Assembly (NCBI GenBank): GCA_963737905.1 | Contig: CAVTUQ010000025.1 | Coordinates: 192,001 to 256,000 of the forward strand | Length of the DNA stretch: 64,000 bases | Reading direction: 5' to 3' | Source: an uncultured delta proteobacterium | GTDB lineage: Bacteria; Desulfobacterota; Binatia; UBA9968 | Notes under the pieces: model-generated | Told to the model about the DNA's origin: nothing | Databases searched by the model: none | The model's input: only the letters and a program-made list of their open reading frames with translations | Part shown: positions 1 through 64,000 of the stretch, in pieces | Layout: every line of letters begins with the position of its first letter | Position numbering within the stretch: the stretch's first letter is position 1 | Program-made: the position numbers and the translations under genes

Positions 1-1359
1 GGTAGCCAGAGCGAGAACTTCCGTCTCATCGAGCTTCGCTAAATGTCCGCCTTGTACGACTACTTCTCCATTAACAATCACGGTATCTACGGAGCTGCCG
101 TTTTCACAGAAAGCCAGCTGACTCATCACGTCGTTCAGCGGCGTGAAAGAAGGCGTATCCAGCCGGAGGAGAACCAAATCGGCTAGTTTGCCCGGCGCCA
201 AAACTCCGGCATCGAGGGCGAATGCGCGCGCACCGTTGCGCGTGGCCATAGCCAGCACCTGGGTTGGCATCACCCAATGGTTGAAGTCGGTGCCGGCTTG
301 GTTGTGAATCAACGCCACCAGTCGGAGGGCGTCGAACATATTCTGTCCATCATTAGACGCCGCTCCGTCCGAGCCCAGGGCTACCTGCACCCCTTTCGAA
401 AGAAAATCACGAACCGGCGCGAGTCCACTGCCGAGGCGCAAATTGCTCGCAGGATTGTGCACTGGCGTCGCGCCGCTTTTGGCGAAAAGTTCAATGTCCG
501 CAGTCTCGATCCAGATTGAATGCGCCGTTGAAAGATTGGGACCGAGGATACCCAACGAATCCAGGTGCTGAAGCAACGAAGTTCCGTACAGCCGTTTGCC
601 CATCACTGCCTGGGCTTTCGTTTCGGCGAGATGGATGTGGATCGGCAGCTTTCTTTTGTAGGCGATGTCCGCGGCCCCACGTAGAAGCTCATCCGAGCAA
701 CGCTGGACTGCCGACGGTCCCGGACAACAAGTCGTTAACCTATCCGGGTCATGAAACGTATCGATGAACTCCTCGCATTCGTCGAGCCAGGCTTGTGTCG
801 TCTTCGCTTCGCTCGCACTCATGAGTTTGATCTCTTCAGTCAGGTTTGACCCGGTTTTGCTTAATGGGATCGTTTCTTCATAGTTCTTGTCGGAAAGCGT
901 GAGCGAAATGACATGGCGCAACCCAAGATCGCGCATGGCTTGAATCGCCGCACCCGCGCCCATGAAGCGGCACATTTGATTGCCAAAGAAGTGATCGAGA
1001 ACTGTAGTCGCGCCGTTCTTGAGCATTTCCATCCCCCCAAGCAGGGCACTTGCGTAAAAATCCTCTTCGCGCATGTCACGCAGCGACGCGCGGTAGTAGG
1101 CGCGCCAAATCTCCAGGGGCTTGCTCGGCATCATGCCGCGTACGAGATTGGCCGGCGAGTGGCAGTGAGCATTGACCATGCCCGGCATGGCGATTCGCCG
1201 ATCGCCTTCGATGGTGATGTCGAAGGGACCGGATGGCGTCCATTCGGCGGGTCCAACATAAACTAGCTTGTTGCCATCGATAGCGACAGAGCCTTTTTCG
1301 ATGACTTCGCTCTGCGCGTTCATCGTCACAATGAGAGCGTTACGAATCAATATTTTCAT
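1..1359 (-). CDS. Metal-dependent amidohydrolase (AtzA/TrzA/MtaD-like), running off the left edge of the window
   Basis: Absent from the ORF track, presumably because its stop lies outside the window. Manual translation from ATG 1359: MKILIRNALIVTMNAQSEVIEKGSVAIDG...MPGMVNAHCH (HxH metal motif)...GGMEMLKNGATTVLDHF. GAGGT RBS upstream. Confidence 0.9.
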   Translation of the reverse strand, partial: MKILIRNALIVTMNAQSEVIEKGSVAIDGNKLVYVGPAEWTPSGPFDITIEGDRRIAMPGMVNAHCHSPANLVRGMMPSKPLEIWRAYYRASLRDMREEDFYASALLGGMEMLKNGATTVLDHFFGNQMCRFMGAGAAIQAMRDLGLRHVISLTLSDKNYEETIPLSKTGSNLTEEIKLMSASEAKTTQAWLDECEEFIDTFHDPDRLTTCCPGPSAVQRCSDELLRGAADIAYKRKLPIHIHLAETKAQAVMGKRLYGTSLLQHLDSLGILGPNLSTAHSIWIETADIELFAKSGATPVHNPASNLRLGSGLAPVRDFLSKGVQVALGSDGAASNDGQNMFDALRLVALIHNQAGTDFNHWVMPTQVLAMATRNGARAFALDAGVLAPGKLADLVLLRLDTPSFTPLNDVMSQLAFCENGSSVDTVIVNGEVVVQGGHLAKLDETEVLALAT

Positions 1360-1440
1360 GGCACACCTCGAGTTAGACCCAGTGAAACCAGGCGGAGAAA
1401 TAAAGCTGCGAAAAACAATTCTAAAGGGCAGGGAGAAGAG

Positions 1441-1499
1441 TCGTTGGGTTCCTCGTCTCCCGTTTTTAGTTAACTCGAAACCAGGAACACGAAACCCGA
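1441..1499. repeat. Degenerate heptamer tandem repeats (AACTCGA AACCAGG AACACGA AACCCGA) with a partly complementary left arm
   Basis: 7-nt periodicity at 1472-1499. The segment 1441-1465 is loosely reverse-complementary to it. Confidence 0.5.
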
Positions 1500-1521
1500 A
1501 GCCGTGGACAATGGATTGAGA

Positions 1522-2190
1522 TCACACAAAGCCCATCTTGCGGCCCCAATTCTCGGGGTCTTTGAGAAAATCGACTATCTGCTTGCTGGCGTTTTCAGCG
1601 AAGTAGCTCTTGCTGAGACCCGTGTCGAGCACATCGTCCCAGTTAGCGAGCACGTGCAGGTTGATGTCATTTTTCGCGAGGTTGTCTCTCCCCTCGTGCT
1701 GATTCAATCGGTCTGAGGCGTAGTCGAAGACGCACAGACAATGAGTCATCTTCGCTCCCGCCGCGCGAATACCGATGTTGAAGCGAAGCTTGCTCAATCC
1801 GTCCGTGATAAGATCTTCAACCAACAAGACTCTCTTCCCGGCTTCCAGAATCCCTTCGATCTGTTTTGAGCCACCATAACCTTTGGGTTGCTTGCGGATA
1901 TAGATCATCGGCTTCTTGATCAGATGAGAAACAAACGAGGCGTAAGGAATACCCGCCGTCTCTCCTCCCGCAACGATATCGATATTAGCCAAGCCAATGG
2001 CGGTTTCCGCCTTTTCGGCAAGCTCAGTTACGATGTACTCGCGCTCTTCGGGGAACGAAAGAATTTTACGGCAATCGATGTAGACCGGCGAGATTCGACC
2101 CGAGACAAAGACAAAAGGTTTGTCCTTGTAGACTTGGATGGCTTCCGTCCGAAGCAGCATCTCTGCAATTCTTTGGGCAACGTCGCTCAT
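1522..2190 (-). CDS. pyrE: Orotate phosphoribosyltransferase
   Basis: SGRISPVYIDCR, RKQPKGYG loop and PRPP motif VLLVEDLITDG. Confidence 0.93.
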   Translation of the reverse strand: MSDVAQRIAEMLLRTEAIQVYKDKPFVFVSGRISPVYIDCRKILSFPEEREYIVTELAEKAETAIGLANIDIVAGGETAGIPYASFVSHLIKKPMIYIRKQPKGYGGSKQIEGILEAGKRVLLVEDLITDGLSKLRFNIGIRAAGAKMTHCLCVFDYASDRLNQHEGRDNLAKNDINLHVLANWDDVLDTGLSKSYFAENASKQIVDFLKDPENWGRKMGFV

Positions 2191-2360
2191 AGAAAACTAC
2201 CCTTCGCGTCTCTGGAATACGCAGGCTATAACATAGCCCTTTCCCGTTTCCAACATTAGGATCACCTAACGAGCGCGGTTTTTATCACGGGATCTAAGCT
2301 GGTAGAATAGAATTTGTGAAATTGCGCCAAGACGTCCCGGCATCACCACTTTCAAACAAT

Positions 2361-3614
2361 ATGGCTATCAACAAGCGCCGTCTGCTCCGCGATCTTAATG
2401 CGGTGTCACGTATTGGCATCGGCGATCATGGTTCGGTTACAAGGCTGGTTTTTTCAATTAAGGAGTTGCGTAGTCGCCAATTTCTCATTCACCAAATGCG
2501 TCAAATCGGCCTGCAGATCCACATCGACCGGGTCGGCAATATTTTTGGGAGGCTGGATGGCCACAATGCGAAAACGCCCGCTCTCCTCGTCGGTTCGCAT
2601 CTGGACACGGTTCTCCATGGGGGAAAGTTCGACGGTACCATGGGTGTTATTGCAGCGCTCGAGGCGGTACGAACGCTCAAGGAAAAGCACTTTGCCTTAG
2701 CATCGCCCGTAGAAGTTGTTTGTTTTGTCGGCGAGGAGTCAAGCCGCTTCGGCTATTCGACTCTTGGGAGCAGCTTAGTCGCGGGAGAAGTTCACGCCAA
2801 GGACCTTGCCTATGCCGCGGATGCCCAGGGAACCAAACTGTCGGATATCTTGGCGAGCATGGGCATCTACCGAAACAACCTAAGATCCATGCGTCGCGAC
2901 CCATCTACCATCAAGGCTTATCTGGAGCTGCACATTGAACAAGGACCCATTCTGGAAGCAAAAAGAAAGTCCATTGGTGTCGTCACCTCCATCGCGGCAC
3001 CGACCCGATTTAGAGTTGTGTTCGCCGGTCAAGCCGATCACTCCGGCACGACTCCAATGGAGATGCGCAAAGATGCTCTTGCGGGAGCCTCCGAGTTCAT
3101 CGTCGCCCTGGAAAAAATTTGTCGTCAATACTCGCGGATGGAGAAAGGCCGGGTGGTCGGCACCGTCGGCGCGATAAAGATCGAGCCCGGAGTGATTAAC
3201 GCGATCCCAGGGAGAGCCGAACTTTCAGTCGACATCCGTAGCATCACCGCAGATGCCAAAAGACGAGTGGTCCGGTTGGTTCACGCTCGAATCCGCCAAA
3301 TCGCGCGGCGCAGAAAGATCCAAGTCGAGATCTTGCCCTTGCGCGAAGAAGACCCCGTTCCCCTGGATAAAAGACTCATTCGTCTGCTAAAAGAGTGCTG
3401 CGAGTCGAGAAATATCGCGTATGAAATTATGCCTTCGGGAGCTGGGCATGATGCCATGCAGATGGCCAAGGTTACGCCCGCCGGAATGCTGTTCATTCCC
3501 AGTCGGCGCGGCATCAGTCATAGTCCGTTGGAATGGTCCGAGCCAGAGGACATCTGCTTGGGTGCGCAACTGCTATTGGATTCCATAATTCGAGTAGCCA
3601 ATGAAACGACCTAA
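2361..3614 (+). CDS. M20 Zn-dependent N-carbamoyl-amino-acid amidohydrolase (beta-ureidopropionase/allantoate amidohydrolase family)
   Basis: GSHLDTV, GGKFDG, EESSRF, ELHIEQG, GAGHDA and GISHSP motifs. ATG 2361 is preferred over GTG 2316. Confidence 0.9.
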   Translation: MAINKRRLLRDLNAVSRIGIGDHGSVTRLVFSIKELRSRQFLIHQMRQIGLQIHIDRVGNIFGRLDGHNAKTPALLVGSHLDTVLHGGKFDGTMGVIAALEAVRTLKEKHFALASPVEVVCFVGEESSRFGYSTLGSSLVAGEVHAKDLAYAADAQGTKLSDILASMGIYRNNLRSMRRDPSTIKAYLELHIEQGPILEAKRKSIGVVTSIAAPTRFRVVFAGQADHSGTTPMEMRKDALAGASEFIVALEKICRQYSRMEKGRVVGTVGAIKIEPGVINAIPGRAELSVDIRSITADAKRRVVRLVHARIRQIARRRKIQVEILPLREEDPVPLDKRLIRLLKECCESRNIAYEIMPSGAGHDAMQMAKVTPAGMLFIPSRRGISHSPLEWSEPEDICLGAQLLLDSIIRVANETT

Positions 3615-4140
3615 AACCGTACGAATCCTGAACGCTCCGGACATTAAGACAAATCTAGAGCGTATGGCCCATTCAATCCTTCGTCAAAACAAAGCGTTGG
3701 ACTCGCTCGGATTTATCGGCATCCGGACCCGCGGCCTTTTCCTCGCCAAACGGCTGTGTGAGATTATAGAAAAGTCAAATGGCAAAGAAGTGCCCCTCGG
3801 AGAAATGGACATCACGCTATACCGAGATGATCTCAACGCTCTTCTGCCCCACGGCAAGGTGGATCACACGCAAATTCCCTTCGATATTAATAACAAGACG
3901 ATCATCTTATTTGACGACGTATTACACACAGGCCGGACGGTACGCGCGGCGGTAGACCATCTCATCGATCTAGGCCGCCCCAAAGCTATTCATCTTGCGG
4001 TGCTGATTGATCGCGGCGGACGTGAATTTCCCATCGCCGCCAGTTTCATCGGCAAGAAGATCAACTTACCAGGGAAGGGCGAGGTTCGATTGAAACTGAG
4101 GGAAGTAGATGGCAAAGACGAAGTCGTAGTCACCAGATAA
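3601..4140 (+). CDS. pyrR: Bifunctional pyrimidine regulator / uracil phosphoribosyltransferase
   Basis: GIRTRG, DITLYRDD, DDVLHTGRT and AVLIDRGGREFPI. Confidence 0.92.
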   Translation: MKRPKTVRILNAPDIKTNLERMAHSILRQNKALDSLGFIGIRTRGLFLAKRLCEIIEKSNGKEVPLGEMDITLYRDDLNALLPHGKVDHTQIPFDINNKTIILFDDVLHTGRTVRAAVDHLIDLGRPKAIHLAVLIDRGGREFPIAASFIGKKINLPGKGEVRLKLREVDGKDEVVVTR

Positions 4141-4238
4141 CGCCAATTCCATCTTTCCAGGAAACTGTTTCAAGTAGAAGTGAAAATCGAAAAGATCAAT
4201 GGCGATCTGGAACTGACAGAGCGAAAAACCGTCAACTA

Positions 4239-4940
4239 TCAGGCTACCCGTTCGAGAGTCATTCGACGTCTCAGAACTAAGGCCATGACGTCGCAGCCCT
4301 TACAGTGTGTCTCGATAAACCGACGAAGCGAAGCGAGTTCCACAGGCAAGAAGTATAGCGTACACCTCTCTGTGAGGGCATCGAGAACACTGCTATCAAC
4401 GGTCCCGTAAGAAATCGAGTCGTCCGTGTATGAGATTTCGCTTATTTGAATGCGACGTGGATCGAGGGTTTTCACCACTTCCTTGATCAATCCGATGAAC
4501 AAGTTGATCTTGTCATCATCGGGGCAAGTTGCGGGCGCCCAAGAAAAGTGATTTTTCATTTCTTTCTTAATTTCGTTTTCTTGAATCTCGACCGTTAGGT
4601 CCGTCTCTGTCAGGCGACCGCGAACGAATTCATAGCTCATGGGTTCCTGAATGCTCTTTCGCGAACGGCGCAGAATATAGCGGTCGTGACCGTTGGTCAC
4701 CTCGATATAACCGACACTCATGGGATCCAGTGGCGAGCCACCAGGGAAGAGTTTCTCGCCGCTAGCCCTTAGAGGTTCTAAGCGATGGCCAGCGTGTTGT
4801 GTCATAAACAACCGCCAATCATCGGTTTCCTGTGCTTCGACTGCATCACCTACAAAAACAAAAGCCGGAGCTTTATCAAACGGAGAAACGTGATGGATAG
4901 CGTCACAGACACAGCAATGGATAAACTTTTCGCTACCCAT
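4239..4940 (-). CDS. Hypothetical protein with CxxC...HxxH putative metal-binding motif
   Basis: 233-aa ORF overlapping the upstream kinase by 8 nt. Contains HCCVC near the N-terminus, HAGH and a C-terminal HCKGC. Confidence 0.75.
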   Translation of the reverse strand: MGSEKFIHCCVCDAIHHVSPFDKAPAFVFVGDAVEAQETDDWRLFMTQHAGHRLEPLRASGEKLFPGGSPLDPMSVGYIEVTNGHDRYILRRSRKSIQEPMSYEFVRGRLTETDLTVEIQENEIKKEMKNHFSWAPATCPDDDKINLFIGLIKEVVKTLDPRRIQISEISYTDDSISYGTVDSSVLDALTERCTLYFLPVELASLRRFIETHCKGCDVMALVLRRRMTLERVA

Positions 4941-6054
4941 ACTTGCGCTGCTCCGTGAGCAGGGGAGCCGCGACGCTCGCCTGGGAAGGAAATTTCATCA
5001 GGACGCGAGTGCCTCTGCCCGCTTCACTGTTGATTTCTAGCATTCCACCGATGAGCTCAGCCATCCGGCGCGCGACCGTGAGCCCTAAACCCAACCCGGC
5101 GAAGGAGCGGTGAGACGATGTATCGACCTGGTGAAATGGCTCAAAGATCGAGTCCATCTTATTTTTTTCTATACCGATCCCTGTGTCTGTAACTTCGAAC
5201 TCAATACTCGAATGGTCAGCCGTGGGACGAGCCTTGACTCTAATTTCCCCCTGAGCTGTGAATTTGATTGCGTTGTTAAAAACGTTCTGAAAGATCCTTT
5301 CGACCTTAGAGCGATCACTGACAATTGAAATTCCGGTATCAGCCATTTCAATCGAGAGCGCGAGTCCCTTCTCGGCCAGGATCCGCTCGTATCGCTTGAC
5401 CGCTTCACGCACGACTTCACGGGCGTCGAATTTTTCGATGGTTGCTGTCGCATCGCCGGCGTTGAGAGAAGTCATCCAGAGCACATTATCGATGAGTTCC
5501 AATAATTCCTCGGAGTTACGGTAGACGGTTTCCAAAACCTTTTGTTGCTCCTCGCTCAGTTTGCCAATCACCTGGTTCAGGAGCAGGTAAACAAAACCCA
5601 CCACCACACTCAGGGGAGTTCTCAGCTCATGTGAAATATTAGAGAGAAAATCCGATTTGACCTGTCTTAACTTGCTCTTCGCATTCCGGCGCTCAAGCCC
5701 GCGGCGAACCAGAGATAGGATGTGATTTACATCAAAAGGTTTGGAAATATAGTCAAATGCGCCCAGGCGCAACCCCTCGATCGCCGTATCCAAGGACCCA
5801 TACCCGGTGATGATTATTGCTTCGATATCCGGATCGTACTCCTTCAGCTTTTCGAGCACATGGATTCCTGAGACCCCGGGCATTTTGAGGTCCAACGTCA
5901 CGAGATCGACCGGAAACTTGCCGAGCATTTCAACTGCCTGTCCACCGCGCTCCGCAACGTGTACGTTATAATAGGGGTTGAGAATCATCTTTAATGATTC
6001 CCTGGGACCCATTTCGTCGTCGACAACAAGAATGTGAGGCTTGCTTGTATCCAT
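4933..6054 (-). CDS. Cytoplasmic hybrid response regulator / histidine kinase (REC-HisKA-HATPase)
   Basis: VVDDE, LDLKMP, SKPF; SHELRTPL; NNAIKF, DTGIG, GLGLGL. Confidence 0.93.
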   Translation of the reverse strand: MDTSKPHILVVDDEMGPRESLKMILNPYYNVHVAERGGQAVEMLGKFPVDLVTLDLKMPGVSGIHVLEKLKEYDPDIEAIIITGYGSLDTAIEGLRLGAFDYISKPFDVNHILSLVRRGLERRNAKSKLRQVKSDFLSNISHELRTPLSVVVGFVYLLLNQVIGKLSEEQQKVLETVYRNSEELLELIDNVLWMTSLNAGDATATIEKFDAREVVREAVKRYERILAEKGLALSIEMADTGISIVSDRSKVERIFQNVFNNAIKFTAQGEIRVKARPTADHSSIEFEVTDTGIGIEKNKMDSIFEPFHQVDTSSHRSFAGLGLGLTVARRMAELIGGMLEINSEAGRGTRVLMKFPSQASVAAPLLTEQRKYG

Positions 6055-6067
6055 GCCCGCGGCTTAC

Positions 6068-6083
6068 AGCAAGGAGCATGCCA
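6068..6083 (-). promoter_or_regulatory. Sigma54 (-24/-12) promoter
   Basis: Minus strand reads TGGCATGCTCCTTGCT, with GG and GC at canonical spacing. It lies just downstream of an NtrC-type activator gene. Confidence 0.8.
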
Positions 6084-6174
6084 ATGAATAGGAAAAGCCC
6101 AAATGACGAATTTACAAGCGTAATTTTAAGCCAAGGAAAGGAATAGAGAGAGTTAAGGGAACAATTTTGTCCAA

Positions 6175-7581
6175 TTAGGTCGATAATTTGACTTCCTCAC
6201 CCCCGTCATTAGGTTCGTGGATTTTTAGTTTCTCGATCCGGTACTTAAGAATACGACGGCTGGTTCCGAGAAGTGAAGCGGCTTTGGTCTGATTGAAGCC
6301 GGTTCGTTGGAGAGCCTTAACGATGAGTTCGCGTTCAAATTCGTCTACAGCTTCGCTTAACGGTTTCGAACCACTCAGTACATCCTCTTTGAGCGTCGCG
6401 GTCTGATCCGTGGAACGCATCCCCGCCGGCAGATCCCGCAACATGATCGTTTCGTGTGGCGTAAGGATCGTCAGCCTTTCGATCAGGTTCTCCAGTTCCC
6501 GAATATTTCCAGGCCAGTAGTACGATGTGAAAAAATCCACCACCTCCGGAGACAGGCTTTTGGGCGCCATAGAATGCTCTTGCGCCTTGAGTCTTAAGAA
6601 ATGATCCAAAAGCAGCGCTATGTCTTCGGGCCTTTCCCTCAGGGGAGGGAGGTAAAGCGAAACGACATTGAGCCGGTAGAAAAGATCAGGACGGAACTCC
6701 CCAGCCTTGGCCATCGTTTCCAAATCGCGATTACTGGCAGCGATAACTCGGACATCAACTTTGATTTCATCCGTGCCACCGAGACGGGTAAACGTTTCCT
6801 GCTCTATAGCGCGTAGGAACTTCGCCTGAGTCCCGAGATTGAGTTCACCGATTTCATCGAGAAAAAGCGTCCCCGCATGGGCGAGTTCGAAGCGACCTAC
6901 CTTCTTCTGCGAGGCGTTTGTAAAGGCGCCTTTCTCGTAGCCAAACAATTCACTCTCGATCAAAGTGTCGGGGAGAGCCGCGCAGTTCACCACAACGAAC
7001 GGCTTGGAGCGCCGATCACTATTGTAGTGAATCGCCCGTGCGATCAGCTCCTTCCCCGTTCCACTTTCGCCGGTAATCAGCACCGTGCTTTTTTTGGCCG
7101 CAACCATGCTGACCGCCTTAAACACATCGATGATCTGTTTGGATCGCCCGATGACGTGCTCAACCCCGTACTTGCGGCCGACTTCCTCCTTCAACCGCTC
7201 CAGTTCCCTGAATAAATGGACTTTCTCGAAAGCATGCTCGACTCGCAGGCGCAACTCCTCCACATCGAAGGGCTTGGTCACGTAATCGAAAGCCCCTGTG
7301 CCTTTGGCTGTAAAGGCCGTTCGCGCGGTGTTGAGAGCAGTCAACATGATGACCTGACAATCGGTATGGATCGACCTCATTTGTTTGAGGACGGCCAGAC
7401 CATCGGCACCCGGCATGACAATATCCAACAAAACTACGTCGGGTTTTTCATCCGCAAGCTTCTGAATCGCCTCGTCGGCCGATGTGGCTTCTAAGACACG
7501 ATAAAGCTTGTTAAAAACAAGCTGCAGCGATTGTCTCACTCCAGCCTCGTCATCGACGACTAGCAATAAGGGTTGGCTCAT
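6175..7581 (-). CDS. Sigma54-dependent response regulator (REC-AAA+-Fis HTH, NtrC/AtoC family)
   Basis: GESGTGKE, ESELFG, GAFTNA, LFLDE, FYRLNV, WPGNIREL and NQTKAASLLG. Confidence 0.95.
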   Translation of the reverse strand: MSQPLLLVVDDEAGVRQSLQLVFNKLYRVLEATSADEAIQKLADEKPDVVLLDIVMPGADGLAVLKQMRSIHTDCQVIMLTALNTARTAFTAKGTGAFDYVTKPFDVEELRLRVEHAFEKVHLFRELERLKEEVGRKYGVEHVIGRSKQIIDVFKAVSMVAAKKSTVLITGESGTGKELIARAIHYNSDRRSKPFVVVNCAALPDTLIESELFGYEKGAFTNASQKKVGRFELAHAGTLFLDEIGELNLGTQAKFLRAIEQETFTRLGGTDEIKVDVRVIAASNRDLETMAKAGEFRPDLFYRLNVVSLYLPPLRERPEDIALLLDHFLRLKAQEHSMAPKSLSPEVVDFFTSYYWPGNIRELENLIERLTILTPHETIMLRDLPAGMRSTDQTATLKEDVLSGSKPLSEAVDEFERELIVKALQRTGFNQTKAASLLGTSRRILKYRIEKLKIHEPNDGGEEVKLST

Positions 7582-7600
7582 TTCTCGCTTCTTTTCTAAT

Positions 7601-9493
7601 TCAAGCAATTAGGAACTCCATTTTCAAAAGGTCTTTTTCGGTGTCCGAATAGTCGAGGGTCATATGGCCGCCGTTGCGCTCGACCAGTTGTTTTGCGAGC
7701 AGGATGCGTAAGGAGAGTACGGTTTCGCTCGGGCTCGACGACGATTTATCGAAATAATGCGTGATCGACGCGACACGCCCCACTTCACGAAAATATGAGA
7801 TTGCAACGCATCCTTGTTTCTCGACGTTGATCTCAATTTCGCTTCCCATTTTTGCCTGCGACAGTACCGCCAACAGCACGTTCTTCAGAATGTACTTGAC
7901 CTGAGTTTCGTCGGCTTTAATTTCACGGCTATAGCCATTCCCTTTCCAAGTGATTTGGGCCTGCCTCCGGGCACATTCGTTGCTGAGTTCATTTAACGCT
8001 GAGCGAAGTTTTTCCTGCAACGCCACCTTGCTCCAACGGGGCTGCGCGAAGTCGGCAAACTCGATCATCAGCTCAAGCAGGTCATCCATCCGTTCGATAT
8101 CGCCGCCCACGACATCTTGGAAACGGGCCCGGAAATTCTCGTCCTGGTACCTGTCCGTTAGCAGCTGTGCAAAGGTTTTGATGGTGACCATCGGGTTCTT
8201 TAATTCATGGGCTAGCTCATGGATCAAAACGCTTAGGTCCTCTCTTTGGGCATGACTATTCTCTGTGCTAGCCTCCGCGTAGACGCCGTTAAGGGGTTGC
8301 GTCAGACTTTCGGCCCTATCGAGATCGCTTTTTTCTTGAACTTCTGAATGGACCAAGGCTTCAAACGCGGGGATCTCTGGCAATTCTCCCGGCGCCGAAA
8401 AATCGAAAATCAGATCGGCTGCTTCGACCCAGCTCTTCCGTTGCAAGGCCAGCGTCCGGGCGATGACTGTCTCCATTTCGTTTAAGTTTCCAAACCAAAG
8501 GTAGTTGCTGAGACGCTCGTTAGCACCTGCGGAAAGACTCACTTCTCCCAAGCCGAGATAGCTGGCATAAAACTGGCAAAACCAACTGGCGATTGCCGGT
8601 ATATCCTCCCGTCGCTCCCTTAGCGGCCGAAGCGACAATTTCAAGGTGGCGAGCTTATAATAAAGAGACTCCAATAACTCATCCCGATAAACTTTCTCCA
8701 AGATATCGACCCGCGCCGTTGTGATAAGACGGCACTTGCCGAATTTGGCTTCCTCTTCTTCTAAGAAATTCAAGAGTTCCGCCTGGCAGGCTAACGAAAG
8801 CCAATCGACATTCTCAATGATCAATGTAACCGGCGGCGCTTCGCTGCTACGACACCATGACAGTTGAAGGCTCTTTTGATCCAAATAGGCATTGTTGATC
8901 TCGGCCGCATTCAATGAAACCCAGCTACCGAAACGAGCCCCTAAAAAATGAATCCCACGGGCCACGCGTTCCTGACCGCAACCAATCTCCCCCGAGATCA
9001 AAATTGGCAAGCCGGTGACTGCAAACCGATGAACCAGGCTGGCCGCGGCTCGAGCAAGATAAGGGAATTCAAGGTACCGGGTAAACTCTCCTCGAGGCTC
9101 GACTCCAGGATGGTAAAGAGCCTCGGATAGAATGTTTCTGCGGGCTAAGAGTTGCCCCACCTTCTCTTTTAATTCATAGGGGCTAAAGGGCTTGGCTAAA
9201 CAGCCAACCCTTTCTCGGTCATCGATCGCCCTTGCAGCTGATTTCGAATCCACCAGAAACAAAACCGCGAAGGGCGCTTTGTCCGCAAATCTCAAGAGAC
9301 TAGAGGGCTCCTTCCCGATAGCTGGTGTGACGCCGAGAATTAGTAGGTCCACATCGCGGTCAGTTTCAGCAAACGAAAAGGCGCCTTTTCCAAAAGGCCT
9401 CTTTGCGACGACAAACTCCCGCCCCAAGATAAGGGCCAGGGTCTCCCGCACGACCTCAGACTCCTCAATGACTAAGATTCGCTTCGTTTGCAT
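7601..9493 (-). CDS. Fusion of degenerate receiver, degenerate sigma54-activator AAA+ domain, HisKA (DHp) and degenerate HATPase
   Basis: REC with LLILG in place of the phospho-Asp; ISGEIGCGQE; PLRERREDIP; WFGNLNEM; LAHELKNP; no G boxes. Confidence 0.8.
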   Translation of the reverse strand: MQTKRILVIEESEVVRETLALILGREFVVAKRPFGKGAFSFAETDRDVDLLILGVTPAIGKEPSSLLRFADKAPFAVLFLVDSKSAARAIDDRERVGCLAKPFSPYELKEKVGQLLARRNILSEALYHPGVEPRGEFTRYLEFPYLARAAASLVHRFAVTGLPILISGEIGCGQERVARGIHFLGARFGSWVSLNAAEINNAYLDQKSLQLSWCRSSEAPPVTLIIENVDWLSLACQAELLNFLEEEEAKFGKCRLITTARVDILEKVYRDELLESLYYKLATLKLSLRPLRERREDIPAIASWFCQFYASYLGLGEVSLSAGANERLSNYLWFGNLNEMETVIARTLALQRKSWVEAADLIFDFSAPGELPEIPAFEALVHSEVQEKSDLDRAESLTQPLNGVYAEASTENSHAQREDLSVLIHELAHELKNPMVTIKTFAQLLTDRYQDENFRARFQDVVGGDIERMDDLLELMIEFADFAQPRWSKVALQEKLRSALNELSNECARRQAQITWKGNGYSREIKADETQVKYILKNVLLAVLSQAKMGSEIEINVEKQGCVAISYFREVGRVASITHYFDKSSSSPSETVLSLRILLAKQLVERNGGHMTLDYSDTEKDLLKMEFLIA

Positions 9494-11633
9494 GAGCGCG
9501 CCCGTTGCTTAATTGACGAATCGGCTTACCCGTTGGCAAATTTATAAAAAATGTTGTTCCAACACCGACTTTACTCTCAACCGTGACAAATCCCCCATGT
9601 TCCTGGACAATTTGATGGGAAATCGAAAGCCCCAGGCCGCTACCCTCGTCTTTGCTGGTAAAAAATGGATCGAAGATATGGTCCAAGTTCTCGGCTGGAA
9701 TCCCTATCCCTGTATCGCGGACCTCAACTTGAACAAATTGGCCCGAGTGTCCTGCTTCGTCTCTGGAAATGAGTCGTGTGGATACGAAGATTGACCCACC
9801 CTCTCTCATTGCCTGGATGGCATTAAGTATAAGGTTCATAAATACCTGCTTCATCTGCTCCCTGTCAATCCAGACTCTAGGCAACCCCGGGCCAAAATCC
9901 CTTGTAATCTCAACACCTTTCTCCTTGGCCTCGCTCTCCAAGATACGCGCAATCCCGTCCACAACATCATTCATATTTTCTTCCGCGACATTGGGGCGCG
10001 ACGGCCGTGCAAAACTCAAGAGATCGTTGATCAAGCCGCAAATGCGATCCACCTCCTTCAGTGCAATGCCCTGAAATCCCTCACGAAATTCAGCGTCATT
10101 GTAACGCTCCGGCAAAAGCTGGGTGAAAGTCCGGATGGCGACTAAGGGATTGCGAATTTCGTGGGCGAGTCCGGCGGTAAGTAGTCCCAAAGAAGAAAGC
10201 CGGTCCGCCCGGCGGAGCGTATCCTGGGACTGCTTAAGGTTTTCATAGAGTCGAGCATTTTCTAAAGCAATAGCGGCCTGATTGGCTAAAGTGGACAAGA
10301 GTTCCAAATCTTCGCTAGAATAGATTTCCTTCTCCCGCTTGTGACCCAAATTGAGGATCCCGATAAGTTTCTCTTTGGAAATGATTGGCACGCTAATTTC
10401 TGCACCGAGTTCTCCCATTTTTTCCGCAACCTCGAGTCCAGAGACCCTATCCTGAGCCATTTCTAGTTCTTCCTTAACGACTCCCTCCTGGCTACCCGTC
10501 AGCCGCTGAATCAGTGGATCACTCTTCGAAAGCAAGGCTTGAAGGTATCCGTTTCTCTCCTGACCGATGTTTGCTTTGAGATTATAAACTCCCTTGGTCT
10601 CATCCAACAAATAAAAAGATGCGGTTTCAGTCCCCAGAGCCCGGCTAACCGTCTTCACCAGACTATTGGATAAATTTTCTAAATCGACGATAGATACCAT
10701 TTCCTTGCTGGAACGAAGAAGCGTTTCCCGGTAATTGACGCGTTTCTGGAAGAGAACTCTTTCCAATGCGTCTTCAGTCTTGAATCGAACCTTCGGAAAA
10801 AGAAATCCCACCATAATAAAAAGCATGAGGGTAACCATGGAGAACGTGTAATTGATACTGTCGAAAGCAAGCTTTTGCCCCCAAACAACCACGAGGAAAC
10901 AAGGAACTAAAAGTGCCGCCAATAGAAGTGCATAAATAAGACTCTTCCTGATTACGACCTCAATATCGAGGAGTCTGTACCGAGCGATGGCATATGTGAT
11001 CGGAGCTGTATAAAGATACGCTAACGGCGCTCCGAACGGCTGAATTCCAGCCTGAATTATTGGTAAGAACGACGTCCCTGCGCCCAGAAAGCCTATGAGA
11101 CTAGCGTAGATAGCATACCTCAGTTGATTCTTTCGAACTGGCAGATCGCTCCGTTTATACCCATCAATCAACCGATACAGTCCGTAAGAAGGGATTGAGA
11201 CATAAAGAACGAAATGCAAAATATAGGCTTTGGTAGGAATTTCGTAGAAGCCAAGCGAGGGATCGGCGCGTACTCCTCGTGTAAGAGCCCCATTAATTAA
11301 CAAAAGAAAATCTACGATCGCTGCGACGTACCCTGCCAGCAGCACCGCCCGGCTTTCATCCTCCTCTCCCAAAAGAGAAACGCAAAAATGAAGATAAACA
11401 GGAGGGACGAATATTGCGGAAAAATAGATCAGATACACAGTTTGCTCTGCAACATACCTCGTTTCAGCAATGGCAATCAGAAAACGGCCTGCGTGCCAAA
11501 CACTAATTGACAAGCACAGTAGAAACCAAGTTCGACGAACGATAGGTTTTGATTGCCCACGGTACAGGACAAATAGCCCTGCAAATAGGCTAAGAAAAGT
11601 TCCCAGAAGAAAGTTTACTTCGTACCAGGTCAT
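9465..11633 (-). CDS. Membrane sensor histidine kinase (multi-TM HisKA_7TM-like N-terminus, GAF, HisKA, HATPase)
   Basis: About 8-9 hydrophobic helices; GAF ending [15 protein letters not shown]; LAHEIRNPL; NLILNA, DTGIG, GSGLGL. Confidence 0.92.
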
Positions 11634-11635
11634 GT

Positions 11636-12895
11636 TTATGCGTCAAACTTCCGGATGACGCACGCGGCGTTGTGTCCCCCAAAGCCGCTTGAATTGGAAA
11701 GTATCGTTGAGATGCGCAAAGGTCTCCCGACATTCGGAACGTAATCCAGGTCGCATTCCGGATCCTTTGACGCTAAATTGATAGTAGGATGGACGTATTG
11801 ATTCTCCAGGGTTAAAGCGCACGCTACAAATTCCAAAGCGCCACAAGCACCCATGGTATGACCGACGATTGATTTGGTTGAATTTACTACTAAGCCGTAG
11901 GCGTGGCCACCGAAGGCTCTTTTGATTGCAAGTGTCTCGATCTTGTCATTAAGAACTGTGCCACTACCATGAGCGTTCACATAGTCAATCTCCTTTGGCA
12001 TTACACCAGCATCTGCTAAAGCCTTTAGCATTGCTTTGGCTCCAAATTCAGCCGACGGTAGCGGCTGCAGCTCGTGGTAACTATCAAAGGTAGCAGCATA
12101 GCCTAAGATCTCGCCGTATATTTTTGCTAGGCGTCGCTGCGCGTGCTCAAGTTCCTCTAAGATTACCAAGGCTGCCCCTTCTGCCAGTACGGTGCCGTTT
12201 CGATCCTTGCTGAACGGACGGCACGCCTTGGTCGGTTGATCATTCTCAGTCGATAGGATCCCCGCGGAAGAAAAGGTAGCTATAGCCAAAGGTGTGATCG
12301 GAGCCTCAGAAGCTCCGGCAATAGCAATATCAAAACTGCCATCCCTGATGGAGCGAAAAGCTTCTCCAATAGCGCTAGTTCCAGACGCACATGCGCTTGT
12401 AATTGTTGAGACTGACCCATGTATCCCCAACGCCTTGCCAATTTGGGCTGGGCACGAGCTTGGGAGAGCACTGTGATTAAAAAAAGGAGGGATTCGTCTC
12501 AAGCCTTTCGTAACGAAAAGCGAGTGAATTTCCTCTGCCTGAGAAAACGCACCCAAGGAAGTCCCAAGGACAACACAGGTTCTTTCTCGATCGCAAGAAT
12601 CAAACTGTCTCGTTAGATCTGCATCCTCCCAGGCAAGTTTTCCAGCAGCCAAGCCTAGAAGAGAAAACCTACTCAGGCGACGGGTTAGCTCATAGGGATG
12701 AAAGGCGTGAGGGTCGAAATCCTCCATCTGTCCTGCAATCCTTACGGGATATGTCTCAGCATCGAAACTCGTGATAGGGCGGATTCCTGAGCGGCCGTGT
12801 TTCAATGCGTCCCAAAACTGCGCCTTCCCGATTCCCACTGAGGACAGAATACCCAAGCCAGTGATCACAACCCTACGACGATTAGGTAACGTCAC
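11636..12895 (-). CDS. Beta-ketoacyl-ACP synthase II-like ketosynthase (FabF family)
   Basis: RRVVITGLG; Cys-His-His triad in TSACASG, NAHGSGT and KSIVGH; NSSGFGG. AGGAG RBS before GTG. Confidence 0.93.
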   Translation of the reverse strand: MTLPNRRRVVITGLGILSSVGIGKAQFWDALKHGRSGIRPITSFDAETYPVRIAGQMEDFDPHAFHPYELTRRLSRFSLLGLAAGKLAWEDADLTRQFDSCDRERTCVVLGTSLGAFSQAEEIHSLFVTKGLRRIPPFFNHSALPSSCPAQIGKALGIHGSVSTITSACASGTSAIGEAFRSIRDGSFDIAIAGASEAPITPLAIATFSSAGILSTENDQPTKACRPFSKDRNGTVLAEGAALVILEELEHAQRRLAKIYGEILGYAATFDSYHELQPLPSAEFGAKAMLKALADAGVMPKEIDYVNAHGSGTVLNDKIETLAIKRAFGGHAYGLVVNSTKSIVGHTMGACGALEFVACALTLENQYVHPTINLASKDPECDLDYVPNVGRPLRISTILSNSSGFGGHNAACVIRKFDA

Positions 12896-13034
12896 ACGTT
12901 GCTCCTAATAGTTCTTAAACCAGGGAATGGCTAACGTAATAAAGAATCGGCTGTTAAATTTTCGCGCGAGTCGTTTTACTCTAATAGTCTGAGAATTAGG
13001 ACTAGGGATTTTCATAACCGTACCGTTGCTGCCG

Positions 13035-13214
13035 TCAGGATTCAATGTTCGAGTTCTTTCTCAACCAATCGTCGATCAAATTCTGCTTGAAACGCCATTG
13101 ACTCCCTACTTTAAAGGCGGGTATTTTTTTTTGGGTGACTAATCGATAAACGGTGAACTTGTCTACCCTTAAATATTGGGCAACTTGGTCGATTGTCAGG
13201 AGTTTCTCTTGCAT
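13035..13214 (-). CDS. Small excisionase-like HTH DNA-binding protein (HTH_17/BldC-like)
   Basis: LLTIDQVAQYLRVDKFTVYRLV...IPAFKVGSQWRF...IDDWL. Confidence 0.9.
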   Translation of the reverse strand: MQEKLLTIDQVAQYLRVDKFTVYRLVTQKKIPAFKVGSQWRFKQNLIDDWLRKNSNIES

Positions 13215-13225
13215 AATCATGCCCT

Positions 13226-13246
13226 TTATGACAGTTTCTGTCATAA
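13226..13246. promoter_or_regulatory. Perfect palindrome TTATGACAG-TTT-CTGTCATAA, putative operator
   Basis: 9-3-9 inverted repeat in the divergent HTH/ACP intergenic region. Confidence 0.65.
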
Positions 13247-13315
13247 TCTTTGCACTGTTTGCTTTCTTTTGATAGCCATATATAACAGATAGCAAATTGA
13301 GTCAAACTACCCACA

Positions 13316-13582
13316 GTGACCCCGGATAAATCAAAATCTGTCGAGGAAAACCTTAAGGAATTGATCGCTCAGGAGTTCGGGGTGGACCGGTCCAGAATAT
13401 CTCGTCACTCCAAAGTTAAGGAATTAGGGCGAGACTCCTTAGCGTTGTTAGAGCTCCTAGCTACAGTCGAAATTCAATTTGAGATTTCAATTCCAGACGA
13501 AGAAGCAACAAAAATATCATCCTTTGAATCACTGGTTCATTCAATAGAAAAGCATCTAGAGATGAAGTCAGACTCGACATGA
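13316..13582 (+). CDS. Acyl carrier protein
   Basis: LGRDSLALLEL phosphopantetheine Ser motif; FEISIPDEEA. Confidence 0.9.
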   Translation: MTPDKSKSVEENLKELIAQEFGVDRSRISRHSKVKELGRDSLALLELLATVEIQFEISIPDEEATKISSFESLVHSIEKHLEMKSDST

Positions 13583-14856
13583 AGGAAAGACGAGTAGTTG
13601 TCACTGGAACCGGATTAATTACTCCCTTTGGTATTGGCCGGAGAAAATTTTGGGACGCAATTAGATCAGGATGTTCAGGAATTTCTAAGATTCGTCAATT
13701 TGACTCGTCTCAGTTGAAGTGCCAAATCGCTGGGGCCTGCCACGACTTTGATCCGGCTTTTTTTTTTCTGGATCCGGACGATTTTCGCAGGATGGATCGA
13801 GTTTCCCAATTTGCTGTAGCGGCTGGATCCTTAGCCGTCAGAGAAAGTGGACTATGTAAGAACAGCTGCGACACTGGTGTTATAATCGGAACAGGGCTTG
13901 GCGGAATAACAACCGATGATGTGCAACATGCATTACTGCACGCAAAGGGAGCAAGGTTCGTTCAACCCACAGCCATTCCGATGATTATGTACAATGCTGC
14001 GGCGAGCCATATTTCTAGCCGTTTCGGCTTCAAAGGGCCAGGGTACACCATTACAACTGCGTGCGCGTCAGGCACACAAGCCATCGGAGAGGCTTACAGA
14101 CTAATTAAACACGGCTATACTCATACTATGATTGCTGGGGGCGCAGACGCACCATTAAGTTTTGGAATTTTCAGCGCGTGGTGTGCTTTGAGAATTCTCT
14201 CAACGAGAAACAGCGATCCCACAACTGCTTGCAGGCCATTTAGCCAGGATAGAGATGGCATGGTCTTAGCCGAAGGCGCAGGCATTGTGGTTCTAGAGGA
14301 ATTACAACATGCTATGAATCGATTCTCACCTATACATGCAGAGGTTATTGGCTATGGTTCGAGTAACGATGCATATCATATCACGCATCCGGACGTGGAC
14401 GGAGAGGCCGAAGCGATAAAAAATGCCATGAAAGATGCCGGACTCGCTCCGAACGATATAGATTATATAAACGCACACGGTACGGGTACAAAAATAAATG
14501 ATTTGGCCGAGACAGCAGCAATCAAAAAGGTGTTCGAGAAGCGAGCATACTCTGTTCCTATAAGCTCTACAAAGTCGATGATCGGACATGCTATGGGTGG
14601 TGCCGGCGCAATAGAATTCATAGTTTGCTGCCTATCGCTCCAACATGATCTTATCCCGCCCACTATAAACTACTACGTTCGTGACCCCGAATGTGACCTC
14701 GACTACGTACCAAATGTTGCTAGGGCGGAGTCACTTGATATAGCCATGTCCAACTCCTTTGGCTTCGGAGGCACGAACGCGGTTCTTATTCTCAAAAAGC
14801 TTTCACAGAATTTGGACGTTGCGGTCGCTCATAGGCCAAATCCGACACCGTCATAA
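13579..14856 (+). CDS. Beta-ketoacyl-ACP synthase II-like ketosynthase (FabF family)
   Basis: RRVVVTGTG; TACASG, NAHGTGT, KSMIGH; NSFGFGG. 4-nt overlap with the ACP gene. Confidence 0.94.
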   Translation: MKERRVVVTGTGLITPFGIGRRKFWDAIRSGCSGISKIRQFDSSQLKCQIAGACHDFDPAFFFLDPDDFRRMDRVSQFAVAAGSLAVRESGLCKNSCDTGVIIGTGLGGITTDDVQHALLHAKGARFVQPTAIPMIMYNAAASHISSRFGFKGPGYTITTACASGTQAIGEAYRLIKHGYTHTMIAGGADAPLSFGIFSAWCALRILSTRNSDPTTACRPFSQDRDGMVLAEGAGIVVLEELQHAMNRFSPIHAEVIGYGSSNDAYHITHPDVDGEAEAIKNAMKDAGLAPNDIDYINAHGTGTKINDLAETAAIKKVFEKRAYSVPISSTKSMIGHAMGGAGAIEFIVCCLSLQHDLIPPTINYYVRDPECDLDYVPNVARAESLDIAMSNSFGFGGTNAVLILKKLSQNLDVAVAHRPNPTPS

Positions 14857-15108
14857 GTCTACTGGAGCTCTTGTCGAACTGAGCTTCAAGACGGAGGATG
14901 CGGCTGCCCGTTTTAACTGGCTTTAATTCTGGTTCGTCCTGCTACTTCCAGGTTCTCGTTCTTGTCCGACCAGTAAGTCGTTAATTTCTTCAAGTTTTGG
15001 GTTTTCGAACGTGTGGTAGTTTAGCAAAATTTTCTTGCACCGATGCGGTTGTTATGACATCATTTAGCAACAATTAGCAGCCTTATAGCAAAATTGGAGA
15101 AAGTCTGG

Positions 15109-16398
15109 ATGAACCTATACAATTGGTTTCGAATTTTCGCTTTAGTACTTGCTACAATCACCCCCAGAGTGGCCTTTCCGGGTGGATTCATGCTGCCTTA
15201 CCAGACCGCAAGAGGCCTTGCCTTGTCAAACGCGCTCACCGCTGGCATTGATGATCCGTCAGCCGTATTTTATAACCCTGCCGGTTTGGGGGAGGTAACT
15301 GGAAATCAACTTTTGATCAACGGGACTTATATAAATGCCCAAAACAGCGTCGAAAACAGCGGGAGAAAAGTTACAAACAAACATGACAACAACTTCCTCG
15401 CAACTTTTTTTGCGAACTATCACATCCCAGGCACTGATTTCACCCTCGGGATAGGCACCTATACCCCGTTCGGACTCGCGACAGAATATGGAAATGATAC
15501 TTTCACTCGTTTTGCTGCAATCGATACGGAGCTAAAAACCATTTATGTCACGCCTGCTTTGTCTTGGAAACCATCAAATTATTTTTCTTTCGGTGCCGGG
15601 CTGAGTTTTGTTCATTCTTCGGAAGTTGTTTCTAGAGCATTGTGCTTCGATCCCATTTCCGGTTGTACGCAGCCTTTAGGTCTCGAAGGAAAAGTTCGAA
15701 TTACTGACACAGCAGATGCGTTCGCTTATAACCTTGGCTTCCTTGTTAAACCTACGGAGAATCTCAAGTTCGGATTTAGCTACAGATCACGGGTCGACCT
15801 GCGATTCGATAACGCCGATGCAAAGTTCGGAGGCTCGTTCTCGATCCCAACGGTGAAGAGCAATGTCAGACCATTGCCGCTTCCTCCAGTTATTAACGCC
15901 GGACTCTTTTGGCAAATTACTCCTTCATGGGGCGCCGAGTTTGTCTATGAGTACACGCGATGGAGCGAAGTTAAGAGTCTCAGCGCAAGTTTTTCCCCAA
16001 TACCTTTATTTCTACCACTCGGCGTACCAGTATCTGGTTTCAGTTCACCTCAGGAATGGAAAAATACTAGCACCTTACGATTTGGCAGTTTTTACCGGTT
16101 CGACGATAGATGGGAAATACGAGGAGGAATAGGTTTAGAAGAAACACCAATTCCAAACCGAACGCTCAGCCCTGCCATTCCAGGCGCCGACCTTTTTACC
16201 CTTAATACTGGAGTGGGCTACAAATGGCATAGTATGACTGTCGATCTCGGCTATACTGCGGTGTTTTACCAAACACGTCGAATAACTAACTCCGAGCTAG
16301 AAGGACTTACAGGCATACCATTTCTAGGCGCGCCAGGAAAAGATAAATACCAAAACTTCGGAAACCTGGTGTCTCTCACGTTGGGATACCGTTTCTAG
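15109..16398 (+). CDS. OmpP1/FadL family outer-membrane hydrophobic-compound channel
   Basis: Signal peptide, GGF...ARGLALSNA, DDPSAVFYNPAGL hatch motif, C-terminal GYRF. GGAGA RBS. Confidence 0.9.
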   Translation: MNLYNWFRIFALVLATITPRVAFPGGFMLPYQTARGLALSNALTAGIDDPSAVFYNPAGLGEVTGNQLLINGTYINAQNSVENSGRKVTNKHDNNFLATFFANYHIPGTDFTLGIGTYTPFGLATEYGNDTFTRFAAIDTELKTIYVTPALSWKPSNYFSFGAGLSFVHSSEVVSRALCFDPISGCTQPLGLEGKVRITDTADAFAYNLGFLVKPTENLKFGFSYRSRVDLRFDNADAKFGGSFSIPTVKSNVRPLPLPPVINAGLFWQITPSWGAEFVYEYTRWSEVKSLSASFSPIPLFLPLGVPVSGFSSPQEWKNTSTLRFGSFYRFDDRWEIRGGIGLEETPIPNRTLSPAIPGADLFTLNTGVGYKWHSMTVDLGYTAVFYQTRRITNSELEGLTGIPFLGAPGKDKYQNFGNLVSLTLGYRF

Positions 16399-16685
16399 AT
16401 TCCATTGCGTGCTGCTTTGTTGGTGGCTTGCCCTCTCTTATCGGACCAGCCAATAGAATTGTTCTGTGATCACGTAACTTCATCCCTCCCAGCCAAGTTC
16501 GTTTCTTGCCCGGCCAAATCGACGTAGCCTTTCAAATTATTAGACTAATGAACAGACTGGGAATTGTGAAATTCTATATGGATGCTCGACCGATTTTTGA
16601 GAAAATGCCTGATCTCCCTTGCCAAAGCTTAAATTGAGTTTATTTGTTCGTTCTAGTACTTTCGCTTGTGCAGAAAGTGGAAAAA

Positions 16686-18431
16686 TCATGGACTCTTATC
16701 GCTCTTCCATGCCCTCTCCATCCTTGCCCACGTATCCCTTAATGTTACGGTTCGGTTAAAAACCAGGTGTCCGGGCGAGGAATCGACGTTGTCCACGCAA
16801 AAATAGCCGAGTCTTTCAAACTGATACCGTTCTCCTCCTTTTGCATTCGCCAGAACAGGCTCAACCTTACAGCCGGTCAATCGTTCCAAAGATTTAGGAT
16901 TGATGTTCGTCATCCAATCGGAGCCATCCGAAACGTCATCCGGGTCTTCTTTTGTGAAGAGATGATCGTAAAGTCGAACCTCGGCTTCCAAGGCATGACT
17001 CGCCGACACCCAATGAATCGTCGCTTTCACCTTGCGACTGCTTCGAGATGATCCGCTCTTCGTTTCCGGGTCATAGGTGCAGTGAATTTCTTTTATTTCT
17101 CCTGTCTGGGGGTCCTTCACCACGCCGACGCATTTAACGATATAAGCATACCGCAGGCGCACTTCGCGACCGGGTGACAATCGAAAATATCCTTTGGGCG
17201 GTTCTTCGCGAAAATCGTCCTGCTCAATATAGATCTCTCTGGAGAAGGAAACTTTCCGCGTACCCATGCTTGGATCTTCCGGATTGTTCACCGCATCGAG
17301 TTCCTCAACTTGGCCCGCTGGATAGTTATCGATCACAACCTTAAGCGGTCGCAGAACAGCCATGACCCTGGGCGCGCGTTTGTTCAAATCTTCCCTTAAC
17401 GAGTGCTCTAGCATGGCGATATCCACCGTGCTATTTCGCTTAGCAACGCCGATGCGCTCACAAAAAGTTCGAATGGCTTCGGGCGTGTACCCGCGACGCC
17501 GAAAGCCCGCCAGTGTAGGCATTCGCGGATCGTCCCAGGCAGTCACGTGGCCTTGCTGGACCAGTTGCAATAGCTTTCGCTTACTCAGAGCTGTGTACGT
17601 CAAGTTGAGGCGCGCGAATTCTATCTGTTGCGGGTGGTGGATGCCCAGCTGTGCTAAAAACCAATCGTACAAAGGACGATGGTCTTCAAACTCGAGCGTG
17701 CAGATGGAATGGGTGATCCCTTCTATCGAATCCGACTGGCCATGGGCAAAGTCGTAAGTCGGATAAACGCACCATCGGTCGCTGGTGCGGTGATGGGTCG
17801 CGTGGAGGATACGATACATCACCGGATCTCGCATATTCAGGTTAGGCGATGCCATGTCGATTTTCGCCCTAAGAGTTCGGGCCCCGTCGGGAAACTCGCC
17901 CGCCTTCATGCGGTCGAGCAAGTCGAGATTCTCTTCCACGGATCGTTCCCGGTAGGGACTATTCTTTCCAGGTTCGGTTAAAGTGCCACGGTATTCACGG
18001 ATGTCGTCTGCATTCAAATCACAAACAAACGCCTTGCCTGCCTCGATCAGTTGAATCGCGTATTGGTAGAGCTGCGCGAAGTAGTCCGAAGCGTAGTACT
18101 CCCGATCACCCCAACCGAATCCCAGCCAGCGCACGTCCGCTTTGATGGATTCCACATACTCAACATTTTCCTTGCTCGGATTGGTATCATCAAACCGAAG
18201 ATTGCAGAGCCCATTGAACTCGGCGGCGAGACCAAAATTGAGACAGATGGATTTCGCGTGACCGATATGCAGATAGCCGTTCGGCTCTGGCGGAAACCGC
18301 GTGTGAACTCGGCCTCCATTCTTGTTTTGCTGGAGGTCCTCGATAACTATGTTTCGAATAAAATGAGACGGCGTTTCCTCTATCGGTGCCGCTACAGACC
18401 TTTCACTGCGTCTATTTAAATTCTCGTCCAC
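16686..18431 (-). CDS. glnS: Glutaminyl-tRNA synthetase
   Basis: [21 protein letters not shown] and [11 protein letters not shown] 18431 with an AGGGA RBS is preferred over 18473. Confidence 0.97.
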
Positions 18432-18558
18432 GGTATTCCCTACAATTCTAGAGATTAACAGGTGCGACGCCATTTGTCATTATGAAACCGCTGCGTAAGA
18501 AGAGTCCTTCAGAGTTCGTGTCGTTGACCCCACTTCGAGTCCTTGTTACTTTGCAGAA

Positions 18559-19974
18559 ATGGCACAGGTTCGCACTCGTTTTGCTCCGAGTCCAACTGGC
18601 TATTTGCATATCGGCGGCGCACGAACGGCTCTGTTTAACTTTCTTTTTGCGGGTCACAACAGCGGCAAGTTCATTCTCCGAATCGAAGACACCGACCGTG
18701 AACGATCAACACCGGAAGCCATCAAGGCTATCCTGGACGCAATGAATTGGCTCGGTCTCGATTGGGACGAAGGGCCATTTTACCAGACGGAGCGCGCTCC
18801 GCTCTACAAGGAAAAGATCCAGCAGCTGCTGGCGGAGGGTAAAGCGTATCCTTGTGTCTGCACGTCCGACGAACTGGATGCCAAGCGGCGGCAGGCTCAA
18901 AAAGAAAAACGAAAGCCCATGTATGATGGCACCTGTCGACCACCGGAAGGCGTGGTTCGGTCGTTACCAAAGGAGAAGCCATATACCGTAAGGTTTCGTT
19001 CTCCGCGCGATGGTTCGACGATTGTAGAAGATGTGGTCAAAGGCCGGGTTATTTTTGACAACCGTGAGCTGGATGACCTTATCCTTGTACGGTCCGACGG
19101 AACTCCTACCTACAACTTTTGTGTGGTCGTGGACGATATTGAGATGAACATCACGCACATCATTCGGGGAGATGATCACCTTGCCAATACGCCCAGACAG
19201 ATACTCCTTTATCACGCTCTGGGCCGCCTCCCGCCGCAGTTTGCGCACGTGCCGTTGATTCTCGGAACGGACAAAGCTCGCCTCAGCAAACGACACGGCG
19301 CCACCTCCGTGATGGCTTACCGAGAGATGGGCTACTTCCCCGAAGCCGTGCTGAATTACCTGGTCCGGCTCGGCTGGTCCCATGGCGACCAGGAAATTTT
19401 CTCCCGAGACGAGCTGATTGAAAAGTTCTCCCTGGAAGCCGTGGGAAAATCAGCCGGTGTATTCAACCCGGAAAAGTTCCTCTGGGTTAACTCTCATTAC
19501 TTGAAGGAACGTCCATTATCCCAACTGGCAGGGGACGTCATCCCTTACATCGCAGCCAAGGGTTATCTCGTTCCTCAGGACAAATCGTGGCTCGAAAGGA
19601 TGGTCAAAACATTACGGGAGCGCTCCAAGACCCTGGTGGAACTCGTTGACTCGGCGGGCTTTTACCTAACGGACGATATCTCCATCGATGAAAAAGCCGC
19701 GGCGAAATTCCTAACCCCAGAAGTCCAGGCGCCTATGATTAAACTAGTCGAAACCCTGACAGCTCTGGATGACTTCACCGAGGCCAATATTGAACGCGTT
19801 TTTTCAGCGGTACTAAAAGAACTGGGGCTATCCATGGGCATGCTCGCTCAACCCGTGCGCGTCGCACTCACCGGCTCTGCTGTCAGCCCCGGCATTCACG
19901 AAGTCATTGCGGTGCTCGGCAAAGACCGCACACTTGGGCGTCTACGATCGGCGCTACAGCGGCTTCAATCGTAG
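18559..19974 (+). CDS. gltX: Glutamyl-tRNA synthetase
   Basis: [26 protein letters not shown] and PVRVALTG. Confidence 0.97.
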
Positions 19975-19993
19975 TGCCCGCCGTTCCTCTAAC

Positions 19994-20022
19994 TTGACTC
20001 TCCCGGACAATTCTTTTAGTTT
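19994..20022 (+). promoter_or_regulatory. Sigma70-type promoter for the tRNA pair
   Basis: TTGACT-17 nt-TAGTTT, ending 17 nt upstream of tRNA-Gln. Confidence 0.6.
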
Positions 20023-20039
20023 AACTTCGCTGTCAAATT

Positions 20040-20115
20040 TGAGGAGTCGGCTAATTGGTAAGCCACCTGACTCTGGATCAGGCGATTGTAGGTTCGAGTC
20101 CTACCTCCTCAGCCA
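20040..20115 (+). tRNA. tRNA-Gln (anticodon CTG)
   Basis: Acceptor stem TGAGGAG/CTCCTCA, anticodon arm CCTGA-CTCTGGA-TCAGG, GGTTCGAG T-loop, encoded CCA. Confidence 0.96.
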
Positions 20116-20116
20116 A

Positions 20117-20191
20117 GGTCCCATCGTCTAGTGGTTAGGACACCGGCCTCTCACGTCGGTAACACGGGTTCGAATCCCGTTGGGACCACCA
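20117..20191 (+). tRNA. tRNA-Glu (anticodon CTC)
   Basis: Acceptor stem GGTCCCA/TGGGACC, anticodon arm CCGGC-CTCTCAC-GTCGG, GGTTCGAATCC, encoded CCA. Confidence 0.96.
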
Positions 20192-20204
20192 CATTGGGTG
20201 CTAC

Positions 20205-20247
20205 GAAGCCCCGCCAAGAAGCATTCGGTAGAGCTTGCGGCTTTTTG
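20205..20247 (+). terminator. Possible intrinsic terminator after the tRNAs
   Basis: Imperfect stem AAGCC..GC..AAG / CTTGCGGCTT followed by a T run. Confidence 0.4.
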
Positions 20248-20526
20248 TCTCGACTTTTTCGTTCGCTGGGTACAGTGTCGATAAAGATCCGCTTAGCGGC
20301 GTGACCTTCATTCGTGATCTACTCAACGTAGTACCGCTTGATCCTCCTAGCCGAGTGCCGCACCGTTCACCAACGCTTGCTGTTACACGCAAGCTGACGT
20401 AAATGTGCTGAGTGTTTTTAAAGAGGCTTAGCGGCAAAGGTGCGACCGCAACAGGTTTTGAAACTGCAAAGAATTTATTCTCAATTGTGAGATAAAGCGT
20501 GATAAATAAAGACGAGCACCGCGATC

Positions 20527-21996
20527 GTGCCCATCCCTTCCATGAAAACTAACTCGAAATCACCCGCGCTACAGACAGCAGAAAGGGACAGTATCATCGT
20601 CTGTCAAACCAGCCAGGGCTACAGCGTCCGGGCAACCCCGCTTCGCATCACACGCGATGTGGTCGCTTTTGAGGTCTATAATCCATATAGCATCCTCCAG
20701 CTCTCCGAGGTTCTACAAGAATTCAGAATCATCGTTAATGAAAAGTTGATTTATTCGGGACGTGCAACGGTCAGCAATCTTCTGAACATAGGCATCATGC
20801 TGGTCTGCGAGGCCACACTAGACGAGGGCTGGCTCGAGGTGGATCTTTTCGCCCTGGTCACTCAGCCGAAAAGATTACGGGCTGATTTCATCGATTTTCT
20901 CAAGGAGTGGGAGAGGATCAACATCATTTTGCCTGAGTACAAGGTAGTCTTGGCCGATATACAGAACTATTTTATCGATCTCAACCGTTGGCTGGAGCAG
21001 GTAGAGTTAGGAATCCGCTCCTCATCCTCCCTCGATCGGCGAAAAATGGAGCTCGAGGTCATCCAAACGTTGGCGCCGACTATCCTACCTTCCATCGATA
21101 CCCTCTTTACAAGGTTCGAAGAGATCGCCGACAAAGTACCCGACGAACTCCTGCCGTTCCATAGGACCTACGCCAAACGGCAGCTCCATCCGCAGGTCCT
21201 CTGCTCGCCCTTCGCATACCGCACGTACCATAAGCCGCTTGGGTACGCCGGTGATTACGAAACAGTGAACATGATTCTGCGAGAGCCCCTGGAAGGGAGC
21301 TCGATGTTTGCCAAGACAATAAACACGTGGTTACTGAAACAACCTTCAGCGGAGGCGCATCGAAATCGGATCAAGTATCTCACCGCGCAACTCGTCAAAG
21401 AAACACATCGCATCGCTCAGCAAGGCTCGATCGCCCAAATTTTTAGTATCGGATGCGGACCGGCCGGAGAGGTAAAGAATTTCCTGATTCAAGAAGAGCT
21501 GTCTAACAAGGCCCGCTTCACGTTGTTAGACTTCAACGATGAAACGCTCCAGCATACGGCCAAGGTGCTCGACGAAGCCAAACAACAGCACCATCGCAGC
21601 ACCGAGATCGAGATGGTCAAGAAATCGGTCCATCAGATCCTCAAGGAAGCAGGCAAACAACCGGTAGATCAGAAGTATGATCTTATTTATTGCGCTGGCC
21701 TTTTCGATTATCTCTCGGATCGTGTTTGCAAGAGACTCATGAATATCCTGTACGATATGCTCGCCCCCTATGGTCTTCTCTTGGCAACCAATGTTCATGC
21801 GTCCAATCCCAACCGTAATAGCATGGATTTTTTTCTGGAGTGGCACCTTGTTCATCGAAACCACGCGCAATTGGAGCACCTCAAACCTGATCTCGCGCCC
21901 GAGGGAAGCTTTAGCGAAAACCAGGAAGTGACGGGCGTTAACATCTTTATCGAGGTAAGAAAGCCCAGTGAAACAAGCCATCTGGAACGATCCTGA
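20527..21996 (+). CDS. PhcB-like class I SAM-dependent methyltransferase (3-hydroxy fatty acid methyl ester synthase family)
   Basis: KPLGYAGDY, AHRNRI, SIGCGP, LLDFN, CAGLFDYL and LEWHLVHR. Followed by a kinase and a REC-kinase gene, as in phcBSR. Confidence 0.78.
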   Translation: MPIPSMKTNSKSPALQTAERDSIIVCQTSQGYSVRATPLRITRDVVAFEVYNPYSILQLSEVLQEFRIIVNEKLIYSGRATVSNLLNIGIMLVCEATLDEGWLEVDLFALVTQPKRLRADFIDFLKEWERINIILPEYKVVLADIQNYFIDLNRWLEQVELGIRSSSSLDRRKMELEVIQTLAPTILPSIDTLFTRFEEIADKVPDELLPFHRTYAKRQLHPQVLCSPFAYRTYHKPLGYAGDYETVNMILREPLEGSSMFAKTINTWLLKQPSAEAHRNRIKYLTAQLVKETHRIAQQGSIAQIFSIGCGPAGEVKNFLIQEELSNKARFTLLDFNDETLQHTAKVLDEAKQQHHRSTEIEMVKKSVHQILKEAGKQPVDQKYDLIYCAGLFDYLSDRVCKRLMNILYDMLAPYGLLLATNVHASNPNRNSMDFFLEWHLVHRNHAQLEHLKPDLAPEGSFSENQEVTGVNIFIEVRKPSETSHLERS

Positions 21997-24652
21997 ATTT
22001 CAGCAGGCGTTCCTCGACCACGAAAGGCAAGTGCGGATCAACACAGGCAAACTTGCTTGTGCACTGGTCGTCGTCTTAATGCCCTTCGGGGTCTTGCTCG
22101 ATTATGCAGTCTACCCCGATAAAGTTGGGTATTTCTTCAAGTTGAGGCTTCTCTGTTCTGTTTTAGTTGGCATTATCTGGCTGGTTCACCGAACGCGCTG
22201 GGCGAGAAACCATTACCGGCTACTCGGACTTCCGATCGTGATGCTGCCAGCCTTTTTTATTGCCTTCATGATTTTCGTTACCCACGGCGCTAGTTCTCCT
22301 TATTACGCTGGGCTAAATTTAATACTCCTCGCCGTTAGTGCTGTGGGACACTGGAGTTTTCGTGACACAATGATCTCTGTCACCAGTGTTATACTCATGT
22401 ATTTCGGCGCGTCCTATCTAAACGCAGCAAACTTTGACATTAGGAATTTCATCAACAATCTTTATTTTCTTGTCTTGACTGGCATTATCGTTGTTGCCGG
22501 AAATTATCTCTATACTCGACTGCTCTTTCGAGAATTCGAGGTTCGTTTTCAGTTGGACAGAAGTCGGCTGATGCTGGAGGAAAGCAACCGAAAACTCCTC
22601 GAGCTGGATCAAGTTAAAAGCCGTTTTTTCGCCAACATCAGCCACGAGTTGCGCACGCCTCTCACCCTTCTATTGGCTCCCTTGCAAACCCTCCTCCAAG
22701 AGCGTGGCTTAACCTTGGACCCTGAAAAGCGCCAGCTGCTTCTCATTATGCAAAGCAACGGCATGCGACTTCTCAAACTCATCAATGACTTGTTAGACTT
22801 GGTTCGGCTGGAATCCGGCAAGATGGAGGTGAAGCGAGATCCCATCGCCCTGGAGCCATTCTTACACGGTCTGGCCAATGCCGTGAAAAAAAGCGCCGAA
22901 GACCGAGGTCTGCGCCTCGAAGTGACCTCCGATCCGGCCATCAGCACCGTGCTTACCGACAGCGACAAGTTAGAACGAATTTTACTCAACCTATTGTTCA
23001 ACGCCCTTAAGTTTACTCCTGCCGGTGGAAAGGTTGAACTTGAGGCAAGGCACGAGAACGGCGAACTGGTGCTGCAAGTTTCCGACACGGGCACGGGCAT
23101 CAGCGAGGAACAGCTCCCGTTTATCTTCGACCGCTTTTGGCAGGCGGACACCTCATCCCAAAGAAAGTACCGCGGTGTGGGAATTGGATTGGCACTGGTG
23201 AAGGAGTTGGTAGAGATCCAGGGCGGGAAAGTCGCAGTCACCAGCGCGATCGGCAAGGGCACACAGTTTACAGTTCGCTTGCCTTACGAGGAGTTGGGTT
23301 GCCAGTTTTCACAGATGGCGGAAGAGGCTGAACGTCTCACTGCGCTTCCATCACCCCTAGTTTCAGCCGGGACAGATGGGAGACCCGACCCCTGGCCGAG
23401 AAATCTCGACAGGCAGGCGGTATTTTATCCCTCCATGACCTCGCTCAGAGAAACGATTCGGCCCGTGGAGACCTCCATTCACAGCGGGCAACCTCGCCTT
23501 CTCATTGCCGATGACGAGCCGGACATGCTCAAGTATCTGAAATCCCAGTTGAGCGTTGACTTTCAGGTGATCGAGGCGGTGGATGGTCAGCAGGCTGCCG
23601 AAAAAGCTAGCCAATTTTTGCCCGACGTGATTGTGTGCGACATGATGATGCCCGAAAAGAACGGACTTGAGGTTTGCCGTGAACTCAGAGAACGGACATC
23701 GACCCGTTCCATCCCTATCCTCTTGCTTACCGCCCGGGCGGATGAAGAAACCAAGCTCGCCGCGCTATCCGCAGGCGCAAACGACTTCATTACCAAACCG
23801 TTTTCCATGACCGAGTTGAGCGTCCGGCTGAAAAATCTTTTTGATACTCACAACCTGCAGCAGGAACTTGCCCGCCAGAACCAAATTCTCGAGGCCACAA
23901 TCGAGCAGCTGAAAGAGACCGAAGTCCAATTGGTGCACTCAGAAAAACTGGCATCACTAGGACGCATGAGCGCCGGCATTATTCATGAAATCAACAATCC
24001 GCTCAATTTCGCGAAAACCGCACTGTATGTGCTGCGCATTATGACTGAGTCATTGGGCGGAAATGAGAAAAAAGAATTTCGAGAGGTTCTCGAAGATATG
24101 GGCGAGGGTATCAATCGCATCAGCGGCATCGTATCGGATCTCCGCACTTTCACGCAACCCCATTTAACCCAACCCGAGACAGTTTCCGCTATGGAAGTGG
24201 TCAATTCGGCCTTGCGCCTCCTGAGTAACGAGTGGGAGAACAAAGTGAGAGTTGAAAAGGAAATCCCGGAAAACCAGACCATCTGGGCCAATCGCAACCA
24301 GATCACCCAAGTTCTGGTGAACCTGCTGCAAAATGCCCTGCATGCGCTGGCAAAGAAGCATTGCTCTGAAACTGGAGCCACCATCTGGATTCGCGGCCTC
24401 GAGGAAAACGGCGAGAGCCTCATTATCCTCCGGGATAATGGCGAAGGGATTACTTCTGAAAATCTTCCGAAAATTTTCGATCCGTTTTTTACTACCAAAG
24501 ATGTGGGTGAGGGCATGGGACTTGGGCTTAGTATCTGTTACCGTATCATGAAGCAGCACGGCGGGCGCATCCAGGTGCAGAGCGAACCCGGTACCTATTC
24601 CGTATTCACATTACACTTTCCACAGAAACCAATAAACTCAATGCCCGCTTGA
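21968..24652 (+). CDS. Membrane hybrid sensor kinase, TM-HisKA-HATPase-REC-HisKA-HATPase (PhcS position)
   Basis: About 6 TM helices with SPYYAGL; SHELRTPL; REC IADDE/CDMMMP/TKPF; second H-box IHEINNPL and GMGLGL. Confidence 0.9.
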   Translation: MKQAIWNDPEFQQAFLDHERQVRINTGKLACALVVVLMPFGVLLDYAVYPDKVGYFFKLRLLCSVLVGIIWLVHRTRWARNHYRLLGLPIVMLPAFFIAFMIFVTHGASSPYYAGLNLILLAVSAVGHWSFRDTMISVTSVILMYFGASYLNAANFDIRNFINNLYFLVLTGIIVVAGNYLYTRLLFREFEVRFQLDRSRLMLEESNRKLLELDQVKSRFFANISHELRTPLTLLLAPLQTLLQERGLTLDPEKRQLLLIMQSNGMRLLKLINDLLDLVRLESGKMEVKRDPIALEPFLHGLANAVKKSAEDRGLRLEVTSDPAISTVLTDSDKLERILLNLLFNALKFTPAGGKVELEARHENGELVLQVSDTGTGISEEQLPFIFDRFWQADTSSQRKYRGVGIGLALVKELVEIQGGKVAVTSAIGKGTQFTVRLPYEELGCQFSQMAEEAERLTALPSPLVSAGTDGRPDPWPRNLDRQAVFYPSMTSLRETIRPVETSIHSGQPRLLIADDEPDMLKYLKSQLSVDFQVIEAVDGQQAAEKASQFLPDVIVCDMMMPEKNGLEVCRELRERTSTRSIPILLLTARADEETKLAALSAGANDFITKPFSMTELSVRLKNLFDTHNLQQELARQNQILEATIEQLKETEVQLVHSEKLASLGRMSAGIIHEINNPLNFAKTALYVLRIMTESLGGNEKKEFREVLEDMGEGINRISGIVSDLRTFTQPHLTQPETVSAMEVVNSALRLLSNEWENKVRVEKEIPENQTIWANRNQITQVLVNLLQNALHALAKKHCSETGATIWIRGLEENGESLIILRDNGEGITSENLPKIFDPFFTTKDVGEGMGLGLSICYRIMKQHGGRIQVQSEPGTYSVFTLHFPQKPINSMPA

Positions 24653-24661
24653 GGAGAAATT

Positions 24662-25924
24662 ATGGAGATTTTTTACGACTATCAGAACTGCGCAATTCTT
24701 TATGTAGACGACGAAGAAATGTCGCTCAAATATTTTACCCGAGCCTTTGGAAGTAAATTCCGGGTTTTCAGCGCGGCCAACGCCTCTGACGGTTACCGGC
24801 TCCTGGAACAACATCGACATGAGATCGGGCTTCTGATGACGGACCAGCGGATGCCGGGTGAAAAAGGAGTGCAATTTTTAGAGCGAGCGCGCCAATTGCA
24901 TCCGCGGGCGATTCGTATTCTGACCACGGCGTACTCCGATCTCGATGTCGCCATCGAGGCGGTCAACTCGGGGGCCATTTATAAATATGTCACCAAGCCC
25001 TGGGACATTCCTCAGCTGGAGGTGACTCTTCGGCGGGCCTTGGAATTTTTTATTGTCCAGCGGGAGAGAGATCTACTTCTCAAAGAAAAGCTTTCAGCGC
25101 TGCAGAGGATGTTGATCACCGACCGGGTCCTCAGTTTGGGAATTCTGGCCGCCCGACTGGGCCACTATATGCGCAATTCACTCGTCGCTGTTCGAACCTT
25201 TTTGGATCTCGCTCCGGAGAAGCTCCTCGAGGAAAAGGTCGATGCGGAACGCATGCGAAATCCAAACTTTTGGAAGGAGTTCTACGAGCAAGCCCAGGTT
25301 CAAATCCGACGCATTACAGGTTTATTAACCGACCTCGTCATTGCGACTGAAAGAAGCGACTCCCCGAGCCTCCAGGAATTGCAACTGGATGAAACCGTTG
25401 CAGGTAGCGTTGAAAAGTTAAAAGACAGTTTGTTACAAAATGGTATCACGGTCATGAATCAAATTCCCGCCGGGCTCCCGCTCTTATTGGTGGAGCATGA
25501 AAAATTTCAACGTCTCTTCGACCTGCTGCTGAAGGATGAGATCATCAGCTTGCCCCCCGGAAGTCACATCTTCCTCACCGCACGCTTGGGCTCCGGGGCA
25601 GAGGAAGAAGTGGAATTTGAGCTGCGGGATGACGGTCCGGGGCTACCTAGAGAGGCGCTACGTTCGGTATTCGATCCCTTTTCTCTTCCCATAGGGGACC
25701 ACCATGAATTCGGTATTAATCTTATGGCCTGTTACTTCATCATCTATCATCACGGCGGGAGAATCGACGTCCAAAACCAAGAGGGTCAGGGTGTCACTTT
25801 CACCCTGACCTTTCCCGTGCGACCGAAAATGGCCTCACCCGAGGAAGAGGAGGAGGCCTTTATCACCAAAGTACTGATGAATGATGCGTTCTGGGAAAGA
25901 CTAGTGGCTGGCGAGAGCCAATAG
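24662..25924 (+). CDS. Response regulator with degenerate histidine-kinase output (PhcR/PhcQ-like)
   Basis: LYVDDE, TDQRMPG, TKPW; H-box GHYMRN; DDGPG present but N and G2 boxes degenerate. Confidence 0.82.
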   Translation: MEIFYDYQNCAILYVDDEEMSLKYFTRAFGSKFRVFSAANASDGYRLLEQHRHEIGLLMTDQRMPGEKGVQFLERARQLHPRAIRILTTAYSDLDVAIEAVNSGAIYKYVTKPWDIPQLEVTLRRALEFFIVQRERDLLLKEKLSALQRMLITDRVLSLGILAARLGHYMRNSLVAVRTFLDLAPEKLLEEKVDAERMRNPNFWKEFYEQAQVQIRRITGLLTDLVIATERSDSPSLQELQLDETVAGSVEKLKDSLLQNGITVMNQIPAGLPLLLVEHEKFQRLFDLLLKDEIISLPPGSHIFLTARLGSGAEEEVEFELRDDGPGLPREALRSVFDPFSLPIGDHHEFGINLMACYFIIYHHGGRIDVQNQEGQGVTFTLTFPVRPKMASPEEEEEAFITKVLMNDAFWERLVAGESQ

Positions 25925-26362
25925 TTAACGCAACAAATCCAAGCAATAAAACAGCCTGTTTCGCCCAGTTGGTTTTCTTAGTGGAGGGGTTGGCATGCCG
26001 TGAGACTAAAACCATAAGATTACTATCCACGCGATAGCGCACCCACCCAACAGTCCAAATATTTTCGCTTTTTATGTCTCGCCTGACTCATGGCTCTTGT
26101 CTGCCATCAAGGCTCGCGGGCCCATCTGACGGAACCGGCGGCCTCGGCACTGCAGCGCGACGATCGGGCTTGCGTAATGCCCGGCGCATAGAGGGAGCTT
26201 GATCTCTCGCGATAAGTCCTCCGCGAGCTGAGTTCTGACGAGGAAACCGGATGCGTGAGGCAACTGCTTTGGGATTTCACATCCCAGATCCCGTTTTATA
26301 CAGGGGTAAAGAATTCGCTTAGAAAGCCTTCTAATAAAATAAAAAATTTGGTATCTAAGCCC

Positions 26363-27247
26363 ATGGCTCGGAACGCCTTCGACGTGCAAGGATATCTGCT
26401 CGAGAGTAAATTGCTCGTTGACCGTGCATTGGACCGTTACCTTAAACCAAACCACAAAATGTCTCTTCTTCGTCAAGCCGTTTGTTACAGTGTCTTAGAC
26501 GGAGGCAAACGGTTCCGTCCGACATTGACATTGGCCGTGGGGGAATTGTTTGGTGCCAAACGGAGAATTTTGTTGTCTTTTGCTTGCGCCATTGAACTAA
26601 TTCATTGCTATTCACTGATCCACGACGACCTGCCGGCGCTGGATAATGACGATTTGCGTCGGGGAAAACTGTCGTGCCACAAACGGTTTGGCGAAGCGAT
26701 CGCCCTTTTGGCCGGAGATGCACTACTCACGGAAGCCTTCTTCGTGATGTCGGATCCCCGGGTGGCACGGCTGTTAGGCGCTCCCCTGATCTCAAAGCTT
26801 ATTCGAGAGGTCTCTGACGCCGCCAGCATTAGAGGAATGATTGGCGGACAGAGTACCGAGCTCGAATTAGTCAAGCGTAAGGTCACGCCCGCTGTTCTAG
26901 AAGGCCTGGACCGTTTGAAGACCGGCGCGTTGATCACCACAGCGGCCCGTGTCGGAGCGATGATCGGCGGCGCATCACGCAGAGATCTCAACAGGGTTAC
27001 TCGATACGCACAATCTTTGGGTTTGGCGTTTCAGATCACAGATGACATTTTGGACGCCCACGAAGTTTCCCGCGACAACTCGAATCACAAAGGGATAGCC
27101 AATTATGTATCCGTAACGGGACCCGGCAGAGCGAATGAACGTGTTAAAAGCCTTTTGACAGCCTGCTTGAGAGAAATGCAGCCTTACGGCAGTGCAGCGG
27201 AACCTTTGCGAGAAATTGCCCGCTACGTGGCCCAAAGAACAGCGTAA
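26363..27247 (+). CDS. ispA: Farnesyl/geranyl diphosphate synthase (polyprenyl synthetase)
   Basis: GGKRFRP, LIHDDLPALDNDDLRRG, KTGAL and FQITDDILD. Confidence 0.88.
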   Translation: MARNAFDVQGYLLESKLLVDRALDRYLKPNHKMSLLRQAVCYSVLDGGKRFRPTLTLAVGELFGAKRRILLSFACAIELIHCYSLIHDDLPALDNDDLRRGKLSCHKRFGEAIALLAGDALLTEAFFVMSDPRVARLLGAPLISKLIREVSDAASIRGMIGGQSTELELVKRKVTPAVLEGLDRLKTGALITTAARVGAMIGGASRRDLNRVTRYAQSLGLAFQITDDILDAHEVSRDNSNHKGIANYVSVTGPGRANERVKSLLTACLREMQPYGSAAEPLREIARYVAQRTA

Positions 27248-27416
27248 GACGGGGAAGCGTAATCTGATCGATTCGTGAAATCGGAGGGCAGAAAAAAGGA
27301 CAAGGAGCTAGACATGGGCTCCGAATCGACGTAAAGGGGAATAGATCGGATCAACAACACTAAGGAGTTAAACCGCGAGGTTGCCAGCCTTAGCCCTATG
27401 AAAGGGAGGATGAAAC

Positions 27417-28574
27417 ATGCTGCCTTTTAGCAACGAACGCGCCATGTCCAAACTGACCTCGCCTTCTAGGTCAGATCGTATCGATCGTGCGCGGCGAAAA
27501 CTATGGCTCAGCGATGATGATTTTCAGTCGGAGATGTTAAAGGGGGTTTCCCGCACATTTGCCTTGACCATCCCACAGCTTCCGGCGGAGCTTTGTCGAG
27601 TCGTCTCCAATGCCTATCTCCTTTGCCGCATAGTCGACACGATCGAAGACGAGCCGTCTTTGAGTGGCGTGCAAAAAGACTCCTTTTGCCAACAGTTTGT
27701 GAAGACCCTAAACGTGGGCCGAAACGCTGAGCCGTTTTCTCGGCAACTGGGAGCAGCCCTCTCCAGCCAAACACCCACCGCCGAACACGAACTGATTCGC
27801 AACGTTCCTCGTGTCATTCGGATCACGCGCGGCTTCTCTGAACCACAGCGTGAAGCGCTGCTGCAGTGTGTCCGTACCATGGCCAAGGGAATGGGCCGAT
27901 TCCAGCTTCGGGGCGAAAAACATGGATTGCACAGCTTGGAAGACCTCGATCAATACTGCTACTACGTCGCAGGCGTTGTGGGCGAGATGTTAACCCGCCT
28001 GTTTTGTCTTCACTCACCGGAAGTCGCCAAGCAGCGCGATGCCCTGATGGCTTTGGGGGTCTCCTTCGGCCAGGGCCTGCAGATGACCAACATTCTCAAA
28101 GACGTCTGGGAGGATTATCAGCACGGCGCCTGTTGGTTGCCCCGAAAGATCTTCGCCGAAGAAGGCTTCGATCTCAGTGATTTAACGAAAACCCGAAACC
28201 GGCAAGGGTTCGAGCGTGGCGTTCAGCGTCTAGTCGGCATCGCGCATCGACACTTAAGAAACGCGTTGGCTTATACTTTACTGATTCCGAAACAGGAAAC
28301 TGGCATCCGTAACTTCTGCCTCTGGGCGATCGGCTTGGCCGTATTAACCTTGCGCAAGATCAACAATCACCTCGAGTACACGGACGGAAGCCAGGTGAAG
28401 ATATCGCGGCTGAGCGTCAAGGGAACCATCTTAGCAACCCAGCTGACGCGACAAAACGAGACTTTCCTGAAGCTTATCTTCTATTTTGCTGCATGGCCGT
28501 TGCCATTGGATTTTCACCCAACCGGCTCGCCATCACAGGGTGTAAGAACCGATAGAGCGAATCGGGCACTTTGA
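27417..28574 (+). CDS. Squalene synthase (single-enzyme farnesyl-diphosphate farnesyltransferase type)
   Basis: VSRTFALTI, YLLCRIVDTIED, YCYYVAGVVG and GLQMTNILKD. AGGGAGG RBS. Confidence 0.85.
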   Translation: MLPFSNERAMSKLTSPSRSDRIDRARRKLWLSDDDFQSEMLKGVSRTFALTIPQLPAELCRVVSNAYLLCRIVDTIEDEPSLSGVQKDSFCQQFVKTLNVGRNAEPFSRQLGAALSSQTPTAEHELIRNVPRVIRITRGFSEPQREALLQCVRTMAKGMGRFQLRGEKHGLHSLEDLDQYCYYVAGVVGEMLTRLFCLHSPEVAKQRDALMALGVSFGQGLQMTNILKDVWEDYQHGACWLPRKIFAEEGFDLSDLTKTRNRQGFERGVQRLVGIAHRHLRNALAYTLLIPKQETGIRNFCLWAIGLAVLTLRKINNHLEYTDGSQVKISRLSVKGTILATQLTRQNETFLKLIFYFAAWPLPLDFHPTGSPSQGVRTDRANRAL

Positions 28575-28596
28575 GTTCACTGGACGGCCTGACTTC

Positions 28597-30555
28597 ATGG
28601 GGCGCGGCACCGTACTCAGCACCGATCACCAATCAATTCCAAAAAGAAAAATCGAGACTCCGGACCGTCCGCACCAGCCTCAGCTGGCGCGCGCGGTTCA
28701 AAATGCCACGGGCGCTCTACTTGGGCTGCAACATCCGGACGGCTCCTGGTGTTTCGAGCTAGAAGCCGATTGTACCATCCCGGCTGAGTATATCCTGATG
28801 ATGCACTACATGGACGAGTTGGACGAATCGCTCCAGAAAAAGCTTGCTTCTTACCTACGCGGCCGCCAAGGGGAGGACGGTGGTTGGCCTCTTTACCACG
28901 GCGGTGGCGCTGAGATCAGTTGCTCCGTGAAAGCCTACTATGCGCTGAAGCTTGCCGGCGACAACCCTGACCTACCCCATATGGGCAAAGCCCGAGAAAC
29001 GATCCTACGCCTCGGCGGAGCCTCTCGGGCCAACGTATTCACCCGAATTATGCTTGCAATCTTCGAGCAAGTTCCTTGGCGCGCCGTACCGTTTTTGCCG
29101 GTGGAATGCATCCTGCTACCCCGCTGGTTTCCTTTTCATCTGTCCAAAGTCTCTTATTGGTCACGGACGGTGATGGTCCCTCTATTCATCCTCTACACGT
29201 TTAAGGCGCGCGCACGAAATCCTAAGCGGGTCTCGATCAGGGAGCTCTTTATCACTGACCCTTGGCAGGAAACAGACTATTTCCCAACTCATTCAACTCT
29301 AAATCGCGCCTTCCTCATGTTGGATCGACTGGGACTAAGACTCTACCCGTGGATTCCTCAAGGACTGCGCCGCCGCGCCATCAGAAAGGCCGAAGGCTGG
29401 ATATTGGAGCGGCTCAATGGCGAGGGCGGTCTAGGCGCCATATTTCCGGCCATGGTCAATGCCTATGAAGCACTGGGGTTACTCGGTTATCCGGTTGACC
29501 ATCCGCTGCGCGCGATACAACGACGAGCGATCGACGATCTCCTGGTGGTGCAGGATCAAAGCGCCTATTGCCAGCCCTGTGTGTCGCCCGTATGGGATAC
29601 CGCGTGGGCCTGTATCGCGTTGCAAAAGGTCGGTGACGAGCGGGGCAACGCCGCTGTCAAAAGAGCCTTCAAGTGGCTGGCTCGAAAGCAACTCCTAGAA
29701 GAGCCCCAGGACTGGAGGTTCAATCGTCCTCAAGTCAGGAGCGGTGGTTGGCCCTTTCAATTCAAAAATTCCCATTATCCCGATCTCGACGACACGGCGG
29801 CGGTCGCCTATGCGATGGATAAGAGCGGCGACGAGAGTTTGGGTAGCACGGTGCGGCGCGCAGCCGAATGGATTTGTGGCATGCAGTCGAGAAACGGGGG
29901 CTTTGCTTCATTTGATGCCGACAACGATCACACCTACCTCAACGAAATACCCTTTGCGGATCACGGTGCGCTACTGGATCCGCCCACAGAGGATGTGAGT
30001 GGGCGCTGTGTAATGTTGCTTTCGCAATTGGGGACTTCAGAATGCCAATCCGCTAAAAAAAAATGTCTCGACTACCTCTTTCGTTCTCAGGAGCCGGACG
30101 GCTCATGGTACGGAAGGTGGGGGACAAACTACATCTATGGCACCTGGTCCGTTCTTATGGGTTTGGAAGAAGCAGGAATAGGCGCAGAACATCAAGCGGT
30201 AAAGCGCGCCGCCGCTTGGCTTAAAAACACCCAGCGTGCCGATGGTGGATGGGGAGAAGGATGCGACACCTATTTTGATCCGTCCAAACGGGGCCGTGGA
30301 GAGCGTAGCACCTCTTTCCACACCGCTTGGGCTTTACTGGGGTTGATGAGCAGCGGCGAGGTTCACTCGGATTCGGTGGGCCGCGGCATCGATTTTCTCC
30401 TCCGCACGCAGTTGCCCAACGGCGTTTGGAGCGATCCCGATTTCAATGCACCCGGCTTTCCACGGGTCTTTTATTTAAAGTATCACGGCTATGATAAGTA
30501 CTTTCCCTTGCTAGCGCTGGCGCGCTATCGGAACTTAACGGCTGGGGAAAGATGA
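28597..30555 (+). CDS. shc: Squalene-hopene cyclase
   Basis: QW repeats (QxxDGxW), catalytic YPDLDDTA, SPVWDT and GFPRVFYLKYHGY. Confidence 0.97.
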   Translation: MGRGTVLSTDHQSIPKRKIETPDRPHQPQLARAVQNATGALLGLQHPDGSWCFELEADCTIPAEYILMMHYMDELDESLQKKLASYLRGRQGEDGGWPLYHGGGAEISCSVKAYYALKLAGDNPDLPHMGKARETILRLGGASRANVFTRIMLAIFEQVPWRAVPFLPVECILLPRWFPFHLSKVSYWSRTVMVPLFILYTFKARARNPKRVSIRELFITDPWQETDYFPTHSTLNRAFLMLDRLGLRLYPWIPQGLRRRAIRKAEGWILERLNGEGGLGAIFPAMVNAYEALGLLGYPVDHPLRAIQRRAIDDLLVVQDQSAYCQPCVSPVWDTAWACIALQKVGDERGNAAVKRAFKWLARKQLLEEPQDWRFNRPQVRSGGWPFQFKNSHYPDLDDTAAVAYAMDKSGDESLGSTVRRAAEWICGMQSRNGGFASFDADNDHTYLNEIPFADHGALLDPPTEDVSGRCVMLLSQLGTSECQSAKKKCLDYLFRSQEPDGSWYGRWGTNYIYGTWSVLMGLEEAGIGAEHQAVKRAAAWLKNTQRADGGWGEGCDTYFDPSKRGRGERSTSFHTAWALLGLMSSGEVHSDSVGRGIDFLLRTQLPNGVWSDPDFNAPGFPRVFYLKYHGYDKYFPLLALARYRNLTAGER

Positions 30556-31256
30556 TGCTTGGAATTGTTGTTTCGCTTTCTCGGGAACTAAAAAGCCTAA
30601 CCCGTCAAACGATCCCGGTGGGCACATGGAGAGCGATCTCGGATGACACACTAGTTGCTCTGTCGGGAATCGGAGCGGAGCGCGCGCACAAAGCCGGATC
30701 GGTTTTGGTTTCGCAAGGAGCAACAGCCCTGCTAAGTTGGGGGTTTGCGGCCGCACTCGACGATCGCCTACACGCTGGATGCCTGATCCTTCCCGAACGC
30801 ATCATTGGGGCAAACGGTGAAATTCACTCGGTAAGCGCCGCGTGGCATCGACAACTACATCAAACCCTGTCATCCAAACATCCCGTTCGCACAGAGGCTC
30901 TGGTTGAAAGTGATGCCGTTATAAAAACTTCGGCTGAAAAGCGGGCACTTGCCAAACAGACGCAAGCTGCGGCGACCGATATGGAGAGTGCAGCACAAGC
31001 AAGGCTTGCCAATGAGCACCGGCTTCCCTTTGTGGCAATCCGGGCAATTGTCGATACGGTATCGACCGATATTCCTGAAAACCTCCTAAAAGCACTCGAT
31101 CCCCAAGGCAATATTGGCGTCTGGGGACTTCTCACTCGAGCCTATCTCACGCCAGCAGATTGGATCAAAGTTGTGCAACTCTGTATCCAGTTTAACGCTG
31201 CGCAAAGAACGCTAAGCAAGACGCGAGCGCTTGTACTTGGTTCTTCACGGTTTTGA
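30552..31256 (+). CDS. hpnG: Hopanoid-associated nucleoside phosphorylase
   Basis: SGIG, LLSWGFAAAL, DMESAA, AIRAIVD; 4-nt overlap with shc. Confidence 0.82.
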   Translation: MMLGIVVSLSRELKSLTRQTIPVGTWRAISDDTLVALSGIGAERAHKAGSVLVSQGATALLSWGFAAALDDRLHAGCLILPERIIGANGEIHSVSAAWHRQLHQTLSSKHPVRTEALVESDAVIKTSAEKRALAKQTQAAATDMESAAQARLANEHRLPFVAIRAIVDTVSTDIPENLLKALDPQGNIGVWGLLTRAYLTPADWIKVVQLCIQFNAAQRTLSKTRALVLGSSRF

Positions 31257-32420
31257 CTTATAGTGCCTATTTTCACAAGAGCCGATCACAGCAGCCCGAC
31301 GTCGGTAGACCCTTCCTTTCCAACGGCTTCGTTCGCCCCACCAGTACCGGATTGCAGACGTCCAGGTCATCGCGAGAAAAAGTGCGGCGATCAAAGGCAG
31401 AGCGAGCGCCCACGCCCATGATCGGTGATAAAATTGAAGTATGGGCACGTAAGTTAGGAACATAATCACCAACGAACCCAGTGAAGGATAGCGAAGTATT
31501 ATATTTGACGAAGCACCCACAACGACAGGGACCCCATAGACCAGCACCATCAACAGGGTGCATAGAGCCAACAGTCCCACCGAGTAGTGGAGCTGGGCAA
31601 ACGCCGTGCGAGCTACCATGTCCCATATTTCGCGCAGCTGCTGATAGGTCCGGACACTTTTAACCGAATGCGTCAGCCCCAACCAGATCTTAAATCCTTG
31701 TGACTTCACTCGCCCGGCTAGGGCACAATCGTCGATGACGGCCGACTTGATTGACGTAAACCCACCGATTTGATTCAGCAGCCTAGTCTCCACAAGGATG
31801 CAGCCGCCGGCCGCCGCCGCCACCTTAGCATGATGAGAGTTCACCCGGCGAAACGGATAGAGGATCTTGAAGAAGTGTACAAAGGCGGGCATCAGCAATT
31901 TCTCCCAGGTACCGGACATCGAAGGCATGGCCATGAGAGAAACGAATGGAACACCTTCCCGATCCATCTTCTCTCTAAGAGTCTTAACGATCCCCCGGGC
32001 CAGCTCAATGTCGGCATCGAGGAGTAACGCATACGGTGTCGTGACGTGCTGGCGGGCTTGTTCGAGGGCCCAAAGCTTGCCGCTCCAGCCGGACGGAAGC
32101 GGCGCACTCCGAATAACGCGAAGATCTGAAATGCACAGTTTACGGGCCTTTTCCACTGTAGCATCCTCAGAGTTGTCATCGATCAAGATAATCTTTAGGC
32201 CTGGCCCCTGTTCGATGACCGATAGCAAAGTGTGCTGAATAACTTCGGCTTCATTGCGCGCAGGGATCAATACAGTAATTTCGTCGAGAGCTGTGTCCCC
32301 ATTGGCACCCTCCATCGCATCAAGGACTTCCTGATTAGACCAAGGGCGCCAGGGCAGTAATGCAAATACAACCCACGACAGAGTCGAGAGTGCCGCAAGA
32401 ACTATGCAAAAGGCTTCCAT
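31245..32420 (-). CDS. hpnB: Hopanoid-associated GT2 glycosyltransferase
   Basis: IPARNEA, DDNSED, GWSGKLWAL, DADI, AAAAGGC, IDDC, MVARTA and WKGR. Confidence 0.85.
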   Translation of the reverse strand: MEAFCIVLAALSTLSWVVFALLPWRPWSNQEVLDAMEGANGDTALDEITVLIPARNEAEVIQHTLLSVIEQGPGLKIILIDDNSEDATVEKARKLCISDLRVIRSAPLPSGWSGKLWALEQARQHVTTPYALLLDADIELARGIVKTLREKMDREGVPFVSLMAMPSMSGTWEKLLMPAFVHFFKILYPFRRVNSHHAKVAAAAGGCILVETRLLNQIGGFTSIKSAVIDDCALAGRVKSQGFKIWLGLTHSVKSVRTYQQLREIWDMVARTAFAQLHYSVGLLALCTLLMVLVYGVPVVVGASSNIILRYPSLGSLVIMFLTYVPILQFYHRSWAWALALPLIAALFLAMTWTSAIRYWWGERSRWKGRVYRRRAAVIGSCENRHYKSKP

Positions 32421-32533
32421 TGCAAAACCATCGTATCAGCGACGTCAGCAATCGTTTTTAACTTCTATCAAATTTAATATAAGAAAGAATATCGAACCCA
32501 AGAGCCGAAGCCAAAGGAACAAAAAAGTTGACA

Positions 32534-33547
32534 ATGCTATTGACCGGTGCGACAGGCTTTGTAGGCGCGGCCGTGCTCCGTTGTCTAGTAGCAGCCGGTC
32601 ACAATGTCCGCGCGCTGGTCCGGCCAAACAGCGATCGTCGTAATTTGTCCGGTGTTGACTGCGAGAATATTACGGGCGATCTCACCGAGCCGGAGTCGCT
32701 TAAACGTGCCGTGCGGGGTTGCCAGGCTGTGTTTCACGTTGCCGCAGACTATCGCCTTTGGGTTCCTGACCGACAGCAAATGAACCGGGTCAACGTCCAA
32801 GGCACGGTCGACCTGATCCAGGCTGCGGCAGCAGCAGGCGTGTCGCGTATCGTCTACACATCGAGCGTCGCAACGCTCCGCCTAAGAGATGATGGTTTTC
32901 CCGCGGATGAAGAATCGCATGCTGAGTTTTCCGACATGATCGGCGTCTACAAGCAGTCGAAGTTCCTAGCCGAACAGGAGGTAAAACGCTTACTGAACGA
33001 CGCGGGAGTCCCGGTAGTCATTGTGAAACCCACGGCACCTTTCGGGCCCGGTGATGTCAAGCCGACCCCGACCGGGCGAATGGTTGTCGAAGCCGCCTCA
33101 GGCCGGATGCCTGCCTATGTCAATACCGGGCTCAATGTAGTCCACGTGGACGATGTTGCGACCGGTCACTTGTTGGCTTATGAAAAGGGAGCCGTTGGTG
33201 AAAGTTATATTCTCGGCGGCGAGAATCGGCCTCTTCGATGGATTCTGGAAACCGTGGCCGAACTCTCTGGGCGTCGGCCGCCGCAAGTTCAGCTGCCTTA
33301 CTGGTTCGTAGTTCCCTTGGCTCATATCTGGGAAGGAGTAACGCGCCTCAGAGGTCATGGCGACCCCATGCTCACGGTAGACAGTGTTCGAATGGCGCGC
33401 AAGCTCATGTACTTCTCGAGTGAGAAAGCGCGCCGCGAGCTTGGGTATGCTCCAAGGCCCGCAGTCGAGGCTCTAAGCGACGAGATCGAATGGTTTTACA
33501 AGCACGGCTATGTTGAACGAAAGAAAATCAAGAAATATTCTGCGTGA
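32534..33547 (+). CDS. hpnA: Hopanoid-associated NAD-dependent epimerase/dehydratase
   Basis: TGATGFVG, HVAADYRLW, YKQSK and DVKPTPTG. Confidence 0.9.
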   Translation: MLLTGATGFVGAAVLRCLVAAGHNVRALVRPNSDRRNLSGVDCENITGDLTEPESLKRAVRGCQAVFHVAADYRLWVPDRQQMNRVNVQGTVDLIQAAAAAGVSRIVYTSSVATLRLRDDGFPADEESHAEFSDMIGVYKQSKFLAEQEVKRLLNDAGVPVVIVKPTAPFGPGDVKPTPTGRMVVEAASGRMPAYVNTGLNVVHVDDVATGHLLAYEKGAVGESYILGGENRPLRWILETVAELSGRRPPQVQLPYWFVVPLAHIWEGVTRLRGHGDPMLTVDSVRMARKLMYFSSEKARRELGYAPRPAVEALSDEIEWFYKHGYVERKKIKKYSA

Positions 33548-33590
33548 CAGAGTCCGGCGTGATTCGCCCCTGGAGGCATCTTGCTCGGAG

Positions 33591-34667
33591 TCACCGGCTG
33601 CTTCCTGATCCATCCATCGAATACGTGTTCGGCAACTCAGGTGCCAAGGCTCCATCGGTCCTTGGACCTCGCAGGAAAACACGTAATGCCTTGAGCGGGT
33701 GCTTGAGCGTGTCATTGACCGCCGTGGTTTCATAACCGCAGTGTGCCATGCAATTGGCGCATTTTGGGTTGTTGCCCGTGCCATAACGATCCCAGTCGGT
33801 TTCTTCAATTAGAGCTTTGAACGTCGGCGCGTAGCCCTCGTCCACAAGCAGATAACAAGGCCTTTGCCAACCGAGAACGTTACGTGTAGGGTTACCCCAG
33901 GGTGTACAATGGTAGGTCTCGTTACCGGCGAGAAAATCCAAAAACAGGCTAGAGTGATTAAGCCTCCATCTGCGCTTTTGGCCGAGCCTGAAAACACTCC
34001 TGAAGAGTTGCTTGCTCGCCTTGCGTTGCATGAAGACATCTTGGCGAGGAGCATGGTCATAGCTGAATCCCGGCGAAATTGTCACCCCCTCCACTCCAAG
34101 AGCCATGACATCATCGAGAAACTTTGCCACTTCTTCAGCTGATTCCCCTTGGAATAAGGTGCAGTTGATCGTCACCCGGAAACACTTTTGAATCGCCTCT
34201 TGAATCGCCTCTACGGCCTGGTCAAATACCCCCGTCCGGCAGACGGAGGTATCATGCCGATCGCGACCGCCATCCAGATGAACTGAAAATGTCAAATAGG
34301 GTGAAGGCGTATAATCATCCATGCGGCGAGAAAGGAGCAAGGCGTTCGTGCACAGGTAGACGAATTTCTTGCGTTGAATAAAGCCACGTACGATCTCTGG
34401 CATCTCTTGGTGGATCAAAGGTTCCCCGCCGGCAATCGACACCAATGGTGCACCGCACTCGTCGATGGCGGCCATACATTCCTCCGGGCTCAGGCGACGA
34501 TCCAAGATCTCTGCCGGATAATCGATCTTCCCGCAACCTGCGCAGGCCAAATTGCAGCGAAACAAAGGCTCGAGCATCAGCACCAATGGGTAGCGCTCAA
34601 CCCCCCGTATCCGTTGCCTCAGAATATAACCTAGAACCGCCAGGCTTTGACGTAATGGAATTCCCAT
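33591..34667 (-). CDS. hpnH: Adenosylhopane synthase, radical SAM
   Basis: PLVLMLEPLFRCNLACAGCGKI, CTPWGNP and CANCMAHCGYE. Confidence 0.95.
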   Translation of the reverse strand: MGIPLRQSLAVLGYILRQRIRGVERYPLVLMLEPLFRCNLACAGCGKIDYPAEILDRRLSPEECMAAIDECGAPLVSIAGGEPLIHQEMPEIVRGFIQRKKFVYLCTNALLLSRRMDDYTPSPYLTFSVHLDGGRDRHDTSVCRTGVFDQAVEAIQEAIQKCFRVTINCTLFQGESAEEVAKFLDDVMALGVEGVTISPGFSYDHAPRQDVFMQRKASKQLFRSVFRLGQKRRWRLNHSSLFLDFLAGNETYHCTPWGNPTRNVLGWQRPCYLLVDEGYAPTFKALIEETDWDRYGTGNNPKCANCMAHCGYETTAVNDTLKHPLKALRVFLRGPRTDGALAPELPNTYSMDGSGSSR

Positions 34668-34913
34668 CGTGAACTTCTCATCAAATAAAACTGCGAGCCT
34701 TAGATCCTACCCTTTTGCTATGCCGACACCACTATAACCTAGCCCCGGAAAGGGTCAAGGTTGTCGCAAGTGCCTTGAGCTAAGAGATCCGCCGTCAGCT
34801 CAACTACTTTGCCGCAAGCCCACTGGCCTTGACGGGCTCATGATTTTCCGGATAACTAAGAGGCTCACTGAGACGCATCGAAGACGAGTATTTGACCCAA
34901 GGAGGCAGTCCGA

Positions 34914-36701
34914 ATGAGCGAGACAACAAAGCAAGGCAATATCAATATTAAGAAATCGACGCAGCGATGGCAATCCGACGTGGTCGTTGATTTGATCAAG
35001 CAGTATGGGTTTCCGTATATCGCGCTGAATCCGGGAGCGAGCTTTCGCGGGCTCCACGATTCGCTGGTCAATTACGGTGAGAACCAGCCGCCGATGCTGC
35101 TCTGCAACCACGAGAAAATCGCGGTGCAGATCGCCCATGGCTATGCCAAGGCCAGTGGCAAACCGATGATGGCCATTGTCCATGACGTCGTCGGACTGTT
35201 ACATGCCCCCATGGGCATCTACTACGCTTATATCGACCGTTGCCCGGTCTTTATCGTCGGAGCCACCGGTCCCATGGATGAGAAGTACCGCCGTCCGTTT
35301 ATCGACTGGATTCACACCGCCTTCGCCCAAGGCGACGTGGTGCGCAATTTCACCAAATGGGACTACCAGCCGGGCAGCATCCATGGCGTGCCCGATTCCT
35401 TCGCCCGCGCCTACTCGATCATGATGAGCGAGCCCCAAGGGCCGGTCTATATGTGCTACGACTCGGCGATGCAAGAAGGCCCGCTAAAAGACGAGATGGC
35501 TCTGCCCAATTATGCGGTTAAAGTGCCATCCCGGATTGCGGCCGAACCCGCGGCCATTGAACAAGCCGCCGACCTGCTGGTCGCCGCCGATAACCCACTC
35601 TTGCTTACTGAATATGCCGCACGCATGCCCGTCGGGTTCGAATCCACGGTGGAACTGGCCGAGACCATGGGCGCGTCGGTTTACGATATCAACAAGCGGC
35701 TCGGGTTTCCCAATCGCCACCCACTGAGCGTGAGCTTTCACCCGGACGCGTTCAAAGGCGTCGATCTGATCGCGGCCCTGGACGTGGTCGATTGGACGCG
35801 CGGGTCCCATAAACTGAACACTCAAACGCGCGAGATCACCGTAGTTACCGCGCCGGACTGCAAATGGATCGACGTCGGCTTTGCCGACATCGAGATCAGC
35901 AAATGGGCCACCGATTACAACAAGCACCATAACTGGAACCTTCGGGTGCTGGGCGATAGCGCGCTGACGCTCCCGGCGCTCACTGCCGCTTGCCGCAAGC
36001 GGATCGATGGCAATAAAACCCTGCTCTCGCGCATCGAGGAACGGAAGAAAAACATCGGCGAAAGGCATACGCGCCAGTGGCAAAAATGGCAAGACCAAGT
36101 CAAAGAACAATGGAACGAGCGACCCATGACCGAATCGCGTCTCGCGCATGAAGTCTGGCAAGTCATCAAGAATGAGGACTGGGTGCTCACCGCCAACACA
36201 TTGAAAGAATGGGTCCACAAGCTATGGGACTTCGATAGGCCCTACCGTCATGTGGGACGCGAGCTCGGCACCGGTACCCAGATCGGCATGTCCATCGGTG
36301 TTGCCCTGGCGCACAAGGGAACCGGTAAACTCGTGGTTGATCTCCAGCCCGACGGCGATCTGATGTTCGACCTGGGCGCGCTCTGGATGCCGGTCAAGTA
36401 CGATATCCCGCTGCTGGTGGTAATGTATAACAATCGCGCCTACTACAACGACTGGGCCCATCAGATCCACATGGCGCACCAGCGCGGCACCGATCCGGCC
36501 CGAGCCTACATCGGGATGGACCTCGAAGCGCCCCCACCGGACTTCGCCCATATCGCGAAGGGGCTGGGGTGGCATGCCGAAGGTCCCATTGAAGACCCGG
36601 CCCAAGTCGGACCGGCATTGCGACGCGCCATCGAACAGATCAAGGCCGGCAAGCCGGCGCTGGTGGACACTGTGGTATGGCGGCGCGGTGAAAACGCGTA
36701 A
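34914..36701 (+). CDS. Thiamine-diphosphate-dependent enzyme (acetolactate synthase/decarboxylase-like), copy 1
   Basis: NPGASFRGLHDS, catalytic Glu in HEKIAV, PDGD...YNN ThDP motif. AGGAGG RBS. Confidence 0.9.
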   Translation: MSETTKQGNINIKKSTQRWQSDVVVDLIKQYGFPYIALNPGASFRGLHDSLVNYGENQPPMLLCNHEKIAVQIAHGYAKASGKPMMAIVHDVVGLLHAPMGIYYAYIDRCPVFIVGATGPMDEKYRRPFIDWIHTAFAQGDVVRNFTKWDYQPGSIHGVPDSFARAYSIMMSEPQGPVYMCYDSAMQEGPLKDEMALPNYAVKVPSRIAAEPAAIEQAADLLVAADNPLLLTEYAARMPVGFESTVELAETMGASVYDINKRLGFPNRHPLSVSFHPDAFKGVDLIAALDVVDWTRGSHKLNTQTREITVVTAPDCKWIDVGFADIEISKWATDYNKHHNWNLRVLGDSALTLPALTAACRKRIDGNKTLLSRIEERKKNIGERHTRQWQKWQDQVKEQWNERPMTESRLAHEVWQVIKNEDWVLTANTLKEWVHKLWDFDRPYRHVGRELGTGTQIGMSIGVALAHKGTGKLVVDLQPDGDLMFDLGALWMPVKYDIPLLVVMYNNRAYYNDWAHQIHMAHQRGTDPARAYIGMDLEAPPPDFAHIAKGLGWHAEGPIEDPAQVGPALRRAIEQIKAGKPALVDTVVWRRGENA

Positions 36702-36711
36702 AAGAAAAAAC

Positions 36712-36740
36712 GTGGGGGCGGGTTTCAAACCCGCCCCTAC
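36712..36740. repeat. GTAG-type REP-like palindrome
   Basis: GTGGGGGCGGGTTT-C-AAACCCGCCCCTAC; the minus strand begins GTAG. Confidence 0.7.
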
Positions 36741-36795
36741 TTCGTGCGCTTGTGATGCAACCGATACATTGAACGAACTAAAGGAGGAAAGTTAT

Positions 36796-38583
36796 ATGGC
36801 AAAGCCAGCCCCAAAAGTAGAGACCGTCAAGAAATCCGATCGGCGATGGCAATCGGATATCATCGTCGACATGATCAAGCGTTACGGCTTCGAGTATATC
36901 GCGCTTAACCCGGGGGCGAGCTACCGCGGGTTGCACGACTCGCTGGTCAACTACGGCGAAAACGACCCGCCGATGTTGCTTTGCCAACACGAAAAGATCG
37001 CGGTCCAGATCGCCCATGGCTATGCTCGCGCAACAGGGAAGCCGATGATCGCTATCGTGCACAATCTGGTCGGTCTGCTGCACGCGCCGATGGGCATTTA
37101 CTACGCCTATCTCGACCGCGCACCGGTCTTTATCGTCGGCGCCACCGGGCCCATGGCCGAGCCTAAACGCCGTCCGTTTATCGACTGGATCCACACGGCC
37201 AATGGCCAAGGTGAAGTGATCCGTAATTTCGTCAAGTGGGATTACCAGCCGACTACCGTCGATGGTGTGCCCGGCGCTTTTGCGCGGGCTTACTCCGTCA
37301 TGATGAGTGCACGCCAGGGACCGGTCTATATGTGTTACGACGCCGGCCTGCAGGAGGCCCAGTTGGATCATGACGTCGAAATGCCGCCCCCCGGCGCGAT
37401 AGACGTTCCGGCGGCTCCGTCCGCGGATCCCGCCGCGTTGGAAAAAGCGGCCAACACTCTGGCCGCCGCCAATCGAGTGGCGATCATCGCCGATTTCGCC
37501 GCCCGGCCGCCGCACGGCTGGAATCATGTGGTGGAGCTGGCAGAGACTTTGGGTGCTTCAGTGTGGGACGTGGGTTCCCGGCTCAACTTTCCCAGCGATC
37601 ATCCGCTCAACCTGACTTCGGATCCCGAGGGCTGCTACAAAGACGTCGACGTCGTGCTGACCCTGGACATTGCCGACTTCGAAAAACCGACCCACGTGCG
37701 CGACATCGCCACCCGCACCGTGGTCAGCAAGGTCCCGGCCAATGCGACCTGGATCGACATCGGTTTCACCGACATTGAGATCAGCAAATGGTCGATGGAC
37801 TATGCCCGGCCATTCTATGCGCAGCAGCGCATGACCGCCGATCCGGTCACCACCGTGCCGCAATTGACGAAGCTCCTGAGAGGCCGGATCGCCAACACTC
37901 CGGGGCTTGCAGAGAAGATCGCCAAGCGCACTGAAGAGATCGGCAAGCGCCATGCGGAAACCCGCGCCAGGTGGCGCAAGCAGGCCGAAGAGCATTGGGA
38001 TTCAAAGCCGATGACCGTACCGCGCCTCGCCCTGGAAGTGTGGGACGCGATCAAAGGAGAAGACTGGGTTCTCACCACGGGGGACTTGGGCAGCTGGGGA
38101 AAGAAACTTTGGAACTTCGATCGCCCCTATTGCCATGCCGGCCGTGAGCTCGGCACCGGCACCCAAATCGGGTTGTCATTGGGGGTTGCCTTGGCCAACA
38201 AAGGAACCGGACGGCTGGTCGTCGATTTGCAGCCGGACGGCGATCTCATGTTCGATGCCGGGGCGCTCTGGATAGCAGCCAAGTACCAAATCCCAATGCT
38301 CGTCGTGATGTTCAACAATCGCGCCTACTACAATGACTGGAACCATCAGCTGGTCCTCGCTCGAACCCGTGGCACCGATCCCAACCGCGCGCACATCGGC
38401 ATGGATCTCTTCGGCCCCGATCCGGATTTCGCCGGTCTCGCGCGATCCATGGGCTGGTACGCCGAAGGTCCAATCGAAAACGCCGACGACCTCCAGCCCG
38501 CGCTGAACCGCGCGATCGAGCAAGTCAAGCAAGGTAAGCCCGCCCTCATCGACTCCATCTGTGACCGCCGCAACCACGGCTGA
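36796..38583 (+). CDS. Thiamine-diphosphate-dependent enzyme, copy 2 (paralog of the upstream gene)
   Basis: Same motifs as copy 1 (WQSD, NPGASYRGLHDS, GRELGTGTQIG, PDGD...FNN). AAGGAGG RBS before ATG 36796. Confidence 0.9.
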   Translation: MAKPAPKVETVKKSDRRWQSDIIVDMIKRYGFEYIALNPGASYRGLHDSLVNYGENDPPMLLCQHEKIAVQIAHGYARATGKPMIAIVHNLVGLLHAPMGIYYAYLDRAPVFIVGATGPMAEPKRRPFIDWIHTANGQGEVIRNFVKWDYQPTTVDGVPGAFARAYSVMMSARQGPVYMCYDAGLQEAQLDHDVEMPPPGAIDVPAAPSADPAALEKAANTLAAANRVAIIADFAARPPHGWNHVVELAETLGASVWDVGSRLNFPSDHPLNLTSDPEGCYKDVDVVLTLDIADFEKPTHVRDIATRTVVSKVPANATWIDIGFTDIEISKWSMDYARPFYAQQRMTADPVTTVPQLTKLLRGRIANTPGLAEKIAKRTEEIGKRHAETRARWRKQAEEHWDSKPMTVPRLALEVWDAIKGEDWVLTTGDLGSWGKKLWNFDRPYCHAGRELGTGTQIGLSLGVALANKGTGRLVVDLQPDGDLMFDAGALWIAAKYQIPMLVVMFNNRAYYNDWNHQLVLARTRGTDPNRAHIGMDLFGPDPDFAGLARSMGWYAEGPIENADDLQPALNRAIEQVKQGKPALIDSICDRRNHG

Positions 38584-38593
38584 GAATGGACTC

Positions 38594-38624
38594 AATCCCC
38601 GCGCCGTTACACGGCGCGGGGATT
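38594..38624. terminator. Perfect 14-bp hairpin (terminator or mRNA-stabilising stem)
   Basis: AATCCCCGCGCCGT-TAC-ACGGCGCGGGGATT; no clear U tract. Confidence 0.55.
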
Positions 38625-38678
38625 CCCTCTAAAAAACGGATCGTTCTATTTTTCCGCACACTCGAGGAGAAAAAAATC

Positions 38679-39356
38679 ATGGATGTTGTCGAAGCTCTCA
38701 AAGAAAAAATGCTGCTGGTCTGCAAGGTGCTCCAAAACCAGGGCGTGGTGGACGTCTACGGACATGTTTCCGCGCGCCTATCCGGCGAGCGCATCCTCAG
38801 CACGCCGCACATGCCGCCGGGCAAGGTCGCGTTAAGGGACCTGATTATCCTCGATATGAGCGGGAAGAAGCTCGAAGGCTTCGGCGAACCCAATGGCGAA
38901 ACCGCCATGCACACTTCGATTTACCGGGCGCGGCCCGACGTACAATGCGTCCTGCACTTCCACCCGGACGAGGTCGTGGCGGTGAGCATTGCCGGACAAG
39001 GCATTAAGGTTGTCGCCAATTGCGGCGTGCATTTTTACCGCGGCACGCCAATCTACGACTCCCCGGTACTGATCCGCACCGACCAGCTGGGAGACAAGGT
39101 CGCCGCAACCCTTGGAGATCGAAACGCGGTACTTTTGCGCGGGCACGGCGGGACGGTAGTCGCCAATGACCTCGACACGTTGCTGCGGTTAGGACTCGAT
39201 CTCGTGCGTACAGCCCGAATTCAAATCATGGCAGCCTCGCTAGGACCGGTGAAAACCCACTCCCAAGAAGAATGCGAGCAAATGGTCAAATTTCATGATC
39301 GGCCGAACGCCAACCGCCGCTATGTCGACTACTATATTTCCGAGGTGGTTGATTAA
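38679..39356 (+). CDS. Class II aldolase/adducin family protein
   Basis: GHVSAR, ETAMHTSIYRARPDV, HFH and LLRGHG. GAGGAG RBS. Confidence 0.9.
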   Translation: MDVVEALKEKMLLVCKVLQNQGVVDVYGHVSARLSGERILSTPHMPPGKVALRDLIILDMSGKKLEGFGEPNGETAMHTSIYRARPDVQCVLHFHPDEVVAVSIAGQGIKVVANCGVHFYRGTPIYDSPVLIRTDQLGDKVAATLGDRNAVLLRGHGGTVVANDLDTLLRLGLDLVRTARIQIMAASLGPVKTHSQEECEQMVKFHDRPNANRRYVDYYISEVVD

Positions 39357-39377
39357 GAGGGTGCGCTTTTCTCCGTA

Positions 39378-40754
39378 TCAGGCGCGAAGCAATGGGCGCA
39401 GGACGCGAAGATCACGAACCTTCTCCAGCATCCAGATAGCATCGCACAGCTTGCGCGCCCGAGCCTTGCCGAGGACCGGCGCCATCAGGTCATAGCTCTT
39501 TTCGTCGACCTCGACTCGCGTCATCGGGTTCTCCGCGGTGCCCCGGACGGCCTTGGTATGATGCCTGAGCTTACGCCCGTCGCTGAGGCTCACCTCGACG
39601 ATTCCTTGCCGGCTCGGCATCGCCGCTGACAGCGCGTCATCGCCGCGAAGCTCGATGCGGCTGCGCAGCGCCAATACTTTCCGGTCGCGCATGCGCTGCT
39701 GGTCATGAGACGAGGCGAAGGTGACCTTGCCGTCGATCAGCATGATAGCGCACATGTGCTGGAGGCAGATATCCGGCATGGCGCGGTTATCCACGGTATT
39801 CGCCCCCTGGTGTGCCACCCGCACCACGAGGCTGTCGATGGCTTCCGCTTTGATTTGGTGCTCGTGGATGAGATCGAGCAGCGAATCGAGGGGCGCCTGG
39901 ATCGGCGAGCCCACCGACCAGCGCTTGATGTTGGTATTCATGATTTCGTAGATATCGCCGAGGCCGCGGTTCAGCGCGGCGGGATCCGGCTTGCGGCCGT
40001 AGGCCACGAAGAAGTTCCGCTCGCCCGCGAACACATCATCGACCCCCGTGAAACCATAGGCGACCATGGTGGCCGCCGCGACGCCATTCCGAGCCGGCAT
40101 ACCGCCGAAGTCGAATGCCTTTTCAACATGCTCACCGTCGCGCATCCAGCACGAGATGCCCGACGCTTGCTGCGCAGTGAATGACAGCAGATGGCGCGCC
40201 TGGATCTCCCCCAGGCCCGCCAGCGCCCCCGCCGCTGCCGCGGCTCCGAACATGGGCCCGAAGCTGTGGGTCGAATGGCCATCGTTGCGAAACTCGTAGG
40301 CGTCGAGGGATTGAGTCAGCCGGCAGCCAACGTCGTAACCCAGGGCGATAGCTCGGAGAAACATCGTGCCGTTGCGCCGTTCCCGCTCGGCCATGGCCAG
40401 GGCCCCGGGCACAATGCCGCAGCCCGGATGCGTCAGCGACGGCGCGTGCGAGTCATCGGTTTCATCGGCGTGGGCCAGCATGCCGTTGGCCAGAGCAGCA
40501 TTCACAGCGGTGGTAATGATATTGCTCCCGATCACACAGGCCTCTTTGACGCCGCCGAGGGTTTTCGCGTAGCCGATCGCTTTTTTCCCGGGCGCCAGGC
40601 GCGACCCCGAAATCATGGCGGCGATCGTGTCGAGGATGTGATGTTTGGTCTTTTCGACGACTACGGGAGGAAGCGGCCGGCGGAGCGCCGCCGCAATGTA
40701 GGCGCTCAGCTTGTGCATGACCGGTGAGACTGGTGAGGTCGGTTGTCTATTCAT
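39378..40754 (-). CDS. MmgE/PrpD family protein
   Basis: ILDTIA, NAALANGMLAHADETDD, HPG, EKAFDFGG and RGTAENPM. The ORF-track extension to 41465 is an antisense shadow. Confidence 0.9.
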   Translation of the reverse strand: MNRQPTSPVSPVMHKLSAYIAAALRRPLPPVVVEKTKHHILDTIAAMISGSRLAPGKKAIGYAKTLGGVKEACVIGSNIITTAVNAALANGMLAHADETDDSHAPSLTHPGCGIVPGALAMAERERRNGTMFLRAIALGYDVGCRLTQSLDAYEFRNDGHSTHSFGPMFGAAAAAGALAGLGEIQARHLLSFTAQQASGISCWMRDGEHVEKAFDFGGMPARNGVAAATMVAYGFTGVDDVFAGERNFFVAYGRKPDPAALNRGLGDIYEIMNTNIKRWSVGSPIQAPLDSLLDLIHEHQIKAEAIDSLVVRVAHQGANTVDNRAMPDICLQHMCAIMLIDGKVTFASSHDQQRMRDRKVLALRSRIELRGDDALSAAMPSRQGIVEVSLSDGRKLRHHTKAVRGTAENPMTRVEVDEKSYDLMAPVLGKARARKLCDAIWMLEKVRDLRVLRPLLRA

Positions 40755-40865
40755 ATGAAAGAGCCGGGATTTTAAGATAGCGCAAAACGGATTTGCATCG
40801 ACAGAGAGACCGCATTGCCCTGATACCACGCCTGGTGATAGGGTCGTCGAAGGAACGGGGGACTT

Positions 40866-41678
40866 ATGGATAAAACTGTGACAGTGGATATACCCTATAC
40901 TGTCGACACCGGCGAGAAGCTCATCAACGAGACGTTCGGCCCGAACAATATTCGCCGGCGCAAGACAGGAGCCCACGAACTCAAGCAGGTTGAGGTCCGT
41001 AATGGCCGGCTGCTCGCCGACCAGCTTTCCTTGGACGAGCAGGGTTTCATATTCGTCGAGCACAACACCAAAGTGACGGACTTCTTTGACCGCGCGCAGC
41101 TGGAGTCGGTCTATTATCCGGAGGTCGAGCAGTTGATCAAAGACGCGTCGGGGGCTGCGCGGGTGGTAATCTTCGATCACACCTTGCGCTCGGGCGACGA
41201 AGCGGAGCGGGAAAAAAAGCTCATCCGGGAGCCGGTGCTCTCGGCGCACAACGACTATACGGAATGGTCCGGCCCCAATCGTGTCCGTGAGATTCTTCCC
41301 GACGAAGCCGAAGCATTGCTGGCGCGCCGCTTCGCGATCATTCAAGTATGGCGGGCGATCAATCAGCCGATTCAGGCAAATCCCCTCGCCATTGCCGATG
41401 GCAAGAGTATAGGTATGGAGGACCTCATCGTGGCCGAGCGCCGCTACCCGCACCGGGTGGGGCAAACATATCGGCTAAAGTACAATACCAAACACCGCTG
41501 GTTTTACTTTCCTGAGATGCGACGCGACGAAGCTCTAGTATTCAAAGTATACGACTCCGAAAAGGACGGCCGGGCCCGGTTCACGCCTCACACATCTTTC
41601 GAGGACCCCACGTCCCCGCCAAATGCTTCACCGCGGCAGAGCATCGAAGTGCGCGCTCTGGCCTTTTTCACGTCCTGA
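40866..41678 (+). CDS. CmcJ/NvfI/AsaB-like Fe(II)/2-oxoglutarate oxygenase family protein
   Basis: YYPEVE, FDHTLR, AHNDYT (HxD), QVWR, PLAIAD, FKVYDS, PHTSF and RQSIEVR. Confidence 0.82.
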   Translation: MDKTVTVDIPYTVDTGEKLINETFGPNNIRRRKTGAHELKQVEVRNGRLLADQLSLDEQGFIFVEHNTKVTDFFDRAQLESVYYPEVEQLIKDASGAARVVIFDHTLRSGDEAEREKKLIREPVLSAHNDYTEWSGPNRVREILPDEAEALLARRFAIIQVWRAINQPIQANPLAIADGKSIGMEDLIVAERRYPHRVGQTYRLKYNTKHRWFYFPEMRRDEALVFKVYDSEKDGRARFTPHTSFEDPTSPPNASPRQSIEVRALAFFTS

Positions 41679-41948
41679 GATGAGAGCACTCCGGTTTTTA
41701 CTAGAATAACCGGATTATTCACCTTGCGGGGGGAAGCACGGGGCAGAGTGTAGACCGAGGACTGAGCCTCGAAGCGAGCGGGCACAGGAGCGTAAAGCCG
41801 TGCTGACTCAACTGGTCCTTGGGCTAAAAGCTCGCGTTTCCTTAGTCAAAGTATGCTTCAGCACCCAGATGTGGGGGCCTCCTCAAGGTAGAGGCCCATT
41901 GCCCGCGACCGGAGAGGCTTACTCCTCGGATTTACTACTTAACGCGAG

Positions 41949-43109
41949 CTAGGTGTCTCGCTCGCTCGTCGGTCCAACCTCCCCGGTGCACCAAGGGACA
42001 AACGCCTTCATTTTGCACGTTGCCCCGTTGGCTGCGAGCTCCTGCTCGAAGATCTTGTGGATCTCGCGGTCTTCGTCCTCGTATTCGACCTGCCAGCCGC
42101 CCTCCTTCATACTTCGGTCCGCATATTCTCCGCCGCCGCCACGAGGTGAGTTGACACCCATATCGCCCGGGCGAAGAGCCAGGTAGCGCGCGCGAGTGGT
42201 TCCGGAGTTGAAGTGCTGATGGATGCAGTTGTCGCTTGGGACGGTAACCATCGAGCCGAGCTGCCAGTCGCACTTGATCATGTCGGAGCGGTCTTCCTTG
42301 GTCCAGATCAAAGAGTAACCGCCGGTGCCGCTTAGCAGTACCAAATGCGCTCCCGGGCCATGGCGGTGCGCCTTTTTGTAAGTACCAATAGGAAACTCGG
42401 AGATGTGACTCTTGGTGTTGTTGTCGGCCATCTCCAGCATCGCATTGATACCGCCCGCGCCCCGCTCCTTCCATCCATAGAGCAGCATGTCCGGCGCGTT
42501 AGCGATAAAGTTGGACTCCCATATCCGCCGGTTGTAGAGCTTGCCGTTACCGCTGAAATAATTTTCTTCACCGGCATAACGCCCGTCAAAACGGAAATCA
42601 CAATTGAAAATAAATCTGCTGTCGCGGAACAAGCGCATCATCGGCGGCGCGTTGGTCACTGCAATATAACGGGTGGGCTCATTGCCGCTGCCGTTGAAGT
42701 TTTGGTACCACGCATTGAGAGGAATCGAAAACAGACTGCCGGCTTGCCATTCAAAACTTTTTTTCTGCTTCTCATCTTGCCAGATCGTCGTTGCGCCACG
42801 GCCGGAAACCACATAGATCGTGGCCTCGTACATGTGATGCTCCGGTTCGGACTTGCCCCCCGGCTTGATCTCGACGACGTGGCAGTCGTTGGGCATATGG
42901 CGATTGGCGATGTGGACGACGGCACCACTGCCACCCTTACGCTCCCAGGGGCCCAGCTCGACTTTCGCTAAACTCGGGAAGTAGAACTCCTCATGCACCT
43001 TCACACCTTCCTGCTCAAGCCATTGTGCGTAGGGATCGGCTTTCGTGTAATCTTTAAGCCCATCCTTCGGAGTTTGGGCGACCTTCATATCCGTGCCTAG
43101 CATTACCAT
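41949..43109 (-). CDS. Bicupin protein (gentisate-dioxygenase-like fold)
   Basis: EHHMYE...GSLFSIPLNAWYQ and KAHRHGPG...HQHFN cupin motifs. GGAGG RBS. Confidence 0.8.
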   Translation of the reverse strand: MVMLGTDMKVAQTPKDGLKDYTKADPYAQWLEQEGVKVHEEFYFPSLAKVELGPWERKGGSGAVVHIANRHMPNDCHVVEIKPGGKSEPEHHMYEATIYVVSGRGATTIWQDEKQKKSFEWQAGSLFSIPLNAWYQNFNGSGNEPTRYIAVTNAPPMMRLFRDSRFIFNCDFRFDGRYAGEENYFSGNGKLYNRRIWESNFIANAPDMLLYGWKERGAGGINAMLEMADNNTKSHISEFPIGTYKKAHRHGPGAHLVLLSGTGGYSLIWTKEDRSDMIKCDWQLGSMVTVPSDNCIHQHFNSGTTRARYLALRPGDMGVNSPRGGGGEYADRSMKEGGWQVEYEDEDREIHKIFEQELAANGATCKMKAFVPWCTGEVGPTSERDT

Positions 43110-43236
43110 GATTGAATCCTCCTCTCAGAAATATTAGCCGGGCAATGGATTGCTGTCCATCGCTTTGTTTGGGAATATCCGGTATCGGGCTGGTTTGTCA
43201 ACGATGTTACGTCTGGAAACATTTCCCTAAAATCAA

Positions 43237-44088
43237 TCAAGAACTGCTGTCTGAAGGACAGGCCGGAGGGGCGGTCTCTTTGAGGAAATTTAGAGTTTGT
43301 TCTCTAACGCTCTGCCTCGGGAGGAAATGGCCGTTTTCCGGATAGATGACAAGTCGATAAGGAGTCCCTACCGCTTTGAGTCGATCCCGCAGCAACAGCG
43401 CTTGGTTCACGGGGATGAGTGTATCCTGGCCGCCGTGCAGGATCAGCGTCGGCGCTCGCCATCGCGAGGCTTCGCCAAGAAGGTTCAACAGTTTTGGATT
43501 GGTATCGCCGTTGGGGTTGATCAACTTTCGCACCCAAACACTCGACGTTTCACGGTAGAGCATATCGAGATCATAAGCGCCCGAGTAAAGCACCGCTCCG
43601 CTCACTCCTTCCACTTCATTGAGCATCGCTGCCGCAACCACAGCGCCCCGGGAAACTCCATAAAACATTACATGGCTGCTATCCACCCATCTGAGCTGCC
43701 TGGCCATCGCGAGGCCGTCCTTGACGACCTGCCGGGTCGTTCCCTCAATCGAGCCTCGGGGAATTTCAGTTGAACCATAACCCGGCAATGAAATAGCCAA
43801 GCCAGCGAAGCAAGTCTCCCGCGCAAGCGCTTCGGCCGTGGACAAAACCTGTTCGGCGCCCCTGCCGATGAGACTGTGACCATGAAGTAGAATGACCAAT
43901 GGGAAAGGGCCCTCACCCCGCGGCCGGGCGACGTACGCCTCCACATTACCGCCGGCGCTACGAAAAAAGATACGCGTGGTGAGCTCGTCGTCGAGGGAGT
44001 TTAGTTGCTTAAACGGCAGTTCCGACACGCCGGTACACGCAAACAAAAAAAACAAAGCCAAGACCGATAATCCCGCTTTAAAATTCAT
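43237..44088 (-). CDS. Alpha/beta hydrolase (peptidase S9-like) lipoprotein
   Basis: Lipobox LFAC, LLHG, GVSRG nucleophile elbow, HGGQD and C-terminal GH. Confidence 0.83.
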   Translation of the reverse strand: MNFKAGLSVLALFFLFACTGVSELPFKQLNSLDDELTTRIFFRSAGGNVEAYVARPRGEGPFPLVILLHGHSLIGRGAEQVLSTAEALARETCFAGLAISLPGYGSTEIPRGSIEGTTRQVVKDGLAMARQLRWVDSSHVMFYGVSRGAVVAAAMLNEVEGVSGAVLYSGAYDLDMLYRETSSVWVRKLINPNGDTNPKLLNLLGEASRWRAPTLILHGGQDTLIPVNQALLLRDRLKAVGTPYRLVIYPENGHFLPRQSVREQTLNFLKETAPPACPSDSSS

Positions 44089-44316
44089 TATCTGTTCCTG
44101 ACATTCCTGTTCGCAATAACAAATGGTGCCGTGATCTCGCATTCAAGATACAAAACATCGTGGTCTCTGATATAATAGCTGGCGGTTATCAACTTTCCAA
44201 ACCCTTAGACTGAGTGCGAACTCGTTCATAGCCGGGAATTTTCTTGCAGCCAGCCATTGAGCTCATCCGTTTTATGAGCAAAAGTCGCAACCTGACCATA
44301 CGGAGCCAAAAAAGAC

Positions 44317-46386
44317 ATGTCTAAACCTATGCTCAAGTCCAACGGCGCGACAGCCGAGACCCAGCCCCCCGAACCGAAGGTGGCCATGTCCGCCGCCGAG
44401 ATGGGGGCTCGGCAGCGGGAGATTTCCGTTTCCGAGTTCTTTACCAAGAACCGTCACTTACTGGGTTTCGATAATCCGCGAAAGGCACTCCTCACCTGTG
44501 TCAAGGAAGCTGTCGACAATGCTCTCGACGCTTGTGAAGAAGCGGGGATTCTGCCTGAAGTCGTGGTCAAACTAGAAGTGGCTTCGAACGGTGAGGCGCC
44601 GCCGCCCCCGAGCCAGGCGAACCGGTTTCGGATAACAGTGATCGACTACGGCCCGGGCATTGTCCGTCAACAGATTCCGCCGATATTCGCCAAGCTTCTC
44701 TACGGATCCAAATTCCACCGGCTGCGCATGAGTCGCGGACAGCAGGGCATCGGCATATCGGCCGCCGGCATGTATGCGCAACTCACAACCGGCAAACCGG
44801 TACAGATCACCTCGCGCACCAGTGCGCGGGCACCCGCTCACTATTTCGAAGTCCAGATCGATACCAAGAAGAACGAGCCGCGGATTCTCGAACGAAAACA
44901 GATCGATTGGGAGAACCATCGCGGTACCCAGGTGACCCTCGAAATCGAAGGCCGCTACCAGAAGGGGCGGGCCTCTGTGGACGAGTATCTAGAGCAGGTT
45001 GCCATTGCCAATCCGCACGTCAAGCTCGTCTACCACACCCCGGAGGGAGAAACCAAGGAATATCCCCGGACGATCCAAGAGCTGCCGCCTCAGCCGCGTG
45101 AAATCAAGCCGCACCCCTACGGTATCGAGTTCGGTATGTTGTTAAAAATGCTCCACGATACCAAGAGCCATTCGCTGGCGGGGTTTTTGTCCAGTGACTT
45201 CAGCCGGGTTTCCTCAAACCTCGCACAGGAGATCTGCAAGGCCGCGAAGATTTCGCCGGACACGCGACCCCGAAACGTTCACGGCACCGCTGGCGAAACG
45301 CTCTATAAAACGATCCAGTCCACCAAGATCATGGCGCCGCCGAGCAACTGTATTTCGCCCATCGGAGAAAAGGCGATCCTCCATGGCTTGTATAAGCAAA
45401 TCAAAGGAGATTTTTATACTGCGGTGACCCGGCCGCCGGCGGTCTACCGCGGTAATCCCTTCATCATCGAGGCGGGGCTGGCTTACGGCAAGGGGCCTGA
45501 ACACACGGCGGACAAACCCGAAGATCCAAAGATTCCGCTCGCTGAAGGCGAGCAGCAAGACGATGACAATGAGCTAGCCAGAGTCCTTCGTTATGCGAAT
45601 CGAGTTCCCTTGCTCTATCAGCAGTCTGCCTGCGCGACGTTCAAGGCGGTGCTCGACACCACTTGGCGGAATTACGGAGTGCCCCAATCCCGAGGTGCTC
45701 TTCCAGCCGGTCCTATGGTGATTTTCGTTCACGTGGCCTCGGTCTGGGTGCCGTTCACCAGTGAGTCCAAGGAAGCGATCGCTGATTACGATGAGATCCG
45801 CAAAGAAATCAAACTCGCCCTGCAAGAGTGTGGACGCCGGCTTGGCGTCTTTCTGAGACGGCGCGAACGCGCCAAGAGCGAATTTCGCCGGCGGAATATT
45901 TTCGAGCTCTACATCGAAGAAGTCGTCGAGGCGTGCGGTCGTCTCAAGGGCGGAAAGCTCGCCAAGGAAAAACTCAAAGACCAGCTGCAGAAGATCGCCG
46001 CGAAACGGACCGGCGGCGAGAAGACGGATGAGGTACTGGGACACGATGGCGGCGGCCCGGAAGGTCTCCCCCATTCGATCATTGTTACCGCCGAAGGAAC
46101 CGAAGGAGATGCACCGGTTCTGAACGGTGATAAGGAGAGTGATAGTGCACCTTCGGAAGAACTCCCGCTAGACGTGAGCGAATCCGCCGCGACTGGACGG
46201 CCCAAAGTAAAAGCAAAATCTACGAAGGCTAGGAAGCCTACCAAGGCTACGGGCAAGAAGAATCCGGCGAAAGTTGAACCAACCAGCGCGAAGCAAATGA
46301 CTCTGGGCTTTGAAACCGCTGGAACAAGCGCGAAACGTAGCCAAAAGATAGGAAAGAGACATGGCGCAAAAAAAGCAAAAAAATAA
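44317..46386 (+). CDS. top6B: DNA topoisomerase VI subunit B
   Basis: ISVSEFF, KEAVDNALDA, DYGPG, SRGQQGIG GHKL motifs, RYANRVPL and VPFTSESKEA. Confidence 0.95.
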   Translation: MSKPMLKSNGATAETQPPEPKVAMSAAEMGARQREISVSEFFTKNRHLLGFDNPRKALLTCVKEAVDNALDACEEAGILPEVVVKLEVASNGEAPPPPSQANRFRITVIDYGPGIVRQQIPPIFAKLLYGSKFHRLRMSRGQQGIGISAAGMYAQLTTGKPVQITSRTSARAPAHYFEVQIDTKKNEPRILERKQIDWENHRGTQVTLEIEGRYQKGRASVDEYLEQVAIANPHVKLVYHTPEGETKEYPRTIQELPPQPREIKPHPYGIEFGMLLKMLHDTKSHSLAGFLSSDFSRVSSNLAQEICKAAKISPDTRPRNVHGTAGETLYKTIQSTKIMAPPSNCISPIGEKAILHGLYKQIKGDFYTAVTRPPAVYRGNPFIIEAGLAYGKGPEHTADKPEDPKIPLAEGEQQDDDNELARVLRYANRVPLLYQQSACATFKAVLDTTWRNYGVPQSRGALPAGPMVIFVHVASVWVPFTSESKEAIADYDEIRKEIKLALQECGRRLGVFLRRRERAKSEFRRRNIFELYIEEVVEACGRLKGGKLAKEKLKDQLQKIAAKRTGGEKTDEVLGHDGGGPEGLPHSIIVTAEGTEGDAPVLNGDKESDSAPSEELPLDVSESAATGRPKVKAKSTKARKPTKATGKKNPAKVEPTSAKQMTLGFETAGTSAKRSQKIGKRHGAKKAKK

Positions 46387-47467
46387 CGGCGCAGTGGAAA
46401 AAAAGCTCGTGGGTGTGGCCGATGTCGTCATCACCGCGGCGCAGCGAAGCAAAGACCCCGCGCTTTCGATTCCCGTGCGCAGCCTCGCCAACGTCAATTT
46501 CAACGAGAAGCGGGGCATCATCGAAATGGGCCGCAGAAAGCAGGCGCGCACATTTTTCAACGTCGGTATGGCCAAGAAGTTCATGCAGACCGTACTTGTG
46601 GCCGATGCCCTCGCCGAGTTGCAGCGAGCGAATCTGACGACCTCGCTCCGGGAGATCTACTACCGTACGAAGCACACGATCAAGAATTCACACGAAAACA
46701 CTTTCGACGGCCAGAACGAATCCGATCCGCTCATCGAAGACCTCGAAGTTACCTTGGAGGCCCTGCGCGAGGAACTCCACGTGCGCGCCGAGAACTCCGG
46801 CACCGTCGTTGGGCCGTTGGTGCTCGTGGATGACGGTGATCGGGTGGACTGCACCCGGCTGGGCAAAGGCGGTTATTCCGTCCCCTCCATTGTCGAGCCG
46901 GAATACATTCAGATCAGCAAATGTACGGCGGATTTTGTCCTCCTGGTCGAGAAAGGAACCCAGTGGAACCGTCTTTCGGAAGACAAATTCTGGCGCCGGT
47001 ACAACTGTATCCTGCTCACGGGCAACGGCCAGCCGCCCCGCGGTGTCCGGCGCTTGGCGCGCAGGCTGCACGAAGAGTACAATCTTCCCGTTTATGTCCT
47101 CGTCGACAATGATCCCTGGGGCTACTACATCTACTCGGTCATCAAGCAGGGATCGATCAATTTGGCTTTTGAAAGCGAGCGCATGGCCATTCCTAAGGCC
47201 AAGTTCATCGGGTTCTCTAGCGCCGATCCCGATCGCTACGGACTCCCGCGCAACGTCGGCATCAAACTCAACGACAAAGACATCAACCGGGCAAAGGAAC
47301 TCATGAAGTATAAGTGGTTTCAGAAAAAAGAGTGGCAAAATGAAATCAAAGGGATGCTCTCCACCGGTCTGAAGTTCGAGCTCGACGCCCTCGCCAACAA
47401 AGATTTTCAGTATCTGACCAAGACCTACCTTCCCAAAAAGCTCAAAGACAAAGACTGGTTGGACTAG
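46361..47467 (+). CDS. top6A: DNA topoisomerase VI subunit A (Spo11-like)
   Basis: Catalytic LREIYY, QNESD..IEDLE, TOPRIM VEK and DNDPWG; overlaps top6B. Confidence 0.95.
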   Translation: MAQKKQKNNGAVEKKLVGVADVVITAAQRSKDPALSIPVRSLANVNFNEKRGIIEMGRRKQARTFFNVGMAKKFMQTVLVADALAELQRANLTTSLREIYYRTKHTIKNSHENTFDGQNESDPLIEDLEVTLEALREELHVRAENSGTVVGPLVLVDDGDRVDCTRLGKGGYSVPSIVEPEYIQISKCTADFVLLVEKGTQWNRLSEDKFWRRYNCILLTGNGQPPRGVRRLARRLHEEYNLPVYVLVDNDPWGYYIYSVIKQGSINLAFESERMAIPKAKFIGFSSADPDRYGLPRNVGIKLNDKDINRAKELMKYKWFQKKEWQNEIKGMLSTGLKFELDALANKDFQYLTKTYLPKKLKDKDWLD

Positions 47468-47529
47468 CGTGAAGCGGACAAAAGGCGATGCTCAGCTTTT
47501 CGAGTACGTTGGCATTCAAGGAGACGAGA

Positions 47530-47718
47530 ATGAACGATACGGATAAGATCTCCCAACGATTGGCGCTGCTTGAAGAAGTAAATCTTTCGAAAGCTGATCT
47601 CGAATTCATTGCCGCCGAGATCGAGGATCTTAAAAGGGTGGTAAGCGAGCTGGAAGAGTTCGGTCAAGACACCCCGTGGATTTCTTTGCAAGCGCAGCCA
47701 CCAGGCAAAAAGGCTTGA
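47530..47718 (+). CDS. Small acidic protein preceding an amidase (GatC/AtzG-like accessory candidate)
   Basis: 62 aa, helical acidic pattern, AAGGAG RBS, 7 nt before the amidase. Confidence 0.6.
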   Translation: MNDTDKISQRLALLEEVNLSKADLEFIAAEIEDLKRVVSELEEFGQDTPWISLQAQPPGKKA

Positions 47719-47725
47719 TCGATCT

Positions 47726-49144
47726 ATGGCGTCCGCTGACATTCTCGAATTGAATTTGACCGACCTTTCGCGGCTCATTGCCGCGCGGGAGCTATCATCG
47801 TCGGAGGCAACGAGGACGGCTCTGGCACGTTTGGAGCTGCTGGAAAGCAAACTCAATGCCTTCATCACCGTTCTTCGCGAGCAAGCGCTCGCAGAAGCAA
47901 AGAAGGCGGATGAAGAAATCGCGTGCGGAAACTATCGCGGCGCTCTTCACGGGATTCCTATTACGATCAAAGACATGTTTGAGACGGCCGGCGTGCTTAC
48001 CACAGGGGGTTCAAAGATTTTGGCGGAGTGGGTTCCCGAGACGGACTCGGCATTAGTGGAGCGTCTCCGAGCTGCCGGAGCGATCATTCTAGGAAAGACG
48101 AACCTGGATGAATTCGGTCATGGCGGCACGTCGACACTCTCCCATTTTGGCCCGGTCCACAACCCATGGGACATCGAGCGTATCGCGGGCGGATCAAGCG
48201 GTGGCTCAGCGGCTGCGGTTGCGTCGGGCATAGGGCCCCTCTCCTACGGTACCGAGACTGGCTCATCAGTACGCCGCCCGGCATCCTATTGTGGGATCAC
48301 CGGCTTTAAACCAACCTTCGGCATCATCAGCCGGCATGGCTCGTTCCGGGGAGCCTGGAGCCAGGATCACGTCGGGCTATTTGCCCGTTCAGTGAAGGAT
48401 ATCGCGCTGGGGTTGGACCCGGTGGCCGGCTACGACGCGCGGGATCCGGCGAGTGTGCACCAAGACAATCCGAGTTACGCGTCACGGCTCGACGCAAACG
48501 TGAAAGGGCTGAGAATCGGCGTGCTCCGGCGTTTTCTCGAGGGAGCGAATCCCGCAGTGAGACAAGCACTTGATGCTGCGCTCAAAGTCCTTGCCAGCGC
48601 AGGATGCGAGATCGTCGACTTGGAGATTCCCGAGATCCGCTATGCGGCGATGACTTCGATGATGACTAGCTCCGCCGAGAGCGCTGGGATCAACCGCCGC
48701 TGGTTCCGGGAGCACTATCATGATTTCGTTCCTCACGTGAGCCGGGGCTTGGCAGTGGGCATGACCATCACCGCCTCTGAATATCTAACGGTCCAGCGCG
48801 CGCGACACCGTATCCGCGAGGCGCTACGCGCAACGTATGAAAAGGTGGATGTTATCGCCTCGCCAACGACCAGCAGAGTTGCGCCGCTTCTGTCGGAAGG
48901 GCTCAAGGGCAATGGGGACGACACCCGCCACGCGAGTTACAATCATTCGAATCTCTTGCGCTTCCCCAGTATGCTCGGGTTGCCGGGCTGCTCGCTGCCT
49001 TGCGGGATCAATCCCGAAGGTCTGCCGATGGGGCTGCAATTAGTCGCCGGTTGGTTCGCTGATCAGACGGTCTTGAACACTGCGTTGGCGTACCAGAGCG
49101 CGACGGAGTGGCACACGCGACGTCCGGCGATCGCCGGCGTGTAG
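47726..49144 (+). CDS. Amidase signature family protein
   Basis: IKD, GKTNLDEF, GGSSGGSAAAV, GTETGSSVRRPA and GLPMGLQ. Confidence 0.92.
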   Translation: MASADILELNLTDLSRLIAARELSSSEATRTALARLELLESKLNAFITVLREQALAEAKKADEEIACGNYRGALHGIPITIKDMFETAGVLTTGGSKILAEWVPETDSALVERLRAAGAIILGKTNLDEFGHGGTSTLSHFGPVHNPWDIERIAGGSSGGSAAAVASGIGPLSYGTETGSSVRRPASYCGITGFKPTFGIISRHGSFRGAWSQDHVGLFARSVKDIALGLDPVAGYDARDPASVHQDNPSYASRLDANVKGLRIGVLRRFLEGANPAVRQALDAALKVLASAGCEIVDLEIPEIRYAAMTSMMTSSAESAGINRRWFREHYHDFVPHVSRGLAVGMTITASEYLTVQRARHRIREALRATYEKVDVIASPTTSRVAPLLSEGLKGNGDDTRHASYNHSNLLRFPSMLGLPGCSLPCGINPEGLPMGLQLVAGWFADQTVLNTALAYQSATEWHTRRPAIAGV

Positions 49145-49223
49145 ACTGAGAGTTTGGTATTGTATTCCCTGGCGACCTTTGCGCCTTTGCTGGAGAAATC
49201 TTTCAATCTCTAAGGAGTATCGG

Positions 49224-50762
49224 ATGGTTCAGAAAAAAGCCGAAGTCAGCCGCAGAGATTTTTTGAAGCGAAGCGCCGCGCTTGGCGCCGGCGTTGCGAT
49301 GGGATCTTACCTTTACCGCAACGCCTCCGCGGCTTCCAATGACCGCGTCACCATCTATCAAAACACCGGCGCTGACTCGATTAATCCCTACAATCAAAGC
49401 TCCGGTTCTATTTACGGCAATTGGCAGCATGTCATAGAACCTCTCATCGAGCTGGACTATGCAAAAAAGGCTTGGGTTGGCGTCCTTGCCGAGTCGTGGG
49501 AATTTCAGGGAAAGCGATGGGTGTTCAAACTCAAAAAAGGCATCAAGTTTCATAACGGCGCGCCGTTGACCTCAAAGGACGTCGTGTTCTCGGTCGAAAA
49601 GATGCGCGATGAAAAGGGCGGCAGCCTGCAGGCGTCGAACTTCAGCGACGTCACGGAAATACAAACTCCGGATGATCAGACGGTTATCTTCGTCACCAAG
49701 CAACCCTTGGCGATTTTCTTGGATCGATTGAGAAACCGTTTCATCCTCAGCAAGGTCGCCGGCGACAAGTACGGCGATCAGTTGTATCAAAATCTAGTCG
49801 GCACCGGCCCCTATAAGTTTGTCAGCTTCCAGCGCGGCGGCAACCTGGTCTTCACCCGCAACGACGACTATTGGGGCGGCAAAGCAGCGATCAAAGAAGT
49901 TGTGTTTCGCAAAGTCACCGAGGACGCCGCGCGCCTCGCGGCATTGGAGTCAGGCCAGGCCGATTTCATCAATGCCATTCCCGTTCATGAGGTGGCGCGG
50001 TTGCAGCGTCACCCGCGCGTCAGAATCGATCAGATTGAAGGATTAGAGATGTATTTTTTGATGATGAATGTCGCCCATAAGCCCTTCGACAACAAGCTGG
50101 TGCGCCAGGCGGTGAACTACTCCGTCGATGCGCCGGCCATAGTCAGAAATATTTTTGATGGCATCGGTTATACGATCGAGGGTCCGGTCGGACCCCGCGT
50201 CATCGGCGCCGATCCGAAACTGAAACGCTATCCTTACGATCCCACGAAGGCCAAGGAACTCTTGGCGCAGGCGGGCTATCCCCAAGGCTGCGATGTGCAG
50301 TTCTATTATTCAGCCGGTCGGTATCCGAAAGACCGCGAAGTGTGTCAGGCAGTGGCCGCCCAGATGGTCAAAGGCGGGTTTAGAGTGGAGCTCATCTCCC
50401 AGGAATGGGTTCTGTTCTGGGGGCCGGAAGGCGTCAATGGCGGCAAGCTGCCTTTTTACTACAACAACCGCGGCTCGTTGACGGATGCGGATACGTTTTA
50501 CGACCAGTATTTTCGCACGGGCACCACCAAGCGCTGCAATTACAGCAACCCGGAGTTAGACAAAATCATCGATGAAGAACAGAAAATCCCCGACATCAAA
50601 AAGCGCATTGTCTTGCTACACCAGGCCGGGAAGATTCTCATGGAGGACGCGCCGTTTGTGCCGCTATACAACCTCGCGTCCATCTACGGCGCGGCGAAGA
50701 ATCTGGCGTGGAAGATGAGACCCGATGAGAAGGTGCTCGGCTGGGATATGAAGATCGTATAG
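49224..50762 (+). CDS. ABC transporter substrate-binding protein, family 5 (peptide/nickel type), Tat-exported
   Basis: SRRDFLK twin-arginine signal; LAESW, KFHNG, GTGPY and VRQA. Confidence 0.92.
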   Translation: MVQKKAEVSRRDFLKRSAALGAGVAMGSYLYRNASAASNDRVTIYQNTGADSINPYNQSSGSIYGNWQHVIEPLIELDYAKKAWVGVLAESWEFQGKRWVFKLKKGIKFHNGAPLTSKDVVFSVEKMRDEKGGSLQASNFSDVTEIQTPDDQTVIFVTKQPLAIFLDRLRNRFILSKVAGDKYGDQLYQNLVGTGPYKFVSFQRGGNLVFTRNDDYWGGKAAIKEVVFRKVTEDAARLAALESGQADFINAIPVHEVARLQRHPRVRIDQIEGLEMYFLMMNVAHKPFDNKLVRQAVNYSVDAPAIVRNIFDGIGYTIEGPVGPRVIGADPKLKRYPYDPTKAKELLAQAGYPQGCDVQFYYSAGRYPKDREVCQAVAAQMVKGGFRVELISQEWVLFWGPEGVNGGKLPFYYNNRGSLTDADTFYDQYFRTGTTKRCNYSNPELDKIIDEEQKIPDIKKRIVLLHQAGKILMEDAPFVPLYNLASIYGAAKNLAWKMRPDEKVLGWDMKIV

Positions 50763-50804
50763 ACGGGTACAACGCCAACCCTAGATTTTTTTGACTATCT
50801 TGTT

Positions 50805-51917
50805 CTATTTCGGTTTACCCTGCGCCAATACTTCGTCGACGAGCTTCCGTAAAGGCTTTACGTCTTCGTATTGGGGTAGGCTCGAGAGAAGATACTTGCC
50901 CCCTTCTTTCGGGACCTGCTCATCCTTGTAGGGAATAATATCCTTAGGGATATCCGTCCGAAAGGAGTTTCTGCCAGTTAATTTCTGCCATATCATTTGG
51001 CCGTCACGCGACAAGAACCAGTTCAAGTAGACCTGGGTAGCGTTGGGATGGGGAGCGTTTTTGAAAGCGATGATGTGCCCGGAGCCCGTGCTGATCGTGT
51101 CGCCTTCTTTTTCACTGAAAATCTGTACCACCGGCAAGCCCTGTTTGCGTGCGTTTTCCGTGTTCTCCAGTTTCGCCAGCACGTGCATGTGATATTTGCC
51201 CGAGCCGACCCAGTCCATCATTTGGTGCTCGTTCTCTGCGAAAGTGACTTGTGTCTCGGTCAGAAGCCGTCTAATGAACTTCGGGCCGAGATCAGGACTG
51301 TAATAGATGAATCGCCAGTTGCCGATGTTGCCGGCGGAGTCCGGGTCCGTCATGACGATCTTGCCTCTATACTTGGCCGCAAGCAGGTCCCACCAGGACT
51401 GAATTTCGCCAGGCTTGATGAAATTCGTATTGATCGCCCCGATACCCGACCCGGCGTCTCCCTGAGCCATAAAAACGTGCTGCCCTTCGGGATCGGAATA
51501 AAGGTGCTTCTTGGACCACCATTTCGTCTGATCCACGACTTCGGGAAGAATCAATAGCGGCGGAATCGGCTGCAAAAGTCCCGCCTTGTGATAGACCAAC
51601 ACCATGGTTCCACCGCCGCCAAGGCTAAGGTCGACGAGGTGTTTGCCCGCTCTTTTCTCCGCCATGACCTTCTTGGCCAGGTCGCTTCCCGATCCGCCGA
51701 CAAAATTGATTTTGATCTTCGGATAGGCGTCTTTGAAAGCAAGAATGGCTTTGCCGACTCCGGCGCGCGATTGCCCGTAGATAGTAACTTCGCCTTCCTT
51801 TTCAGCGGCGGCTACGGTCTTTTCCCAGTCCTGTTTCCAATCGCCGTGGACGGCAGCGGCAAGAGCACCGTTAAGGAACAGCGCTGTTAACAAACTTGTT
51901 TTCACTGAAGTTCTCAC
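50805..51917 (-). CDS. ABC transporter extracellular solute-binding protein (Fe3+/polyamine-like class)
   Basis: Signal peptide, WEKTVAAAEKEGEV and APHPNA..YLNWFLSRDGQ. Confidence 0.85.
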   Translation of the reverse strand: MRTSVKTSLLTALFLNGALAAAVHGDWKQDWEKTVAAAEKEGEVTIYGQSRAGVGKAILAFKDAYPKIKINFVGGSGSDLAKKVMAEKRAGKHLVDLSLGGGGTMVLVYHKAGLLQPIPPLLILPEVVDQTKWWSKKHLYSDPEGQHVFMAQGDAGSGIGAINTNFIKPGEIQSWWDLLAAKYRGKIVMTDPDSAGNIGNWRFIYYSPDLGPKFIRRLLTETQVTFAENEHQMMDWVGSGKYHMHVLAKLENTENARKQGLPVVQIFSEKEGDTISTGSGHIIAFKNAPHPNATQVYLNWFLSRDGQMIWQKLTGRNSFRTDIPKDIIPYKDEQVPKEGGKYLLSSLPQYEDVKPLRKLVDEVLAQGKPK

Positions 51918-52268
51918 GCGACACCCCCTGGAAACGTCTTAGAGTAAAAAACTATTCCCATACGGCCACGGGTGAACCTTAATCCTTCTCATGAAGAGAA
52001 ACAATGAACCGACCCCTGGAACACGACCTCAAGGTATTAGCAGCAGTGTAACGGTTTGCGAATTTGGGTACGGGGGATCAAATATGCTTTTTTAGGTAGG
52101 TTGACTTCAAGGTCGGAAAGCTGTCCTGATTTGAACGGAATCAAAGACGCCTTCACTGTTCGATGGGAAGTCGCCGAGCAGGTTCCTATGAAGCCTTTTA
52201 GGAAGATAAGGCGGCAGGTTTTCTCTCGCACAATCGTTAGGGCAATTAGCGAGGCTTGAACACAGGCG

Positions 52269-52850
52269 CTAGATTTTTCCCTGAGACCTCAGATACTCGA
52301 TTCGCTCTCTCACAATTTCTCCCAAGTCCAAGGTGGGTAAACCATCCGGGAGCGGAAGCGATTCTGCTCCAAGTTGCGAGAGCTTCTCATTCAGGCCATG
52401 AAGACTAGAACGAACCCGCTCGTAGTCTTCGAGGTACTGCCGACATGCTAAAATATTTTCGTCGATTTCCTCCAGACATTTGCACAATCTCCGGCTTTCT
52501 TGGGTGAATATCTGCCGCAGATGATCGACATTCGCCTGTATGATCTGCTCCTCCACAGGCCGTATTTGCTTGGCAATCTCGTTCTTCATGTCCTGTAGCG
52601 CTTGCAGCAACCGTTCGAATGATTCTTCCTCTCTCATGAGATCCTCCGGCATTTGTATTCTTGGCTCCTTCATCGCGATATAGTGCTTCGCGAGCGACTC
52701 TGACACTCTTTTTTGGACGATCGACAATGCCGCCTTGGTATCGCGGATTTTTTCCTCGATCCTGGTTTCATCTGCCAATAATTTTGCTAGCCTTTCGACC
52801 GCTGTCGACGCGGACACTATTCTATCCTCCCGATAATCACTCGACTCCAT
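52269..52850 (-). CDS. Hypothetical coiled-coil protein
   Basis: About 193 aa, Glu/Arg/Leu-rich heptads. AGGGA upstream of ATG 52850. Confidence 0.7.
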   Translation of the reverse strand: MESSDYREDRIVSASTAVERLAKLLADETRIEEKIRDTKAALSIVQKRVSESLAKHYIAMKEPRIQMPEDLMREEESFERLLQALQDMKNEIAKQIRPVEEQIIQANVDHLRQIFTQESRRLCKCLEEIDENILACRQYLEDYERVRSSLHGLNEKLSQLGAESLPLPDGLPTLDLGEIVRERIEYLRSQGKI

Positions 52851-53023
52851 AGTGTGCGGTTCCCTAGACCCAGACAAGACTTGTTTCTACCCAGTCCAAA
52901 TCCAAACTGCAAGCGGCCATGGTGAAGTTGCTTTTAACACGCAACCCACTGCCAGCCAATCGGTTCGCTAAATCTTCCCGTCCTCGGAAAAACGGTGCCG
53001 GGAAGAGCATGACGATATGAAAA

Positions 53024-53102
53024 TTATCCACAGCTGTGCATAAGTCCAGTTTAATAATAAACATCAAGTTCTTACCTGAAAGACTCCACAGACTTATGAA
53101 CA
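53024..53102. promoter_or_regulatory. DnaA-box cluster
   Basis: TTATCCACA (53024-53032), inverted TGTGCATAA (53035-53043) and TTATGAACA (53094-53102), with AT-rich sequence between them. Confidence 0.65.
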
Positions 53103-53318
53103 AATACAGAGTTTTCAGAGCGAAAATTTTCTTCATCCGCACGATTTTTTTCTTGACAATCCAAGAGGTCATGACTATGAAATGCTCCTTGCGCCCCCTG
53201 CTGGGGAAACAATTTTCAGCTCGTACGACAACAAAAAATTTACCGCTGTCGCGGAATTCAGAGAGGCGTTCACAAAAAGCGTACGGCCAATAGTCGTTCC
53301 AATAAGGAGGACAGACAA

Positions 53319-54602
53319 ATGATCGAACTTCTTAGATCGCAAGAAGATGAAGGAACGTTTGAAAGTTATTTTGGGTTTCGCGAAACGCCATTTGGTGTGA
53401 CGCCGGACCCCCGCTTCTTCTACAGCCATCCACTCTATCTGGAAGGATTGGCGGCGCTGGTTTACGGAATCAAAGCCAAGAAGGGGCTGATGATGCTCAC
53501 GGGTGAAGTGGGAACAGGTAAGACGATCCTCCTGCGTAAGCTGATGCGTCAGCTCGAAACAACCGTCCAATTCGTCTTCATCTCCAGTAGTCATATTACT
53601 TCTTACGGGTTGGTCGAACTCATGATCCAAGACCTTGGCCTGGCTAACAGGGAAAAAAATAGGACAGAAATGATTCACGAACTCAATGATCACCTGCTGC
53701 AGCAACTCAAAAAAGGTCAAACGGTGGCCTTGCTGATCGACGAAGGCCAAAACTTAAGCGATGATGCACTCCAAGGGCTGTGCAGTCTCTCGAATTTAGA
53801 AACCGAAGAGGAAAAACTGCTCCAGATCGTCCTAGTAGGACAACCGGAATTAGCGACCCGATTGAGTAAATCCTCCTTTCGGCGAATCAAGCAACGGATT
53901 GCTATTCACCACCGACTCTACTCGCTGCAAACGATCGGGGAGGTAGAAGATTATATTCGTCACCGCCTTCGGATAGTGGGTTACGAAGGCCCAGAGATTT
54001 TCAATAGAGAAGCGATCGAAGCCGTTTGGTATTATTCCGCGGGAACGCCGCGGTTAATCAATATCGTCTGCGATAGTGCGCTTGCGATGACCTGTCAGAG
54101 TTTCAAAAAGAAGGTCTCTGCCTACATGGTCATGAAGGCCGCCAGCGCTCTCCTTTTGGAGCGGGGGCACGAAGCCTCCAAGCTCGGAGGGCCGGACGTT
54201 GGCGTTCCCAGAGTCAAAACTCCGACAAGGATCCATCAGAAAAGGACGGAAGCCAATGGAACCACAATCCACACAGACGATACCCTTCAAAGACCCGTCG
54301 TTTATCTTCGCACCGCCGACCAGGTATCGGTATCTCAGAGGGAGGCGAAAAGCACCACCGTCTGCGCGCAATTTTTCGATTATATGGCTCGTATAGCCAC
54401 CGCAGCCATGGGACCCATGGCCCATCTGGTTCTCCGTGATCAAATTGCCGCGCTTGGCGAATCGCGGGATGCTTTTCCGCAAATGAAGCTCCGACAACTC
54501 ATCGACTTGGTTAGCCGGGAGATTTTGAATGAAACGATGAGAGATCGTTTTCAGGACATGATGCTCCAAGAGATGGACGCACTCCAGCCTCTGCATGGCT
54601 GA
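53319..54602 (+). CDS. ExeA/GspA-type AAA ATPase with a C-terminal helical domain
   Basis: YFGFRETPFGVTPDPRF, GEVGTGKT, LIDEGQ, LVGQPEL and GTPRLIN. AGGAGG RBS. Confidence 0.9.
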   Translation: MIELLRSQEDEGTFESYFGFRETPFGVTPDPRFFYSHPLYLEGLAALVYGIKAKKGLMMLTGEVGTGKTILLRKLMRQLETTVQFVFISSSHITSYGLVELMIQDLGLANREKNRTEMIHELNDHLLQQLKKGQTVALLIDEGQNLSDDALQGLCSLSNLETEEEKLLQIVLVGQPELATRLSKSSFRRIKQRIAIHHRLYSLQTIGEVEDYIRHRLRIVGYEGPEIFNREAIEAVWYYSAGTPRLINIVCDSALAMTCQSFKKKVSAYMVMKAASALLLERGHEASKLGGPDVGVPRVKTPTRIHQKRTEANGTTIHTDDTLQRPVVYLRTADQVSVSQREAKSTTVCAQFFDYMARIATAAMGPMAHLVLRDQIAALGESRDAFPQMKLRQLIDLVSREILNETMRDRFQDMMLQEMDALQPLHG

Positions 54603-54614
54603 CGAGGAGAAACA

Positions 54615-55367
54615 ATGGATCAAGAATCACGACGTGTCAGTCTTAAGTGGAAAATCGGTGGCACCTTTGCAGGCGTGATGTTACTCCTGGGACTTTTCGT
54701 GATGGTCGCAGTCTATCAGACCACAAAAAGCGCGCTGCAGGACCAACTCGATCAGCGAGTGCTGCTCATGGCCAACACTTTCAGCGCTGCCGCCGCGGGA
54801 CACATCGCGGGAGGAAATCTTTTAGCGCTTCATGCTCTCGCAAGAAAGTACACGCTTCTCGACGGCGTAGCGTTCGCTTTTATCGAAAACAGCAAAGGCG
54901 AGGTCATCGTCCATACCTTGGGAGATTTTCCTCCGGAACTCCAGCAACGGCTTCCGATCACGGAACAACGGCAGATCTACCGCCGAGAACTATCATTGGC
55001 AGGAAGAACCGTGGTCGCAGTCGGTATGCCTATTCTTGAGGGACAGTTAGGAACTGTGCATGTGGGATTCTGGGGAGATACTGTAGAAAAAGAGATCCAA
55101 CGCACCCTGCGGCCGCTGGTCGGAATCATGGCCATCGTGCCCTTGATCGGCGCGTTGGTCTCGTTTTTTTTGGCGCATTGGATTGTTCGACCCATCGTTG
55201 GCTTAACAGAAATCGCGGGCAAGGTGACCATGGGTGACCTCGAAACGTCGGTCAGTGAAAAATGTGTAAGATCGCGCGACGAGATTGGCGACCTGGCCCG
55301 TTCGCTGGAGCGCATGCGCTCCAGCCTGAAAGCGGCTATGTTGCGTCTAGGTCGGGAAATTGCGTGA
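54615..55367 (+). CDS. Membrane protein with a HAMP domain and no output domain
   Basis: Two TM helices, RPIVGL...GDL...RDEIGDLARSLERMR, then a stop. Confidence 0.85.
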   Translation: MDQESRRVSLKWKIGGTFAGVMLLLGLFVMVAVYQTTKSALQDQLDQRVLLMANTFSAAAAGHIAGGNLLALHALARKYTLLDGVAFAFIENSKGEVIVHTLGDFPPELQQRLPITEQRQIYRRELSLAGRTVVAVGMPILEGQLGTVHVGFWGDTVEKEIQRTLRPLVGIMAIVPLIGALVSFFLAHWIVRPIVGLTEIAGKVTMGDLETSVSEKCVRSRDEIGDLARSLERMRSSLKAAMLRLGREIA

Positions 55368-55403
55368 GCTACCCTTCGAGCCTCTATCTAGTCGCTGCCA
55401 GAG

Positions 55404-55739
55404 TTAGCTCTTCTTCTCGTTCAGCTGGCGCTTCCAACCCAGCGTTCTCGCCTGGGCACCGATATGTTCGGCCTCGGCGATCATTCCCTTTTGCTGGTAG
55501 AAAATCGACAAACTCGTGTAAGCCAACTCATCGTCGGGAGCGATCTCAATGAGTTTCTTTCCCACTTCAATCGCCTCGTCCAGTTTCTCCTGGTGCGCAT
55601 AGGTCATCGCCAAAGCGTGAAGGGCATCCACATAGTTGGGGTCCTCTTGGAGAGCTCGCTGATAGGCTGCGATAGCCTCGTCGAGCCTATCCTGGGTAAA
55701 AAGCTCCATCCCTTCGTTGTAGTGATCTTCCTTGTTCAC
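55404..55739 (-). CDS. Tetratricopeptide repeat protein
   Basis: EAIAAYQRALQEDPNYVDA and EAIEVGKKLIEIAPDD repeats. GTG 55739 is the probable start. Confidence 0.85.
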   Translation of the reverse strand: MNKEDHYNEGMELFTQDRLDEAIAAYQRALQEDPNYVDALHALAMTYAHQEKLDEAIEVGKKLIEIAPDDELAYTSLSIFYQQKGMIAEAEHIGAQARTLGWKRQLNEKKS

Positions 55740-55747
55740 AGCTTTTA

Positions 55748-56902
55748 CTAATTGGGTTTCGGATTTCCCGTGGGGGCGATGGCGCTTTGGGGGGCAATCG
55801 AAGGCTGTGGATTGGCTTGCTCGGGCCGACATTGTTGGAGCAGAAGTTTTTTCAGCATCACGGGATTGACGGGCTTTTTGAAGATGACGCCCTGCAGTCC
55901 CTCCAAACAGCTTCTCTTGATAATATGGTCTCTGTCGTAATTGAACGCGGTCATCAGGACCACCGGAAGATTGGGCATCTTCTTTTTTGACGCTTGATAT
56001 AATTCGTAGCCGTCCATGTCCGGCATCACCACGTCACTTAGCACAACATCGAAGTCCTGCCGGCCCAGCCATTCCATGGCGACAACCCCGGATGCAGCAG
56101 TCTCAATATTGCATCCTTCCTCTTCCAAAAGATCCTTGAGGGACTGACAGATTCCGGCGTCGTCATCGACCACCAGAATTCTTAGCCCGCTCAACGGATA
56201 GCGGCTATCCTGCTTCGAGCGCTCCAAGCATCTCTTGGCGCCATCCATATTAAGATCAGTCATCATTTTGCCGTTGAGGTATTCCTTAGTGTCGTACTCT
56301 CCCTCCTCAGCCATTTGCCCGATTCGGCCCGTGATGTCCTGGATCTTCTTTATCTGAGACGCAACGCACTCAAGACGCTCCGCTTCGACGACATAGTCTT
56401 CGTCGGTGGCGACCCGTCCAACATATTTCTGGAGCATCTCCAGCTGGTTAACCAGGACCTCCAACGAATTGTTGATCTCGTGGGACAACCCAATCGCGAA
56501 TTCGCAGAGTGTCGCTAGTTGGTCTCGCCGCCTGAGTTCGCGTATGTCTTTCGCAAAGCCGATGGAACCCGACTCTTTTCCATCATCGTCGTAAATAATG
56601 GATGCGGAGATCGCAACAGGAATTTTCTCGCCCTTTTTGGTTTTGAAAATAGTTTCAAAATTTCTGACACGTCCTTTGCCCTCGCCTTCATCGGCCCGCA
56701 TCTCCGCCATCACCCTGCGCGCTTCGTCAATATCAGGATACACCTCGAGGACGTTCTTTCCTAAAACCTCTTCCGCTGAAAAACCCAGGTTCTGTCTAGC
56801 GCCGTCGTTGTAGAAAGTAATGGTTCCCTGCCGATCAACGGCAATGATGATGTCCGGACAACTCTCGACGAGCTTCTGAAAGTATTGTGGGAGGAGCGAC
56901 AT
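55748..56902 (-). CDS. PAS-DHp-REC signalling protein lacking a HATPase domain
   Basis: PAS (DRQGTITFYN...LGFSAEEVLG), LSHEINN, REC VVDDD/SDVVMP/KKP. Confidence 0.85.
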   Translation of the reverse strand: MSLLPQYFQKLVESCPDIIIAVDRQGTITFYNDGARQNLGFSAEEVLGKNVLEVYPDIDEARRVMAEMRADEGEGKGRVRNFETIFKTKKGEKIPVAISASIIYDDDGKESGSIGFAKDIRELRRRDQLATLCEFAIGLSHEINNSLEVLVNQLEMLQKYVGRVATDEDYVVEAERLECVASQIKKIQDITGRIGQMAEEGEYDTKEYLNGKMMTDLNMDGAKRCLERSKQDSRYPLSGLRILVVDDDAGICQSLKDLLEEEGCNIETAASGVVAMEWLGRQDFDVVLSDVVMPDMDGYELYQASKKKMPNLPVVLMTAFNYDRDHIIKRSCLEGLQGVIFKKPVNPVMLKKLLLQQCRPEQANPQPSIAPQSAIAPTGNPKPN

Positions 56903-57019
56903 ATTGGACTTGACGCGTTGTAACATGATAAGTCGAACCTTTAGGCGAATGCAAGAGTCTGAGACGACATCATGTTAACGTGCCTTAAGCCCTAGGTCAT
57001 CCCAACAATCCCCGACTAG

Positions 57020-58858
57020 ATGCGCCCAACGAGAGACACTCGCCAGCTTACTTGGCTCCTAGCGTGGGCCGTCGTTTTCTGCGACATCGGGACTTCCGTC
57101 TATTACGTCCCCGGGATCCTCTACGGTCATGTCAAAAATGCAACTCCGTTTTTTGTCCTGCTGACCACCGGTGGGTTCGTTCTCCTCGCCCTCAAATACA
57201 TCGAAATCTCATGGCGCAATCCGGAAGGGGGCGGGGTGGTGACCATCACCACGAAAGCATGCGGCCCGATGTGGGGCTGCTTGGGCGGGATGCTCATTAC
57301 GGTAGATTATTTTCTTACCACGGCGATCTCCGCAGTTTCAGGCTTTCAATATATCGGCAGCGCCTTTCCCAGTCTCGACAACTACATCGTCATCCTCTCC
57401 TGTATCGGAGTCGGCATTCTAGCCGCGCTGAACATCATTGGCATCCGGGAAAGCGCCACCGCTGCCCTGATTATGGCATCGACGGCGTTTGTGGCCAATC
57501 TCATAGTCATCGGCGCCGCCTTCTTCACCATGAACGCCGAACAATGGCAGGCCGTCCTGAACAACCTCAGCATAGGAAGAGAAGTTTCGTCCTACGAACT
57601 TGTCGTCGGCTTCGGTGCCGCATGGCTAGCCTTCTCAGGGCTGGAAAGTATCAGCCAATTGAGCCCGGCCATGCGTTTGCCGTTGCGTCGTACGACGCGC
57701 TTCGCTATGACCGCCGTTATCATCACGATTCTCATCACCTCGCCGGTCCTCACTGCGTTGTCCGTTGGACTACTGCCGGATCAGGTCAAGGCAACCCAAA
57801 GCGAGCGCTTCATCTCCGAGCTAGGATGGATCATCGGCGGCCTCGGGCTGAAAATAGCTGTGGTACTGACGGCATCGAGCCTCCTCTTGTTCGCATCGAA
57901 CACGGCAATCATCGGTTCGTATCATGTTTTTCTGGCGCTCTCGCGGCAAGGTTTTCTGCCGAAAATCCTGGAGCTGCGCAATCGCGCCTTCAATACTCCC
58001 CACATTGCGGTTTTGATCGCTACCTCCGTCCCGGCGCTGCTCATTCTACTGACGAAGGGGCAGTTACTCCTTCTTGGAGACATGTATGCTTTCGGTCTGC
58101 TGGGCGCGTTTTTCTTCTCGTCGCTCAGTTTGGATCTCATTCGCTGGAGATTGGGGCGGCGGGATTTGGGCTTTTGGATCGGAGTGCTGACTACGCTCAT
58201 GGTTATGGTGGCGTGGGGCATTAATCTAGTCGAAAAACAACTCGCAACCTATTTCGGTGGTGCGGTCACACTCATCGGCATGCTCACCGCTATTGGAGTG
58301 CGCCGGGCATGGTTCGTCGATATGCTCGCCCGGATTCCGTTTATCCAGCGGCTTCAGGCCCGGGCCTATCGCGCATCCGAAAATCTGGTGGAAGATGAAC
58401 TCAAGGGACTCATGACCCTCGCCGAAGCCGTGGAGGTTAAACCCCTTTATTCCTCTTCGACGCTGTTAGCACTGCGCGATGAGAGTCCGCGGCTGATTCA
58501 GGAAGGGATTATCCGGGCGAAAGGCAAGGGAGAGTCCGCGCTGTATTGTATCTATGTCGAGGAGTGGCCCGGACTGTTCGCCGGAACGACGCCCCACGCG
58601 CCGAACGAAGAAGGCGTCGAGACGCTAAAAGCGGTCCTTCAAGCCGTGCGGGAAAGACAGATCGAAATAATCCCGATCTGGACGGTATCGCACAACGCAG
58701 CCGAAGCCATCGCCCATGCGGCGAAGGAGCTCGATGTCGACGCCGTAATTATCGGCGTCACACGCCGTTCGGCTTTTTATCACATGCTGCGGGGACACGT
58801 GGTGAAGGGGCTCATGAAAAGGCTACCCCGCGATTGCCACCTCATGATCTGTAATTAG
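57020..58858 (+). CDS. APC-superfamily permease with a C-terminal USP-like domain (KimA-like)
   Basis: DIGTSVYY, PEGGG, AFSGLESI, MYAFG and a C-terminal AEAIAHAAKELDVDAVIIG. Confidence 0.85.
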   Translation: MRPTRDTRQLTWLLAWAVVFCDIGTSVYYVPGILYGHVKNATPFFVLLTTGGFVLLALKYIEISWRNPEGGGVVTITTKACGPMWGCLGGMLITVDYFLTTAISAVSGFQYIGSAFPSLDNYIVILSCIGVGILAALNIIGIRESATAALIMASTAFVANLIVIGAAFFTMNAEQWQAVLNNLSIGREVSSYELVVGFGAAWLAFSGLESISQLSPAMRLPLRRTTRFAMTAVIITILITSPVLTALSVGLLPDQVKATQSERFISELGWIIGGLGLKIAVVLTASSLLLFASNTAIIGSYHVFLALSRQGFLPKILELRNRAFNTPHIAVLIATSVPALLILLTKGQLLLLGDMYAFGLLGAFFFSSLSLDLIRWRLGRRDLGFWIGVLTTLMVMVAWGINLVEKQLATYFGGAVTLIGMLTAIGVRRAWFVDMLARIPFIQRLQARAYRASENLVEDELKGLMTLAEAVEVKPLYSSSTLLALRDESPRLIQEGIIRAKGKGESALYCIYVEEWPGLFAGTTPHAPNEEGVETLKAVLQAVRERQIEIIPIWTVSHNAAEAIAHAAKELDVDAVIIGVTRRSAFYHMLRGHVVKGLMKRLPRDCHLMICN

Positions 58859-59022
58859 GCGTTCACAACAATGTAGCCATCCGGAATGGCAACTCAAACC
58901 TTCTTCGCTGGTCTGGGCGGATTCCTCAATCAGCCGATGCGCCTCCTCGATGCCGAGGAATCGATCGATCATTGAATGAGCCACGCTTCATTACATTCTC
59001 TATCGTGTTCGAAGCAAACTCG

Positions 59023-60756
59023 TTAGCTCACGGCCGCGGGCCGCGCATCGACGATTTTGAGATCGACGGTAGTCGTGCCGTTCCATTCGTTTTCGCTCAG
59101 TCGATAAGCCAGATCCACCGTCACGCCCGATGCCGCGAGAAAATCGTCGCCGGCTCCGAACGCCACTCCTCCGATCACGCGCCCGCCATGGCGAAAACGG
59201 AACCGTACGCCCGCGGAGAAGGGTTTGCGGTCGCAAACCTCGACCCTTTCCGTCATAAATAAAGGCTCAGGATTGCCGACTCCAAAGGGCTTCAGACATT
59301 CCAGCTCGCGTAACAATGGAAACCCGATTTCGGAAAAATTGAGAAGTGCGTCGACTTCAACCAACCGTAACAGATCCTCCGGCTGTAAGAATTCCCGGGC
59401 GACACTTTCGAAAGCTTCAGCAAAGAGCCCGAAGTTTGTTTCTTTGATCGATAGCCCGCCGGCGTGCTCATGCCCGCCAAATTTGTCCAAATGGTCTGCG
59501 CAACGACGAAAACCCTCGACCATATGGAAACCGCGGATGCTTCGGGCCGAGCCTTTCCCCTGTCCAGAGTCAAATCCAATGACCACGGTGGGCCGATAAA
59601 ATCTCTCCACGATCCGCGACGCAACGATACCCAAGACACCGGGGTGCCACCCCTCGCCGCCTAACACGAGGGAATGAGGCGCCCTGTCATCAAACCGGGC
59701 CTGCGCCTGCGTCAAGACCTGCTCCAACACCTCCGCTTCGATGGCGCGTCGCTCACGATTGTGCGCGTCCAACTCATGGGCGATGCGCTGAGCGATTTCA
59801 CTGGAATGGGTCGTTAACAATTCCACGACTTTAATCCCATAATCCACTCGTCCCGCAGCATTGATGCGCGGGCCCAGCTGAAATCCAACCTGTCCCGCAG
59901 TCACTTCGCCCGGCGCGATGTTGGCCACTTGTTTGAGCGCCACGACGCCGGGACGCGTGGAACCGCCCAGTTCCCAAAGGCCACGCCGGATCAAGGTTCG
60001 ATTGACGCCTTGCAGCGGCACCATGTCCGCTATGGTTCCCAAGGTAACGATGTCAAGGTAGCGACGGATGTCGGGATCCCCGGAACCCGTGAACCAACCT
60101 ATTTCACGCAATTTTGCGCGCAGGCCGATGACAAGATAAAACGCCAATCCCGCCGCACAAAGCCCCTTATCCGGAAACTGGCAATCCCGCCGGTGCGGAT
60201 TGATGACGGCCACCGCAGGAGGAAGCTCGTCTGGCGGCTGGTGGTGATCCACCACTACGACGTCGAGCCCAAAGCCTCGCGCCGCATCGATTTCATCGGC
60301 ATTTGAAATACCGCAATCAACCGTCACGACCAAACTAGCTCCACGCTGTCTGAGACGTCTCAGCCCTTCGATATTTAAACCATAGCCTTCCTCGATCCGA
60401 TGGGGAACGTGATAAATAGGCTCCGCTCCGATCTCTCTCAAGAACGAGACCAACACTGAGGCTCCGGTCGTGCCATCGACGTCGTAGTCCCCCCAAATCC
60501 CGATGAGTTGTTGCTGCTTGATTGCATGGACGATACGTTCCACCGCCGGTTCCATATCGGTCATGGTAAAGGGAGACGGCAGATCGGAGCGAAGGCTCGA
60601 AGTGAGATAGCGCTTGGCGGAGTCTGGGTCAGCGAGCCCCCGCAAAACCAACAGGCGTGCCAATAGAGGAGACAATTTAAGCTGTTCGGATTGGCGCGCG
60701 ACGATTCCTTCATCGGCTCTTTTGAGGATCCAACGTTTGGAAAGATCGCTTGGCAT
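59023..60756 (-). CDS. recJ: Single-stranded-DNA-specific exonuclease
   Basis: GDYDVDG, TVDCG, DHH, GPRINAAGR, GSARS, FGGH and PFGVGNP. Confidence 0.97.
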   Translation of the reverse strand: MPSDLSKRWILKRADEGIVARQSEQLKLSPLLARLLVLRGLADPDSAKRYLTSSLRSDLPSPFTMTDMEPAVERIVHAIKQQQLIGIWGDYDVDGTTGASVLVSFLREIGAEPIYHVPHRIEEGYGLNIEGLRRLRQRGASLVVTVDCGISNADEIDAARGFGLDVVVVDHHQPPDELPPAVAVINPHRRDCQFPDKGLCAAGLAFYLVIGLRAKLREIGWFTGSGDPDIRRYLDIVTLGTIADMVPLQGVNRTLIRRGLWELGGSTRPGVVALKQVANIAPGEVTAGQVGFQLGPRINAAGRVDYGIKVVELLTTHSSEIAQRIAHELDAHNRERRAIEAEVLEQVLTQAQARFDDRAPHSLVLGGEGWHPGVLGIVASRIVERFYRPTVVIGFDSGQGKGSARSIRGFHMVEGFRRCADHLDKFGGHEHAGGLSIKETNFGLFAEAFESVAREFLQPEDLLRLVEVDALLNFSEIGFPLLRELECLKPFGVGNPEPLFMTERVEVCDRKPFSAGVRFRFRHGGRVIGGVAFGAGDDFLAASGVTVDLAYRLSENEWNGTTTVDLKIVDARPAAVS

Positions 60757-60825
60757 CGAATTAAAGCCGGGGTGAGAGATCGGAAGTCAGACGTTAGAGG
60801 GAGGTTCTCTGGTAAACGTTCGTTG

Positions 60826-61791
60826 TTATTTCGCCGGGGTGTTCTTCGCTCTGACTTCTGCCTTTTGCACTCTACTTTCTGCAACCGGCGTTCGCTTCCT
60901 GGCGCCCTTTTCCCAGAAAAGGATGACCGGGCTCGCGATAAAAATCGTCGAGTAGACACCGGAAAAAAAGCCAATAAGCAGCGCGAACGCAAAAGGCCGG
61001 ATAACGGCTCCCCCGAGGAAGTAAAGTGCGAAAAGTACCATCAGCGCTGTACCGGTCGTCAGAATCGTCCGGCTCAAGGTTTCGTTAATACTCGTGTTGA
61101 TAATATTTTCCAGGCTGTCCCGTTTGATCTTGCGCATATTCTCCCGGATACGGTCGCACACCACGACGGTGTCGTTTACGGAAAAGCCCACAATGGTAAG
61201 CAAAGCGGCGACGATCGTGAGATCAAACTCGTAACTGGCCAGCATTAATGCCCCGACCGTGATCAGGACATCGTGAATCAATGAGATCACGGCCCCGATG
61301 CCGAACCTGAGCTCGAATCGAAACCAGATGTAGATGCCCATCATAATCGTGGCGACGATGACCGACATGACCCCCCGGTAACGCAAGTCTTCGCCGATCT
61401 TGGGCCCGACGGATTCAATACGGCGGATTTCAAACTTTTCAGCGCCGAATTGATCGGCAAGAGCCTTCTTGATCTGTTCCCCCAGGGCACCCAGCTCCAC
61501 AGACGTCTTGTCTAAGCGAACAAGGTATTCATTGGCTCCTTGCTGGCCGAAATCCTGGATCACGCTACCACCCAGGTTGATGCTCTCAAACGCTCGACGG
61601 ATATCGGGTATGGCAACCTTCTGCTGAAACTTCAACTGCACCATCGTGCCGCCCGCGAAATCAACCCCCAGATTAGGTCCCTTTGTAAACAACATGATCA
61701 GGACGGCTAGGTTGACGACGGTGGAGAGGATAACGGCGATCCTGCGATAACTCGTGAACGGGATGCGGGTTCCAGGCTTGATAACCTCCAT
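60826..61791 (-). CDS. secF: Protein translocase subunit SecF
   Basis: GVDFAGG, VGPKIG, GFSVNDTVVVCDRIRE and TLSRT. Confidence 0.96.
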   Translation of the reverse strand: MEVIKPGTRIPFTSYRRIAVILSTVVNLAVLIMLFTKGPNLGVDFAGGTMVQLKFQQKVAIPDIRRAFESINLGGSVIQDFGQQGANEYLVRLDKTSVELGALGEQIKKALADQFGAEKFEIRRIESVGPKIGEDLRYRGVMSVIVATIMMGIYIWFRFELRFGIGAVISLIHDVLITVGALMLASYEFDLTIVAALLTIVGFSVNDTVVVCDRIRENMRKIKRDSLENIINTSINETLSRTILTTGTALMVLFALYFLGGAVIRPFAFALLIGFFSGVYSTIFIASPVILFWEKGARKRTPVAESRVQKAEVRAKNTPAK

Positions 61792-61801
61792 CGTTTTCCT
61801 C

Positions 61802-63403
61802 TCAGACGCTGATTCGGTCGAGCCTTCGCCCGGCGATCCGAGCGTCATAGTAGATCCGGGTCAAATAGACCGCCGTTAACACCGTCGTGATAATGCCGAC
61901 GCAGAGGGTAACGGCAAAGCCTTTGATCGGCCCCGTACCAAACTGAAACAAGATGACGCCCGACAGAAACGTCGTCACGTTCGAGTCCAGGATCGCCGGC
62001 AGCGCGTTTTGATAGCCCGCCTCGATGGCGGAGCGAGGAGCTCGCCCTGTCCTCAGTTCTTCGCGGATGCGTTCGTTGATCAACACGTTGGCATCAACGG
62101 CCATGCCGATGGTGAGCACGATCCCCGCGATGCCGGGAAGGGTCAAAACCGCTTGGAATCCCGCCAAGATCGCCAGCATGTAAAATATGTTAAAAATCAC
62201 CGCGACAACGGCCACCAATCCGGCGCCCTTGTAATAGGCGAACATAAAGACGAAAACCAAGGCGCCACCAACGACAAAGGATGTGATCCCTTGACGGATG
62301 GAGTCCTGCCCGAGGGAAGGTCCGACGGTTCGCTCCTCAACGATCTCCACCGGCGCCGGTAGAGCACCCGCGCGTAAAACAATCGCCAGATCCCGCGCCT
62401 CCTTGATGTCAAAGCTACCGGTAATGGACGCTCTGCCGCCACCGATCCGTTCCTGGATGACCGGTGCTGAATAAACTCGATTGTCGAGCACGATCGCTAG
62501 ACGCCGCTTGACATTGGCCGCAGTGATCTGCTCGAAAAGCCGGGCGCCGGTAGAATTCAGGATCAGCTCTACATAGGGTCCTTGCAATTGAGAACTCGGT
62601 CGCACGCGGGCATCAGTAATATATTCACCGGTCATCAACGTGCGGGATTCCACCACGTAGGGAGTCTTCTCTCCCCCCACACCGCCTTCTCCCTTGCCGG
62701 CGTAGCCGTATAAAATTTGGCGACCGGGCGGCGGCCCGTTTTTTAGCGCGTCTTCAAGGTTAGCGGTGTCATCCACCAGTTTGAATTCGAGCAAGGCGGT
62801 CTTGCCGATGATCTCCTTCGCTCTTTCGGAATCCTGAATGCCGGGGAGCTGGATCAGGATATCTTGCTGCCCCTGACGCTGGATGATCGGCTCGCTGACC
62901 CCGAATTGGTCGATACGATTTCGAATAGTCTCCAACGACTGGTCTACGGCATAGTCCCGCAGGGAACGGATTTCCTCTTTACTGAGGGTCAAGAAAAAGT
63001 CCGAGGTCCCGCCGCTGGTTTGAGTATTGACCAGGGTGAGGTTTGGGAAATCGCTCTTTAACAATCCCCGCACGCGCTCGACGCTGGCTGCCGGGGCTTT
63101 AACTTGAAGCTGGGTACCCTCTACCCTCTCCACCGATACGCCTGAGATCCCTCGCTCACGTAGCACGTTAGTGAGATCGGTTTTGATCCGCTCGACATTG
63201 TTCTCGATTGCTTTGTCCACCTTCACCTCGAGAACCAGATGGCTACCGCCTTGAAGATCCAATCCCAAGTGAATCCGGTCCGTCGGCAAAAAGCTACTCC
63301 ACCAAGACGGCAGATTGCGCACTAATGTGGGCGTTAGATACACTAACGAAGCCAGAGTCGCGACCATAAACAACGCCAGTCGAACCGCCACACCCCGTCG
63401 CAT
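61802..63403 (-). CDS. secD: Protein translocase subunit SecD
   Basis: LGLDLQGG, RNRIDQFGVSEP, VGPSLG and GMAVDANVLINERIREE. Confidence 0.97.
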   Translation of the reverse strand: MRRGVAVRLALFMVATLASLVYLTPTLVRNLPSWWSSFLPTDRIHLGLDLQGGSHLVLEVKVDKAIENNVERIKTDLTNVLRERGISGVSVERVEGTQLQVKAPAASVERVRGLLKSDFPNLTLVNTQTSGGTSDFFLTLSKEEIRSLRDYAVDQSLETIRNRIDQFGVSEPIIQRQGQQDILIQLPGIQDSERAKEIIGKTALLEFKLVDDTANLEDALKNGPPPGRQILYGYAGKGEGGVGGEKTPYVVESRTLMTGEYITDARVRPSSQLQGPYVELILNSTGARLFEQITAANVKRRLAIVLDNRVYSAPVIQERIGGGRASITGSFDIKEARDLAIVLRAGALPAPVEIVEERTVGPSLGQDSIRQGITSFVVGGALVFVFMFAYYKGAGLVAVVAVIFNIFYMLAILAGFQAVLTLPGIAGIVLTIGMAVDANVLINERIREELRTGRAPRSAIEAGYQNALPAILDSNVTTFLSGVILFQFGTGPIKGFAVTLCVGIITTVLTAVYLTRIYYDARIAGRRLDRISV

Positions 63404-63407
63404 TCTC

Positions 63408-63740
63408 TTACTCCTTTACTTCTTTGGAACTTTTCTCGCCGGTGACGACGGCTGAGATTTGAGGCCGGTGAACACGGATCCGCACGTTTGGAGCCACTTC
63501 CAAAGTCACCACGTTATCCGCCAGAGCCACTACCTTACCGTAAATTCCTCCCGAGGTCATCACCTCGTCGTTTTTTTTGAGCTTGTTAAGCATCTCCTGA
63601 TGCTCTTTCCCCTTCTTTTGCTGCGGTCGGATGACCAAAAAATACATAATGACGAAGATCAAAATGAACGGTAGTATCGTCATCACCGGGCTGGGCCCTG
63701 TCAGTCCCGGTGCCGTTTGGGCATAGGCGATGTCCCACAT
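63408..63740 (-). CDS. yajC: Preprotein translocase subunit YajC
   Basis: YFLVIRPQQK and EVMTSGGIYG. AGGAGG RBS. Confidence 0.95.
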   Translation of the reverse strand: MWDIAYAQTAPGLTGPSPVMTILPFILIFVIMYFLVIRPQQKKGKEHQEMLNKLKKNDEVMTSGGIYGKVVALADNVVTLEVAPNVRIRVHRPQISAVVTGEKSSKEVKE

Positions 63741-63758
63741 GCTTCCTCCTGTTAAATT

Positions 63759-64000
63759 CTAGACGGCTTGCAAAATATCGGCGGTCTCTCGGCTCCAGAA
63801 ATCTGTACGCCCTCGCCGCATAGCCTCACGACACCTTTCCATAAGCCGATGGTAAAAGTAAAGATTGTGCAAGCTATTGAGCTGGGATGAAAGAATTTCT
63901 CCGGCCACGTACAGATGGCGCAAGTAGGCCCGAGAGAAGTTGCGACAGCAGTAGCAATCGCAGGTCTCATCCAGCGGGCGCGGATCGCTGGCAAATTCGG
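63759..64000 (-). CDS. tgt: Queuine tRNA-ribosyltransferase, 3' end only
   Basis: Manual translation EFASDPRPLDETCDCYCCRNFSRAYLRHL...HNLYFY (Zn motif). Canonical tgt-yajC-secDF order. Confidence 0.93.
   Translation of the reverse strand, partial: EFASDPRPLDETCDCYCCRNFSRAYLRHLYVAGEILSSQLNSLHNLYFYHRLMERCREAMRRGRTDFWSRETADILQAV

Follow-up and report, generated by a model that had tools for sequence, protein, structure and literature searches.

A modular sigma54 signalling locus with an exchangeable sensor cassette and a ketosynthase co-inherited with a small CxxC...HxxH protein in uncultured deltaproteobacteria

The region described here lies within a 64,000-nucleotide stretch of DNA (the window) from an uncultured deltaproteobacterium. 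A listing of open reading frames combined with Pfam and NCBIfam profile searches recovered all genes named in a preliminary description of this DNA, with the domains given there. Together with the non-coding elements discussed below, these are, in order of position:

4239-4940, minus strand: hyp233, a protein of 233 amino acids with no family or fold match (alignment A2 of 30 sequences), co-inherited with KS1
4933-6054, minus strand: RECHK, a REC-HisKA-HATPase kinase (Pfam), first gene of a sigma54-driven pair and kept in relatives
6068-6083, minus strand: sigma54 -24/-12 promoter, TGGCAT-N5-TTGCT (motif scan and conservation)
6158-6172, minus strand: near-palindrome directly 3' of the activator stop, a candidate activator binding site kept in close relatives
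6175-7608, minus strand: NtrC/AtoC-type sigma54 activator with REC, AAA+ and HTH_8 domains and the loop motif GAFTNA (Pfam, NCBIfam)
7601-9493, minus strand: pseudoEBP, a REC-like/AAA+/HisKA fusion (Pfam, alignment A1, profile comparison)
9465-11633, minus strand: sensor kinase with at least seven hydrophobic segments (HisKA_7TM), GAF, HisKA and HATPase domains (Pfam, NCBIfam)
11636-12895, minus strand: KS1, a FabF-like ketosynthase of a locus-specific paralogue clade (Pfam, NCBIfam, alignment, tree)
13035-13295, minus strand: small excisionase/MerR-like HTH_17 protein, first gene of the operon (Pfam, NCBIfam)
13190-13330, no strand assigned: spacer-like copy 1, resembling the relatives' HTH-FadL spacer, mostly inside the listed HTH reading frame and ending at the ACP start (alignment A3)
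13316-13582, plus strand: ACP, a divergent acyl carrier protein with a DSL serine, in a lineage-specific insertion (Pfam, NCBIfam)
13579-14856, plus strand: KS2, a FabF-type ketosynthase of a third lineage, in the same insertion (NCBIfam, alignment, tree)
14990-15100, no strand assigned: spacer-like copy 2, upstream of FadL, with three copies of a 13-nt repeat (repeat search and alignment A3)
15094-16398, plus strand: FadL/TodX-family outer-membrane channel, likely start ATG at 15109 (Pfam, NCBIfam)

The reading frame coordinates also agree with the earlier account of a 2-nt gap between KS1 and the sensor kinase and of an overlap between the kinase and the fusion, which amounts to 29 nt. The fusion and activator genes overlap by 8 nt, as do the stop of RECHK and the start of hyp233 downstream of it, and the true start of the HTH_17 protein is probably one of its internal ATGs. 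Related loci are carried by uncultured soil, sediment and groundwater bacteria known solely as metagenome-assembled genomes. In 20 fetched and 79 public loci the flanking synteny is constant whatever sensor cassette (see below) is present, with GluRS, GlnRS and FadL on one side and a phosphoribosyltransferase and an M20 peptidase on the other. Judged by these comparisons, the region represents one allele of a modular sigma54 signalling locus that is conserved in an uncultured deltaproteobacterial (Desulfobacterota-type) family and has an invariant core of pseudoEBP, NtrC-type activator, sigma54 promoter and REC-kinase.

The promoter ends about 13 nt 5' of the RECHK ATG, and displays the GG and GC doublets 10 nt apart of the TGGCAC-N5-TTGC type, upstream of a gene and beside an activator gene. 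Within the window the pattern by itself does not stand out from chance (40 matches versus 28 expected, allowing up to two mismatches); an equivalent site is, however, found in the activator-to-kinase spacer of 20/20 loci, where the spacer letters vary. The sigma54 relay proposed earlier is real and conserved. RECHK does combine receiver and kinase domains, as implied by its previous designation as a hybrid kinase, with the correction that its receiver is N-terminal. The near-palindrome may bind the activator, and no second credible copy of it was found in the window or the genome.

The protein encoded between the sensor kinase and the activator had been described as a degenerate REC-AAA+-DHp fusion. 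Its degeneracy was confirmed, and the description has to be extended by a degenerate catalytic (CA) domain after the DHp, in which the ATP-binding boxes are gone. The N-terminal profile aligns to receivers of solved structures and the later Lys101 is kept, but at the position expected for the acceptor Asp, as read from alignment A1, no fewer than 90% of its 19 sequences have Gly54. In the AAA+ domain, Walker A reads G-x-G-Q, with Lys replaced by a Gln174 that is invariant in the same alignment, and Walker B reads Glu-Asn; the GAFTGA loop region and an HTH_8 domain are absent. In the C-terminal half, the DHp H box is intact with an invariant His429 (alignment A1), while the second N-box Asn and the G1 and G2 boxes, as judged against the neighbouring kinase, are lost, and there is no Pfam HATPase_c match. 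Orthologues are present in 22/24 genomes of the same family, two of them as fragments only (20/22 when two genomes flagged unpublished are left aside), in 2/5 of a second family and in 0/11 of a third. Such a putatively dead sigma54 activator, fused to an apparently dead histidine kinase that keeps its phospho-His box, appears to constitute an undescribed protein family: literature searches returned no report of a fusion of this type, and it is unnamed in family libraries.

Upstream of the core, four types of cassette were distinguished. In 36 loci the kinase is complete and the DNA upstream of it readable; among these, KS1 with the 7TM-GAF kinase occurs in 15, the 7TM-GAF kinase alone in 8, a 492-aa protein with a kinase in 2, and a VTC-MFS-binding protein-Cache kinase cassette in 11, the last comprising a Cache/HAMP kinase together with VTC, MFS and phosphonate-type binding protein genes. 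The HTH_17 gene precedes three of the four types; no match to it was found ahead of the kinase-alone locus L091. Swaps are seen even within a genus, and the nearest relative, 95% identical over pseudoEBP and activator, has the Cache cassette and no hyp233. These patterns identify the DNA upstream of the core as an exchangeable "enzyme/transport plus sensor kinase" cassette, represented in this genome by HTH-KS1-7TM/GAF kinase. Exchange of an "enzyme plus sensor kinase" cassette ahead of a fixed relay, even within one genus, is apparently undescribed; no report of it was found in literature searches, and the arrangement is unnamed in family libraries.

FadL is a member of PF03349 (OMPP1/FadL/TodX; 203.7 versus a gathering threshold of 29.7 bits, over profile positions 7-421 of 421) that falls below the E. 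coli FadL equivalog (93.2 versus 585). It neighbours all four cassette types, including those without any ketosynthase, as expected of a constant neighbour of the locus and not of a specific part of the relay. In another reading, KS1, ACP-KS2 and FadL would all simply be ordinary lipid-metabolism genes at a recombination-prone spot beside a signalling locus with targets elsewhere. The cassette position is a replacement hot spot, one related locus contains an insertion sequence, and the flanking synteny persists regardless of the cassette. Moreover, the locus's only sigma54 promoter drives RECHK, and the relay must therefore have further targets. We return to this reading once KS1 and hyp233 have been described.

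The ACP and KS2 genes are confined to the window's lineage. The ACP carries the Asp-Ser-Leu motif and scores 40 versus 20.8 with Pfam PP-binding, but reaches only about 54-55 bits with TIGR00517 (acpP; cut-off 70.45), whereas KS2 passes the TIGR03150 fabF equivalog cut-off (518.8 bits, 518.6 on a second scoring, versus 493.75) while sharing 49% identity with the genome's own FabF, from which it is separated as a clade. ACP-KS2 was found in 0/79 related loci, a count to be read with the reservation that a gene as short as ACP could be missed at the E-value threshold used, and in 0/40 relatives' genomes, where no KS2 relative exceeds 51% identity. The GC content is 0.43-0.48 over 13-17 kb versus 0.47-0.56 over the remainder of the first 22 kb. 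ACP-KS2 is bordered on each side by spacer-like sequence and is best described as a recent insertion into the HTH-FadL spacer, probably added to the FadL-side transcription unit in this lineage. Since ACP and KS2 are missing from the 79 loci and 40 genomes, they stand outside the conserved system.

The locus had been held not to be the housekeeping fatty acid synthesis operon, and this holds: fabD and acpP map to contig C22 and fabZ to C7, the best FabF is found with FabH on C26, and none of these contigs is the window's C25. KS1 and KS2 are thus extra to a housekeeping FabF, and both fall in clades separate from it. Cys169, His309, His346 and Lys341 are invariant in 19/19 aligned sequences (KS1, 16 orthologues, KS2 and the housekeeping FabF), in keeping with the Cys-His-His triad noted previously for both ketosynthases. 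KS1 is 45% identical to the genome's own FabF and remains below the TIGR03150 cut-off (478.6 versus 493.75 bits), but passes the broader subfamily model NF005589 (466 versus 387). In the tree, built like that of pseudoEBP plus activator by a quick method, 14/17 KS1 sequences group in a single supported clade that is separate from housekeeping FabF, and 3 fall outside this main clade. KS1 lies directly upstream of the 7TM-GAF kinase in 15/25 loci with that kinase and readable upstream DNA, and its divergence outpaces that of its neighbours although the catalytic residues are retained (38-64% identity versus 69-96% for the activator).

The preliminary description read the region as a quorum-sensing-like loop, in which a diffusible lipid made by KS1, KS2 and ACP would re-enter through FadL and be detected by the co-transcribed 7TM-GAF kinase. 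Multi-pass kinases that read lipid signals are known, as in DSF/RpfC. In three of the four cassette types the gene immediately upstream of the sensor kinase encodes an enzyme, KS1 adjoins the kinase on the same strand in every locus where it is found, both ketosynthases have an intact catalytic set, and spacer-like sequence with the 13-nt repeat stands before FadL, with related sequence before ACP. Comparison across loci nevertheless separates the supposed parts: although the relay core and the KS1-kinase pair are conserved to the extents given, ACP-KS2 is not, and FadL is not specific to any cassette. The kinase family, furthermore, occurs without KS1 in 10/25 loci, and the KS1 product therefore cannot be the kinase's obligatory ligand. 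KS1 is also a lone FabF-type enzyme, with no partner for release, tailoring or export among the Pfam matches of the locus, and the motif scan revealed no sigma54 site upstream of FadL, ACP or KS1, and hence no visible feedback onto synthesis or uptake. None of the comparisons points to a diffusible signal; the quorum-sensing reading is thus largely unsupported, and we consider it improbable.

KS1 could alternatively act as an input device, its acylation state reporting the acyl-ACP/malonyl-ACP pool to the 7TM-GAF kinase, with hyp233 resetting it. Naturally occurring receiver-FabF fusions show that enzymes of the FabF type can be connected directly to two-component signalling, and both the 2-nt gap in the window and the rapid divergence of KS1 around retained catalytic residues would fit such a role. 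In mapped relatives, however, the gap is wider, at roughly 20-110 nt between tblastn match ends, and the kinase also occurs without KS1; we consider this possibility very doubtful.

At the other end of the locus, hyp233 has no Pfam or NCBIfam match, and no fold match was found for its AF2 model (pLDDT 88.5). Cys9, Cys12, His49 and His52 (CxxC...HxxH) are invariant in the 30 sequences of alignment A2. Among 31 loci with both ends readable, hyp233 is present in 14/14 with KS1 versus 1/17 without. Mapping on the pseudoEBP plus activator tree requires at least 9 changes of state for KS1 and at least 8 for hyp233; of 7 independent contrasts, hyp233 follows KS1 in 6-7 and does the opposite in 0 (sign test p 0.016-0.031). 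A genome-wide search placed hyp233 in 16/41 genomes, the window's own counted, on the same contig as pseudoEBP wherever the latter's contig is known; in G014 and G023, which have fragmented assemblies, it lies on another contig. The association has exceptions: G029, whose locus is interrupted by an insertion sequence, retains hyp233 but has no adjacent KS1, and in locus L055 a hyp233-like gene accompanies the 492-aa protein in place of KS1. In a distant clade (~30% identity) the order pseudoEBP-activator-RECHK-hyp233 is seen, with neither a ketosynthase nor an upstream kinase within 10 kb, and a short paralogue of the N-terminal half of hyp233 follows another kinase-activator pair, beside cytochromes; hyp233 may therefore be a general accessory of sigma54 systems and not a ketosynthase partner.

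These data show that KS1 and the putatively sigma54-driven hyp233 are gained and lost together, and they tie the ketosynthase to the output end of the relay, not to FadL or ACP. The link is statistical. It nonetheless speaks against KS1 being a mere bystander, as the two genes flank a nearly unchanged core from either end of the locus, at a distance of ~7 kb, and KS1 belongs to a paralogue clade at this position and is not a copy of the housekeeping FabF. We accordingly regard the explanation by ordinary neighbouring genes as unlikely. A FabF paralogue inherited together with a small CxxC...HxxH protein that lacks a family or fold match appears to be an undescribed combination, of which literature searches returned no report.

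The account that we consider somewhat better than even, taken as a whole, is that of a modular sigma54 locus with a swappable cassette, whose relay would adjust dedicated fatty-acyl elongation via hyp233 and KS1. The membrane kinase would phosphorylate the activator, an order of phosphotransfer suggested by gene order and family resemblance. PseudoEBP, which is predicted to be unable to hydrolyse ATP or to take phosphate on Asp but keeps a His-Glu-x-x-Asn box, would tune the activator step, whether by dephosphorylation, by phosphotransfer or as an anti-activator. The activated regulator would then fire the sigma54 promoter, RECHK and hyp233 would be made, and hyp233 would act on or with KS1. 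If the output of the relay acts on KS1 in this way, the relay would serve membrane/lipid homeostasis and not the reading of a secreted signal. A more specific and decidedly speculative version, which we think rather unlikely, sees KS1 and hyp233 as a two-part lipid switch: the sigma54-induced zinc-motif protein would bind or modify the FabF paralogue, the kinase would retune elongation post-translationally or sense a KS1 lipid in a loop, and pseudoEBP would be a new connector setting the gain.

Comparison alone was thus sufficient to tell apart, in a striking neighbourhood, the conserved core of the signalling system, an exchangeable sensor cassette, an insertion specific to one lineage, and a bystander. 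If functional, the KS1-hyp233 pairing would be a new bacterial way to couple signalling to fatty-acid elongation, and receiver-FabF fusions point the same way. Because all carriers are uncultured bacteria, its value at present is that of a testable hypothesis.

The general layout recalls AtoS/AtoC and NtrB/NtrC, in which a HisKA/HATPase kinase likewise adjoins a REC-AAA+-HTH_8 activator and the promoter is of the -24/-12 type. Among the NCBIfam models, AtoS fits the kinase core best and AtoC the activator, but the scores fall well short of the equivalog cut-offs (259.2 versus 646 bits for the kinase and 489.5 versus 714 for the activator). In contrast to both systems, the present locus has a 7TM-GAF sensor and a dead activator/kinase fusion between the kinase and activator genes, and its visible target is a second kinase with hyp233 and not a set of catabolic genes. 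The PEP-CTERM/exosortase regulators PrsK/PrsR share the multi-pass N terminus, GAF domain and kinase core; the alignment of the kinase to TIGR02916 is almost full-length, and TIGR02915 matches the activator, again below the equivalog cut-offs (156.2 versus 300 and 402.6 versus 502.6 bits), and no exosortase or PEP-CTERM genes were seen in the locus.

For pseudoEBP, the closest conceptual parallels are found among anti-activators and phosphotransfer proteins. In the anti-activator pairs NifL-NifA (the subject of PMC12998190) and PspA-PspF, a kinase-like or sigma54-induced protein controls the activator by contact and not by phosphorylation. By analogy, control of this kind would be plausible for pseudoEBP, or for hyp233 if it acts in feedback. 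PseudoEBP differs from them in being half activator and half kinase in one chain, with the phospho-acceptor His box kept and no PAS or flavin module. In ChpT and Spo0B, two DHp helices carrying a conserved His precede a CA-like domain that has lost ATP binding; a REC-AAA+ half is lacking. By description, the DHp and the dead CA would be common to these proteins and pseudoEBP, and the REC-AAA+ half is found only in the latter.

As to the ketosynthases, the genome's housekeeping FabF, encoded with FabH on another contig, has the same fold and the same Cys-His-His-Lys set as KS1 and KS2. In the Rpf system a lipid-pathway enzyme is encoded beside a multi-pass sensor kinase, and in DesK a membrane kinase governs an acyl-chain-modifying enzyme. 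Unlike DSF/Rpf and DesK-DesR, the present locus has no crotonase-type synthase, HD-GYP regulator or desaturase by Pfam, and its FabF-type condensing enzyme sits upstream of the kinase, outside the visible output promoter.

The open reading frame list, Pfam and NCBIfam confirmed the genes and domains that the preliminary description had assigned to the locus. The two FabF-like ketosynthases are called KS1 and KS2, the dead fusion of receiver, AAA+, DHp and CA domains pseudoEBP, the second kinase RECHK and a 233-residue CxxC...HxxH protein hyp233.

Genes of the locus
4239-4940, minus strand: hyp233, 233 aa, no family
4933-6054, minus strand: RECHK, a REC-HisKA-HATPase kinase
6175-7608, minus strand: NtrC/AtoC-type activator
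7601-9493, minus strand: pseudoEBP, a 630-aa fusion
9465-11633, minus strand: 7TM-GAF kinase (HisKA_7TM, GAF, HisKA, HATPase)
11636-12895, minus strand: KS1 (fabF model 478.6 bits, just below the cut-off of 493.75)
13035-13295, minus strand: HTH_17 protein
13316-13582, plus strand: ACP, of divergent sequence
13579-14856, plus strand: KS2 (fabF model 518.8 bits)
15094-16398, plus strand: FadL/TodX channel

The 7TM-GAF kinase has at least seven hydrophobic segments within residues 1-282. To the left of the locus are the genes of an M20 peptidase and of two proteins with phosphoribosyltransferase domains, to the right those of GlnRS and GluRS. Further along the window, 20527-24652 encodes two more proteins, one of 489 aa that has a weak methyltransferase domain and, after it, one of 894 aa that combines a receiver with two HisKA/HATPase sets.

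The genome of the window (6.7 Mb in 46 contigs, 87% complete) contains six FabF-like genes and has its housekeeping set elsewhere, so KS1 and KS2 are extra copies outside the housekeeping fatty-acid synthase, as had already been proposed. The top-scoring FabF (639 bits) adjoins FabH on contig C26; of the others outside the locus, an aryl-polyene-like cluster on C22 accounts for two and C4 for one. The genes acpP and fabD are found on C22 and fabZ on C7. Because acpP and fabD are on a different contig from the best FabF and FabH, the housekeeping fatty-acid genes are dispersed. The claim that both ketosynthases keep the Cys-His-His triad also held: Cys169, His309 and His346 do not vary among the 19 aligned ketosynthases, nor does Lys341. 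The housekeeping FabF gene (G000:C26:14609-15832, L125) has FabH after it and a histone-deacetylase-family gene before it; the aryl-polyene-like cluster (G000:C22:66000-84000, L127) comprises an MMPL-type exporter, DUF3261, two ketosynthase-like genes, a ketoreductase and a phosphopantetheinyl transferase. An aryl-polyene or rhizobial very-long-chain lipid A cluster was rejected as a model for the two ketosynthases and ACP, since Pfam found no dehydratase, reductase, acyltransferase or exporter in the locus.

Within the same family, 22 of 24 genomes have a pseudoEBP orthologue, full-length or fragmentary (20 of 22 without two that are flagged as unpublished); a second family has one in 2 of 5 genomes and a third in none of 11. 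Synteny was read from tblastn maps of 20 fetched loci and 79 loci on public genome contigs, all from metagenome-assembled genomes of soil, sediment or groundwater with inconsistent labels (Deltaproteobacteria, Candidatus Binatia, Syntrophobacteraceae, Thermodesulfobacteriota). The order is fixed: GluRS, GlnRS, FadL and then, in divergent orientation, the HTH gene, a variable stretch, pseudoEBP, the activator, RECHK, sometimes hyp233, a phosphoribosyltransferase and a peptidase. Assembled contigs from four soil or freshwater DNA runs cover 4000-10735 and little beyond; the lack of coverage elsewhere carries no weight.

Taken alone, the sigma54 site at 6068-6083 does not stand out from chance, the window containing 40 matches to the pattern against 28 expected. 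In the spacer between activator and RECHK, however, GG and GC doublets 10 nt apart are present in 20 of 20 loci, with varying letters between them. This site and the fixed synteny of the 20 and 79 loci establish the proposed sigma54 relay as real and conserved. No sigma54-like site was found in the FadL-HTH and HTH-KS1 intervals, that is, before FadL, ACP, HTH or KS1, and RECHK-hyp233 is thus the only visible sigma54 output of the locus. A motif in the relatives' HTH-FadL spacer was discarded as a sigma54 promoter, because its doublets, judged by eye in alignment A3 of that spacer, seem to be 9 nt apart instead of the required 10. The RECHK start codon lies just 13-16 nt past the -12 element in the window's sub-lineage (6054-6083 in the window) and 23-56 nt past it in others; the short distance suggests that the sigma54 transcript of RECHK is nearly leaderless in this sub-lineage. 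A near-palindrome at 6158-6172, directly after the activator stop codon, is kept in close relatives and has no second credible copy in the genome. When the genome was searched with this candidate activator site, 19 matches with at most 2 mismatches were obtained, compared with 11 for a control pattern; the two matches inspected (1 and 2 mismatches) both fall within long open reading frames, and no sigma54-like site was seen at up to 400 bp from either. In 30 of 35 sequences the sigma54-contact loop of the activator is GAFTNA; two have GAFTHA, three GSFTDA and none the canonical GAFTGA.

In a profile built from 19 orthologues, positions 4-374 of pseudoEBP align with the receiver and AAA+ domains of NtrC-family activators of known structure; over positions 406-620 the match is to the DHp and CA domains of ZraS and ThkA-type kinases. 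All catalytic features but one have been lost. By our reading of the pseudoEBP alignment (A1), the acceptor Asp of the receiver is replaced by Gly; an invariant Gln replaces the Walker A Lys, Walker B reads Glu-Asn, the GAFTGA loop region is missing, and the CA part lacks the second Asn of the N box as well as the G1 and G2 boxes. The exception is the His box, which is kept invariantly with Glu at +1 and Asn at +4, an arrangement that serves phosphotransfer and phosphatase activity in HisKA kinases. The DHp domain closely resembles that of the neighboring 7TM-GAF kinase. We infer from these sequence features that pseudoEBP may be a connector acting by contact, via its His, or both; its sequence would suit equally a phosphatase of the activator, a ChpT/Spo0B-like shuttle and a NifL-like anti-activator.

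The input side of this relay is an exchangeable cassette, which lies between the HTH gene and pseudoEBP and includes the sensor kinase. Among 36 loci in which the kinase is complete and at least 1.4 kb of upstream DNA can be read, KS1 with the 7TM-GAF kinase is found in 15, the 7TM-GAF kinase alone in 8, and a 492-aa protein of no Pfam family with the 7TM-GAF kinase in 2. The remaining 11 loci carry one or more VTC-domain proteins, an MFS transporter, a phosphonate-type binding protein and a Cache/HAMP kinase, which suggests a phosphate- or polyphosphate-related input to the same relay. The window's nearest relative belongs to the same genus and is 95% identical over pseudoEBP and activator, yet has the Cache cassette, and kinase type changed at least 8 times on the tree of these two proteins. 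Cache cassettes with one or two VTC-domain proteins and a periplasmic phosphonate-type binding protein were seen in a same-genus relative (L040/L046), in L029 and in others. The 492-aa protein, which looks cytoplasmic and has no match in the ESM Atlas, takes the place of KS1 before the 7TM-GAF kinase in three loci, L086 (4737-6215), L055 and L059. In one relative (G029:C7, L032), an IS3-type insertion sequence with transposase HTH and rve integrase domains occupies 6343-7529, where the 7TM part of the kinase would be expected, and the remaining kinase is split into two frames.

Strikingly, KS1 is co-inherited with hyp233 at the other end of the locus. Where both ends of the locus could be read (31 loci), hyp233 accompanies KS1 in all 14 loci that have the ketosynthase and occurs in 1 of the 17 that do not. 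The core-gene tree requires at least 9 state changes for KS1 and at least 8 for hyp233, and in seven independent KS1 contrasts hyp233 moves the same way in 6-7 and the opposite way in none (sign test, p = 0.016-0.031). Because the two genes lie at opposite ends with a nearly unchanged core between them, replacement of a single block fails to explain the pattern. Across whole genomes, hyp233 occurs in 16 of 41, the window's own included, and is on the same contig as pseudoEBP wherever the latter's contig is known; it was not found in four Cache-cassette genomes (G001, G004, G009, G016) that are 93-100% complete. In the KS1 tree, 14 of 17 sequences form a supported clade and three sit on a separate long branch; a large protein collection contains about 90 clusters at 57% identity or more to KS1, after which identity drops to 52%.

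Against strict pairing, hyp233 persists in the broken locus of G029, where KS1 is missing; in L055 a hyp233-like gene occurs together with the 492-aa protein that replaces KS1; and a distant clade of about 30% identity (L116-L124) has the order pseudoEBP-activator-RECHK-hyp233, but neither an upstream kinase nor a ketosynthase lies within 10 kb. In this high-GC clade, one record of which is labelled Polyangiaceae, the relay stands between MeaB/metallophosphoesterase genes and a ThiF-rhodanese gene, and a thiolase-like protein of about 600 aa follows about 2 kb downstream of hyp233 in loci reaching that far. A contig from soil or freshwater DNA (run X6; 85% likeness) omits 4136-4927, nearly exactly hyp233, at most a weak hint of a relative without this gene. 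A complex prediction for KS1 and hyp233 (score 0.15, mark 0.32) is evidence neither way. That the ketosynthase and lipid genes are mere neighbors of the relay, which the matched changes of KS1 and hyp233 speak against, we regard as rather unlikely.

No Pfam or NCBIfam family includes hyp233. Its 284 relatives in the large protein collection likewise carry no Pfam domain and are all named hypothetical protein, while Cys9, Cys12, His49 and His52 are invariant. Although the structure model is confident (pLDDT 88.5), Foldseek returned no PDB match at E ≤ 0.001, and the best result of an all-against-representatives fold search (Z 5.9) covers only part of the C-terminal half and is within the stated noise range. 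The ESM Atlas gave no usable match, and a profile search of PDB sequences nothing below E 0.3. Paralogues of the N-terminal half, 118-128 aa long and with the CxxC...HxxH motif, are encoded downstream of another GAF kinase and NtrC-type activator (G000:C26:225408-225725, L222 6385-6771; G002:C158:32454-32789, L223 6434-6790). The first, in the window's own genome, comes after MtrC-like and c-type cytochromes and has a sigma54-like site ahead of it; the second, in the same-genus relative G002, is followed by a phosphopantetheinyl transferase. In light of these paralogues, G029, L055 and the distant clade, hyp233 may combine an N-terminal zinc-motif half that serves sigma54 systems in general as an accessory with a C-terminal half specific to KS1.

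The remaining lipid genes are not specific parts of the circuit to which they had been assigned. Neither KS2 nor ACP was matched in the 79 public and 20 fetched loci; a short ACP could escape the thresholds, but KS2 could not. In the genomes of 40 relatives, the best KS2 match (50-51% identity) is their housekeeping FabF. A collection of 5.8 billion proteins contains seven KS2 clusters at 70-79% identity, followed by a drop to 59% and below, among proteins of which some carry the label Thermodesulfovibrionales or Nitrospirae. The tree places KS2 with these proteins, apart from KS1 and housekeeping FabF. A metagenome scan with back-translated KS2 patterns, which were generic FabF motifs, returned only relatives of about 50% and missed those of 70-79%. 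The HTH-FadL spacer is short and conserved in relatives. In the window there are two stretches of spacer-like sequence. One ends at the ACP start; the other precedes FadL and contains a 13-mer repeated three times. GC content is at its minimum at 13-17 kb. We conclude from this sequence arrangement that ACP and KS2 were inserted into the spacer and now lie between two copies of it; with such sequence ahead of both, ACP and FadL may share regulation. Metagenome proteins resembling KS2 and those resembling hyp233 or KS1 share matching "longest contig" values (13,343, 35,127 and 13,022 bases), a circumstantial clue suggesting that KS2 is also present at this locus in a few closer uncultured relatives. 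FadL, finally, lies in divergent orientation to HTH whichever of the four cassette types is present (for example L047, L056, L086 and L046), although a Cache locus, L104, gave no match; it is a constant neighbor not tied to the ketosynthases. The quorum-sensing-like loop of the preliminary description, in which a FabF/ACP-derived lipid diffuses, enters through FadL and is sensed by the kinase, thus retains its conserved relay and extra ketosynthases and loses ACP-KS2 and FadL as specific parts; we consider it improbable.

One reading, which we hold slightly probable, is that the relay adjusts a dedicated acyl-elongation step with a role in lipid homeostasis. The 7TM-GAF kinase would phosphorylate the activator, and pseudoEBP would tune this step. 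The sigma54 promoter would then yield RECHK, as a second-tier kinase, together with hyp233, which would act on or with KS1. FabF-type enzymes can be wired directly to two-component signaling, as natural fusions show: the metagenome proteins P0049 and P0082 (533-537 aa) consist of an N-terminal receiver and an entire FabF, and they retain the acceptor Asp region as well as the catalytic Cys/His motifs. These fusions are compatible with KS1 as a metabolic input sensor and equally with KS1 as the output; the sensor role we find very doubtful. Adjustment of acyl elongation by the relay remains the reading that we prefer.

In a full-text search of the main articles of open journals, we found neither a dead activator-kinase fusion nor a fusion of receiver and FabF described, and no sigma54 two-component operon that includes a FabF gene. 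Three features are thus undescribed in the literature so searched: the chimera of dead activator and kinase, the exchange of cassettes, and the pairing of KS1 with hyp233. The logic of the relay itself is ordinary: its kinase and activator resemble AtoS/AtoC and PrsK/PrsR at scores short of the equivalog cut-offs, and the mode of working of pseudoEBP would be similar to that of NifL or of ChpT/Spo0B at most by analogy.

Follow-up and report, generated by a model that had tools for sequence, protein, structure and literature searches.

The window analysed here, a stretch of 64,000 nucleotides, carries on its reverse strand a gene, hereafter X, located between the genes for a sensor kinase and an NtrC-type enhancer-binding protein (bEBP). 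The kinase gene overlaps the start of X by 29 bp, and a sigma-54 promoter motif and two further genes lie behind ntrC (Table 1). As stated in a preliminary description of the locus, X is an uninterrupted open frame of 630 aa. Its product is a chimera of enzymatically dead copies of both neighbours, the sensor kinase and the sigma-54 activator.

Table 1. Features of the X locus in window coordinates
Feature	Position	Strand	Description
Cys/His-rich protein gene	4239..4940	-	233 aa; conserved behind the REC gene across distant families
REC-HisKA-HATPase gene	4933..6054	-	373 aa; likely first target gene
Sigma-54 promoter	6069..6083	-	-24/-12 motif TGGCATGCTCCTTGC, 15 nt before the next ATG
Near-palindrome	6158..6172	-	GGACAAAATTGTTCC, just behind the ntrC stop; conserved; candidate enhancer
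ntrC	6175..7581	-	468 aa; REC, AAA+, HTH_8; all catalytic residues; loop GAFTNA
ntrC alternative start	7608	-	TTG
Gene X	7601..9493	-	630 aa; pseudo-REC, pseudo-sigma54 AAA+, linker, DHp, pseudo-CA
X pseudo-CA	7604..8044	-	aa 484-630; retains the fold but neither the second N-box Asn nor G1 and G2
X DHp	8045..8245	-	aa 417-483; intact; His429, Glu430, Asn433, Pro434
X Asn433 codon	8195-8197	-	
X His429 codon	8207-8209	-	
X linker	8246..8398	-	aa 366-416; variable, predicted disordered, at the position of NtrC's HTH
X degenerate AAA+	8399..9082	-	aa 138-365; lid motif kept
X pseudo-receiver	9134..9493	-	aa 1-120; Gly54 in place of phospho-Asp
Sensor kinase gene	9465..11633	-	722 aa; cognate kinase; HisKA_7TM, GAF, HisKA, HATPase_c

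The pseudo-receiver reads LVIEES at the acidic pair and LLILG54 at the phospho-Asp position. In the AAA+ domain Walker A is GEIGCGQE, where Gln174 replaces the Lys, and Walker B is IIENVD; PLRERREDIP and WFGNLNEM are retained, and Asn338 corresponds to sensor-II Arg361 of the adjoining NtrC. The stretch LAHELKNPMVTIKTFAQLL was also read directly in the X sequence. Pfam returned Sigma54_activat/Sigma54_activ_2, AAA_lid_14 and HisKA above cut-off and Response_reg below it (E=0.07), with no match to HTH_8, HATPase_c or PAS, and a profile alignment against NtrC orthologues (hhalign probability 100 over 372 columns) placed a deletion at the GAFTGA loop. All X motifs quoted in the preliminary description are present in the sequence, and both the HTH and the GAFTGA loop are missing as it had claimed. 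Its statement that the N, G1 and G2 boxes are gone holds for G1, G2 and the second N-box Asn (Ala542 replaces kinase Asn604) but not for the first Asn, which remains as Asn538 (kinase Asn600). Likewise, the HATPase is dead in that its nucleotide boxes are lost, but the CA fold is still present in an AlphaFold2 model.

In this model, built from a 59-row alignment, all four domains fold (mean pLDDT 85.3) and the stretches 126-131, 378-418 and 573-589 are disordered; with a pTM of 0.49 the packing of the domains is not resolved. Foldseek with a 29-row model identified NtrC1 (1ny5), NtrX (5m7n) and NtrC4 as best matches and, lower, the kinase cores of HprS and ZraS. A sequence search with the pseudo-CA gave ZraS and other ordinary kinase cores, with no ChpT among its 13 matches.

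Conserved residues, spread and selection

Residues were scored in an alignment of 125 rows, 91 representatives of 500-700 aa and 34 locus proteins, from which P0241 and P0263 were removed as non-members; the remaining 123 rows overlap, are kin and were collected by a profile that includes the DHp. None has the G[AS][FY]TxA loop. The AAA+ site has Walker A Lys in 55/123 rows, Walker B DE in 2/123 and sensor-II Arg in 15/123, the three never occurring together. At the ATP site of the kinase half the G2 box is absent (0/123) and a DxGxG-like string (3/123) and the second N-box Asn (7/123) are rare, so autokinase activity is impossible. A complete receiver phospho-site (acidic pair, Asp and Lys) occurs in none of the 110 rows with a REC region, seven distant rows retaining Asp and Lys without the full acidic pair. 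Judged by these residues, X would count neither as a bEBP nor as a kinase under the defining features of either class. In the DHp, the His is kept in 122 rows, the Asn at H+4 in all 123 and an acid at H+1 in 114 (Glu 106, Asp 8); the nine rows with a non-acidic H+1 represent about three lineages.

The only invariant residues of the diverse 59-row alignment are Gly171, Leu291, Trp333, Glu339, Arg346, Asn433 and Pro434. Pfam matched HisKA in all 59 of these members and HATPase_c in three, and HTH_8 was absent from the families matched. Within the AAA+ domain, constancy is greatest in the lid and PLRER motifs. Strong conservation is also seen in beta1-alpha1 and the KPF loop of the pseudo-receiver, with beta1-alpha1 ranking first among close homologues (0.95). 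Five loci of one family, plus further lineages (L056-L060), are without the pseudo-receiver, and in L056 and L058 the Walker A region is unrecognisable as well. Given the loss of the pseudo-receiver in some lineages, the constant core of X consists of the AAA+ lid and the DHp-CA.

One locus, L053:449-3906, contains an orphan X homologue with Ser for the His, directly followed by a REC-GAF-HD-GYP gene and without NtrC. It was considered as support for a His-independent phosphatase and rejected, being an orphan and the sole locus that lacks NtrC. Since no clear NtrC or kinase orthologue was found in its genome, L053 does not prove the His dispensable.

Among the matches listed there are at least 120 X homologues with 57-99% identity, mostly full length, and the records of the close ones are assigned to Candidatus Binatia or Deltaproteobacteria. 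A profile search of 50% representatives placed 83 proteins of 555-700 aa within the best 150. In its own class, X, with a match extending to the CA end, occurs in at least 86 of 201 sampled genomes, a lower bound counted by hand among the matches listed, ordinary bEBPs being matched in all 201; with a stricter profile it was found in 18 of 301 genomes from the phylum. Two unnamed clusters of look-alikes, most frequent in Binatota and Myxococcota, are present in the ESM Atlas. X is common in an uncultured class and extends to other families of the phylum, and so points to a signalling cassette that is old and undescribed. In databases these proteins go under 'NtrC family response regulator' or 'sigma 54-interacting regulator', although none of them can act as an activator. 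The preliminary description had proposed a catalytically dead yet conserved adaptor, and this agrees with the abundance and intactness of the homologues and with the result of the NCBIfam search, in which none of the 25 matches listed reached the cut-off.

The dN/dS ratio, which the same description had suggested determining, comes to 0.09 and 0.11 in the two closest pairs and thus indicates purifying selection. By region, the pseudo-receiver is lowest at 0.02 and the linker highest at 0.3-0.4, with the DHp at 0.04-0.05, the pseudo-AAA+ at 0.07-0.15 and the pseudo-CA at 0.09-0.11. The possibility that X is a decaying duplicate without function finds some footing in its divergence, which is much faster than that of NtrC (43% against 73% identity in L021), and in its being spread over three frames in one of 21 close loci (L020). 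It is refuted by the selection and distribution data and has next to no probability: dN/dS remains below 0.35 in every pair with an estimable dS, the class-search matches listed are without internal stops, and X forms a single old clade in phylogenetic trees. Splits over several frames, either assembly errors or true breaks, occur in X of L020 and in NtrC of L011, L057 and L073.

Partner genes, putative target operon and origin

Neighbouring genes were compared in loci chosen from search matches and not at random, and in these X lies immediately upstream of an NtrC orthologue in 54 of 55 informative cases (21/21, 13/14 and 20/20). The gap between X and ntrC is at most 40 bp in 44 of 49 measured pairs, with rough start calls. 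The NtrC orthologues have all catalytic residues in 36/36, including Asp53, and a G[A/S][F/Y]T[N/D]A loop. In five out of five genomes without an X match a clear NtrC orthologue was absent as well (best 40-46%). The kinase adjoins X in 39 of 49 loci (14/14, 14/15 and 11/20); the ten genomes without an adjacent kinase have a likely orthologue elsewhere in six cases and a possible one in one, none being found in three. These patterns suggest that NtrC is the constant partner of X and that the kinase is separable.

The DHp of X was compared with that of the cognate kinase in 39 pairs, eight others in which the anchor motif was not found being left out. Positions presumed to contact the receiver or to determine dimer choice were assigned from work on EnvZ. 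Identical residues are found at H+7 in 34 pairs, at H+11 in 37 and at H+12 in 34, and at the base of the DHp 7-13 of 18 positions are identical in 26 pairs and only 0-3 of 18 in the other 13. This combination of a common docking top and a diverged base points to NtrC's receiver, and not the kinase, as the conserved ligand of X. At H+1 all 39 kinases have Glu, whereas X has Glu in 28, Asp in 6, Arg in 4 and Lys in 1; the Asn at H+4 is invariant in the cognate kinases too.

In L001, L004, L005, L016 and L050 the sensor of the kinase is swapped, giving a form of about 500 aa with an unchanged transmitter, preceded by genes for a PhnD-like binding protein, an MFS transporter and a VTC-domain protein. 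In the window, the region upstream of the kinase (11636-16398) contains FabF-like genes together with an acyl-carrier-like ORF (13316-13582) and a gene for a FadL-type porin, and in many distant loci the 7TM kinase comes after a FabF-like gene (set: L002, L013, L020, L021, L040-L047). Based on these FabF- and FadL-like neighbours the input of the cassette kinase may be a lipid-derived signal. A small ORF between the two FabF-like genes (13035-13295, reverse strand) encodes what we take to be an excisionase-type helix-turn-helix protein.

Of 33 loci, 25 have a sigma-54 pattern behind ntrC, where its frequency in the window itself would predict 0.046 per region. All 16 aligned close loci share unchanged GGC and TTGC cores in the promoter, with the near-palindrome about 80 bp upstream. 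Among distant loci the strict pattern is rare (2/18), which limits the evidence for the promoter to the nearer families and a single distant group. In the close loci only about 15 nt separate the -12 element from the ATG (window 6055-6068, reverse strand), from which, with the usual sigma-54 spacing, a leader of about 3 nt and a nearly leaderless mRNA would follow. The conserved promoter points to a putative target operon that contains a receiver. The receiver of the 373-aa protein resembles that of NtrC in alpha1. In the window's class the downstream REC gene includes a kinase part, in other families an HD-GYP part; no such gene was detected in 8 of 20 distant loci, nor in L045, L047 and L048. 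The 233-aa protein is likely a sigma-54-controlled output; it matched nothing in Pfam or NCBIfam, and nothing at or above 0.9 in the ESM Atlas.

With respect to origin, X is a single clade in the DHp tree (support 100/96), which groups with the adjacent kinases as opposed to 21 other kinases of the genome (83/86, from few columns). X and the adjacent NtrC are separated from 11 other REC-bEBPs of the genome in the REC tree (99/98) and the AAA+ tree (85/88), both of which have long X branches and no true root; one bEBP without lid motif was excluded. When the genome was searched with profiles of the individual domains, the adjacent genes came first for the DHp and, marginally, for REC (60.8 vs 58.9 bits), whereas the AAA profile placed the adjacent NtrC only at rank 11 of 37, which is why the origin is argued from the trees together with the REC and DHp profiles. 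Gene order and trees make it most likely that X arose once, by tandem duplication of a kinase-activator operon. A fusing deletion, by which the first activator lost its HTH and the second kinase its sensor, most likely followed.

Possible action of X on NtrC

From the anatomy, purifying selection, linkage, residue patterns and promoter motif we infer a model for the binding of X, its activities and the sign of regulation. X may well be a counter-transmitter, dead as a kinase, whose docking on the NtrC receiver drains or gates the phosphate of that receiver, a reading we hold with as much doubt as belief. In a three-gene HK-X-NtrC cassette, the active kinase would phosphorylate NtrC, and X would supply a second, soluble DHp with the receiver specificity of the kinase and bind the NtrC receiver. 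By hydrolysis assisted by Asn433, by transfer of the phosphate back onto His429, or by both, X would lower or threshold NtrC~P. The dead REC-AAA+ half would be no enzyme and would most likely serve either to hold X on NtrC or to gate the DHp within the molecule, and the output would be a sigma-54 promoter that drives a gene with a receiver together with the conserved Cys/His-rich protein, which belongs to no known family.

This reading is based on the purifying selection on X, strongest outside the pseudo-receiver in the DHp, on the linkage to NtrC and on the docking residues that match those of the cognate kinase. An invariant H+4 Asn combined with a relaxed H+1 acid and an absent ATP site fits a drain on NtrC~P. 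Published systems are cited here and below from excerpts of the respective papers. In CrdS, the H box of which (LAHEIKNPL) is nearly that of X, the H+1 Glu is described as dispensable for phosphatase but not for kinase activity and the H+4 Asn as the reverse, and the isolated DHp of NtrB and of EnvZ suffices for phosphatase activity (PMC3510030). A precedent is RedE, a kinase-dead phosphatase that also takes phosphate on its His (PMC2755868); RedE, however, is described there as requiring ADP or ATP and as having a conserved HATPase, whereas X has no HATPase and probably binds no nucleotide. Further points speak against a drain. PhyT has an X-like signature and is nevertheless a transferase and sequesterer (PMC5898713), and DivL stabilises the phosphate of its regulator (PMC4211667). 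The near-complete retention of the His and the frequent H+1 Glu exceed what a pure phosphatase needs, and the Asn, invariant in the kinases too, may be structural. The rows with a non-acidic H+1 come from about three lineages only, in a set collected with a profile that includes the DHp. Finally, the retained AAA+ lid, with Leu291, Trp333, Glu339 and Arg346, is left unexplained.

In an extended form of the draining model, which we consider rather unlikely, X would be a tethered reset subunit: the dead REC-AAA+ half would cap or co-assemble with the NtrC oligomer and in this way bring in a DHp that strips phosphate from neighbouring receivers, and the sigma-54-induced REC protein would compete for the DHp and close a feedback loop. 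If true, X would be a regulator assembled from fused pseudo-enzyme copies of the two partners of a two-component system; no such design was found in the literature searched.

Another direction of phosphate flow can be envisaged, as in ChpT or PhyT, in which X takes phosphate on His429 from a second receiver, that of the downstream REC-kinase or of another donor, passes it to NtrC and blocks direct phosphorylation, forming a gated or positive-feedback relay. Loss of the His in the orphan locus alone, and a DHp with degenerate CA, the anatomy of PhyT, ChpT and Spo0B in the excerpts of PMC5898713, would suit such a transferase, and a second receiver with a similar alpha1 does lie downstream in many loci, fused to an intact kinase in the window's family. 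We nevertheless think it unlikely, though less so than the other rivals, as the cognate kinase shares the docking residues, has an intact CA and can reach NtrC directly, and as the downstream REC gene was undetected in the loci named above and is fused to HD-GYP instead of a kinase in several lineages. The preliminary description had listed a phosphate sink or relay among possible mechanisms, and this remains the best fit.

Another of its proposals, a heterodimer with the kinase, has lost ground through the ten loci with a non-adjacent kinase, undetected in three of these genomes, and the 13 pairs with a diverged DHp base. Inhibition of the kinase, by such a heterodimer or by a pseudo-receiver occupying the kinase's docking site, is therefore in our view very improbable; the loss of the pseudo-receiver in some lineages disagrees with it too, even though the two genes overlap in the window, the base remains 7-13/18 identical in 26 pairs and beta1-alpha1 is the most conserved pseudo-receiver element among close homologues. 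X could instead be a stoichiometric anti-activator, NifL-like or a ring poison, that binds NtrC through its dead REC-AAA+ half, its DHp-CA or both and prevents a productive hexamer without phosphate chemistry; poisoning of NtrC hexamers was the third mechanism suggested in the preliminary description. Such a role would fit the tight operon coupling to ntrC and the constancy of the lid and PLRER motifs. The kinase-like NifL is described as sterically blocking the bEBP NifA (PMC12998190), and paralogous bEBPs as able to hetero-oligomerise (PMC9542535), for instance FleQ/FleT, HrpR/HrpS and VnfA in the excerpts of the latter. Anti-activation has no need for an invariant His and Asn or for kinase-matched docking residues, nor does it suit the several lineages without pseudo-receiver or the unrecognisable Walker A of L056 and L058; NifA moreover is without receiver, whereas NtrC here keeps Asp53 in all orthologues. 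We regard it as improbable.

Related systems and other features of the window

By analogy, X may work like known pseudo-kinase regulators. RedE, of the Myxococcus xanthus RedCDEF system, is like X in being kinase-like, having the His and being encoded with an active kinase; it does not autophosphorylate, accepts phosphate from one receiver protein and dephosphorylates another (PMC2755868, excerpts). It is described as a bare transmitter of 242 aa in which the HisKA is poorly conserved and the HATPase is conserved and nucleotide-dependent. In X the pattern is reversed, with HisKA intact and HATPase dead, and a pseudo-REC-AAA+ half is added; X shares the H+4 Asn/Thr of RedE-type phosphatases (123/123) without their conserved nucleotide-binding HATPase. 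The excerpts of PMC5898713 describe PhyT/PhyP of Sphingomonas melonis, ChpT and Spo0B as combining, like X, a DHp with His and HxxxN with a degenerate ATPase domain. PhyT/PhyP is encoded at the locus of its regulator, which it binds and gates. PhyT, with a non-acidic H+1, was first called a phosphatase, showed no such activity in vitro and proved a forward phosphotransferase and sequesterer. Unlike X, PhyT is membrane-anchored with a sensor domain, and PhyT, ChpT and Spo0B are all portrayed there without bEBP-derived domains.

NifL of Azotobacter vinelandii, homologous to histidine kinases but inactive as one, exerts negative control over a sigma-54 bEBP, and according to the excerpts of PMC12998190 it has PAS sensors and a nucleotide-binding GHKL domain and acts on a target without receiver. 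X differs in having no PAS match and no nucleotide boxes, in keeping the receiver-docking helix and in the intact receiver of its target. DivL of Caulobacter, a dead transmitter, binds a response regulator through its DHp, yet has Tyr for the His, which X keeps, and stabilises DivK~P (PMC4211667, excerpts). With NtrC-family bEBPs (NtrC1 1ny5, NtrX 5m7n) X shares the REC-AAA+ fold and the lid motifs, and it differs from them in the missing GAFTGA loop, the incomplete ATPase site and the DHp-CA in place of the HTH.

The literature searched, open without subscription, contains no description of a pseudo-REC/AAA+/DHp/CA protein or an HK-X-NtrC cassette, though the architecture may be listed in large annotation tables. 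A possible dedicated phosphatase role, the putative sigma-54 target operon and the precedents of NifL, PhyT and RedE go beyond the preliminary description, and in their light the principle is less new than the architecture. The cassette would test how far the rule for H+1 and H+4 residues reaches in predicting pseudo-kinase function, and whether a phosphatase or transferase can be directed to a bEBP by a dead AAA+ module. As all its parts but the sensor are soluble, it could be rebuilt in vitro.

Elsewhere in the window (20527-25924, forward strand) lie a SAM-methyltransferase-like gene, a hybrid kinase and a REC protein with a degenerate transmitter that reads LGHYMRNS at the H box, the second kinase-degenerate protein in the window. 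We take the layout of these genes to resemble that of phcBSR quorum sensing in Ralstonia.
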